Shown: positions 1 to 64,000 of the stretch, one piece after another | Layout of the letters: every line of letters begins with the position of its first letter | Position numbering within the stretch: position 1 is the first letter of the stretch | Assembly (NCBI GenBank): GCA_051294905.1 | Contig: CM119371.1 | Span: 13,084,001-13,148,000, forward strand | Reading direction: 5' to 3' | Length of the DNA: 64,000 nt | DNA from: Botryllus schlosseri | Taxonomy: Eukaryota | Translations under genes and position numbers: made by a program | The notes under the pieces: model-generated | Told to the model about the DNA's origin: nothing | What the model saw: the letters and a program-made list of their open reading frames with translations, nothing else | Database searches by the model: none

Positions 1-480
1 CGGACAATCTTGATGGTAAGTCAAGAAATAACAGCATGCAACAAAGTGACTAATCACAATTGGCCCACCCGAAGATGCATCATCATTTAGGCCTATAACT
101 TGTCCAAAATTTTCGAAAAGCACACCCTCCACCAAATCTACAGGTAAATCCGATCACATGGGATGAGAAATAATATAAAAAAGACTATTATTTATGACGC
201 AATTTATAGGTGAATCTGAAAATATTTTCGCGCTTCGCGCGATTATGTACGACGCCATGACCAGTGACCAGTGACCACTCGCGAAGTTGGTGTGTATAGT
301 AAGCCTATGTGATTAAATAGATAGTTATTCCGGAGTTCACCGGAAACGAACATAGACACTTTTACATATGGGTATTTGGCGTCCAGATAATTCGTTACGA
401 CTATGTCCTGGAATGCGGCCGTATAGGCCTCATGAGTAGTGGAAATGCGCCCGTGAATGGCAAAAATGTTGACCACCCAT
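1..480. mobile_element. Fragment of a non-autonomous hAT-like DNA transposon family (other copies about 39482-39960 inverted and about 44190-44569)
   Basis: Blocks such as gtcaagaaata..gcatgcaacaaa..gactaat and ctggaatgcggc..gtag..gaaatgc..ccgtgaat recur at 44197-44569 and in reverse at 39482-39960; those copies have CAGGGGTG termini. Edges approximate. Confidence 0.55.
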
Positions 481-557
481 GTACTAAACCCTAATGAATT
501 GATATCTTGGTAAATTTGAGGTAGCGGGCTTATCGAACGCCTTGAAATCCTAATTAA

Positions 558-871
558 GGAGGGTGGTAGTCTCAATATTAAAATCAATAAATGTGATAGT
601 AAATCGCGCGCAGCGGGAAGAAAAATATCATGCATCAGCATAAATATTCCCCAAAAAATATTGTTTTTATGCTGATTTACGAAAAAGTTATGAGCCTACG
701 TCAAGTCTTCAAAATTCCGGACATTTTGCATATTTTAGAAATTCATAAAACTCGGTATATCAGTGAACTACACGGGCGTTTTCTGATATTCGTCCTCTAA
801 TGTAGACAAAATCCAATATCATATCATATCATCTCATTCAAATAGTAATAATGTCAGTGCACCAGGCCCCT
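558..871. mobile_element. Possible TTAA-flanked (Kolobok-like) non-autonomous element
   Basis: TTAA at 554-557 and 872-875, with purine-rich, imperfect inverted ends (ggagggtggt / accaggcccct). The TIR match is weak. Confidence 0.3.
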
Positions 872-979
872 TTAACTGTGCCGGTGAATGTTAGTAAATC
901 GGCATTGCTACATACAATGCCAGTGCAGAGAGGTAGCAAGCGTTACTCCAAAACACCGGCGAAGGTTGCGAGCTAGAGC

Positions 980-1860
980 AAAATTTTATTTGTCTTGGGC
1001 ATTAAATTCGAAAGAAGACAAACTAAATATGTAGCGTTAGGTCAAAATTTGTCAAAATTGTTTACAAAGTCAAACATTTTTTGACCTCTGCATTTCGTTT
1101 GTATCGTATATTTTGCGCTGTCGGTGAACTTATCATTTCATATTTTACAGCTTGTAGCCTACTTTATAGGCCTACCGTTGTAAACGGACCATCGTCTGCT
1201 CATTGTGAATCATAAATGGTCAAATGAAACAAATAGTGACATGGTTTTATGGTCAACGCACCGCAATATCCTAGCTGAAGCAAGACTGCTTGGACATTGC
1301 ATGGTTCTTATATCAAGAAGCGCAAGCTGAAAAATTGTGATATAGACAACATTGTCAGAATGAAGCAACACGGTTTGTCACCAGCAGTGTGCACACAACT
1401 TGAGTGTTGTCAGCCAACAAATGCTGCTATTGAACGTTCTTTCTCCGTTCTTGGCAAGCTACGTAGTAAGGACAGACACTTTCTACCCGAGAATGTAGGA
1501 AAGGATCTTTCGTTGTACTACAACAAATTTTGATTATTTCCACCAGAATACGTAATGTAACTACTGGAATTCTTCATAGGGCCAGATTTCGTTAAAATAC
1601 TAGTTTTTCATGTAAAAATTTGTCAGTTTTTGAGCCAAAAACGTTTTTTCATGCCAATCTACTTTGTAAGGACAGACAGTTCCAACCAGAAATGAAGATA
1701 AGTAGTACAATTTTAACATTACATGCGAAAACACATAATTTGCATACGTGAGGTCGAAATTTGGTCAAATTTCAGATTTTTCAGGTCAATAAAGGTCAAA
1801 ATTTAGATTTTTTAGGTCAAAATCTTCCGTTTTTTAGGTCACAAAAAATTGCCTTCATGA
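980..1860 (+). mobile_element. hAT-derived element with a remnant of the transposase C-terminal dimerization region (1297-1533)
   Basis: ORF 1297-1533 contains CQPTNAAIERSFSVLGKLRSKDRHFLPENV, matching the hAT C-terminal P-x-T/S-x-x-x-x-ER-x-FS motif. Subterminal aggtcaaa repeats. Related copies lie at about 21910-22720, 13170-13500 and, inverted, 9460-9700. Confidence 0.7.
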
Positions 1861-2098
1861 TGAGTAATGGTGACCCCAGAAAATGTTAAGTCGTCACTAT
1901 GCTACCTGTTGCCGCACTGATGGTATACGGTGCTAACTGTGAATACTCATTTTTGAAGTCAAATTGTCTTTAATTAATTGAAAACCGACTGTCGAAAACA
2001 TACCTGATGACCTTTGTCGTGATATAATCCATTTAATTATTGGGTGATGCGCAAATAGCCTCACAGCAAGTGTAGAGAGCTCACTCTTTTCTTTTTAG

Positions 2099-2327
2099 GC
2101 GATGCATCAAACAACAAGGTTTTGCAGAAGACAAGCAAAACGAGATTTACGGAATGAAAGGGACCATAAACAGTAGCTACGATGATCCAAATCCAACTGC
2201 TGACGATTCTGCAAGCGACGGTAATCCATACTCGGTGGAAAGTACGCATACGTTCGCGCAACAGTTTATGGACATCGATGCAGCCAATAAAATTATGAAA
2301 GAAAACATTATTTAGATGAAACTGTGA
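2099..2327 (+). CDS. Terminal cytoplasmic exon of receptor paralog D (upstream exons not found, probably left of the window); TAG at the last Tyr codon
   Basis: Strong acceptor ctcttttctttttag|g, phase 2. Reads RCIKQQGFAEDKQNEIYGMKGTINSSYDDPNPTADDSASDGNPYSVESTHTFAQQFMDIDAANKIMKENII*(TAG 2313-15)MKL*(TGA 2325-27). Aligns to exon 23904-24153 (AENKENVLY, NP, HTF, MKENIIYGTR*). Confidence 0.8.
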
Positions 2328-4015
2328 ATTGTCCATTGCAACTTTAACTTTTCGTATTTTAAAATTCTATCAGCATTTTGTAGCATGCCTTTGGTGGCAA
2401 TCGATCCCAACGTGACCTAGATAGCCTACATAGCTTCAGCGAGAGTCCAATGCTACATTTCATGTAATTTATTAGCTGCAATCCGAATACGGTGGCTTTA
2501 TAAAGAAAATGCTGGCTGCAACCAATTTTTAGCAACATATTTATATCCCATTGCCTCCTAAATATTATGATCATATCTACTTAATTGGTTTTTATGATGA
2601 AAACGTAGACCATCACTGAATCAAATGGAATATCCTACGTTTACGCATTTCTGGCATTTGATTCACCAAATGATTAAGTCGGGCCTACAGCAATACCACA
2701 TGCTGTTGCATGTCGACGATGTCATCATCAATCAAGGTCAGGACCTACGTGTCGATTCCATGATTATGAGTAGTTCAGATTGGGTATTCGGATAAAATAG
2801 TATGTGAATATCCCTTCCATTTTTCAGCTTCTCAAATAAATGTTTGTGATTCGACCGAGACGACATCTCACCATCAATCGCAAAATGTAATCTGATTTGA
2901 TGTAATACGACTTTTATATCGAAAAGAACGTGGTCTCTCACATTCACGAACTGGCATTAAATTTCTGCATTTTAATATTTGCAATGTGATGTCTCTGGAA
3001 TATAAAAGTATGTGCTACATATCTCCGATATCGATTTAAAGCTTTTATACATGATGGGCTTGAAAATTTCGGCAGTTGTCATAGGTGTGGTTGTGGTGAT
3101 CATAATTGACCCTAATAGCATCGCAAGAGTGAGGTAATGGGGGCCGCCGAGTCAAGAGTCCCACCTTCCAGACATTCATAACTATAACCTTTTGCAATAT
3201 ATATATATATATACGAAGAGCTTCTTGGAGGTACAGAACTTCAATGAACAATTAAAAGTATATTCATATTGAAATGAACCCTGATGAGTGTTAGCCGAAA
3301 ATAGTCGAGTTCATTCATATTTATGTTGCTGAATTCCATCACTTTACTAGTGCTAGAATAATCGCTGCATTGTGATGGTGAATGATAGAAACTGCAACTA
3401 ATGACCAGGCATTGTGGAATATTTCCGTGCAGCTTCAGTATTGCCATTAAGACAGGAAACGGCTTCCACTTTCGCATCTTATTACGGGTCAGGTTGCGCT
3501 GCCAGATTTGAGCACGTCTGTGTGTTATTGTCAGAGTGAACTTGAGGAAGCAATAAGTAATATTATTTCTTTTAGGATCAAATCACGACTGTACATACAT
3601 ATATTCGCTCTGCGTTTGCAAATGCAGCGTGAACATTTGAGCTATGAAATGATACCTTTATGCGTTTCGGGAATTCGCGACTCACCGGAGAACGATGATA
3701 CGTCCGAACGTGCAATTTGCCATCATAGTATATTGGCGTAAAAGATTCGATAAACTTATGAATACATGTCCCTATTAGTGGGCGATACGGCTGAATGAGC
3801 ATCTTATATAGAAGGCGGCTAAAAGGTTTTATTTATATTTGCTGTGATTTATAATACAAATATGCCATCTTGCAGTAACGGACTTAGCAGTGACCAGATT
3901 AAGTCTACACGTGAGAGTCAGGGATATCAAGGCCAGGATTGGTGCTGCTTTCAGTCACTGCACTTTATATGTTGTAACCTCTCAGTTAGTTGGTTTGTAA
4001 GGACGTGCCCTTTGT

Positions 4016-4452
4016 CAGCGGTTTCAAACCTTTTTCGACACATCGCACCCCTATCAAGATCAACACGTATTTATCGCCCCCGGCATAATTTTTCGATCCG
4101 ATAAAGAGGACATATTAACGGGAAATTTATACAGCTAACCCTGATCGCTGGTAAATTGACTGAAAACAGCTTTCGCGGGATCCCTCCAAATCCTGATATC
4201 TGAGATTATTTTGTGGCGAGTTGACTTTTTTTGTTAGTCAACTTCAGTTCCACAATAGCCCGTTTTTTTCGGGTGCATTTTATGCCGTTATCCGGTGGCC
4301 TGGTAATGAAATGTACCCGACTTGACGTTCCAACATTTTTTCCCCCAATTCTCTTCTTGGTATGCCCCCCCCAATTATCTCGAATTATTATATACGCCTC
4401 CTATTTCTATCGCATCCTGGGGAGGGGGAATCGCCCACGGTTGGAACCACTG
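4016..4452. mobile_element. hAT-type MITE
   Basis: Ends cagcggtttcaaacc ... ggttggaaccactg form an imperfect TIR; no clear TSD. Confidence 0.55.
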
Positions 4453-5483
4453 AATTAGATACTCTCGGTACTTGATGGATACTTGAGTAAATTATTGATC
4501 GTTGGTAGTCAAGTAGCAAGTTGAGAAGATGAGATAACGATCTCAAAACGAAATGGAAGTCGAAGTATAAAATGAAGCTTTGATAGTACCATAGTAAATA
4601 GCATCAATGGGTAGTGTCGGTCGAAATGTGGCATACCTCCAGCAATTATTCGAAGGTGAATAGAAATGAAATCACAGGCTGCATCGTTGCCGCAAAGGCA
4701 AAATGGTGAATATCTCTTCAAATGGGTGCAGGTTTCGAGCATGTATTCAATTACTTGGTACAGGGGGTATTTTGCAAAGTTTGTATATAAATTTATTATA
4801 GAAAAAATTGCTACCTACTTTGAAAATATTCACTGTAAAATAGTATGTGATTTTTCCTAACAAATGTTGGGCAGTATATGCAGAAACATCTAAAAAGATT
4901 GACGGATTGTGTAATTAGGCAAAAACTACTTGAATACTATGAGAAAAATGTTATTGTTTACTGATCAGTTCTGATCGGAGTTAACACAGAATATCTATAC
5001 TTATGCAGAATACGTAAATGGATTTTACTTTATATCAGCGCTATATACCATTGTTTCAATTTCGTGATTTTGGTTAGGGACGTTCAAAATTACTTCAATG
5101 ATAGCACAAACGTCATATTTCATGGAAAATATTAATGGTAGGCTAGTGATAAACAGCTATAAATTGACTTTTCCTGTACATAAACACACTATATGCAGAA
5201 ATTGGGTATGATTTTAATATTTTGAAGCGAATGTTGCAGCCGTTTTATTGTCTTGAGAATCCGCATCTTTGATTTAATATGAAATTATTAAAAAATTCAT
5301 TTCCACAAATATAGGTGGTGGGGAATGTAATAATAACGCACAACGCTTCCAACGACAGCTTTTCGTGTAGGTTTTCAATGATCATATAACGTTCAACCTA
5401 GCTCTTTCTAAGTTATTTCGCGGTCATATCATAGCAGAAAATGGAGTTCGTGGCGAGGTTGTAAATCCTTATTTGGAACATAT

Positions 5484-5738
5484 CGTCGCAGTGGAATCAA
5501 AGTATCTTATGTCCAGTTTTCAAATTTTGAAGCTCCCTTTTCCAAACTTGAAAAATATCGACTTTTCGAAGTTTTTTGTGTTTCTTTTCGTCATATCTTA
5601 GCCATGGTTATATCTGTCTCAGTGTATCAAAGTTAATCGGGGCCAATATATGGCTGAAATAAGATGAAAACTTCACTCAAAGTTAATTTTCCCAAAATTC
5701 GTAAAATGGACATAAGATACTTTGATTCCACTGCGACG
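5484..5738. mobile_element. 255-bp MITE with 32-bp perfect TIRs and ATAT flanks (Sola1-like target)
   Basis: cgtcgcagtggaatcaaagtatcttatgtcca at 5484-5515 is the exact reverse complement of 5707-5738; ATAT lies at 5480-5483 and 5739-5742. Confidence 0.8.
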
Positions 5739-7205
5739 ATATATTAAAATTAATATGAATTTGCACAGTAGTATATTTCATCTCTGTCGACCACATTAAT
5801 GACGTGAGTCTTGAAGTTTTACCAATAATAAATTGAAACTGTCTCGTGCTTTCCCTAATTTAAAGAAAAAATACAAATTAGGTTATCTTTCATTTCACTA
5901 ATTTAGAGGTTTCGCGGACCCCATGAAAACGCTTCGCGGACTTCCGTTGAGAACCACTAAAACAGACGTTCTACTTTTCTAAAGTATAAATTGAATTGTA
6001 TTTGCGCCTATAAGCGTGCTCAACAGAATTCTTGAGCTAGTTTGGTGATAGTCTTTCTATCGTAACTCATAATCGGACAGTGTGTTAGTGCATGCCTTCT
6101 TGCTGTAGGCTACGAAAGACAAGATACCGATTGGATGCACACTTTTTCCTTTGCAATCGTCTATAGTTCTTGTGGCGTGCTTGATGCACTCGTTTTCCTG
6201 AATTATCAGCATAATGTGATTTGTCAGTGGTCAATTCTATATGAGCAGTGCGCATTGTACACGGAAATGACTTTTGTTGTGAAATATTGATGCATCATGA
6301 GACTGCACAATTCCGAATTTATTCGATTCGTTTGAACGGGCAATCTTCTATACTCAAACAAATTGGTCGCTGGTGGGACTCTTATAGGGAGCAATAATAT
6401 CGAATTATAAACTGTTGGGCATTTGGTACACAGTAGATTTATATTGACAAAATCGCGGCAAGCACCCGGTATTGGAATTACTTCTAGCTCATAATCGCTA
6501 CTTTAAATGAAAATTGGACGTGACGTGATATATTTTCACGGCATATACACACCGATATAATCCAATAATGTTTTGCGAACGTTAATCGGGCAATGCAGCG
6601 AGTCTGCCAATATGGCTGTTTTAATCTGCAAACAATTGCCGCGATGCGAGCTGCTCAACGCGAAGTCAGAAACCCATTTTCTTGGCCGTAAGAGACAATT
6701 ACTGATTGGTCTCGTGGTTTCGTGTTTGTAATCATAATTCTGTCTGCTTGCTTGAAATCTTCAGTTGCCGCGTATTGCGTACATGCCAGTGCTTGATATA
6801 TTTCGTTACTCACGCGGCGCATTATGCGTGAATTAAATTGATGCGACACAAAATTCGCAGTGACGTGCATTCCAATTTTATTTGATGCATTTAAATGGGA
6901 ACATTCTATATTCCAATAAATCGATCACCGTCGGACTGACTGAAGACGCAGTTCTACTTTTGAATGATTGTAGGCTTATGTTTTAAGATTCCATTTATCA
7001 ACCCGACTGTATGGCTTGATTTTAATGAGTACAGGACCGGTGTTAAAACGTCATAGGAGTGGTTTAAAGCTCAGCGGTATGTAGTAAAGTGCGTTCTAGT
7101 GCGACCATGACGTCACCGACATGGAATGATTATGACGTAGCAAGAATCTGCCACCTCGTACAGATATAAATGTTGGCGCCTACTCCTATACTATATTAAT
7201 AACCA

Positions 7206-7620
7206 CAGAAGTGGTCAGTAACGAAGTACTTTTGCTTTTGTGAAGTACTCAAGTAGTGTTTCGCTATTTTGGTACTTACTCAAGTAGATCTAAGTTTCCG
7301 CTACTTCAACCTCGTAATATTTTGTGATCTACGTACTTCTTTCCGCTATTTACAGTTTGTAAAATAGAAGTAGTTAGATCCTTAAATTAGAAAGATAGCC
7401 TTAGAAATTTTGTGGCTGTTTTCACGTTGTATCAACATTTAATTTTCATTAAAGTTAAGTAAGGCCCAGAGTTTTCGTTGCACTTCGCGCACAGTAGGCT
7501 AATAAGACTACACGAATGTAACGGTAAATACAATTTAGGTGGCGGGTTTGAGTGGTTCCTTTCACAACGCAATGTTGCCCGCGTGAAATATTTCATCACA
7601 CTAAATACGACTCGTCATAA
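7206..7620 (-). mobile_element. Partial copy of the CAGAGGTGGTCA-TIR element (full copy at 40513-41768)
   Basis: cagaagtggtcagtaacgaagtactttt.. is the reverse complement of the right end of 40513-41768. Further fragments at about 18842-19200 and 46550-46830. Confidence 0.6.
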
Positions 7621-8151
7621 CGATTGAAACTATCATTTCGCAATCTAGCATTTACCTGTCATATCGTAATCTAGCAGCCCATAGCGTGTCCCAATCTGGA
7701 AAAGAGGATTGTGACTTTTTCTCAACTTTACACCTGTTTTAGCAGACCACGGTTGAACCTTTCGGGACAAAAAACATCGAATATATTTAACGGTTTTTAG
7801 AAGTAATATTGATATTTCTCTTTCAAATCCCTGGATCATCACTCGCTGTCAGTTCCATAAACAAACTATTGGGCCCATTTATCTTCACGGGTGCTCGTGT
7901 GCATACGAGTGAAAAAATCAAGCAATATTCTCCATCGTATTAACTCATTTTCTAATTGAAAGCAGTGGATTAACTTGGTATAAATGCTGATCGGTGACTG
8001 TTTTGATATTAGGTAATGAGTTATATTTATTTGCCGTTATAGTTCGAAACAATTTTAAACATGGCACATTTTAACTCCATTTAAAACCCCTGTTCACGTT
8101 TTTTCATTAGCACAGGGGTGCCCAACAATTCTGCTATTCGATTACTAATAT

Positions 8152-9060
8152 CAGTGGTTCTTAACCTTTTTCTTCCAGCGCCCCCTTTCAAAAATTATCG
8201 TGCTCCAGCGCCCCCCCAACTTCATATTGTAAGGAATGTAATAAAGACAATGAGTTAGAGGGGGGCCGTAACAGCACTTCGTCAACCCCCCTAAAAATGA
8301 TTGCCTTGCGCACCCATAGCGTGATAAACTGAACCTCTGAGGGCTTCGCCCCCACGAACTCCATATCGTGATTTCGATGGTCAGCAAAGTTTGTGTGGCC
8401 TGGTCGCCCTAAGTACCAAAATTTTGTATAATGCATGAATGAATAGGTGGTAATTACATATATAAGTCGCTATAAACTTTTTATCCTCTCAGCCCACTTA
8501 ATCAGATTTACCAGTAGCACTGAGTGAGCTGTTGTATAGGAAAATAAAGGTCACGTAATTAGTAATTAAACATATTCGTTACCAGGGCCGTAGCAGTACT
8601 TCGTCAGCCCCCTCCAAACAAAAAACGTTGGTCCAGGACCCTCGTCGGGTGATAAACAAAACTTCCGGGGGACTTCACTCCAAAAGCCCACTTACGCTGT
8701 CCGCTATTTCATGATAGCCTATTATGTTTCTACATTGGGTGTTCATTTACGTATTCTCGCCAAGTAGCGCAAGGCGCAAAAAATTTCATCTATTAATGAT
8801 TAAATTGGTCAATATCATCGGGAATTGCATGTAAATTGAGATCAATTTTTATCCTCTCTCTGCTCACGTAAACACATTTACCGGTAGGGCTGAGTGAGGT
8901 GCAATGTTCCCTCTAATCTGCGCACGTGCGCAGTGCTGACACGGTCTCTGCGCACAGAAAATCTGCGTTGCAACAAATTCGAAGTTATTACCTTTTTTTA
9001 GTCGTTACGCACTGTTGTCCAAGGGTCAGCGCAGTGAGTTGTTGAGTGTTACGTGTTCAC
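8152..9060 (+). mobile_element. 3'-truncated copy of the hAT MITE at 10721-12249
   Basis: Colinear, highly similar sequence to 10721-11650, including the nested CAATGTTC element; the right end is missing. Confidence 0.85.
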
Positions 9061-9726
9061 AGCCGCCGGTTGCCCACCAATGTCGAAAAGCAAAAACTAA
9101 ACATGATAGAAGAATACCAGCGTGATTTCTTTTGGAATCACCTCACCAAAATTAGCCTAAATCAAGTGCAAAATCGAAGTTTTTTTTAATTAAAGAGTAT
9201 TCTACGTATCATGAATGAAACTTGAATAGCTTGAGATTGTTGCTAATGTCGTCACTACGGTTGTCAAAGAACACCTCTCTACGGAATCAATTACACGTTT
9301 AACAGTAATTGTAATTGCAATTGTATTTCATATTTTTAGCATTGAGTAATTGAATTGTAATGTAATTGAACCGTGTAAGGGAGTAATTGAAATTGTAATT
9401 GATCTGAATTATTGTAATTCATCCAACTCTAATGTCAACCTTTTTATTTCATTTGAATGTTCATGATTCACAATGAGCAGACAATTGGCCGTCTACAACG
9501 CTAGGCCTATGAAGTAGGCTACAAACTGTAATATGTCAAATGATAAGTTCGCCGAAAGTGCAAAATCTACGATACAAACGAAATGCAGGTTCCAAAAAAA
9601 GTTTTAACTTTGTTAACAATTATGAAATTTTTTGATCTTTCGCTTCAATTTTGAACTAATTTTCACTTTTTTTACCATTACAAAAAAAATCGCCTTACTT
9701 ATGATCTATGGGTTAGTACTACGTAC

Positions 9727-10637
9727 CAGTGTTGGAGTGACTCGAGTCAAACTCGAGTCACCTTTTTCGTATGACTTGACTTAACTCAAGTCACTTTACT
9801 AAAATGACTTGACTTGACTCGACGTATCAAAAATGTGAATTGACTCGTGACTCGTATCAAAATTCACGAGTCAATTTCAAGACATCAAGTAATCGGTGTC
9901 GATAAAAATCACTGTATCTTGCATATGTTCGGATTGTTCGCGAAACGCTCGTGTAACCTTTGAAAGCGAACAATCGATCAATGATCGAGCGTTTCACTGA
10001 TCCTCGATTGTTCTCTCATAAATAAATTGACCGCAAACGAAGTGATCGACGCTTACAACTTGAGTTGTCGTTAACTCTAGTAGTAGAGAAATAAAATAGA
10101 AAAATGTTTATTGCTGTTCTCTGTTCTTTTATCTTCACCAAACCTCTTGTTTTATTTAAATTGGATTCGAATATAGTTTAAATTGTCCTCAACGCATGCT
10201 CAAATTGTATCATATCTATTTGTAAATGGGCAATGTATTGTATCTTATCAACTCGTTTCTCTATTCTCTATTTTGGCTGGTAACTATAAACTGAGGTTAT
10301 GCAATTACTTGCGTCGTTTAAAAGTACTACGTATATGTGAGCGATGCAGCGCCTTCTTGCGTATATATTTAACTCTATATTCGCTCATCGGTTTGGAATC
10401 AATGACCACTCAATCTGTATTTCAGACAGCTAGCAAATTGCATTGACGTAATCATGACTCATACTTCGAAAAGGCAACTTGACTTGAAATGTGACTTGAC
10501 TCATGATTTGACTTGAATTAACTCGACTTGACTCGAGTCACCTCCAAAAATCGAGTGACTTGACTTGACTCGAGTCAAAATGTGCAATGACTCGAAATGA
10601 ATCGTGACTCGAAGGTAGTGACTTGTTCCCAACACTG
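9727..10637. mobile_element. hAT (Ac-type) MITE with GACTTGACTCGAGTC subterminal repeats
   Basis: TIR cagtgttgg...ccaacactg; perfect 8-bp TSD CTACGTAC at 9719-9726 and 10638-10645. Related fragments at about 31370-31520, 37095-37200 and 47975-48480. Confidence 0.9.
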
Positions 10638-10720
10638 CTACGTACCAATACTGTACTTGGTCGTTAGCCAGGCCCATCGTTTAGTGACCTTGCCAATTAG
10701 TCTCTTCCCTCGATCTATAG

Positions 10721-12249
10721 CAGTGATTCTTAACCTTTTTTCTTCCAGCGCCCCCTTTCAAAAATTATCGTGCTCCAGCGCCCCCTACCCCACAACTTCA
10801 TATTGTAAGGAATGTAATAAAGACAATGAGTAAGAGGGAGGGCCGTAGCAGCACTTCGTTAACCCCCCTAAAACGATTGCCTTGCGCACCCATAGCGTGA
10901 TAAACCGAACTTCTGAGGGCTTCGCCCTCACGAACCCCATATCGTGATTTTGATGGTCAGCAAAGTTTGTGTGGCCTGGTCGCCCTAGGTACCAAAATTT
11001 TCCATAATGCATGAATGAATAGGTGGTAATTACATATATAAGTCGCTATAAACTTTTTATGCTGTCCGCCCACGTAATCAGATTTACCAGTAGCACTGAG
11101 TGAGCTGTTGTATAGGAAAATAAAGGGCACGTAATTACTAATTAAACATATTCGGGCGTGCCCGCAGGTACAATTATTCGTTACCAGGGCCATAACAGCA
11201 CTTCGTCAGCCCCCCCCCAAACAAAAAACGTTGGTCCTGGGCCCCAATCGGGTGATAAACCAAACTTCCGGGGGACTTCACTCCCAGACCCCCATTAGGC
11301 TGTCCGCTATTTGCTGATAGCCTATTAGGTATCTACATTGGGTGTCCATTTACTGAGGCAGCTTTTCTCGCCTATTCGCGCGAAGTGCGAAAAATTTCAC
11401 TAATTATTGATTGAATTGGTCAATATCATCGGGAATTGCATGTAAATTGAGATCAATTTTTATCCTCTCTCTGCTCACGTAAACACATTTACTGGTAGAG
11501 CTGAGTGAGGTGCAATGTTCCCTCTAAGCTGCGCACGTGCGCAGTGCTGACACGGTCTCTGCACACAGAAAATCTACGTTGCGCACAACAAATCCGGAGA
11601 TATTACCTTTTTGTCCAAGGGTCAGCGCAGTGAGTTGCTGCGAGTGTGCGCAGACTCATCAAAACTTAAAGCGAACATTGTGAGGTTTCTTGGAAACTGT
11701 AGGGCCCGTTACTAATAATTAAACATATTCGGGCGGGCGAACCCGTTGGTATGACTTCGTTGCATGATGTTATTTCGTGACCCCCTGTCTGCAATATCAA
11801 AAAATATAGAATCGCTCAACGGGGATATCGCCCAACAGGAATATCCCTGTCGCCCAATCATACTAAACTAAAAGACGCACACGATTTCAGATTGGTATTT
11901 CTTCACTGACATATAATTTTTCCCTGCCAGATGGAATTCGTCTTCTGGGGTTCAGATTGCCAAGACAGGAACATTCGCTGTCAGTCATTTAGGCACCCAT
12001 GGACAATTAAACCTATATGTATTTTGAAGGCTATATGTAACGAAGTTTTCGGTGTTAATTTGCTCTGAATACTCATTAAGGATATGTCCTATCACCACAT
12101 CATCTACTGCGAAGCCATTTTTCTCCAGCGCCCCCCATACCGCCCCCCTGAGCCCAGCGCCCCCCATATCGCCCCCTGAGCGTTTCCGCCCCTCTTCAAG
12201 ATCGCCAGCGCCCCCTGGGGGGCGCTGGGGGCAAGGTTAAGAACCACTG
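10721..12249. mobile_element. hAT (Buster/Charlie-type) non-autonomous element, 1529 bp
   Basis: TIR cagtgattcttaacctt...aaggttaagaaccactg; perfect TSD ATCTATAG at 10713-10720 and 12250-12257; subterminal cgccccc repeats. Confidence 0.92.
11513..11680. mobile_element. Small MITE nested in 10721-12249
   Basis: TIR caatgttc...gaacattg flanked by near-duplicated (g)tgaggt; other copies at about 8902-9060 and 34330-34505. Confidence 0.7.
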
Positions 12250-13921
12250 ATCTATAGCCTATAATAGTGGTCCGCGATCCACGAAGCATTATCAGCGGGT
12301 CCGGGGAGCCTCTAAATTTACAAAATGATTGATGACCGTATTTGTATTGTATTTTCAAAATACAGAAATTCCGAGGCAGTTTCGCTTCATTGCTGCTACA
12401 ATTTCATGACTCACATCAACCGAATGACCGTTTGAGAGGAAAAATCCCACTTTTCATGGTCATTTTACTTGCCAAATTGGCTATAGCCCACTAATACAAA
12501 TATTTGCTGATTGGAGATGTTTTGTTTGGCTTTGTGGAACAAATAAAAAAGTCGGAATAGTAAGGTCAATCAGGGTGATACAAATGCTTTCCGAAATTCA
12601 TTTTCCTGTGATATATATAAATCTTTACTCTAGTCTAGAATAAATTCGAGATGAGCTGCTAGATAGAAGTGACTATTGGATAGACGTCATATTTTTAACA
12701 AAAATTATGTGTCTCAAATTCGGCGGCATGTATGTTGCGATCAAACTCAAAGGGATCGTCGGAAGCGTTGCCCATTATTATACTATTCGCCATCACTTAT
12801 TTTTGTGGAATTAAATTTTCTGCACTCGTTCATATCTAATCGAAGACACGAATTTCCAAGACACGGTAACGAATTTCAAGAAATGCAGCTGAAGAATTTG
12901 CCACCGTCTACCCAATTTCCACATAAATAGCGCGAGGTGTTCGTCAAGAATATTCATTCCGTTGCTGTTTGTCACTAGCCTACAATTAATATTCGCAAAA
13001 CACAGATGACGGCTTCACTGTAATTGAGCTATTTTTGAAGTAAAACTTTGAACTCGGTATGCTGGGGTCTTTGACGGTTATCAAGAGTTCTGCGAGGACA
13101 AAAAAGGTTGAGAACCACTGGTCCAAAATTATTGTCACCATACAAATATGCTTATTTAGCATATCTGTCATGACTAGGGCGTTTTCCTTTGTTAAAATAC
13201 GTAAACATTTTGTCAAAGTTGTAGCGTTAGGTCAAAAAATTGTCAAAATTATTTAAAAAGTCAAATTTCTTTTGCAACTTGCATTTCCGTTGTATCGGTA
13301 ATGTTTGCACTGTCAGCGAACTTATCATTTGACATTTCACAGCTTGTAGCCAATTTTTAGGCCTACCGTTATAGACAGCCCCTTGTCTTCTCATATTGAA
13401 TCATGAACGGCCAATTGAAACAAATATAGACTGACATGGTGTTAAGCTGAACTGAATGAGGACTGTGTGGACATTGGTTCATTTATCAAGAAGCATTATA
13501 TACCGATATAAGCATTAGACATAGCCTACTTTGAATTTGGGCCTTGAGTTCGTGTCACAATCTGGTATCTTTATTACTTCTATAGAAGTGATGACGGTAC
13601 TATAATGCAATGCAACAACATTATGTCTTATAGTTTTTTTTCTGGCTGCTTATGCTTGGCCGTGAATAGTGTCAGATCGAATATATTCGGGTTAATATAA
13701 AATATGAATAGCGTATTTATTAATATAGTTACCAGAAAAGAAATAACCGTTCTACCAATCTGCAGTATACGTCTCACGGAGACAATGAAAAAGGCATCCA
13801 GTTTGTGCAACGTATTGTTTCTCATTTGTTAAGTATCATTCGAAATAATGATAACACTAGAATAGAAAGTTGGGGCAACGTTAATGGAAATAGAAATGAT
13901 CTTGGGATCAGATCTCCAAAC

Positions 13922-13928
13922 TATAAAA
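13922..13928 (+). promoter_or_regulatory. TATA box of the secreted-peptide gene
   Basis: cTATAAAAgg lies about 65 nt upstream of a canonical donor (AG|gtaagt at 13992/13993) that closes a short non-coding first exon. Confidence 0.65.
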
Positions 13929-14073
13929 GGCGTGGACGAAACCACACATCCACATCGAACATAATCATTCGTCGCATATTGACCGATACAAGGTAAGTAT
14001 ATAAATAAACGTCCTTGGTTTTATACATTGACGTTCTTTTGTTTTAAATTATCTCAATTGTTATTCAGCCAAC

Positions 14074-14388
14074 ATGCAGATAAAAACTGTCCTCATCAGT
14101 CTCGTAATCGTCGGACTTGCCATGGCGACAGACGCATTCCGTGTGCATCGACGCAGGCGCAATGTTGCTCGTACACGCTCCGAAGACCGTGATGTAACGA
14201 ACCGGGACATGCATGAATATACGACCCAGGTAAGATTCTGTTAATTTCTGTTGCAGTCTACCACACGATACTACATTCAAAAGAACCAGTAAAACAGCAA
14301 GCTTTCTTTCGTCAAGTACTTTAGCGAAATACTAACGTGTTTATTATTGCAGAACATGGGCTTCGACGAATCTTTCGACAGTGAGTAA
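14074..14388 (+). CDS. 63-aa secreted peptide precursor (signal peptide, Arg-rich segment, acidic tail); antimicrobial-peptide-precursor-like. Coding exons 14074-14229 and 14353-14388
   Basis: Acceptor ttattcag|14069, start context ccaacATG, donor CAG|gtaag (phase 0), acceptor ttattgcag|14353, TAA at 14386-88. Protein MQIKTVLISLVIVGLAMATDA-FRVHRRRRNVARTRSEDRDVTNRDMHEYTTQ|NMGFDESFDSE*. AATAAA at 14826. Confidence 0.85.
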
Positions 14389-15195
14389 TTTGCTTCGGGA
14401 TGGGCATGTTCAATCGTCCATGCAAGATTTCTTCGAAATATTCATACATCAGTCGCTCCACGTTACCCACATTAGGCGCTCACTCGGTCACCCATAGATA
14501 TATTTGCTTTTTAATGTTCATTGCTGAGTTCTGAGAGTAAAGCTAAATGCGTGGCGAATATGAGAGTTGGTGATCGTAAGGCTCACGTTCACGTTCTGTG
14601 TGTGAACCTCATAAAGGTAGAGGTTCACGTTCACAAACGAGCCTTTGTAGGTTCTACACCAGTGGCGGGCAACTTCTTCGGTCGGCGGGACGGATAAGAG
14701 AAAATGAAGTACTTGGCGAGCCGGATAGCACAAAGAGAGAGAGAGAGAGAGAGACACAGAGACACAGAGATTTCGTCAACCGATGACGCTACAATGAATA
14801 GGACACATATAAATATGTAGTATTTAATAAAAGAAATAACATTGGTTTAGCGGTATTGAGTATGGTACTGGCGATATTATCAGGACAATCGTCAAATCAG
14901 CCATAACCAGAACAGAATATACACATTATTAGCGTATTTATCCACCTATACATATATATAGCTTAAGCGTAAGCTTATATTCCCTTGCCAATCCCCGTCG
15001 AAATTGTTGGCAAAGCGACGGAATATATTGATTTTATGAGATTATTATATCATTTGATTGCACCGTAGTTTATACATTATGTGACGTTTAAAAAGTCAGT
15101 ATGTACTTCAGCATTGTGGCCCGAGTCGTCGCTAAGTATCGTGTAGGTACAATAATATATCACTTCACTGAAATGTAGGGTTGGCATAAAGGGAA

Positions 15196-15380
15196 GCGAG
15201 TGGCGCAGTTGGTTAAACGCCAGCGTCAAGTCACCAATGGTAGTGGTTCGAATCCCGGTTCGAATTCGGGTTCGGACAAACTTCTATGTGTCGGAGGTCT
15301 CTCTGGGCTCCTCGTCGCCGACCTACCCAAGATAGCGTAATGGTGGAGAATGCCCGGCTTCTTGATCGGTATGTAGTGGA
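15196..15380 (+). mobile_element. tRNA-derived SINE
   Basis: Pol III A box TGGCGCAGTTGG (15201-12) and B box GGTTCGAATCC (15245-55), followed by a body (tgt-ggaggt...ctcctcg-cgcc) shared with 42679-42960; no clean cloverleaf. Confidence 0.7.
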
Positions 15381-17192
15381 TTCAATCTTGGTCGGGTCAC
15401 ATCAAAGTCTTGGAAAGTAACACTGATATTCATGGTATCCCTGCTTACGCTCAGCATACACGGAACAGTATAGAGAAGTGGTGCGAGACGTAGAAAGCGC
15501 CTTACAAATCCATTTCTGCACATCTATTGTTCAGCGCAGGGGCCAGCCTTTTCCGGTCACGGGCCACCTGAGATTAACGACGTATTATATGGGTCACTTG
15601 AATGTTGATAGGCTCTCAGTCCTCCCATAGCAGCAAACCGGATTACGTTACGGTAAAAAAGATACTCATATTACTACGCATCAAAATCGATAACAATCAT
15701 GGTAAGCTAGGGAAGCGCGAGATTAGTTCTATGGTAATGAATGAATTCGGTCAATAATAATGTCAATTGCATACATTGCGGGTCGCCTCTGTACACTGCT
15801 GGGCTCATTTGGCATGGACTACATTATTCGCCGCTCGAACATATTAATATCGAAGATTTCGGTGAACTGAACATGCGTATATCATTTTATGGAAATGTTT
15901 CATCGCCGAAGATCTTCCTCTGAGTGAAGAAGCAGAGTCGCTTTTTGAACGGCACGTTATCTCCTCTGATAATTGCGAATATATTTCGTCTCATATCAGG
16001 ATTTCTAATTTTTAATATTCTTGAAGGAATAGCAATAACCTATACACCGAGCATTTGAGTGACAATAAATCGCGTTAAGTCCTAAGAATACTATGAAGTA
16101 AAATATTACTTCCACGAAATATTCTACCACATGGTCATACACAAACCTCTACGAAAAATGCGGCTTGTTCCTGGCAACACAAATGCGTTGGATTCAGAAT
16201 TGATATTTTAGTCATCAACATCCCAAATTTCGCATCAGGCTTATCAAACTTTGGTTGGCCTTGTAAGTTCACAATTAATTGTCAGGATTATTCAATTTCT
16301 GATGTTTTAAGTAATTTATAGAATTACCTCGCGGGCAAATCAAAACCTTCATGCGGCCCACATTTATCCCGTGCGCCACTGGTTGGCCTCCCCTGGCCCA
16401 GCGACGTGTGCACGTTATGAACTTATAGCATGCATATGTATATATCGTGTATATGTCTGTCATGAGTCGGTGGAACTGCCTCAAACCCATCGACGACAAA
16501 AATAAACAACGTCCTCCTGTTGCTCATTGGTCGCTATGTCGGTAGTTAGAGTAATGGCAGATTCCTACCTTCGAAGAAAGAGGTGTCGATCCATGGCATG
16601 TTCCGGAATATCGAAGTGTGGGATATTTTCATTTCGGCCAATTTTCCCCACCGCCTTTACAGATCCCTAATTCAGTAACGAATGCTAAGGGCAAGGACAA
16701 AGCACTCGAAAACAGCTTAGATCTAGATAGCACACTGGCACACCGGTCATCGGACCGATGTGGATGTTGGTGGATACGAGACCGCCCTTGGTCGATTTAG
16801 CATCCATCGGTCTTGTGTCATCACCTTGTCTTGAGAGGATCAAAATAATAGAACCAACAATCATACTACAGCATCCGGAATACTACTCAGAATTAAGCGT
16901 TTGTTTGGTGTGGACGGCAACCAACTTTATTTATTTTTTCCACGGTATTCCTAAATAGTTCAATCGGCATCCCGGTTGAGAACTAATGGTAAAAGGTACG
17001 TGCGCAATATCAATTAACAGCATTCAAATGGAACGCGCAAAGTTAACAGGGTATACCTGTGGATAATAATACCAGCTGATATATGAATATATATATGGTA
17101 AATTGATGTTAGCGGGGCTGATAATGAATATGCAACGAAACAATTTTTCGTAGTAATTCGCGGACGGTATGTTAAATGGGGAGCGATCAATC

Positions 17193-17344
17193 ATCAGCCT
17201 CGAAATTTGCATCGTAATCGTGTTTTGCATTGTGACGCCACAATTCTGTCTAGCAAAACGAGAGTGAAGCTAAGAAGAAAGAGACTGACAGCGCTGTTGC
17301 GTCACAATGCCAATATCGATCACAATGCAAATTTCGAGGCTGAT
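17193..17344. mobile_element. 152-bp hairpin/mini-MITE
   Basis: atcagcctcgaaatttgcat...gcattgtgacgc pairs with gcgtcacaatgc...atgcaaatttcgaggctgat (about 46-bp imperfect arms). Confidence 0.65.
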
Positions 17345-17893
17345 TTTGGGAGTTCCAGGACCATGAGGAAAATAAAGTTTATATTTTCGTAATCAGTACA
17401 GCAGCAGCTTTCCATCGATACCCGTTTTATCGAATTTTGCTTCCGGCTGGCCGGTCAAGATTGGCCGTAAAGTTGCCTTTGGTCAAATGATAGTATGATG
17501 TAACCCAAATGCAGTAAGCCGATCAGTCTCGCTGTGTCCACACCATATAGGATATTATGGTGTCGCTGAAGCTCATCTGTATGTCTTGAATATAAATGAA
17601 GTTATGACGACGAATCTCTTTTCTACCAAATACACATTGCTCTTACGTGCCTCCGACGTACGGATCGATGCGCATATACGTTCCTTCGTACTGCATTAGT
17701 ACTTATTTCAGCCGGTCAAACATATTTGGAATAAAATGTTGTGCGATATCTTTCTAAGGTAGGGTATGTTTTCGTGTGTACCCCCTCTTCGGTGTGAATA
17801 TACATTCTTTTTTCGCTAAGAGTGTCTTCTGGCATGTAGTTCAGTATATATATAAACCAACGGGTAAATATTGAAAGAGGAATACGTGTTCAG

Positions 17894-18004
17894 ATTCAAC
17901 ATCCTTAAATACATCAAGAAGTGAAGAAATATCAACAGCAGCGCCAATGCTACCATCGAATTATTCTTGGATTACCTCACCAGGATACCATCATCACATC
18001 AAAA
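17894..18004 (+). CDS. Putative ectodomain exon of receptor paralog A with a CUB-like ITSPGY motif
   Basis: gttcag|...aaaa|gtaagg, 111 nt, phase 1-1: DSTSLNTSRSEEISTAAPMLPSNYSWITSPGYHHHIK. The next acceptor (18090) hits a stop at once, so downstream exons look decayed; linkage to the TM exon is inferred. Confidence 0.4.
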
Positions 18005-20800
18005 GTAAGGGGTTATTCGTAGTATGTGAGGAGACGTAGTATCGCTTGATTTTTGACAAGATTAACAATTTCTTATATCCTGATTTCAGATCTGTAACGT
18101 AGTCTCATAGCCCAAGCTCGAGATCTTTGAGTCTGAACCAGACGCCAATATTCGGGATATATTTCAGTTAAAATTCGATTCTGAACTAGTACTCGATTCC
18201 CACATACAGATCATAATCTATACACATCGATGGAAACGCATCATCAATTTGAACCTAATGTCTCAGTTATACTGTTGAAATTATAATTGTTAAAACGTAA
18301 AACAATCAAGTAATAAAAATGCATCCTTGAAGATTATAAGAAGATTACTTGGATTTCATCGGATGTGGGAATCTGTTCAATAGTCCTAACGGTTACTGGA
18401 GATTAGCTGGTTTGTCCTGACTCATTTTCCAATCATTCACCTAAAATTGTACTTTCCATGTTCATGTACTATAATCACAGGTATCTGCAAATAAAGTAAA
18501 ATGATATGTAGGAGTACCATTATGTTACCGGTTGGTCTGGTCACATGACCAGACCAGTTACTCTAACATCCCGCCGTTACTAATTGTATGATTCAATAGC
18601 CAACTAGGTGAGCAATTATAAGGTGTATAAGAACCAGTCGATAAGCTGCACCTCGACTGCGCTGTGCGTACGGTCTGAGATTACTCACAATTGAACATCA
18701 TGTTCATCTTATTTTTAATTTTTTTCCGTATTTTCAATTTTTCTTGAACGCTCATCTCGTTCTCAAAATCGATCAGGTAACCGCCGCCATCTCTAAAAGA
18801 ATCTGTTGGTGAAATTCCTTGCATGCCGCGACAATTATTAGCAGAGGTGGTCAAAGAAGTCAGCATTGCTACTCAAGTAGAAGTTGAATTACCATCGAAA
18901 ATTTCTTCTCAATTTCATGTAGAAATATCAATTTCATTTACATGCAAAATCTACTTCGCATGGAAGTAGTAAATGATAGGTAGGAAATGTAGTCGAGCAA
19001 GTCGATTCCAAAAGTAAATTTGGTCACACTTAGCCGGATGTGACTATTTTCTTTAATTGAATGATGCATCTTGGGTAACCAGCAAGACCAAACTGCTATA
19101 ATAACATTACAAATGGCACAATATCCGCAACTGTATTGATTTATCGTGATTCCGAGGCTATCTCGCAAAACTAATTTCCCCTTTCAGTAAAAATAAAAAG
19201 CATATCTGCTTCCTCACTGAGCACCTCCGACTATGACTAATAATTTATTGAAAATTGGATATATAATGTTTTCAGTATAGGTCATTAGATCGGCGACTAA
19301 TCGGATCCTTTCCTTGATTTAATATTGCCTGAAAATTTAGAGTACCTCACAGAGCGAAGCATATCGAAGTCCCTCAACTGTATACGTTGAAACAGGGGTC
19401 ACCAACCTTTTTGAAACCAATGGCTACTTCTTGGGTACTGATTAATACGACGGGCTACCAGTTACTCTCGTTGTTCATCCGTGCGCAGTTAGATATTTTA
19501 ACTTGTAGACATTCAAAGCACTGGGCAGGGTTTCCGCCCCTTTCCAAGAACATATAACTCTCACTTAACGAGACGTTGAGTTGCCGCCAATCTCCCTGTC
19601 AAGACACGGTAATATTAAATGGATTCCAGGTATGTCTCTGCGTTGGCGCAGATGAGCAACACCACGATAGAAAACTGCGTTCATATTAGTGATGAGTGGA
19701 TGTTGATTTTTGAGAATCAGAACCCGTCCGACAGGTTGCATGTCTGTAAAACTATCCGTCCGACTCCAACGAATCTCATCCAAATATCCGACTATCCGAA
19801 AATGTCGTCTGAGAGTTGTCAAAATCCGTAGAAAATAACGTTATCACAGAATATCAATTATAAAACTGAACTGAGATACTTTTCTGCACTAGAAGATCAC
19901 TAATTGGAATAATAAAAAAAGCGTTGTTGGACTTTTTAATATTGGAAGATTAACGCAAGGAACGTTACTACTTTGAAGTAAGTGTGCGAATGAAACTTGC
20001 ATCTCGGATCGAAAGCAAGGAAAAAGGGCGGATTATGAGGCAATGAACATATAAAACAACCAAACATTGATCCATATTACTCACTTAATATCAAAATTAA
20101 TACAAACCAATTGTTACCATGGAATTTTGACAATTATAAGAGGGTCAACATTCGATTTACACAATCCGCATTTTGCCCAGAACTGTTGGAAGGCGGGAAA
20201 GCTTGTTCAATTGCAACTTGCTAAATGTGATGTTTATATTAAGTTTCATAATTCAGATCAACTTTCGGGGCACAATGCTTATATTCGACAAACAAATAAT
20301 GTCCATATTCATATTGCTGTACCACAAAAGTGCAGTAGTCTAAATTTCCTCCCCAGTAGCAGCAGAAAAGTAATTGCATCGCTGACTTGTTTATTGGGAG
20401 AGATGAAACTAATTTTCAACTGTGCAGTGTCCTTGACCTTTCGGATGTGGTTTCTAAGGTGTCTTGGGCCACTTGAAAACTTGCGTTGTTTCAATTTTGG
20501 CTGCTTCGTAAAGCACTGCTTCTAGTCGCTTTCGAGGTAAATTCTGCGGCACCACTCTTATTTCTACCTGAGTAGCTTCTCGACTACTTTAATTTACCAG
20601 GATAGCATGGTGGGGTTCCGCATGACTTAGAAATCCTTACTCGGCTATTTCTGCACCTTCATTGTCCAGCCGCATATGCTCATCATGCACTCATGGTATG
20701 CACATGCACATGCACGGATCGTCGGTACGTCATATTTTTAGTAGGTGTATATGCCGCGGAAACATTAGTGACAAAATAAACAGCGTCCTATGTCCTAAGT

Positions 20801-21457
20801 CAGGGGCCACCAACATGTGTTTCGCGCGCCGCATGCGGTCCACGACATGATTTGAGATTTCTGTAGAATGCTTAGAAAAGCATTTTGAAATGCTGAAATT
20901 GATTACAGTTTCAACATGTTGTTTTTGTTTCAAAATAAGCTATTCTGTTGTGCCCTACATCACTATTCCTCACTAACCGAAACGGCTTTAGCGATGGCAA
21001 CTATTGACAACGACATTCCATTGAAGGAAAATCAGCTGATATTAATGCCCTGCCTTGACCATCGCCATCGCCTTGACGTGCAATGGCCCAAACACTGATG
21101 CGTAGAAAACGGCTTATTTTAGGAGCTTTACGTTGAGTTGGTATTTCATCTAGTTACGTCTCTCGCTAGCCGCAATATTGATTCCATCTTCACGGGAAAG
21201 TTTTGCCAGATATCGTGCACAAATCATGATTTTTGTTGTATTTGTATTCCCTTGATGATCCCCTTTGTATTTCCTTATGTAGTAATAATATGCTCATCAC
21301 CTATGTAAGATAACACTGCGTTGTATCAACATAAAGCTTTAAATCGTGGTTGCTAAGCTGTGTAGCCTATTTTATATTGATATTGAATTTTTGCGGCCCG
21401 CGACCGCTACCAAATTTGAAAAGTGGACCGCGACCCTTTTTGAGTTCACGACCCCTG
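20801..21457. mobile_element. hAT (Buster-type) MITE
   Basis: cagggg...cccctg ends; perfect TSD TCCTAAGT at 20793-20800 and 21458-21465. Confidence 0.88.
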
Positions 21458-21500
21458 TCCTAAGTCTTATATCCTATTGAGCACCTCTTGCCAATAACAG

Positions 21501-21632
21501 AACTATCAAGCACTGCTTGATATATTCTCGCCATATATACTGACGCAGGTATAGAGTCTACCAAGTTAATCGTGACAGAAACAGACGGGAGGTATGTTCC
21601 GAACAGCGCAGCGGACACCGAGGCCTCATTTA
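21501..21632 (+). pseudogene. Ser/Thr-rich stalk exon of receptor paralog A with an in-frame TGA (21518-20)
   Basis: aacag|...ttta|gtgagt, 132 nt, phase 1-1, which fits the TM exon. Reads ELSSTA*YILAIYTDAGIESTKLIVTETDGRYVPNSAADTEASF. An internal AG at 21547-48 would skip the stop in frame. Confidence 0.55.
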
Positions 21633-21909
21633 GTGAGTATTCCATCAACGTGATGGCATCGTTGAGCTCGGTGGCATCAATTTCACATAAAATTCTAGAT
21701 ACTTTCAGGCAAACTCAAAGAGGGTTTCTAAAAATGGATACAAATAATTTGCTAAAGAACGCACCCCCAGTAGTCCCTAATCTAAAAACGTCCTAAAAAC
21801 GTGAATACGTCCTTTTCTTGACATCAAAACCGAAGGTAATCAATCATTCATGTTTGTGTATATGATTTTTCAATTCCGTAATCCCGCAAATATAACATTA
21901 AGTTATTAG

Positions 21910-22720
21910 TCTGGAGATTTTTTTGACATGTCAAAGAGTCAAAATTTTGTCAAAATTGTAGCGTTAGGTCAATAAATTGTCGGAATTGTTCACGAAGTAA
22001 TTATTTTTTGCAACCTGCATTTCGTTTGTATCGTAGATGTTGGCACTGTCGGTGAACATTTGACATTTTACAGCTTGTAACCTACTTTACAGGCCAACCG
22101 TTGTGAACGGCCCATTGTCTGCTCATTGTGAATCATAAACGGTCAAATGAAACAATTGTGGTTGACATGGTATTGTGCACAACGTACCTCAACATCCTAA
22201 TCCTAACTGTAGCATTGGTTCTTCTACCGAGAAGCGCATGATGAAAAATTCTGATATAGGGAACATTGTCAGAATGAAAAAACTTTGTGTCAACAGCAGT
22301 GTACGCATAACTTCAGTATTGCCAACCAACAACTGCCGCTGTTGAATGTTCTTTCTCCATTCTTGACAAGCTACTAGGTAAGGACAGACACTTTTTACCC
22401 GAGATTCAAGGAAACTATTGTTCGTTTTACTACAGCAAATCCTAATTATATCTACCACAATGCGTGACATAAATGCTGGAATTCTTCATAGGTCCAGATT
22501 TTGTTAAAATATAGCTTTTTCATGTAAAAATATGTTAGTTTTAAAGTGAAAAAGTTTTTTTCAGGCCACAGTATACTTCGCAAGGACAGACAGATCTAAC
22601 CAGAAATGAAGATGGGTAGTACAATTCTAAAATTATGTGCGAAAACACCTAATTTACATACACGAGGTCAAAATTTGTCAAAATGAAATTTTTCGAGGTC
22701 ACAAAATGTCAAAATTTTAA
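21910..22720 (+). mobile_element. Decayed second copy of the hAT-derived element at 980-1860 (intronic)
   Basis: Colinear similarity with 1030-1820, including the now frameshifted dimerization-domain remnant. Confidence 0.75.
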
Positions 22721-22854
22721 TATTTCAGTCCGCTTAACGCCTGTCTAAGTGTCTTTACTGGATGTGTTTTTATTCCGCTAATATGACTGCGTTGACAAAA
22801 ATAAAATTACATCGAGTTCGTTTTGATCGGCTATCGACACGAATTTTTATTCAG

Positions 22855-24153
22855 ATTCTGGATCAGCGCTACGTTACGAAGTCATAGTCGGTATTGTGGC
22901 ATGCGTACTCCTGGCGATTCTTGCATTGGTGGCTCTCATACTTTTGTACAGAAAGTAAGTGGACTCTTTTGTGAACTTTAGTATCAGCAATTTTCGACTT
23001 AGTGCATACGCATATCAGTTTTCCATGTCTCAGTAGCGTTATAAAATCTCAATAAAGTCTCAGTCACAAGAAGAGAACCATGATTTCTATCTGACCTGCA
23101 TTCAAAGTTTTACTGATCCCTTTCTCTCCATGCACACCCCCTGGATATAATGGTTGAATTATCACTGTAAACTGAAGGGAATCAGTCATTATTATCAGCC
23201 GCCATTATGATTTACATACAATAAGGTTATGTCCTAAATACTAGAAAGCATCACAGTTAAATTTTTCCTCAAATAATGACCTATACATTTTAAGGGGCGA
23301 TTATTCTAAAGAGCTGTACTAGATATAACACCTTGGCCAAAAATAGACCAAAGTTCAGACATGTAAATACAAAATGTTTGACAGGGGTAATAATTTTGCC
23401 ACATGCGATCAACTGCAAAACCTTCAATATCTGAGCTTCTATCGTTAAATTGCCGCGCCCAAAAATTATTGTTCAGATGTAAAAAGACTCAATTGTAATT
23501 ACAGACTAGTTTCCGTCGAAGTTTAGCACATTTTGGTTAGTTTCCATCAGCAGCTCCGTCAAATTAGATATTAGGGTTATTGCATTGTCATATCAAAAAG
23601 AAGACACAACATCACTGAAGTCTTCAAATCTCTATTCGGTACCCCCGCAAATAAAATATTTGTTTGCCATGTATATTCTCTGACTTCATAAACATTGATA
23701 TTAGATACCGTAAGTATCAGGAAAGTAGTAATGTCCTCTTACATTAGCGAACATGCGAAGTCTTTGGAATTATTGGCTGTTGCCCTCTTTCAAGTAGGAA
23801 TTATCAAGTGATTCATATCAAAATCAGAACGAATTAGTCATCGTGAGTTCACACGATCTTCAGTATAGTGGTCATAGGGTAATAACCTGTAAAATATTTT
23901 TAGAAGGGTCAAGAAGCAGGAAGTAATCGCGGAAAACAAGGAAAATGTTCTTTACGAAGTGGACGCATCGTTCGTAGTCACGAAGAATGATACGGCCTTG
24001 TTCAAAAATAACGGGACGTATGTCACCGATGATGACACTGCGAATCCCGTGAATCTGAGCTCCTGCGATCACACATTTTCGTCGGCAGAACAAACCGATG
24101 GCGGTACAGCCGCACATGTAATGAAAGAAAACATTATTTACGGGACTCGTTGA
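22855..24153 (+). CDS. Receptor paralog A: transmembrane exon 22855-22954 and cytoplasmic exon 23904-24153 with three NxxY motifs
   Basis: ttattcag|(N/D)SGSALRYEVIVGIVACVLLAILALVALILLYR-aa|gtaagt (phase 2) joins atttttag|a to give KRVKKQEVIAENKENVLYEVDASFVVTKNDTALFKNNGTYVTDDDTANPVNLSSCDHTFSSAEQTDGGTAAHVMKENIIYGTR*. AATAAA at 24525. Confidence 0.88.
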
Positions 24154-24899
24154 ATTGCATAATATAATTTCTATTCCTGTGTGATGTCAAGTTATACTCG
24201 GACGCCGTCTGTTAAAACATATCATCGGTCAGACAGCATACTGTTTCCAAAAAAGGTTGGTCAAATTTGAACACAAGGAGTATTTACACATATCGTCGAT
24301 ACATTCTCCTACTCCTACTATCTATGCAATTTTGAATTTGAGAATAGCGCCTCTAAAGGTTTCAGGAACGCCAGGAAAATTATGTAAAGACCTTTTGGTT
24401 TACCTGTGTTTTGTAGCTAGATATACAACCAGGGGGTATTTTTCCTGGAATTGTGGTGTAGTGGTAGGTTATAATTTGTTGTTAGTGTATCTGTTAACAT
24501 TTAATACTATGATGCAATCGAACGAATAAATTAATTACATACCCCTCAGCTACATGCAAAAAATAATATGCCGCCTCCAGACACACACACTGTTAATCGT
24601 ACACTCTAAATTCGAATGCGTGCGGAGGAACGCAAAATTACACGCCAAATCCGTTTTTTTTTAAACTACCACACAACGTGCTGGAGCCGATGTGTGTCTG
24701 GCTATCCTGTGTTTAGTGGTGGTGTGTTCATGCTGACTTGCGCAGAGCTCGAAATTAATACCAGCCATCCATGAATTTTTACTCAGCTTAGGCTCAAAAA
24801 AGATTTTATTGCAACGAAAGATGAATACAGAACATTCATTTGCAGACGAAAATGTGTGAATTTCTAGCTTGCACAATTGAAAAATTTAAGCTTTTCCAA

Positions 24900-27540
24900 A
24901 TAGAAATAAGAAGTACAGCTACAAAGTTGTCATAAATTAGATTCTAATTAGAGCAAAGAAACGTTTCACTAATTGGTGCAGAATTAGAATTATAGCAACA
25001 CAGTTGTTTTCGCAAATTAGATTCTAATTAGAGAAAAGAAGCATTTCACAAATTGGTGTAGCAATAGAATTATAGCGACACAGTTGCAACCACAAATTAC
25101 ATTTGAATCAAAGCAAAGAAACATTTCACAAATTGGGATAGAATTAGAATCATAGCGACATAAGTTGTCATCACAAATTAGATTCTAATTGGAGCAAAAA
25201 CATTTCAAAAATTGGAGTAGAATTACAATCATAGCAACACAGTTGTTTTCACAAATTAGATTCAAATTAGAGCAAAGAAACATTTAACAAATTGGGGTAG
25301 AATTACAATCATAGCAACATAGTTGTTTTCACAAATTAGATTCTAATTGGAGCAAAGAAACATTTCACAAATTGGGGTAGAATTACAATCATAGCAACAC
25401 AGTTGTTTTCACAAATTAGATTCTAATTGGAGCAAAGAAACATTTCACAAATTGGGGTAGAATTACAATCATAGCAACACAGTTGTTTTCACAAATTAGA
25501 TTCAAATTAGAGCAAAGTAACATTTCACAAATTGGGGTAGAATTACAATCATAGCAACACAGTTGTTTTCACAAATTAGATTCTAATTGGAGCAAAGAAA
25601 CATTTCACAAATTGGGGTAGAATTACAATCATAGCAACACAGTTGTTTTCACAAATTAGATTCTAATTGGAGCAAAAAACATTTCACAAATTGGGGTAGA
25701 ATTACAATCATAGCAACACAGTTGTTTTCACAAATTAGATTCTAATTGGAGCAAAGAAACATTACACAAATTGGGGTAGAATTACAATCATAGCAACACA
25801 GTTGTTTTCATAAATTAGATTCTAATTGGAGCAAAGAAACATTTAGCAAATTGGGGTAGAATTACAATCATAGCAACACAATTGTTTTCACAAATTAGAT
25901 TCTAATTGGAACAAAAAACATTTCACAAATTGGGGTAGAATTACAATCATAGCAACACAGTTGTTTTCACAAATTAGATTCTAATTGGAGCAAAGACACA
26001 TTTCACAAATTTGGGTAGAATTACAATCATAGCAACACAGTTGTTTTCACAAATTAGATTCTAATTGGAGCAAAGAAACATTTAGCAAATTGGGGTAGAA
26101 TTACAATCATAGCAACACAGTTGTTTTCACAAATTAGATTCTAATTGGAGCAAAATACATTTCACAAATTGGGGTAGAATTACAATCATAGCAACACAGT
26201 TGTTTTCACAAATTAGATTCTAATTGGAGCAAAAAACATTTCACAAATTGGGGTAGAATTACAATCATAGCAACACAGTTGTTTTCATAAATTAGATTCT
26301 AATTAATGCAAAAAACATTTCCCAAATTGGAGTATAATTAAAGTCATAGCGACACAGTTGTTATCACAAATTAGATTCTAATTAGTGCAAAAAAGATTTC
26401 ATAAATTGGAGTAGAGTTAGAATCATGGCGACACAATTGTTATCACAAATTAGATTCTAATTAGAGAAAATAACATTTCAAAAATAGGAGTAGAATTACA
26501 ATCATAGCAACACAGTTGTTTTCACAAATTAGACTCTAATTAACGCAAAAAAACATTTCAAATATTGGAGTAGAATTAGAATGATGGTAACACAGTTGTT
26601 TTCACAAATTAGATTCTAATTAGATCAAAAAAACATTTCCCAAATTGGAGTAGAATTAGAATCATAGCGACACAGTTGTTATCACAAATTAGATTCTAAT
26701 TAGAGCAAAAAAACATTTCAAATATTGGAGTAGAATTAGAATGATGGTAACACAGTTGTTTTCACAAATTAGATTCTAATTAGATCAAAAAAACATTTCC
26801 CAAATTGGAGTAGAATTAGAATCATAGCGACACAGTTGTTATCACAAATTAGATTCTAATTAGAGCAAAAAAACATTTCAAATATTGGAGTAGAATTAGA
26901 ATGATGGTAACACAGTTGTTTTCACAAATTAGATTCTAATTAGATCAAAAAAACATTTCCCAAATTGGAGTAGAATTATAATTACGGTATAGCGACACAG
27001 TTGTTATCACAAATTCGATTCGAATCAGAGCAAAGTGACATTTGAAAAATAGAAGTAGAATCAGAATAATTACTGCAGTATATTTTCTGAATTAGACTAG
27101 AGTCCAATTAGAGGTAGTTTTTATTTCAATTAGAATTAGAAATATAGCTATACGGTAGTTGTTTTCTAAATTAGATTCGATTGAGAGCAAAGAAACATTT
27201 CGCAAATTAGCGTAGCATCAGAATTTATAGCTACACAGCTTTTTCCAAATTAGAGTAGAAATAGATTTGTAGTTTTTTTTCGAAATTAGAGTGGGACCAG
27301 AATTATAGTAACAGTTTTTTTCAAATAATAAAGTAGAATTAGAACTATAGCTACACTGTTTTTTCCAAATTAGAGTACAATTAGAATGATGGGTTCAGTT
27401 GTTTTCACAAATTAGATTCGAATGAGAGAGACGAAGCACTTCACGAATTAAAGTAGAATTAGAATTATAGCTAGTTTTTTTTCAAAAGTATCATCAGAAT
27501 TTTAGCTACACATTTTTTCACTCTAATTAGACAACTAGAC
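24900..27540. repeat. Satellite array, 79-80-bp unit, homogeneous core with degenerate edges
   Basis: Unit agttgttttcacaaattagattctaattggagcaaagaaacatttcacaaattggggtagaattacaatcatagcaacac starts at 25321, 25401, 25481, 25561 and onward; 160-bp periodicity at 26561/26721/26881. Confidence 0.97.
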
Positions 27541-30251
27541 TAGTACTAGAATTGTATAGTTGTCCAAGTCAGCAAACGAAATCAAAATCATTAGTGGGAT
27601 TTCTGAAATCTGCTCAGAAGACAGAGAAGCTTGTTTGATTGAAACCCAAATTTTTGTCTTCAATCAGAACATACTGTAAAATTGAGAGTATCTTGAAAAC
27701 TTTTGGATATGTGGGGTCACAAACATAATAGAGAAGATCCAGCACCATCTCAAATGGTGTCGCTTTATTGTGAGACGATCCCTTTATGCGGAAGCCATTC
27801 GCCACGATCCATGACTGCAGGAAGTGCAGGTCACCATTTTCATGGTGCGCTAGTACGAGATGTCAAGGACTTAGCTTTGTGGCCGTTAATTGGACTGAAT
27901 GGGCCTGGAATTGAAAGAAATATGTTAAGTAAAATTATATTGCCAATAATCCATGTGTGAATTGAAAGCACAAGATTTAGATTATGTAGAATTGCCTTTA
28001 TGGGTCTTCTGCATAATGAAATATTGAATAAAAATAGAGCTGAATAGGTCAATATAGGTTTTTGTCAATATGGTTTAACAAGCTTAACTCATGGAAACAA
28101 GTGATAGCAAATTCTGTCCTCACGATATGCTGTCTAGTCGTTGACATGTATGGGTTTTTTCCACATAATCATAAGTTTACTAACCTTTAATGATCCATTC
28201 AGATTTGATCAGTATACCATCATACAGGTTCCTTTTGGAACGGCACAAGTATTATGTTCACATTCACTGATTCTATGCACTATATCCATGGTAGCCATCC
28301 TCATGGTCTCAAAGTCAGGAAAACCAAAAATTACATTAGCAGCAGAAATGATTTTCCATGGTTTGGGACCAAAACGAATTTGCACCAGCTCATTCTAACT
28401 TAGATTTAGCCTTATCAACAAGAATGATGTAATTGAAAAGCATTTAATAAACATTTATTTTTGGAGGCCTTTTTCAGTTCGAGTGTTTATTGCACCGTCA
28501 TAACGTAAACAGCGTCAATCAAAACATAGGCCTACCATATTTTCAGCACCCAAAACAATTGTGCCACATTTTGGCGGCACACATATGAGCTCAACAGACC
28601 CTGAATTAGAACACATGTTTGTGGCGCAACTTGGAAATTAACAGACCCCCGAATTAGAACCAACTCAACATATGCGCATGTTAAGCCATAAACTTTTCAA
28701 ACTAGCTGTACTTTTGTGACGGTCTGTTAAGTTCGAACTTGTGCCAGATAGTGGCATGCAAAACGTCCAAGGTGTTACGGAAGACGCCGAACAATGTTTG
28801 CCGAAAAATCAGGACAAGAGTCGAAATCAGTACAAATCTGACAAATCAGGACGTTATGGTACTTCTATGTTCACTGTTCACACAGTTCCAGGTTAAGCAA
28901 GCAGCAAATCCTACAACTCACCTGATAAAGCGTTATCGCCCTCAAATCCTGTTGTGATTCTCTTTTCAGTTACTGCATTTCGTAATTCCATCAGGAGTAT
29001 AACCGCAGCGGGTTCTTTTCCCTACAAATAAATATAATAATAAATATAAATAATGTAGAAGATTTGGTTGAAGGACATTCCACTTATTGCATTCCGGTTG
29101 ATATGAAGGCAAGAGTTCTGACACAACAATATTTAATATATAAAATTGCAACAAAAATAAACAGGATTATCCCAATTAATAAATTCATTCTAAAGTAGTT
29201 AAATAATACTAACCTCTTCATCTGTCTTTAGCTCTACTCCAAATATTTCGTCATGAGTAGTAAGTATTTCGCTTCGACACTCCTCGGAACGAACATTTGA
29301 AGCCCTGCTCTGATCTATTACAAAGGCAAAGTGTTACTATAAAAGCAGCTATATGTATTGAGCTAAGCATGCACATTGCAATACACTTCTATGTGATGTA
29401 TAGAGGGAACTTGATATGAATATAATAAGATTTATTTCACTGGATAATATTAACAATAATTATTATAATAGGTTCATGAATGAAATGTCAGGTTTTCAAC
29501 CAATGAAAATGTCATGTAGGCCTAATTGGAAAAACAAGTGAGTCAACTGCAAAACAAGATCTATATAACTTGGTCAAGAATTCTAGTTGTAAACCCATAT
29601 TGCATCAAGTTAGAGGATTAACTGACATTCTGAAACTCAGGCCCTTTTCATACCGGATTTACGAAACTCTTTCGGGAACAAGTTCCGAAACAGGCGATGT
29701 TCACATAGAGAAAAAATTACCGAAACAGTTCCGGGAAAAGAGCACGTTCATACCTATTTAGAGTTACCGCGAACTTATGTTCATACAGGTCGTTTTTTCG
29801 GTAAATTCGCGGGAAATTATGGTCAGTATGAAAGCGATTCTCCGTAAGTGTTGATAGTTACGAAACCATGTCTGTGGGGTGTTCCAGTTGTGATATGCTT
29901 GTGGAAAACGATGCGGGAGAGGGATATTCGTGAGATGCGGATAAGTTGGCTCCAACTTTTAGCTATGGGATTCTGCGGATATGCCTTCTCGATGTGTATG
30001 GGGCTATATACTCAATATACCATAGTATCAGTAATAGAGCCCGAGCATGTTTCTGGCTTGTGTATTATCAACCAAAGCTGAGAGCAGAAACTGAAAGCCA
30101 GCAAAGAGGATAGAGTCCTGTCATGAGAAGAACCACCGATCACATCTTCGTACGACAAAGTCAGTTTATCTTTGTGATTGCTGTATGATGGTTTGGGTAA
30201 ATCTAATCTTGTACACTGTACAGAGAAACCAGGGAATTCGAGAAATCCGTG

Positions 30252-30390
30252 AGAGAAACATTTGGTATACTCTGCGACGAGCTTCGAGACCATAACGAAA
30301 AGCAGCCAGCAAATTATACGAACTCAATTTCTCTTGCTTGCTGAGTAGCTGTCGCTCTTTGGAGGCTAGCCAATGAAGCCAATCGTTTAT
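30252..30390 (+). pseudogene. Harbinger (HARBI1-like) transposase N-terminal remnant
   Basis: RETFGILCDELRDHNEKQPANYTNSISLAC*VAVALWRLANE matches the Harbinger pattern R-x-TF-xx-LC-x-EL ... IS-xxx-RVAVALWRLA; in-frame stops. Confidence 0.8.
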
Positions 30391-30559
30391 AGATCCAGGT
30401 AAACATCTGATGTATTTTAAGAAGGCAACTGCCACAAGTTGATTTTAATAAAAATAATTGCTGGTGCCTAGCCAGACTGGAATCTTCAATAGAATAATTG
30501 AAGAATTGAATGGAAAGTTGCGTGTGACGTTTACCACCAATTCCACTCTGGGTGCCTAG

Positions 30560-31150
30560 TAGGGCTAGCCACAATGATTCGAGTACTCGAATCTGAATCG
30601 AGTATTAGCTTTAATGATTCGAGTCGAGTAGTAAAATACTATTTTTCGAGTACTGAAATTATACTGAAAGTTGATTTACTAACGAGAATAATACCGTAGT
30701 TTTGATACTATATTTCACTGAGTAAGCCTTGAAACCTTGATTGGCCGCCTGATGGGAATCACTAGACTTTTTGCCTGATAGATCAGGTGAGCAGCGATGA
30801 TTTTCCAAGTTCAAGTAATTTGATAAAAAATAATTAAAAAATATAACATATAGTGTGAGCACAGGACACCTATTCCAAAGGTGATTGGCCGTGTCGCAAC
30901 GTACGAGATATAGTACAAAGCTACGAACGTTGCTGGAAATAACACATTTCCGAAGTCATGTCAGTATCTTCAATGTGATGGACAATAGGCGTTATGTTCT
31001 TTATGGTGGCATAAAAGGTAGCCTGCACATTTGAATTTTGGCATATGACATTGTGTTGTGGTGTCATCATGATGATACTTGACTCGACTCGAAGCGTAAT
31101 AAGTGATTCAGAATCGAATCACTCAGGTACTCGATTTTGCCCAGCCCTCA
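30560..31150. mobile_element. hAT (Ac-type) MITE nested in the Harbinger element
   Basis: tagggct...agccct(c)a ends, gagtactcga subterminal repeats, TSD GTGCCTAG / GTGCATAG (7/8). Confidence 0.75.
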
Positions 31151-34100
31151 GTGCATAGTAATATTTCTATATTTGTCATGGCGGAATGTCAGCCAGTTTT
31201 TGCGTAGCATACCACTACAAAAAGGTCAGACAAATTTGGTCTTGAATCATTATGTTAGAAAAAAAAGTCTGAAAGACCATGCCAAGTAGGCTACTTTCTG
31301 TGTCAAAAGTAAGACCCAAATTGATGGAAAATAGACTTAAACTGGAAACTGAGCAGTCAACACAATGACTTGGACTCGGACGAGTCATAAAACCATGACT
31401 CGAACTCGACGCTCTGTTCGATGAGTTGGACTCGGATTTGACTCGGTGGTAAATGGAAAATGACTCGACTTGAATCTACTCAAAACTATTGAAGTGGGAT
31501 CGACTTGTGACTTGGTTACAACCCTGCTCACTTATTAAGACAGAAATTGCTGAAAATGAGACCAAATTTGTATATTTTTTGTAGTGGAGTCAGACATGCA
31601 CATCAACCTACTTTCAGTTACTTAGTTCTAGTTGTGTTAGTTCTAGTTGTGGATTTGAAAAAGTAAATAGTTTCTGGTTCTAGTTGCGGATATTAGAAAC
31701 TGAGTAGTTCTAGTTCTAATTGCAGATTTTGAAAAGTTTATAGTTCTAGTTCAGGGCCAGCCACTAGTTCTAGTTCGGGGCCGGCCACTAGTTCTAGTTC
31801 AAGGCCGGCCAACCCGTGGCCCGCGAGTTAATTTCCGAAATTAGTAGAATTATCAAAAATGGATTGCACAGATTGTGAACTTGCAAGGCCAATCAAAAAT
31901 TTGATTAGTCTGGCCGCAACACTTGAGATGCAATGACTGAAATATCAGTCCCGACGCATTGGTAGATCTATGAGCCAGTCACATTTTGGTAGATCTTCGT
32001 ACACTACAATGAAGCAGAATACTTTGCGATAGATTTATCAAAAGTAAAAATTTTCTACACTCTTATAGCGCAACAGCTTGTCCCTCGATTTCTTGCTTTT
32101 AATATTGTTACCCCTTTGTGAAAATGAAAGAACGCCTAATGCATCAGATTGAGTCTAACTATATATATTCGCGACCTACCGTTTGCGCTCGCAGGAAGAC
32201 CGTCGACTATGAAACCTAGGCACCAAATGATTGCCGCATGTTGGACGAAGCTTCCGATATCGATATGTCCAGGTGCCGAATAGTCCAGTCCTTGCAAACT
32301 GAGCCAAGCGATATACAGCAGGCTTGCTATTTAGTCAAGTGACAATATTATTAATTTATCAACGTCAAAAAAGTTTCGCGCTTGGCGCGGCTAGTAGAGC
32401 ATAAGCTAAAGCTAATTTCAAATATGTAATATAAATTTCCTTTCTGCTGCCCTTAAAATTCACAATTGCTTTTTCAGAAACTTAGCAAAGGTTGAAAGAT
32501 TTTGGTCGACTGAAGGCGCGGTATTTGGCTTTGCTCAGAAACTGCAATCCGCTAAGGCCAGAATGATACAGATGATGGTATACACACAATGAAGACAAGA
32601 CCTGGTGGTGATCCAAGTATCGCTGGCCCAGACGTCGGAAATGCCCTGTGTGACTTTCTCAATAAACAATGCTCTTCCTTAACCAGATGTGTTTTTGCTG
32701 TTTCATTTTATTCATGAGAGAAAATATAACTTAATGCACAGTTCCACCTTTTTCACCAGTATATCCTCCATCTAGACCTGCGAAAAGATCAGATTTAAGT
32801 TACACTTGTGTAACACTGCATAACAAAGGAATGACTTGGTTGTAACAAGAAAATGAAGGCATAGGTGAAAACCAAATTATGGCTTGGATAATGTACGATG
32901 GTTTACCAGCCAGTTGGTACAATTTCAATTTTGGTTAGTGATTCAGAGCTAAGGTCATCATTCTCTGCTGTGCTGCCACTATCAAAGCAGATGTTACTAA
33001 ATCACCTTTTCAGTAGGCGTATATGACGGTGACTAACCTACGGACAGCATATCCGTGGTTAGAAACTTGCCTTTGATGTAACAAATTAGTTAAGGGTTAA
33101 GATAACCTACCAAATTAGTGTTTAAATCCTAAAGTTTTCAGGCAACTCACCCAATGCTGCATCATTTGGAGATGGTGTCCTACCTTTCTAGCCGTGCTCT
33201 GTTCACAAAACCACAGAAAAATGAAGCTGACTAGTAGTCAGTGACTACGTATTGTGAGCATACATAATATGAATCCAAGAATAATGCATTCCCAACACCA
33301 TTACACACGTAGATCAAAATGCAGCAGGTAGCCCGAATGAACAGCGCGTTACCGTAACTAAAAGTTTGATTGACAGCGTTCCGGGAACCCAGCTGCGCCA
33401 TTCGTGTTCATACTCAGTCGATCCCGTAAAAATCTCCGAAAATAAGCGCGTTCATACCGCCCCGAAACACCAGTGTTATGTTCACATAGAGGGGTTCCGG
33501 TAAACATTTTCGAGAAATGTTATTCCCGGAACCCCGGTATGAAAAGGGCCTCAGTTGATGCAAGTTGATCTAAAAGCCAATATACCATTATTTATCACAC
33601 AGCTGCTTGCTGTAAGAACCCTCTTGACAACATACCGGTAATCATAACATATCGCATGTTGATATTCTTGAACGAATTACCTTCAATTATTAAAGCAATG
33701 TGTTCTCTCGTAATGCCGTACGCAATCAACATCTTCTTCATTCCTTCCGCTATGATGAGATCAGCGACACGTTCACCACATCCACAAAGTCACTGTACTG
33801 CGACCTGTCGCTCCATTTAAATTTGACCCTTTGACCCTGACTGAGTTCCCGCCGTTACCGAGAGATGTGAACCGTGAATGAGAGAGAGAGAGAGAGAGAG
33901 GGATAGCAATAGAGAAATATAGAGATGTTTATTCAGTCAACAGTCAGAAGCAGAATGCAGTGATAATAGCCAGGTAACACTAACGATGACTAAACAACGT
34001 ACTTCAAAATTACATGGTGATGACAATGATTGATTGATTGATTGATTTCTTCATTGCTATACTGCTGATATATCAATGATCATTAATGGGGAAACGCAAT

Positions 34101-36293
34101 ATAATGGAAGTCATAGTCAAGTCAGACAATCATGTGGTTGTAACAATGCTATATATAATTGGGTTGAAATGATCAATTACTTCTGCCAGTTTGGTAGGTA
34201 AATAAAATGAGAAGAGAAACGTTCACAAAACCTAGTAAATGCAAGAAAGCGACACACTAAAATAATGGAGCAACATTGATGAAACAGCAGTCCACTTCAT
34301 GGCTCCTGAGCTATGTGCCCTTTTAGGTACGCATGTGTGCAATTGATTTGAGCTGACGCGGTCTCTGCTCACATAAATTATAAGTTGCGCACAAAAAATC
34401 CGAAGAGATGACCTTTTTTTAGTGGTTACGCACTGTTGTCCAAGGGACCGCGCAGTGAATAGGTGAGCGCTTGCTGCAGACTCGTCAAAATTAGAGGTAA
34501 CATTGCTTATGAGCTATATGTAAACGGGGCTAAAAGCACGCACTACTTACACGAGAGTCGTTATTACCGTTCAACATCTATTATAGAAATGCTGCATCAT
34601 TTGAGAATCTATATCTTGCAGCTTAATTCCTCCCCTGCAAATATCCCAGCGGGAGCAAACGGACCCCAGGGTCATTGGGTTTACCGATGACGTCATGATC
34701 GGCACACGAGTGTACCGTACCTTACCCTGGATGATCTGGTCATTTACCAGTGATATTACGATAAGTTTCAGCAGCGTTTCCAGCGTCGACCTCACAATCC
34801 CTCTCAATCTTACTGATCTCACAACTGGTGCGGCGACTTACCGGACTATTAAAATGTATACGTAAACTCTTTCATAGTGATCAAAGCCGGCGACAGATGA
34901 TAAGATGAGAGCAGAAGCACATATTTCGTAACTTTATCTGATGAAGTGTGGACTTGCACATATTATGACACCACTTCGGCGAAAGATTTGGGTCGACTTT
35001 ATGTGTTTGTCCCATATTGCATCTCTGAATGCACAATTTTGTGTCTAAATCGATGCTTTCGATTTAGAGTGTACCGCGACAATGGTGCTACAGCGACTAG
35101 CGATACGGAGATAATGTCGAAATCCGGGCACGATATTGATGTATATTGAGCGACTGTCCTTTGTGGGAGACGTCGTAACTACCATAGCTATTCATTGGCA
35201 CTATAGAGAGTAAAATAATTTGCTGGCAACGTGAGATGTGATTAATCGAGCCCCTTGCGTCGTCAACATAAATGTGCAGTACTGTTTACGCGGAACTACA
35301 CCAACTTGTATGTGGAAAAGAATGCGATTAAATCTCCTTGAAGCGGCGTCTCGCTGTTTTCAAAATATGAATCATTGCAACAATGACATGACTCACATAA
35401 TATTATTAAGTGTAGGGCCTACTGTACGTCATCAACAAGTACTTCCTCTTCATAGTTTCAGATATGCATGCTGTATATGGTTGCTATGATTGCATGATAA
35501 ATTTACAATCATGGCTATGTCTGTCTTTCGGCCGATTTAAAAAAAAAATGTAAATCATTCGGTAATGCTCTTACCGGAAAGCCTCTAGAAAACAGCTGGA
35601 AGATATACAAAGCGTAGACTGACTGTTATGGGGAATTTTGGGTTTATGTCAGGAAGCTTCACTTTCGTTATCCGCCAATGTCTATGTATCACAGTAAGTT
35701 TACGACAGTGTGTAATCACAGTGAGAGTTCATGTCAGCGGTGTAGTACTTCATCCATATTCCATATGTAGATTACTTGAAATTGGTTTGGCAAAAATCAT
35801 CCTAAATGTGCAGTGTAATTCAAAGGATCGGCTTAAGATTAATTTTCTCGATTTTCAATAAGCCTTGTGATACGCTTTGAGTTTCGACCTGACAATAGAA
35901 CGAAAAACGTATAGGTAATTACCACTGCCGAGACTAAAAATATTCGCTGTGGTTCTCATGTAATTCATTCCTATCGTTGTTAAAGACGTCGTATAATACT
36001 GTATGCCATATCGAGAAACCACACAATATTAGTAAAGCCATCATCATATCCAAGTCTGACATCTGAAAATTGCGGCCAGCGCATAACACGAATTCATCAC
36101 GCCGCTTTTCAGCACGGGAAAAGCTAGAGTTATCCAGCACACGGTTATTGTGGTCGGCTACCACACCAAGTCTAACTTTTTTCTAGTTCGATTAGATTCT
36201 GATTAGGTCGGCGCGGTGTTGTAGGAGCTCCTTTGCGAATCCGTTAACTCAGGTGAAATTTCAGCATGTATCTGCAGACCATATGATATAGAC

Positions 36294-37468
36294 CAGAGGT
36301 CTCAAACTCAAATGTGCTCGCGGGCCAGTTTTCCAGTTTTGACGACGCCGCGGGCCGCAGCATTTATAGGGGTGTTCTAATGTCTTTCCAAGTAGGCCTC
36401 ATTTGGCGTGAATGAACTGTCTTATTGAAAGTGAGCCGATCCAGCAGACTGACAGTAAACACTCATCATCAAAATGTGATTTACTGTTGTATCAATTTAG
36501 GCCTGGCACGAGAAGAATCATCACATACATAACTATTTGAATAAAATTGTTGTTGTACTGATATATATTAATTATAAGATATAGACACCATATGGGTGGA
36601 CGGAAAAATGTATGATGCCACCATAAAAGCTATCGGGTTATAATTTTTCAGCTACTATGAATATTTTGAATTTAACATATTGATAATAAAGACTAATCTG
36701 ATATCAAAACAGTTTTATGTTGAGCATTGTAATGCCGATCCAGGATTCGGGTATACTTCTGATAAGTAGGCTATTAATCTCATGGCCAAATATCTTCAAA
36801 TATAGGAGCAGAAAAAATATAAATATAATATAAATATATTATTGAATGTGACCTAGTGATTGAAATGTCGGAACGCCGAACGGCCCATTGCTATTACATC
36901 GTTGGAGCGTACCACTACGGTACTCGGCACCTTTAAGAACATGGTTTAGCGGCCAAAGATGTAACAACAGATTGCCAATGGTTGCCATAACTACTTGCGA
37001 AATACCAAGCTGCGACCTTCTGATCTATTACTATTCTCCTGATACGCGATTAGTTTGTTGCGTCCATGGTTCAAACAAATTCACGGCATTCCGAGTAACT
37101 CCAAGTCCACTCGAGTCATTTTCATTTCGCCATCGAGTTAGCCCGAGTCTGAGTAGTCCTAGTCCAACTCACAAATTTCAGTCACGAATCGTCTAAGTGT
37201 CAGGTTTTGACATCATGAATTGGAAATGTGGCGAAATAGCGAATCTTCCACTGCATGGTAGCGTTTGCAATTGATGTGAAAGTGAAGTTTGATGAATAAT
37301 TTAGGGCTTTCGGAGCAGTTTAAGAGGGGACTTTCACGTTACAACCTGAAAAGATATGTGATACTTATATATTGTCAAAGTAAGAAAAATCTAAAATGTC
37401 GTCGCAGGCCGCACAAAATGCTCTGGCGGGCCGCATGCGGCCCGCGGGCCGCGTGTTTGAGATCTCTG
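36294..37468. mobile_element. hAT (Buster-type) non-autonomous element, 1175 bp
   Basis: TIR cagaggtctcaaac...gtttgagatctctg; perfect TSD ATATAGAC at 36286-93 and 37469-76; gcgggcc subterminal motifs. Confidence 0.92.
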
Positions 37469-40400
37469 ATATAGACTATCACTAAGCTATACTCATCACA
37501 TTAATGAATAGACCTACATGGATTTTGTCGGCCCTAACTATTTTGGTGTGCTATGTGGTTGGTTTCGGTCAACACATTCATAGCAAAGTCATTTCTATCA
37601 CCATGCGTAGCACCGTATACTATTATGCCTACATATGTTTCGTATGATGCGATACTACCAATCGAGGTGTACAATCATCTACTGGGAAAATAGCGTCGAA
37701 ATTGTAATTCTCGTTTCCATATTACTTTTTAATGGCAATGAGCGTATATAATTTCAGTAGTTGAAAAAATCATCTTATAGTCAACTTTAATGGTTATATA
37801 TAGTACAATAGATTTAGATTCGAGTACTCGGATCCTTGTGCAACGCTCATCGTAATATGTGCATGTTGTGCAACCACCAATATTATTGACGAAATTTACT
37901 CATGAATTTGAAGTCAAAAATACGTTTTTCACACAACTAGACAACGAATCCCAATTCTATAACAAGAATAGTCGTTTTTTGTTGCATATAGCAAGCCCAT
38001 ATAAATAATTAAATGTTCCGGCGCCCGTAGGAAGGGCGTACCAGACTTGGTTCGTTACGGATCTAATATGCGTGAGTTTTTTGGGATTGTATGCATAAAG
38101 TGGATTGTTAATATGTCCTATCTTAGACGTTTGGTCGAGAACCCTACGAGGGCCTATGACCAAGGTATCGTTTTCGTTCAATGGACTGGCAAAGCATCGG
38201 CTGCCGCAAAATGATTCCCTATTTTATATTCAAGTGTAGATCACATCATATTTATAACGCAGTGCCCCTTTACACATTCAAATTTGGCTGATAGTGTGCG
38301 GGTATTTGCGGCCTCAGTGCCTTGGCTGATATTTCGTGCAGGTTAGTTGATGATACCCAGATGACATGACGCGGGCAACTGGAATTCTGCTTAGCCGCCA
38401 TTATATGGTAGATACAAAAAAGGTATGTCTTAAATACCAGACAGCGTCACAGTCAAATTATTTCATTATTACTGACCCATACATTTTAAGGGGAGATTAG
38501 TGTTAAGAAGTGTACTAGATATATCATCTTAACAATAAATTAGACTTAAATTAAAACATGTAGGCCTAATTAAAAATTATCTGACAGGGGTGATAATATA
38601 GCGACATGCGATCAACTGTAAAACCTTCCAGAACTGAGCTTTTATGGTTACACTGCCACGTTCTAAAATTATGGTCGATATGTAAAAATTAGGAAAGGTT
38701 CAGTTTCTAATTACAGGCTGATTTCCGTCGAATTTTTGCATAATATTGGTACGTTTCGATAGTACTTCTACGTCAAATTAGCTATTAAGATCAAAAGCAA
38801 TAACGGAAAGCAATCATGCGTACGATTGAGGTATGTCGAAATGATGAAAGCAGCATATCATGTTTTCCCGGACAAGTTTTAACCATCCAATCAGCGAATG
38901 TTCGAAAGTCAGTATTAATTCCGTGGTAAGTATTGTGATTATCAGCTGCAGGTATTTTGAAACAGTAAATTTATTTATATATTTATGAAATCTTTTCGGA
39001 GAAAAATTTGCGTTTGTCCAGCTAATGCATAAACCTCGTCTGAAGTTTCAAATACTGTTGTGTTTTTACCCGATTCAAATGTTTAACATATTCCTTGCTT
39101 CAATATAGCACAACTAATGCGATGACAAAACAGTTACACAATATAGTCTACCACGCACGAACGCCAATCGAACGCATAAAAAGAATCTAACTCTGAAATG
39201 ACACTACATCTACGTCCGCTTGATGTAACGTAGAGGTTGCACACAGTCATTGTTTGATTCGATGCTTTAATATTTACAATTCACGCTGTAAAAGCTCCAT
39301 GTCTTTCGGCCGACCATTTTCAGGTCTGTGCTGTCGACAGTCGGTTTCATTAAATATTTAATCCCGCGCTATTGAAGACTTTGTCCTCCCAGCAAAATCA
39401 GCAATTAATATCCTAAATTAACCTTCAACGCTTACCAACATGATAGCGTGGCGACTCTACCCTACGTCCATTGGTGTGGAGCAGGGGTGTTCAAGCTTTT
39501 TACTCGTCAAGACCACATTTCGATCACTAAAATCGCATACGACCGCATTCCAGAGGACAGTCGTAATTCACAACTAGTACGCCAAATACCCATGTTGACT
39601 TGGATTCTAGGGCATTTCGCATCGCGAACTGCCCTTTCGGTGTCTGTACCATCACTGCACTCTTTTAAAATTGAATGGTAATGCACAGTACTAATTGTAC
39701 CAGCAGAACTCTCTATACCATGTACCAGGCGACACAATGCACTTGTGGACAATTTTTGGCCTCGTGATTTGTGAGCATCATCGACAAATTTCCTTAACAA
39801 TATAGGTAGTTACGCAATGTGCATATTACTATCATGTATTCACTTTTTTGTGTCATATGATCAGATTTATCTATAGAGCTGATGAAGGATATTTCTTCGA
39901 AAATTTAGAGCTCTATAATAATGATGATGCATCTTCGGGTAGGTTGGTATTTCTTGACCTGTATAGTCAAATGATATTGCAGTCTCCATAACGTATTAGA
40001 TTAAATTTCGCTCTCTAGTCACACACTATTTCGTATTGGTATTTCTTGGCATTTCTCTTATGGGGTTCGGACTGCAAGAGCACCATTATATTAAAATTGA
40101 GACATAAAGTCGCATTGTATCGCGAGATGCGCAAATAACATTTGGGAGTCAATTTAAATTGCATGTTGACGGCCGCCATTGCACGGTAATGAAATTACAT
40201 GTAAACGACCGCATAATTATTCCTCTACGGCCGTAGGTTGGAGGATGCGTCGTTGAATACGCTGAAGAAATTGTGCACTGGAACGAATCTCTTGTCATTA
40301 CCGTATGTTGTAGGCTGTGTCCATTGCAATAGACACGCTCATAAAACGTATACAGTATGAATTGAGGTATTGACATATTCCAGAATCGATACGATTTGGG

Positions 40401-40512
40401 CATATTGCAAATTAAAATTTTGGACATTTCGAGATCATTTCATAGAGAGACAGTATAGCTTACTCCTGTTAGCGTCATCACACCTTTGACAGTAGATATT
40501 ATGACGTATATG

Positions 40513-41768
40513 CAGAGGTGGTCAAATTAGTCAAGAAAGCTACTCAAGTAGAAGTAGAAGTAGCGACGAAAAACTCTACTCAAGTACGAGTAGAGGTACT
40601 TCTTCAACAAGCAACTTAAAACTGCTTGAAGTAGAAGTAGAATACTCTGACTTTAAATCTACTTAAGTAAGTAAGTAGTTGTGAAAACGATCGTAATTCG
40701 TTCGCATGGATTGTCAAAAGCTATGCGAAAGGTGCCGAGCTTGGATTCAGATTAATGCATACCATGAGGTGTCCAATTTTCGACAGCATAAGCATTCGTC
40801 CGCATCATGGGATGAAAATGAAAGTATTTACATGGAAATGCTATACTAATGCTCTGTGTACTTGAACATCACGTTTTAGAAAATATAATGGTATGGCTCA
40901 CTCCCCCAAATTATAAGGCCCCGTATACTTCAGTCGAAGAGCAATACGGATAAGTTGTATAGGATACGGTGAAACACTTTGAGCGATTAGTAAACGTTAA
41001 AAAAACTGGTGGATCGTAGAAATATCAAATTGCATAGCTTTATATCCGAAAATTAAAGGCATTACCTCACTTGCTTTAATACTTCCACACGAATGTTATC
41101 GAGACAGCTTTTATTCTTCAACATGTATGTTCTCCAGACAATAGAAGTGTTGAGTGTGAAATATATATACTACTTCTAAAACCGGAAAATGTATTTCGTA
41201 TCGTTTCAAGGGTGGTATACTAAAACAGTAAAAAAGTCAGAGTCCAATTTTCCAGATTACGACACGCCATGAACTGCTAGATTACGATATGTTAAGTAAA
41301 TGCTAGATTGCGAAACATGAGTTTCAAACGTTATGATGAGTCATATATACTGTGATGAAATATTTCAAATGGGCGAAGGGCGATAATACGGTGTGAACGA
41401 GACCACGCCAACCCTCCACCTAAAATATATAAATTGTATATTATATACTTTCGTGAAATCATACTGGTTACCCCGTATCCATTGAGTGCGAAGCGCGACG
41501 AAAATTCTGGGCTTTACTCAACTTCTATAACAATTAAAGGTTGATACTCCGTCAAAACAGCCCCGAAATTCCGCAAACTATCTTCCTAATTGGTGGATTA
41601 AACCACTTCTACTTGACAACTGAAAATAGCAAAAAATAAGTAAGTAGATCACAAAATTATGAAGTAGAAGTAAATAAAATCAAATCTACTTGTTTAAGTA
41701 TCAGAAGTAGAGGAAAACTACTTGAGTACTTCAAAAAAGTAGAAGTACTTTGTTACTGACCACCTCTG
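40513..41768. mobile_element. hAT-like non-autonomous element with aagtag subterminal repeats
   Basis: TIR cagaggtggtca...tgaccacctctg; flanks CGTATATG / CGTTTACG (6/8). Confidence 0.8.
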
Positions 41769-42083
41769 CGTTTACGTAAATATGTATCTGCGTCTGCTTC
41801 GGTCTATACAGGCATATATACATTCCAATCGGAATGAAACATATGTGGACCTCAGTCTCCCGATATGCAATGACGAAGGACTTGTAATTCCGGTCGTAAT
41901 TTAGATAATTTTTACAGCTGATTGTACGTATTAATTATAACGAACTTTCGATGATTTACTGAACAAATTATTTACAATTTAAGATAGCGATAACTAGTTT
42001 CGATAATGGCACCCGGAAAAGCATCATTGGAATGTTGGTTAGGTTACATATTTCGCATATACATTTGACGTATATGCTTTCAG

Positions 42084-45000
42084 TATTTGCGTACCTAACG
42101 TATCATTATATCCTAAAAGGTGTGGATTCTATGATTTTGGACAATGCGATACGCCGGAGAGTTTGGACATAGTGAAGAAATCCTGTCAGAATCGACAATC
42201 ATGTAAACTGAAATCAAATGATCAACTGTTTGGTGACGAATGTGCAGTAACCTCAGCGTATTTGGAAGTCACATACGGCTGTGTAGACGATGGTACGTTT
42301 AAATAATACAAGGGCTTATGAATCGATACACTAATAGACCATGATCTGAAAACTCTAGGATTTGTATGCTTTATTATTTCTCAGTGATGCCACCAAAATA
42401 TTAAAATATGTTTCATATCAAAATATTAGAATATATTTTAATATTTTCTAAACCCAGTATTTTTTCTTTTCCCAACCGCGTACCAGTAATTTGTACTTTT
42501 ACTATACTTGTGATCATCTGGAACCTGAATGACTACTTTTACTCGAATTATTCGCCCTGCATTAGTTATTCGCGTTATTACTCTGCGATATCACAAATGA
42601 ATCGCTAGAAAACACAATAGAATTTGGTAGATGCAATTGTCTACTGATCACGGGCTTGTATACATCCGCGGTAGTAGTGGCGAGATAGCGCAGTGGTATA
42701 ATCCGCTGCTGCAACACCAATGGGTGCGGGTTCGAGTCCGACCGAGGTCGACTTCCGAATTCCGGTACCTAAGTGTTGGAGGTTTACCTAGGCTTCTCCT
42801 CGCCACCTTATCCGCGTCGGCGGTGTCTTACAAAAAGCCTAGAGGTGGGCCGTGCTCTATAAGTCGGCAGTTACGGAAAATATGAAGAATATCGGCCTGG
42901 TGTAAATGACCATAGCAGTCGACAAACACCATGAAATACCCCAAAACAAACAAAACAAACATCCGCGGTATATTATTACTCGAAGCATATGTGCAGGCTC
43001 AATTCGACCATTTCGTCTCTTGTACGCCTTATCCATTACGGCCAATAACATTTGCTCACAGTCCTGTGTCGAGGCAGAGATCTGGATGATTCTTTTCCGC
43101 GTAACGTTCCAGTATCTTTGAAATATATCTTGATCATACATTTCCACGATATAGTTGTACTCGCTTTACAAGATTCATAACGATTAAAAATAGAGATTGA
43201 CAGAAAAATATCGGATATTTTCAAATATTAAGATATGACAAAATAATTTGTTTCATGTTCACTATGCAATTTGCAGAAATAAGAACCTCCAGCACTGTTC
43301 AAGATCGTATCACCACCTATACCGACACTTCAGAAACAGCCGATTTTATGATGACACAAACGGGCAAGTATATCAGTTGTTCACTGTTACTTACAAGTAT
43401 GTAATTTATTTTGACGGATCAATTCTGGACAAATTTGGGTTCTCGTCCCAGCAATATATATATATATATATATGTATAATATTTGAAATTTGATATATAA
43501 TTATTGACCAGTGGTTCTTAACCGATGGTCCACGAAGTATTTCCATGGGTCCACGAAACCTTGTTCAAAGTAAGCTATTCTCCTGTGCCCAATATCACTA
43601 TCCCTCACTAGCTGATACGGCTTCGGCGATGGTAATATCAATCCACGGAGAAAGAATTTGCTGATATGAATGGACATATTGCCTTATCGTGCAATGGTTC
43701 ACCATCGCCAGGACCGTGACTCTTAGAAAATGACTTCGGGCTCCCCCAAAGACCAAGATTTACGACGAGATATTTTTCCAGCAAGTAGGCCGACTGTGTC
43801 TTGCTAACCCCAATATCGATTCCTCAGTCCAGGGGTGGCAAATTTGCGCCAGTAGAATGAATATTATGCGGTAGTCGACACTTAATGCGAGTATAGGATG
43901 TGTTGTCAGCCGTCAATATGCAAATTGAAGTTACGAATTGGCTCTTAAGTAATTAGACGTCTGAATTATCGTTGAAATTTTCATCACGCTACGCGCTGAT
44001 CTATGCGAATTGATTTCCGATTTTAACATAGCATGCAGAGTCCTTTGTAATGTAACCCCAGCAGTACATATGCGAACAGCAGAGGAAAATGATGCGCCCC
44101 ATAAGGAAACACCAAATTGTCATCGTGTTCTCCTCATCACGAATTTGTTTCTGGTAGGCCTACGTTTGGGCGAATCCAATCTATTTCAACCATACCGACA
44201 ATCCTAATGGTCAAGAAATACGAGCATGCAACAAAAGGGACTAATGAAAATTGGTCCATCCAAAGATGCCGAACAGCAATAATAACGTCCCTAAATTTTT
44301 GACCACACCCTTGCATCAACTCTACCGCTGAATCTGATCACATGAGCTAAGAAAAGATAAATATTTGATAGTAATATGTGCAACTAACGATGCGCATGCG
44401 CATAGTAAGCCGATTTGAGTGAATAGATTAGCCGGCAATTGACATGAATAGTTTAACGTGGATATTTGGCCTCCAGTTTGTTCATTACGACTATGCACTG
44501 GAATGCGGTCGTAGGCTACATAAGTAGTCGAAATGCTGCCGTGAATAGCAAAATGGATCGCCACCCCTGCTTTTGTTGCTGAAGAGTGTTGTTAGGTATC
44601 GTGCGCAGCTAATAGTGCAAAATAGAATGAAAGTAGTGATGATGATATTTTTTGTTGTGTTTGTATTTCTTTAATAAAATATTATTTCTTTTGTGGTAAC
44701 TATGCTCGTCAGCCCTGTTGTAGAGTACAGCGTTGTACTGACGTAGAATTATCAAAACGTGGTTATTAAACTGCGTTGCCTATTTTTATCTCTATATTCG
44801 AGTCATGCGGCCCGCGGCCTCTACAAATTTTCGAAAACTATCTTGACCCGTTTTTAGCTGGCGACCCTGGCTTTATGGTATATAATAGATAATGATGTAA
44901 CGTAGGTTTGCCGAATTTCGGAAATCAGAAACGAGGACACATTTTCGAAATTTTCAGACTCAGAATACGGAACAAAAATCCGTGTCCGTTGGTTAACTTG

Positions 45001-47177
45001 AAAAAATGTCATCTTTCCGGCTCAGCACCTGAAATACCCACTGTTCTATCAGCTCTTCCGTTGATTGATTAAAAAAAGATCATCTTTCTTGAGTGTTGAT
45101 TTTCTATATCTCCGTCCGATTTTCAGATAGATTTATTCAAAATTTTCTAGAAAGATGAAAACTTCTCAAAAAGTGGACATTTGGGCGTCCTCCGAGGACA
45201 CTTTCGAAAATTCAAAAACTATGACAAATCCTCTTAAAATAGGACGTCCGGGAACCTTAGACATAATGGAATGTTCAAGGTTATGACTGGGAAGGCTTTG
45301 TTATTTTCCACCTTTTAGGGTTATTTTTGTATCCTTCATTAAAGGTGGGCACAGTTTTTACAGTGTTGTTTATAGGCAGCACATCAATTGTTTGGTCGAT
45401 GCAGGTAACGCAACGATTGTAAAAATCGTTTTCATGGTCATACTGGGTCGAATTCCAGGACATTGCTCGGAACGGGAGGATTTCCACCAAGCGATAAGCC
45501 GATATTTTTCACAATTCGAGCGTTGGAATGAAATTGCTGGTTTTGGTCTTCCATTCCATATTCATTGTTTTTTCTGAGTTGCGGAAAAGGGTGGTATTTC
45601 ACAAATAATTGAAGATTTTCAAATTAGCCAGAATACTTTCGGCTGACACTAGTCAGGGGTAGTCGTCAGCAACTAGCAGGGAATTGGAATACGAATATAC
45701 TATTCAATTATATATTGAAGTTCTGTGCCTCCAAGAAGCTCTGAAGATTTTCAGCAAAATTAATTATAATGGTCGTCATTTGCGGAATCATCACTTACAT
45801 ATTTTGAATAACATGTTCCGGCCTACATCGGACACATGAGATGCTTCAGAGAGTATCGGGCTTCACTTGATGAATTCTCCTTTGATTCATTATTTCAGGG
45901 AGAATGACGTCGATATATCTCGATAAAATTAGTACGATGAGCTAATTGTAAATGGGAGGACAAAACTCTAAGAGATGGTAAAGGATCTCGGTACTGAGTT
46001 CGCAATTTCACTTCCCGCAAGCGAGTAATTATTTCAATTTATGCTATAAGACAATGAAACGTGCCATGTCAATGGTGAAGCAAATTTATGTAGAAGCAAT
46101 AGTAACCTGACGTTAAATAAAATGCGAGATGTATGCCTACTAGGGCTGTTAAACAAATATTATTGCAGTAGAAAAATTTCCAATTCCATGATTTTATATT
46201 AAATGATTAAAGAGTTAGTCACCGCAAATACTATTCCATTCTAATCCAAATTTTTCTGCTGCAATAACTTTGCTTCTAGTGGTTGGAATTGAGCCAAATT
46301 TGGTGTGCAACATCTCTACTGACAAATTTTACGGAGTTGAAAGAAAAATTTTAAAATTTAACATTTTTTTTTAGTGATGAATTCAAAGCTTTCTACTGCA
46401 AGAAAATCCCTTCTGCTGGTTGGAATGGAGCCAAAGTTGACGTGCAGCGTTGTTATCACCAACCTAACAATTTTATCATATAGCCAAATTTGCTTTTTAC
46501 AGCCATAATGCCACCTCAATGCGAGGAAATTTATTGCGACCGTAGGTATGGTCTCTGGTCAGAGTAGTTTTCGTTGCTATTCAAGTAGAAGTAGAATTGT
46601 AGGCGGATTAATCCTCGTTTTATGACAATCTCACTCCCAAAAGTGATGCGAGCTTCTCCCCAATCTATTTTCTACTTTTCACATTACAAAGAGCACAAAG
46701 TAAGTTTTGCCTATGAGATTGTTCAACTAGAAAAGAAAGTGGCCCAATAATATAACAACATGAACGAGTAGTGGGAATAAACAACATCTATTTGAGTATT
46801 CTGAAATATTTGGAGTACTTGGCTTTCGCCTTCGCATGCCAATGTTGCTGGAAGTATCGTTTTTTTTTAATAATTAAATAAACATAAAATACACAATAAC
46901 ATGACTGCTATTTTCAGGCTATGTGCACCACGAGTTTATTGTAATGTCCATTGCGTCCTTGATTTTCGTAGTCTTCGGGATCTTGTCAGTCTCTCTCGCT
47001 CCCATGCGTCCCCATCGTGGTCTCTGTTGCCGATTTTTAACAATGCTCACTTTCATTCTGGGCTTTTCAATGCACTACGGCAGTAGTGACATCGACGATG
47101 ACCAGCCGCCCATAGAAACCATGGTAATAACCGGGATTCGATTCCACTTGCATTGGTGCCGTGACTGCTGTGTTTAA
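42084..47177 (+). CDS. Membrane protein B (5' part not found): SUEL/Gal_Lectin domain exon 42084-42292, S/T stalk exon 43277-43363 (or to 43396), TM and tail exon 46918-47177
   Basis: First exon ICVPNVSLYPKRCGFYDFGQCDTPESLDIVKKSCQNRQSCKLKSNDQLFGDECAVTSAYLEVTYGCVDD has the SUEL C-terminal pattern (C-x5-C...FGD-x-C..YLEV-x-Y-x-C). Phase-1 joins lead to EIRTSSTVQDRITTYTDTSETADFMMTQT and then GYVHHEFIVMSIASLIFVVFGILSVSLAPMR...WCRDCCV*. Confidence 0.78.
42679..42960 (+). mobile_element. tRNA-derived SINE (intronic)
   Basis: A box TAGCGCAGTGG (42686-96), B box GGTTCGAGTCC (42729-39), body related to 15196-15380, CAAA-type tail near 42941-42960. Confidence 0.75.
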
Positions 47178-47390
47178 ACAATTGCGCCACTCAATTCCTC
47201 ACTCACGATTTGTGGCAGGAAAACAACTTTGGAAGATAAAGTTCGATATATTAGTCTACATTTGATATTTTTCATAACTGCTATATAATAGGCCTACTTG
47301 GTGGAGTGTCGACACAATGCTACAGTAGCATGGAAACAACATTTGATGCCTTCTGTCTACAGTCAAACGCGGAACCTAATAGAGTTAGAG

Positions 47391-48884
47391 CAGTGGTTCC
47401 CAACGGGGGAGGAATTCCCCCCTTGGTGGGAATTTTGCAATTTTTAGGGAGGAGTTCCACTTTAGAATTGTAACGGATTTCCCAAATTGTTCATGTCCAA
47501 ACTGTCATGTAGTCAACCAGTTATATTCGAACGTATGCTCCTCATGCCTGTTTTTTGTTTGCTGAAAGTATGTTCAAATGCTATTTGAAATCTCTTTTTC
47601 ACATACAAATCCCCCCCTTTTTTAAACTAGTTCAGATTTTCTGCAATTTTGTAAGCCAGCGACGGCCTCTCAATCAAATGTATCCTATGCGAGCAAATGT
47701 CGTGCCGAATCTATCACAACAAGGCCTCTAGTGAAAATATATATTTTATATTTTCAAGTCAACATTTTCAGACAGTGACAAAATATTCCAACGTCATCGA
47801 TTCAAGTCAAAGAGATCGCTAGCCTTGCTTTATTTTTAGTGAACAGCAACCTGATCGAAAAAAAAGACATGTTAAACTCGGTGCAATGTTGCCGAAACGT
47901 AATGGATGTCCTAAATTTCAATGAGCTCCAGCAGGGAATCTGATCACGTGTATACGTTAAGTATCAATGATGTAACCAAGTCCCGAGGCTCCGAGTCACA
48001 AATCAATCTCACTTTCATAATTTTGACTCGAGTCAATTCGAATCACTTTCAATTCACCATTGAGTCAAGTCCGAGTCCAAGTCACCGAGCACAGAGTAAA
48101 GTCCGAGTTATGGTATTATGACTCGAGTCCGAGTCCAAGTCACACTGAAGTCAACACTGTTTGGTGATATTGAATGATTTGGATTTGTGATATACTAATT
48201 TTCCTCACTTTGAGCAGTTTCTTGTCGCATTGTCAAGTACCAAGATCACTAGACGAAATTCCGATAGGGTGGTCGCTTTACTGTTCTTTGAAATTACAAT
48301 GAAATGTCGGTCTTGGCCGTCTTATAGTCTCGAGTCATATGGCTTGGTTCGAGTCATGGACAATGACTCGAGTCCAAGTCGAGTCAAAACCAAGATTGTC
48401 TCGAGTCGAGTCGAGTCGTTTCTGTATTTTGAGAAAATGACTCGAGTCAAGTCGAGTCATCAGAAAATGGTGACTCGAGTCTGGTACGTACCAATCTTAT
48501 TGGACAAATGCATACGCAGGCTTGAGAAAAAAAAATTGTGAGACCAGTAAACTTATGCATACTGATTTTTCACAGCAGTTGTATTAGCGATTGGTGCATG
48601 GTAAGCCGAAAACACAAATGGAAGTGTGGGGGTCAGTCGAGTCAAGCCTTCCAGAATATGTTTGATTGGGACCAAGACCATTGTTTTTAGAGGTCTGCAA
48701 AGTGTTATTACAGCACTGCTAGAAACAAACACTCGGTACAGCCCGTCTTATTCTCTCAGTCAACAGGTGTTTGCGCGGTGAAAATGATCTTTTTTAATCA
48801 TCGGGCAGATTTATCCTAAGGGGGGAATTTTGGCTTGAATTTCGGCCAAGGGAGGCACGAGATGAAAAAGGTTGAGAACCACTG
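47391..48884. mobile_element. hAT (Buster-type) element with a nested GACTCGAGTC-family insertion (about 47975-48480)
   Basis: TIR cagtggttcccaac...gttgagaaccactg; perfect TSD AGTTAGAG at 47383-90 and 48885-92. Confidence 0.9.
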
Positions 48885-50152
48885 AGTTAGAGATTCATTT
48901 TCAGTCATCGAGCGTTTAGGATTTGATTCTCGCAATTGTGACGCAACTTTGAGTTAAGATTAGGTTTGAGGTAAATCGAGTCAGGTTTGGTAGGAAAACT
49001 GCTACCCGCGCCTGCATATAATTATTCTTATTTTTAACATTTACTTTCAGCACACGAAGATCACGATATAAAATTTCAATTATTACAATTTTGTTTAGTA
49101 TGCGTCGTTGAAACGGACGATCACCCCTAACAAAAGGACTGAATCTCCGCAGATTTTTAGCAATTATCATACCGGAAGTGAAGTAGCCTAAGGGGCCCAT
49201 TTCGAAAGTAATAATTGCGATGTGGTCTCAAATTAAAGTTGACAGCGAGAAAAACCTTTTGGCAGCAGCCCTTGTACCACAAAACCCATCGTACTCGAGC
49301 TGCAGCTAAATGATTTCCATAGGTGTTACCATTCCACTCGACCAATCCCTGTGAATTCGAGGCCACACGTCCTCACTTCCTAAAATAATTTCCCCAATCC
49401 AAGCACACATTTCCTCGTTGATGCACTTTCCCGACGCGACCTTCGTCTGGTCCCTTTGCGTTAAGAAAATATTGCTTCCATAATATGCAATAGCTAGAAC
49501 ATACTCTGATTGCATCTTACAACAAATTCACATAGATACATGTGAGATGTTGATATTTACATACGAAAACTGACAAATCCGTGTTATAGGACATATTTTA
49601 ATCGGAATATATGCAATTGCATAATGCAAATAGAAGAGTTGGAACCCAGCTTTGAATAAACGAATTCGTCGGCAAGGGACAACGCTACGCCCATTGGAAT
49701 ATAGATTGGACGGACAATGACGATGCATGTATAATGGATATGACTTGCATTTAAAGAGATTTGAACCAAATATTATTGAAAACCTTGCCGAAATCAATAG
49801 AGGTTATTGTTATTCCTGTTGCAAACGGCACCTACTATCCGACGCTCCGACATGCAGCAAAATGCAACAAATAAGGCAAACCCGTGGATTTCGTCACATA
49901 ATGTATTTGTACGATTCAACGAATCGATGATATCTGGATAAGCCTATGTATATATTCCGTTTCAACGTTAGGAGGATATTAAAACATTGTTCGTAAATAA
50001 TTGCTGCCTAAAATTATCATACTATTAGCCGCATTGGAGAAATAATTTGTGGAAAACATGCTATGCGAGTGTTATCCGATCTCAGTTTGATGCATTGGGA
50101 GTTTTAGAGTATGATTAGAATTCTCGGAACAATCATAAATTTGATTTCAAAG

Positions 50153-53100
50153 TTATCTCGTCACATAGAGATTAATTTTCGTCACGCTTGTATCTCCTCT
50201 GTTGTCTTTCTGTTTTTTGGAAGAGTTGCCGCATTCCGATGTGTTCGTATTTACATCATTAATGACTGAATATGTCGCATCCATTGAATTCAAGATGGCG
50301 ACATCTTTCGACGGAAAGTACGAGTCACTCGTCGGCTGATCTGTACCGTTTCCACGTTCAGCTGAGACTTCTTGATCAGTTCTCCTGTCGCGGATTCTGT
50401 AATGCATATCCGTCTGTATGTATCCAGTAATTAATTTTAAGCAGTCTTAACCCATTTCAGTAAATTGTCGCTTCCTGGATTGTTTACTAATGGATCTGTG
50501 GCGATTATTTCGACGTCTTTATTGTATCATCTCAGTGGTGGGCAGCTATTAAACCAGCGATGTCGAATTCAATCCAAGTTACGGCCCTGATTCATAATAT
50601 GTTAATCGCTTGTGGACCGTACCAGCCAAATGATCCCGAAATACTTTTTTTCAAATATGATTGTATCCCAACGAGTGTAGCGTCATTTTGAAATTTATAA
50701 ACAATATATGATGCTACAGATCACAGGAGCTTTATTCGAGAACCATCTTCATTCGCAAACAATTGAATTGGCAAAAGTATAATGATAGATCAATTCAATG
50801 CGATCATAAGCCACCGAGACAGTATTTTCAAACCTTCGTGTAACGACGATATCATTGGCTTAATTTCTTTGCTCACTTCGTTCTTATCATAATGTGTAAT
50901 CCTTTCAATCCTTTAGTATTTTGCCTATTACTCATTTGATATTCCAAACCACTATTCGGCCTACTTACATTTTTTTTATATTTTTTGTGACGCGAGACTC
51001 GAATTGAACAATGCTTAATTAGTACTCCATTAATGTAGCTGACCGGATGATCTGCGGGAATCCCTAAGGATTGTATCGCTGCAGCATGTATTAGATTTTT
51101 ATTGCAATTTTGTTCAATAAAACTGTATGTCTGTAAACGCGGACAATGCGAATTAGATTCATTATTATCAATTCACATCGTTTCAACAAAGAATATTTCA
51201 AAATACGCCGTAAAAATGTTGCTGTAGCGCCTCATTGAATTAACCCACTTGGTGTACTTTGATAGCGTTGATTTGCTTAATAGAATAAAGTGAATGACTT
51301 TCTAAGGCTTTAAATAGGAATTTATATATCAATAGGACCACATATGTCAAATATATTTGCATGATATTCTTCGAACTAGGGCAGTGGTTCCCAACCTGAG
51401 GTAGGCGTACCACTAGTGGTGAGCGAAGGTTTTCTAGGTGGTACGAGAGTAGATTCTGTTTGTTTGTTTTTTCGACCGGAGGTAGTTATTGGTTCAGGTG
51501 GGGTTGATTTTGAGTGTTTGGAATTTTCTGACTGGTGGTGAAAAAAACAATTCCATGCACCCCATCAACCCTGGCTGATAATGCCTAGTTTAATAGAATT
51601 TGTTATTACATCTCGCATAGGTCAAATACGTCATTATGACGTAATACATGGTGAAAACATTTTAGGCCACCTTCTGCGCGCGTAACTTATGTAGGTTGTG
51701 CGAGCGCACTACATTAAACCTCCAAATGGTACGTGGGTGGAAAAAGGTTGGGAACCGCTGAATTAGGGTTACCATACGTCCTCTGTTAAGAAGATTTGTC
51801 CTCCTTTTTCAATAAATTGAAAGTGTCCCCGGAGGATGCCTAAATGTCCTATGTTTTAGGCATTTGTCATCTCTTTATAGAAAGGAATAAAATGCGATGA
51901 AAATCTCGACCCCGACGCACCGAACGTCATAGACAATGTGATTAATTTTGTTTAGTTAACACAGTACAATTGGTCGAACGGTTTTCAAAATCACCAGTTT
52001 TCAGAATCTTTGAGAAATGGCCTCTTTTTTGGATCTCAAAATATGATTACCGTATTTGAACACTATGTAACTTGCATTCGACGGATTAGCATAGCGCTTT
52101 ACCTCTGTAAATGCCTACCTCTCCGCCAATTTTTTTAAACATTTTCTCGGTAATTCGTGCCGATTTAACAGATGTATAATAAGAAAGACTAGAGTCAAAA
52201 CGAAAAACTGTTATTGGCAGGGGATAATGTGGCATATGAACACGTTATAGCTTGGGAATAGATTATTTAAGTGGGAGTATTTCCTCTTACAAACCTCAGC
52301 CTTTGTGGAAACATTTTATTTACTAAGCATTGCTTCGTGGGCCGGAGGACTACGTTTATAATTTTTAAAATGCACTTCTAAAACTATTCGGGCGGAACCC
52401 ACCTTGTATATATCATAATTATAATCGCCAAAATTAGGAGTGTTACTATCGCTGATCCGATGCCTACGATGATTCCAGTAGCTAGCGTGGTCGTGCTACC
52501 TGGTAAGCTCATCGTGTCGATTTCGCTGCGCAAAGAGTTTGTAGACGCATTATATTCCGTCACTTGTCCAGAATAATCCGTAATGTTAATTATGTTCGTC
52601 TGTGGAGTCACTTCTGTAAAAGTTGTTAGCAAGTGAATGTTAAAATATAACGTTTTCTCATATGTAATAACTGAAACATCAGTCTCACATTGAAAATAAA
52701 ACTAAATTTAAGCTCCAATTACTTTGACCAGTGATTTTTAAACATATACATATAATTACGTCGAATAGATCAGTAACGTAATTTCAACTTAGTGTTATAT
52801 TTCGGTATGTGCGGCAGTTTTGCTTTTTGAAACCCTGGTGATATGGTTTACAATGTTAATATGTTATGTCATAATTGCAAATGCAACTGGACTGGATACG
52901 TAAGTTACGAGTATTTTCTTCTCATTTTTATTTTCGACGTGCGCTATCCATAAAAAAATCAACAAAATAAAGAGATAGGCCTACTAATTCAAGCCCTAAT
53001 AAAATTTGCAATGAATACTGATGCAAAAAACACTCGAAATAATTCAGATGGTTTCACGCCCCCGCCCTAAGGTGCGCGTCCCCAGTTTACGAACCCTTGC

Positions 53101-53379
53101 CTTGAAGAATGACGTGGAATAGTGAAATAATAAAAATCAGGGTAATAGCATCCCTAGAACTCGTGACGTTCACCACTGGTAGGGTACAGTTTCGGAATTA
53201 AACAACACCGTCACAGACGTCATAAATAGATGGGGAATATTTACTTATGGTGCTCTGCTTTGCCTTTGTTGACTTGTCTCGTGCTTTTACAACGTGTCTG
53301 TTTCCACAGGGAAAAATATTATAAAGACAGCATCCTCTCGGCATCGGGCATCCTCTCGGTGGTTTGCAATAATCGAGAC
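50153..53379 (-). CDS. Receptor paralog C (5' part not found): Cys-rich exon 53379-53245, stalk and TM exon 52613-52403, cytoplasmic exon 50396-50153
   Basis: Phases 1-1, 1-2 and 2-stop are consistent; branch point ctaac precedes ttttacag|52613. Reads GLDYCKPPRGCPMPRGCCLYNIFPCGNRHVVKARDKSTKAKQSTI / KVTPQTNIINITDY...TGIIVGIGSAIVTLLILAIIIMIYTR / IRDRRTDQEVSAERGNG...DATYSVIND...VTKINLYVTR*. Confidence 0.82.
51382..51760. mobile_element. hAT (Buster-type) MITE abutting a second MITE (tagggttaccatacgtcc, about 51764-52055)
   Basis: TIR cagtggttcccaacct...aggttgggaaccgctg; TSD AACTAGGG / AATTAGGG (7/8). Confidence 0.85.
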
Positions 53380-56300
53380 CTGTGAAATGGCTGTTGTTGT
53401 TTTATGTAAATTGCACATGCACATGTTACAACACAGGTAAAACACATTCAATGCCTTTTAACTATGACTAATTTGTTGTTTACCCAAATCACATCGTCAG
53501 TGTTGCGACATGTACCACCAACCAGACACGGAGTGATTACTTCATGAATGAAATCCATTGCGATTACGATTACTTTTGAATGACGCGATTACGATTACAG
53601 CAAAATCTCGAATAAGTCGATTACGATTACGATTACAATGGATAAGTAATCAAGATAACTCACGATTACAATAATTTTGCTAGTTAGAACTCGACTCTTG
53701 ATCACATATTGGAAGACAATACAACGATTGCAATGAGGAGGCCTTACGAGAGAAAAATGTTCTTTTAAATGTGACGTCATTGCGTGTTACGTCACAATAT
53801 ATCAGTTTCCTATCTTAATAGCGGACAATTTCCCGACCCTATCAATTTTCATTGTAGCAACAATCCACGCTAACATGATGCATGAGCAGATGGCTACGGC
53901 AGATTCAAATGTTTGGTAGCCCTAAGAATTGCGAAATAACGATTCGCTCCTGTTTCAAGCATGGTAATATGAGAAAAAGATAGTGTGAACATAAAAATAT
54001 TCCATATTGAATGATGCTTCTCGTAGTTGAACAATGAACATGCGTATGCCTGTTGCCTACAGATATGGCGAGCTGCTGTTATTAGCAACGCCAAAGAAGA
54101 GCTGGTTTATGATTTATATCAGAAGTCAATGATTTCTGACGTGGAAGTTGTCAAGTTTTATTTGATGTGTACGAAATTACAAATCTTTGTCTGTGTAGAT
54201 ACTCCTAGGCAGTCCGAAACGTTCACACTGCGCTTAACTAAGCATTACCAAACGTCAATAATTATGTTCCCGTTTGAAACTGTTAGGCGGAGTGCTAGTG
54301 ACGATTATCCTCCAGAAAGGCAGTGGTGTGTTTTATATATTCATATCCTGTCATACGGCATGACGGTGGTTCTTTCAATCATACTACTACATCGAATATT
54401 TGTTTCAGTGGTTCCTAATCTTTATTAACACAAACTTTTGGCTTGATGACGAAAACAAAAATCTACGCTCACGTCTAACTAATCATCTAATCAGTGACAC
54501 GCGGTCAGGGGAGGCAAGCGGGACAGTGCATCACCTGTCGTCAGGATGAGCAAAAGAAACTTGTTTTCAATGATTATATTACAACTTGTTTTCAATGATT
54601 ATATTACCAATAAATATTGGTATCTTCTATGGATGTTATGAATGACTAAGTTTTGAACACATTCACACCCAAAATCATGGAAATGGCATATTTCGTTTTC
54701 AACTAAAGCGCGAATGGAGAAGGGAGGTACAGGCGGGACCAGTTTCACCTGCGACGGCGCAATTCATCATAAACAACCCATAATTTGTAATGACTAGAAT
54801 TAATCGAACGCTATTGTCACACTGATTCCGAAAATCTAAATATTACCTATATGTTGGATCACACCGAGTAGAGTGAAATTAGGCAGCGTAGCCAGACTGA
54901 CAATAGCCAGTTGATATACAAATTAATCTGCCTCATTTATTGACTAACAATCCAACACTATAGTATAACATGCCCTCACTTATGTATAGCTGGTATGTAG
55001 CCTATTTTCAATCCATGACTACATTCAATTGTGGATCTTCCTGTATGTATTAGCTGCTTACGTAGCCTGCGTTTGAACAGCGCTAACGTGAGAAGAAACA
55101 AGTCGTCAACTAAATCAGCTTCCATGTTGCGTAAACACATTTGTAAATCGGACTCTAAAAGAATCAGTAATCACCCGTGATGGAACTCACCGCGCGTCAC
55201 TGCATCTGATGCATTGCTATAGATTGCTGACGCACAAAATGAACTGTGCATCAACAGAGTGACAAAAAAAACAATAAAATATGATTTTCACACAAAGCGA
55301 AAATATTATATTGAGTCTTTATTACAATGTGTGCGACTTCTGCTGCTACCTTTCGGACACCAGTTCAGAAATGTAAGGCTTCAACTTTGGAAAGTGTGTA
55401 TTGTTCGGTCGAAGCGAAACAGCTCGATAACAATCGCGTAATTGCAAACGTAGAGATAGTAGAGATAGAATTGACATTTCAGAAGGACGAAATTTCGGTT
55501 TCTAACCCCAAACTCCTCTGCATATGCCACTGCACATGCACACGTACCACCATACCAGTCTTAATTCGACTACGGTATGGTATGGTAGATATAAGCCGCC
55601 ATAAGCTACACTTTCGCACGCTACTATAACTGGAAAAGAAATCTGCTATTTAAAAACGAGTCCTGCTATGCTATCAAGCAGCGAGTCCCCGATCTCCAGT
55701 GAATGTATATTCATATACATATGAAATCTTATTATAACGAATTAGGTGATCTCAATCACACCATTTCGCATAGGAATGAATACCAACCTATATATAAATA
55801 TATGTTTGAGATCGCGTGCCGCTGTCCGGTCCATTCTCGCTTATTGGGAGCACTGATAATACGAATTGCTGAATTGCAATTGAGCTAATAGGCCTAAATA
55901 TTAAAGATACGATCGGCATTTCATGCAGACGTTTAATAAACGAGGTTAATAAAAAGTGAGTCGATTCCCAAGCAGAAAGCCCTGAATTCCCCACTGGTTA
56001 GAAAACACTGCATTAGAATACATCTTAGAATGTAAATTTACATCACTACATTCATTTTGGTACAGCGAATCAAATGTCATTTTTTCCCGCCAATCTGTGG
56101 GTCACACATTACGTTCATTATTCAACATGAGGTTGTCCATTATTTAATTTGAGATAACCAGATATCATGAATTTTACTGCGTGTTGAAGGCCGACATATC
56201 GTAACATATTTTTGAATTATAACGATGGTTATGTCAAATACATATATTGCGTGATGATGATGATCCTATGCGAAAGCGCAGAAAATTATTTCCAAGTTCA

Positions 56301-57826
56301 GCAAATTGATAAAAACATTCATATAACTTTTACATTCTCAAAGTCCACCACTTTAAAAACTTTAGGATTGTAAGTTACGATAAGAGAAATGCAAATTATA
56401 ACGCAGGAGCGATGGAATGGCATTCGTTTATATGATATTTAGATTGGAATATTAAGCATTATTTTCCTTCATATGCGCGTTACGCAACTTTCGTGTCTTC
56501 AAATAGATGTCGACCCGGCTGGGTCAGTCATCAATCGCAATTTGAAATATGAAGATTGACAGTGAGCGATTTTCTGAGATATGCAATCAATTTTACGAAT
56601 CGAAAGTAAAATCATTGTCATGAATCCGGCAAAACTGTCAAAGTATGGAAAAAGTACGGAAGTATGGAAATAGCATTCCATACCATACCATACTTAAGAA
56701 ATTTCCATACCATAACATTCTTGCACTCTTCCATATTCCGTACCGAAATTCCGTTCCATACCATACCATACCATACCATGCCCTGGTTCTGAGTATTAGC
56801 CAAGCTCCTATTAAAATGGAAATTCAATACTTACTCCGGCAGTTCATGATTCCGTTGATACAGTTCTACTACTTCACCAAGACCCGATGATTTTCGTTAT
56901 CTTGAAGGTGGTCAATACAGATAACTCTAGACATCAATTAAAGAGAAAAATATTGCTGTTGGGAATGCATGTAGTAATATAAGTGTACTTCATGAAGATA
57001 CTTCCTGAATGTACAGTATGCCCAGGGTCATAACTGCCCCCCCCCTCCCAAGCCAGCCAGTAAGAGGGCGCCCGAGCTCGAAGGGGCCCAAAATCATGTT
57101 GTAAATTCTGGGCAAATTCAAAATTTTCTAACTCTACGCAAACCGCGAATATTGGTTGGAATGAATTCAAATTTGGTGTGCGTCGTTTTTTAAGGTAACC
57201 TGACGATTTAATCACGTAGCCCGCAAGATTAAGGAAAAAAGGTTATTTTTGAACCGCCCTAGTGGGTATGCAAGGTCGCGTGACGTGACAATTATATCGT
57301 GTCGTCTGTTGATGACATCATATCTGCACGAGAACGCACTTTACTCCATGCCATTGCTATTATATGTACTGTGCACAGAGCATTAAAACAGTGACGCAAC
57401 GTTTTAATACCGGCACTGCGCTCGGTGATATCAAACCATACAGTCTAATTTAATCTTGAAATGGTGCGATTTGTTCAAGTGTAGCTGCATAAATGAGCGC
57501 ATGTTGTGACGTTAACAGCAGAAATCCACTTTCTACCAAACGCCCAATGGTTTTATAATTCGATGTTGGCGCGCTTGTTACCGGTCCGTCCGTCGTCGAC
57601 GGAGTTTAGTTGAACATAGAAGGTTCCCTTTCAAACGAATCGAATAAACTCAGAATTGATGCCGATGAGATTCTAGTGTTGCATGGGTATTCGACAACTT
57701 GAATCAAAGCCCTGCACTGTTATAATCAGTATAACGAATTATACTACAAGCTCACAAGTGATATTGCGCGACAATTCAAGAATACGAGTGTATCAGGCAG
57801 ACAAGAATGAATAATCAAAATTGAAG

Positions 57827-58241
57827 ATTGAATAGTATATTCATATTGAAATGAACCCGAATATTTTCGGCTGACATTCGTCAGGGGTAATCGTAAGCAA
57901 CTAGTAGACAATTCTAAAGAACAGCGTATATCAACAATCGTAACACAAAACGAGAGCATTCAATGTAATATTTTTAAATGATCCACGAACTCTTTTTGTT
58001 GACACAGCCTTGAGAGTTCGTGTATCATCTAAAAATAGTACATTGAACGCTCTCGTATTCGACATTTCGTACTGGTGACGTCATATTTTGTGTTACGATT
58101 GTTGATATACACTGTTTTTTTTAATTCTCTACTAGTTGCTTACGATTACCCCTGACGAGTGTCAGCCGAAAATATTGGGGTTAATTTCAATATGAATATA
58201 CTATTCAATTGTATATTGAAGTTCTGTACCTCCAAGAAGCT
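57827..58241. repeat. Centre of a fold-back (palindromic) repeat family
   Basis: Arms 57827-57950 and 58086-58209 are imperfect reverse complements, with an extra inner pairing (57951-67 with 58039-56). Single-arm relatives lie at about 3215-3305 and 45630-45745. Confidence 0.8.
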
Positions 58242-58469
58242 GTTCAAAATTGAAGATAAGAAATTGGAAATGGCGCATCCAATCACTCGTCGTGCACAAG
58301 CATCTCGTACTGGGAAATCAGCGAAGCATGCGATGTTTTATTCATCTGACATCGTGCCATATAAGAATCCTGGTTCGAAGAATTACTTGCCACGTGTTGA
58401 ATCAATCTCTGGAGTCAGAAGACATTACTTGCTTCACACGTCAGCATTCTTGTCTCGAAATCGACAATT

Positions 58470-61400
58470 TGTAATATGTGATAGTGGTGCAACTAGTCAT
58501 ATGAGCTGCAGGAAATAATTTAATATCGACCTTAAACATTGCCACGAAGAAATTGAATTAGGCGATGGAAACCTGATTTACTCTGAAGGGATCGGAACTC
58601 TTCGAATAATTATCTTCCGAGATGGCGAAGAATATGGCATTGCAGATTTGCAGAATGCGATTTATGTGCCGGACCTATCGACAACGTTATTCTCGATTCG
58701 AGCTGCTGTTGCCAGGCATCAGTATGAAGCTACCTTCAACTCGAAGAAGCTTCGAATTTTGGATCGATACGAGGGTCATATTGTTGCAACTGGATCACTG
58801 ATCAATGGTCTCTACATGCTAGATTATCGACCTTGCAACAAAGAAGAAATGAAGATACTTAATAAAAAACCAATGAAAACAGCGGAAATCGGGATCTTTC
58901 TGATGATGATCATGACGAATTGAATCCTGATATCAATTGTTTTCGTACTGGTGCAACTGGAACAGACATTGAAGAATCTGATACCAATGATGTGAGCTAG
59001 ATCGAAAAGACTCTCAAATCATGCGCTGTGCAGTAGGAGTTTTATCCGGACGTGGAAACTTCAAGAACTATTTTGAAGACATCAGTAATCCTGTTAATGA
59101 TGATGAAAAAAAAACGAAAATTGCTTTGGTGGTACCGCATCAGCTGATGTATGGCATCAACGTTTCGGTCACATTGGCGAGGATAATCTTCGTAGAATGG
59201 TTGCGAAGAATATGGTTAACGACCTGAAGTTGAATGAGTCGAAGAACATGAAGTTTTGTGAACCGTGTGCATTGGGGAAATCCACAAAGTTACCAATCCC
59301 GAAACCATCTGAACGCCGTGCAACGAGGACGTTAGAATTGATTCACTCAGATGTTTGTGGACCCATTTCACCAGAGCCGCAAGGTGGTTCAAGATACTTT
59401 CTAACGTTTACTGACGATTACAGTCGAATGTCGTGGATGATACCTCTTAAACGGAAGTCCGATGTGTTCGCTGAACTGAAATTCTTCGTTTTAAACCAAG
59501 AAAAAGTTCGACGTCAGTTAGTTGGATGTATACGCACGGACAATGGCAGAGAATACGTGAGCAATGAATGCGAATCATGGTTGAAAGAAAATGGAATCAG
59601 ACATGAGAAATCTGTACGGTCATGTCCTTCGCAAAATGCAGTTGCGGAACGCTTGAACCGAGTTTTCTGTGAGAAAGCTTCTGCGATGCTTCATGTTGCA
59701 AAATGACCCATGGTTTCTTATGGGCGGAAGCAATATTGACAGCCGCTTATCAGAAGAACAGAAATCCAACCGTTGCTCTCAACAACAAAACTCCGTTTGA
59801 AGCTTATCATGGGACCAAGCCCAACGTAAGACACTTGAGAATATTTGGATGTAAAGCCTATGCCGTCATAGAGAAAAGTGAGAGGAAAAAAAGCTTGATC
59901 CGAAGGCTGAAGTGTGCAATTTAATCGGTTATGATTTATTATCCAAAGGTTACCGTCTGTGGTCCGAAGACAGGAAAGAAGTTCTGATTCGGAGACACGG
60001 TAAATTTGATGAATCCCGATTTCGTCAGGAAGAAGAATCGACTGAAGTTCAGCCTGAGTGTCCTACGTCGTCAATCATCTATCCTTCATTAAACAGTGAG
60101 GAACAGCAATCAGCGGATAACCGATTGATAGTAAGGCCGGCGAATGAGCAAGTGGAAGGAGTACGTCGATCATCATCGCGACGGAATGCAGGGAATCCTC
60201 CACCAAGACTTGCTTACAATGAGAATTTCGAGCAAATTGAAGACACGGAAGTGTTGACGTATGTGATACCCGCAGCAGTTCATCAGTTGAATGAACCGAA
60301 AAACTTGAAAGAAGCATTCCAGTCATTCATCAGTTGAATGAACCGAAAAACTTGAAAGAAGCATTCCAGTCAGAGCACTTTGATATGTGGAAAGAAGCTG
60401 CAAATGAAGAAATCACATCGATGAAAAATTTAAAAGTATGGGATCTCGTTAATCCTCACCCGATGGGAAGATTTTGGGGAATAAATGGGTTCTCAAGTAC
60501 AAATACGACGAAAATGGAAACGCGACGCGTGCCAAAGCAAGATTTGTAGCACTTGGAAATACCCAGAGATACGGAAGAGACTACGAACAAACGTTTTCGC
60601 CTGTGGTTCATGCAAGTTCATTTCGAGCGTATATTGCATTGGCAGTCGAGGAAAATATGGAAATACATCAGATGGACGTCAAAACCGGTTTTCTACCCGG
60701 TAGATTAGACGAGACTATCTATATGAAATAGCCCGAAGGCTTTGTACAGAAAGGACAAGCGGATAAAGTGTGTCTCCAGAGAAAGTCCCTACATGGTTTG
60801 AAGCAATCACCGCGATGCTGGAATCAAGCTCTACATGAGTAATTGATTAAGGTGGGCTTTAAATAAACGAAATCTGATCCTTGTATTTACAGCGGCGTTT
60901 ACGACGAAGGAGTCGTACAATTGGCAGTCTACCTTGACGATATACTCTTAGCGGGGAAAACGAAGAAAGTAAAATCGAAGACGAAGTCTACTTTGCAAAA
61001 GATGTTCAATGTCAAAGACACGGGTATGTTACACCATCTTCTTGGTATGCGTGTCAAGCTGACAGATGATTGTATTTGGATCGGACAATATTGTTATGCG
61101 GAAAGTGTGCTGGAACGATTCGGAATGTCCGAGTGTAAGCCTGTGTCTACTGCAATGGATTCTGGAGCAGTGCTGGAGAAAGCGAAACCGACAGACAAAA
61201 TGTTCGATTCGTCGACATATCAAGCTGCGGTTGGGAATCTACTTTCAGGCGATGTATACTCGACCCGATATTGCGTTCGCAGTTGCTAAACTAGCACAAT
61301 ACAACAGTGATCCAACCGGCAACCGTATATCATTGGCAAATGATTAAACATTTGTTGCGTTACATTCTAGAAACTATTGAATACGGTATAACTTATAAGA

Positions 61401-61888
61401 GTGGTTTCAACACTGTTACAGCTTTTGCAGATGCAGATTTCGGTGGTGACCGTGATGATAGGAAATCAACCTCGGGTTACATTATCTTGATGGGAAATGC
61501 TCCAATTTGTTGGAGATCGAAGAAACAATCAGTAACGGCGCAGTCCACAGCTGAAGCAGAATTTATCGCACTGAATCTCGCTGCTAGTGAGACCGCATGG
61601 CTTCGTCAGTTATTTGAAAAGATGGGAAAAAACGTCAAATTGCCGATCACCATCTTTGAAGACAACCAAAGTGCGATCGCGATGTGCCGAAATCGGGTTA
61701 ATCACCCAGCAACGAAACATATAGCCGTGAAATTTGGATATATCCGAGACGAGCTCGATGCGAACAAGATTGACATCGAATACGTCCCGAATGAAAAGCA
61801 GCTTGCCGACATATTTACAAAGCCGCTACGTCGACAGTCTTTCTGCAATTTGAGGAAGCAAATCAGAATTTCTCGTATTCCTGAATGA
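58470..61888 (+). pseudogene. pol: copia pol (protease, integrase, reverse transcriptase, RNase H) with multiple stops and frameshifts
   Basis: CDSGATSHM (Asp codon 58480); WHQRFGHI and CEPC zinc motif; LELIHSDVCGP..IRTDNGREY..QNAVAERLNR; KARFVALG..YEQTFSPV..HQMDVKT..YLDD; FADADFGGDRDDRKSTSGY..STAEAEF..EDNQSAI..QLADIFTK. Confidence 0.95.
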
Positions 61889-61905
61889 GAGATACTCCAT
61901 GTCAT

Positions 61906-62113
61906 AAGAGAAGGAGTGCTGCGAAGCGTTAATTGCTTAAGACCTGTGAACTCTCTTTTCGTATTTCTGTTCCTCTAATTTGGTGATTGGGTCAATGATT
62001 ATTTGATTGTTAGGTTAATACGTAGTGTATAAATGCGTTTGTGTGTTCGCTAGCCCTTGCTGTTAATTTGCCTGTGTTGTCTGCGCTGGATGCTACTTGC
62101 TGCTGTAAGAACA
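61906..62113 (+). repeat. Polypurine tract (61906-61916) and putative 3' LTR (61917-62113)
   Basis: aagagaaggag is followed directly by TG; TATAAA-like motif near 62028; candidate ..aaCA end at 62113. The end cannot be confirmed without a 5' LTR. Confidence 0.6.
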
Positions 62114-63528
62114 GATTATCTGCTTCTGTGAAATATATTTAATTCGATTGAAAATATATCTCAAGCCTCCACGGATCAGGTCAAGATAGATCGTTCATCA
62201 ATCACTAATCCCCCTCTCATATCTTAGACCAGGGGCAAGGGGTTCGGACATCGCATTGACTAGCTCGCATAGCCACAATCGTATGCGGCCTACAATGACG
62301 TTCTAGGATGCTTCGATGTATTTCCCAGGTAACGTTCGCAAATAGTTACTGGAGTAAACAATCAAGTGCCGAAATTAATTTAAATTCGTGGGCATAGGCT
62401 ACATATTAACACACTGTCCATTTTCGCGCTACGATTAAAAAACTGTCAACAAAGAACGCTCATCCGATTCAGAAAGGAGACGGTGTTTCTCGGAGTGTGG
62501 CGTGCGCATCTACAAATCGAGTTGTGCAGCAAGATCACGCATTTGTGCTCTGACACCGCGTATGTATTCGTCTCATTACTAATTGATTAAATTGTTCAGC
62601 TCACACATAAGCATCAAAATGCCGTTTCGTGACATGCATGGAAATCATTATTTTTCGTTCCGCAAAGTTGGCCATTGGTGTTGTGCTGAAGGAATAATTG
62701 TGTGCATAACGAATCCCACAATACAGTAATTGCGAGTAAGCGGGGCATATCCAGCCTTCCCAGGTTCGTCGGCTATACATATGAACATGTTTAGTTAGGA
62801 AAGGTGGTACCAACGAGGAAAATATTCTCATCTCATCTCATCTCTCATCTTTTGAAATACATCGGAACCGGAGCTACTTTTCAAATAACTGGCTCCAGTA
62901 CTGGATCCACTTGAATTAGGCTGAACAAAGTCATTCCAAATCTATCACAGTGAGAACGTGATTGACACCATACGCATTTGTAAGTCATCATCTCCCCGGT
63001 CGAAATAACATGCCAATTATGATTGATTTACCTTAACGTCATCGCAAGCATAAGCGATGAATTCCTTTTCGTTCAGCATGTACCCGATCGTTGAAAGACA
63101 TACCAAGTATATCTCAACGTTACCGCAACTGGAAGCTATGACTTTTTCCGACCAGTTGGCGAAAGGATTAGATTGTGAATTGGAGACGGCATCATGACCA
63201 CACTTCTCCTAATTGGGGAAAACTCATGCCGATTACATCACAGCGGGGCCTCTAGTGCAAGGGTTCTTAAACATTCACTCCCGGCATTGGCGAATGTATG
63301 TAAAATTGTAAATATGTATATACCTAACAGCGATGTTGGGGAACGAATTCGCTTGATGAGAATGACCGACGTAAAACTGTCAATGCGATCTGCCCACCAT
63401 AACTACCGACATGACTCAAGCCGCCCTTTGTTAGCACCCGACCCGAAAGACTGGTCTCAGACGGTCACTTTTCTTTTACGGGTCTATTCATCACTACCAA
63501 TTAAAAATGCGATTACCAAACACTAGGG

Positions 63529-64000
63529 CAGGGGTGTCAAACATTCGGCCCGCGGGCCGCATCCGGCCCGCCAGACGATTTTATCCGGCCCGCGAAGCAA
63601 TTCTTGGTAGATTGGAAAATTCTTACATTATCCAGCACATTAGTAGTACATTGAGATGTTTTGTAGGAATGACTTCCATCAAATATGACACCGAGACAGA
63701 AAATGTTGAGCATGTTCAAATCACATTACAACCACCCGGTTTCACTCTAGTCACCATTAGGAACAATTCGGTGACATTGACACTCCATTTCGACAAGACG
63801 AAAATTGCACAATGAGTTTTACGGTAAAATGGACCAAAAAGTAGCTATTCACAGGAGCGAAAGTGCCAATTCGGAACCGTTATATGCAGTTTACATGAAA
63901 AATATCTTAGGTATACAAATAAATAAGTGAAATATCTATGGTTGCACTGCTGTGTCACTTCCAACCCAACAGGTCCCCGGACTTAAGAGAAACTCGATTC
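63529..64000. mobile_element. Left part of a hAT (Buster-type) MITE, probably running out of the window
   Basis: CACTAGGG|caggggtgtcaaacattcggcccgcgggccgcatccggcccgc: typical terminus, gcgggcc repeats and an nnnTAnnn flank. Confidence 0.75.

Follow-up and report, generated by a model that had tools for sequence, protein, structure and literature searches.

The locus examined here raises the question of whether a short stretch of the Botryllus schlosseri genome that carries a promoter, a predicted signal peptide and an Arg-rich segment encodes a complete small precursor of a secreted peptide, or is part of something larger. It was studied in a window of 64,000 nucleotides (NCBI GenBank assembly GCA_051294905.1, contig CM119371.1, positions 13,084,001 to 13,148,000 of the forward strand); coordinates are those of this window, and gene features, open frames and the retrotransposon are on its plus strand unless otherwise stated. 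A reading made from the sequence alone had described a complete gene at 13922..14831, laid out like an ascidian antimicrobial precursor and lying inside a receptor cluster. Our preferred explanation, held tentatively, is that the gene belongs, as a divergent member, to a family of small secreted precursors of defence type with a conserved leader, and is weakly expressed or restricted to certain genotypes.

Gene structure and predicted product

Every element of the gene described by the sequence-only reading was found in its place. The TATA box (TATAAA, 13922..13928) was followed by a non-coding exon 1 of 41 nt (13952..13992), intron 1 of 76 nt with GT-AG borders (GTAAGT..CAG, 13993..14068), exon 2 (14069..14229) and a predicted intron 2 of 123 nt (GT-AG, GTAAGA..CAG, 14230..14352) in phase 0 with a branch-point-like motif. 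On the plus strand no ATG occurred from 13901 until the start codon at 14074 in exon 2, which encodes the 21-aa signal, the Arg-rich segment (the RRRR codons, residues 26-29, at 14149-14160) and the beginning of the acidic tail. Exon 3, if terminal, would supply a further 11 codons and a TAA stop (coding part 14353..14388, stop 14386-14388). A putative poly(A) signal, AATAAA with GT-rich sequence 3' of it, lay at 14826..14831 and was the only AATAAA on this strand between 14004 and 16064.

Under the terminal-exon model a product of 63 aa lacking Cys is predicted, and the composition claimed for it earlier was borne out. Residues 1-21 form the signal by proxy criteria (best 11-residue hydropathy 3.05, uncharged core, Lys in the n-region, Thr and Ala at -3 and -1). 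Residues 22-35 contain 7 Arg in 14 (net +7), while the 28-aa tail (residues 36-63), whose end depends on the predicted intron 2, contains 9 Asp/Glu and 2 Arg (net -7), so that the propeptide would be neutral. A single-sequence AlphaFold2 model of exon 2 gave one helix, with pLDDT declining from 76 to 59 past the signal and a pTM of 0.35.

The 64-kb window contained 976 ATG frames of at least 18 codons, 34 of them signal-like and one with a signal followed by a strongly cationic stretch. Thirty shuffles gave a mean of 0.1 such frames, and 3 of the 30 had one; the protein layout alone is therefore just modestly above chance. That the 5' part of the gene is real follows from the RNA read data given below. 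By self-comparison of the window the gene region lay outside every repeat shared within it. A copy of a repeated element was located at 13168-13452, 500-750 nt 5' of the promoter; related copies occur at about 1.0k, 9.4-9.7k and 21.9k. A crude pattern scan returned one kB-like site at 12439, which is not treated as evidence.

Protein searches were made with the exon 2 protein (52 aa). Proteins of 28-91 aa yielded no candidate; longer proteins yielded 34 candidates, none at E <= 10. The sole match in 1.84 billion representatives, 22 residues of a 1420-aa beta-helix protein (E 6e-4), was rejected as compositional, and the best ESM Atlas score, 0.80, was taken as a lead only. Pfam returned only DUF7313 at E 0.07, below the cut-off, and there were no matches in PDB or in a motif scan of metagenome contigs. 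The paralogues that the sequence-only reading had proposed to look for were not found within the window by blastn or tblastn. No description of the peptide or its family was found in the literature within reach, most subscription papers lying outside it.

RNA reads and the abundant homologue

Reads from four of 24 runs (X3, X7, X1 and X10; tissue not given) were aligned to 13500-24400 at 92% identity, using 3-25% of the reads per run, and splice joints were listed when present in at least 3 reads. Run X10 gave no reads aligned to this stretch. Intron 1 was skipped in 527 (X3), 332 (X7) and 60 (X1) reads. In X7, 188 reads carried a loose end just before 13952, which we take to be the template-switch oligo; these ends place the start site at about 13952, 30 nt downstream of the TATA box.

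The reads that skip intron 1 came from a homologue. Base 14082 had another letter in 543 of 545 (X3), 342 of 342 (X7) and 60 of 60 (X1) reads, and at bases 14098-14099 the window's letters appeared in 0 of 122 reads in X3 and 0 of 61 in X7 (0 of 183 together). These mismatches assign the reads to the homologue and not to the window copy. Over 78 shared nt the homologue differed from the window at 8 places among those listed (about 10%). Over the first ten codons its coverage dropped from about 545 reads to 122, and it stopped near 14105, inside the signal peptide. The reads thus demonstrate that a close homologue sharing this 5' architecture is transcribed and spliced at a high level. As far as the homologue could be followed, this pattern, a relative about 10% different that fades inside the signal, fits the conserved leader and variable remainder described for Ciona precursors (PMC7387483).

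Further 3' the reads were sparse. In the bin 14228-14591, which takes in exon 3 along with 203 nt of the predicted 3' UTR, the mean depth was 0.33 in X3 and 0.27 in X7; in X1 it was 1.17, mostly on the strand opposite to that of the spliced reads. No joint for intron 2 was among those listed for X3, X7 and X1. The transcript and splicing support that the sequence-only reading had called for was accordingly obtained in part: the start site and intron 1 have it, from homologue reads, and intron 2, exon 3 and the poly(A) site do not. Expression of the window copy itself was not seen in the runs examined (3-25% of each).

The abundant transcript is an observation in its own right: hundreds of reads at one joint in each of three runs, with an exon 1 and first ten codons about 90% identical to those of the window. 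A second locus for it was not found within the window. Its source would be a paralogue or a strongly diverged allele or lineage; we consider a paralogue the more probable, because reads span the joint of the neighbouring membrane gene with 75 bases each side. The literature searched offered nothing usable on divergence between lineages. A short element at 15191-15324 belongs to a family that is also heavily transcribed (mean depth about 530 in X3; template-switch ends at 15191 in 862 and 350 reads) and by eye resembles a tRNA-derived SINE. An Rfam search of 13500-16500 returned one match below threshold, and there was no ARAGORN hit.

The read data bear directly on the proposal that the exons arose by duplication of the abundant gene's 5' exons and are now silent or decaying, the frame ending in a former intron and yielding no product. 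We regard this as quite improbable. The window's letters were missing from the reads at 14098-14099 in the two runs that cover them, the stop codon lies within a donor motif, and the surroundings are repeat-rich (about 20% of the window), all of which would suit a decaying copy. Against this, the TATA box, ATG, splice sites and frame are all intact, and with 3-25% of four runs sampled, one of them without aligned reads, an inducible or genotype-specific gene could easily be missed.

The 3' end of the gene and the downstream membrane-protein gene

The claim that the gene is complete was not confirmed. A perfect match to a splice donor, GTGAGT at 14381..14386, is in phase 1 and begins 5 nt ahead of the stop codon, which it overlaps together with the last two sense codons; with this donor in play the claim is unproven. 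If the donor were used, exon 3 would be an internal exon of 28 nt (14353-14380). A stop directly behind a perfect donor is the usual appearance of a frame that is read into an intron. Counting both strands, the window contains 46 GTRAGT sites (0.00036 per base); phase-1 read-through of these sites met a stop within three codons in 12 of the 46, and the chance of such a hexamer falling in the last 9 nt of a coding sequence is about 0.3-0.4%. From these figures a rough, post-hoc estimate of about 30 was obtained for the likelihood ratio in favour of a real donor.

The last three exons of a single-pass membrane-protein gene were recognised at 21549..24153 from read joints and phases: a stalk exon (21549-21632, depth about 8 in X3), a TM exon (22855-22954) and a tail exon containing Tyr (23904-24153). 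They are connected by the joints 21632>22855 (6 reads in X3, 1 in X1) and 22954>23904 (3 reads in X3). Splicing at 14381 would join exon 3 in phase to these exons with no internal stop. The predicted chain has 205 residues, or 242 if a possible Ser/Thr-rich exon at 17894..18004 is included (phase 1-1, weak acceptor with a pyrimidine fraction of 0.33), and runs from signal through RRRR and an acidic and Ser/Thr-rich stalk to TM and Tyr-containing tail.

The peptide exons could therefore be the 5' end of this downstream gene, encoding a protein of 205 or 242 aa. In that case the 63-aa form would be an artefact, produced by following the frame into the intron, or would come from intronic polyadenylation as a secreted isoform. 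We judge this membrane-gene model unlikely. The hexamer at 14381 is the same as that of the read-used donor at 21633, the likelihood ratio points to a real donor, and Ciona provides a precedent in Ci8short and Ci8long (PMC3639994), where the use of an intronic poly(A) site yields a form of 73 aa that lacks the TM regions present in the long form. This is the pattern that the membrane-gene model needs, and in the window a donor before the stop, a poly(A) signal and in-frame TM exons are encountered in sequence only. For Ci8 both transcripts were cloned, whereas of the window copy neither isoform was seen and no read carried its letters at the diagnostic bases; Ci8long is moreover RTP-like, with two TM regions, and unrelated in sequence to the window chain (PMC3639994).

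Several observations speak against the membrane-gene model. The stalk exon was covered in X3, yet no reads with the window's letters were found at 14098-14099. Depth over 17894-18004 was at most 0.43 (X3), and no joint into 21549 or out of 14380 was among those listed (at least 3 reads being needed). An exon at 3001..3133, outside the read-aligned stretch, has its own TATA box 50 nt upstream of an ATG at 3051 and a signal-like hydropathy of 3.89; its donor at 3134 is in phase 2, and it is a candidate for the start of the membrane-protein gene. Phase compatibility is a 1-in-3 chance, and such abundance of a homologue would be unusual for a receptor. That no longer protein was matched in the searches weighs weakly in the same direction. 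The suggestion in the sequence-only reading that exon 3 might splice on at 14381 thus has the donor and an open chain in its favour and the missing joint against it.

Alternatively, a real donor at 14381 could splice to a further short exon, the fourth, or could be left over from a parent gene. Twenty other acceptor candidates were considered between 14420 and 18100 and none stood out or had a listed joint. Stretches resembling extracellular-domain exons, with in-frame stops, occur at 17894-19200 and may be membrane-gene exons that have decayed; an interpretation of 17.9-19.2k as a CUB domain was abandoned, since the frames that follow carry stops.

Processing of the precursor

The sequence-only reading had offered RRRR and RTR as convertase sites releasing an acidic signalling peptide, and the two fared differently. 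RRRR followed by N is a full furin consensus, eight residues past the signal; RTR does not have the form R-x-x-R. A minimal furin site, RVHR, is also present at residues 23-26. The furin site falls inside the 14-residue mature peptide that had been proposed. Cleavage after Arg29 would leave an 8-residue basic stub (FRVHRRRR) and a 34-residue acidic peptide, while a cut before the first acidic residues would, by analogy with styelins and clavanins, which are cleaved before Asp, give about 15 residues with a charge of +7 and without an amidating Gly.

If FRVHRRRR were a short pro-sequence, furin would free the 34-residue C-terminal part as a hormone-like or immune signal. The position of the full consensus agrees with this, furin has been reported in morula-cell granules (PMC9966394), and a signalling peptide secreted by the blood cells of Ciona, CiEMa, is not antimicrobial (PMC10888236). 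The product, however, has no likeness to any Pfam peptide-hormone family and no Gly-basic or Gly-Asp amidation site, and the homologue diverges rapidly past the leader, where receptor ligands would tend to conserve the mature part. It has also been argued that ascidian precursors are cut before acidic residues and not at basic motifs (PMC7387483). On balance we find an acidic signal improbable.

Comparison with tunicate antimicrobial precursors

Ciona antimicrobial precursors mostly follow the order signal, cationic, anionic, with a leader conserved within a family and a variable remainder (PMC7387483). The predicted product shares this order, a length of 50-100 aa and the lack of Cys with Ci-MAM, Ci-PAP, KH.C7.94, KH.C1.640 and KH.C5.577, and an Arg run behind aromatic residues (aromatic-x-RRRR) is common to it and several Ciona precursors (PMC7387483). 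By sequence, and with the signal judged by proxy, it has the length, the signal peptide and the C-terminal anionic region of a Ciona-type precursor. Unlike the Ciona precursors it has four residues only before the Arg run and no amphipathic hydrophobic helix, and no sequence similarity to them was found; compared by eye, its signal fits neither published Ciona consensus, that of Ci-MAM included (PMC7387483).

The published cationic screen (PMC7387483) uses an 18-residue window, a hydrophobicity of 0-0.6, a moment of 0.1-1.0 and a charge of +3 to +10. With the hydrophobicity scale used here, 0 of 25 windows passed (0 of 27 with an earlier cut) and all had a hydrophobicity below 0, the best cationic windows reaching -0.22 to -0.29 on that scale. 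The anionic screen from the same source was passed by 9 of the 25 windows, a count that depends on the predicted intron 2.

The Ciona segment KH.C7.94, an Arg-rich and barely hydrophobic 27-mer (-0.033, +11), was active, although not among the most salt-resistant (PMC7387483). Closest to the product in composition, by eye, are KH.S1007.2, KH.L63.9 and KH.C1.365, in which Phe or Arg leads straight into the Arg run (KH.S1007.2 begins Phe-Gly-Arg-Arg-Arg-Arg); they are without detectable homology to it, had no or weak activity and were rejected in that study on account of a low aggregation propensity (PMC7387483).

Styelins, clavanins and botryllin share with the product a prepropeptide with a C-terminal acidic propiece (PMC9966394, PMC10608444). 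The KHK motif of styelins and botryllin (mature peptide 31-37 residues; PMC9966394) is absent, the product having no Lys after the signal. Clavanin and clavaspirin are His-rich, C-terminally amidated 23-mers, whereas residues 22-35 contain one His and there is no Gly at the boundary of the cationic and acidic parts. The product is neither Phe- nor His-rich, and has 63 aa against 158 aa for botryllin. Botryllin was compared by primer, motif and length, and its published forward primer had no match in the window at 3 mismatches; it has paralogues (PMC13635237, PMC12212465, PMC10817596, bioRxiv 2025.05.20.655184). By these comparisons the predicted product is Ciona-like in layout and stands outside the Ci-MAM, styelin, botryllin and clavanin families. 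The ascidian layout claimed for it hence held for the order of the segments, and did not extend to the hydrophobicity screen, the KHK motif or the His content.

Genomic surroundings

The receptor cluster in which the gene was said to lie is partly supported, by paralogous tail exons, a minus-strand TM exon and a lectin exon. The cytoplasmic-tail exons at 2091-2312 and 23904-24153 are paralogous (34% identity, E 1e-5) and have no Pfam or Atlas assignment; they belong to orphan single-pass proteins and end in a similar K-E-N-I-I motif. On the minus strand 50156-50446 and 52387-52701 form a third gene with stalk, TM and Tyr-containing tail, its TM exon near 52.4k, for which no confident Pfam match was obtained. 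A SUEL (rhamnose/galactose-binding) lectin exon was identified at 42118-42282 (Pfam PF02140, E 1e-12); a Thr-rich exon comes after it near 43.3k, and a hydrophobic one near 46.9k.

Elsewhere in the window, an 80-bp unit is repeated in tandem at 24926-27061 (26.7 copies, 89% matches). A broken copia-type retrotransposon occupies several frames at 58156-61888, with Pfam matches to an integrase core and GAG-pre-integrase, and has a 47-bp tandem duplication within it at 60279-60372. Adjacent open frames of 86 and 81 codons at 34605-35149 are protein-like and have no Pfam match.

Discussion

A divergent member of a conserved-leader precursor family remains our preferred account, on a tentative footing. 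Members of such a family would have in common the placing of the promoter, exon 1, intron 1 and the beginning of the signal peptide, and would differ beyond that. The 63-aa precursor, slightly longer if there is a fourth exon, would enter the secretory pathway and lose 21 residues, and the tail would keep the Arg segment neutral during storage. Removal of the tail may then follow, through a cut immediately ahead of the first acidic residues like that in styelins and clavanins, or through furin cleavage at RRRR. Host defence would be the most likely role, with blood or epithelial cells as the source, and a defence peptide of this kind might bind microbial surfaces or polyanions through its charge, or enter cells, rather than act as an amphipathic membrane-lytic helix.

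The size, the lack of Cys, the order of the segments, the anionic windows and the canonical AATAAA with its GT-rich 3' sequence fit this account, as far as sequence can tell. A small secreted effector also fits the numbers of intron 1 reads when set against the depth of about 8 on the membrane-gene exon. Against it stand the diagnostic bases, at which no read had the window's letters, the lack of exon 3 and 3' UTR reads and the failure of every cationic window; the furin site within the proposed mature peptide likewise tells against it, and the perfect donor at 14381 is an argument against a terminal exon 3. A role of the peptide family in defence is probable. It is doubtful that the peptide has direct antimicrobial activity, and it seems too hydrophilic for a typical membrane-killing antibiotic. 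The host-defence candidate of the sequence-only reading thus keeps its promoter and signal and gains an abundant relative sharing its leader, but its cationic part does not pass the screen.

A further arrangement, for which we see a slim chance, would have one gene produce both the secreted Arg-rich precursor (stop at 14386, poly(A) at 14826) and, via 14381, a receptor of 205-242 residues. If this were true, the receptor would have the same Arg-rich, furin-cleavable tip and a Tyr-containing tail, an IgM-like secreted/membrane switch in an ascidian that joins a defence-peptide leader to a signalling receptor.

As it stands, the gene joins other candidates of a kind for which a catalogue exists in Ciona. 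At a minimum, it points to an unannotated and very abundant secreted-protein transcript with the same leader in this ascidian, and to a family without a match in the protein libraries searched. An active peptide would bring a short, Arg-rich and non-amphipathic type to the defence peptides of tunicates. Use of the donor at 14381 would mean that exons are shared between a peptide precursor and a receptor, which would be the more surprising outcome.
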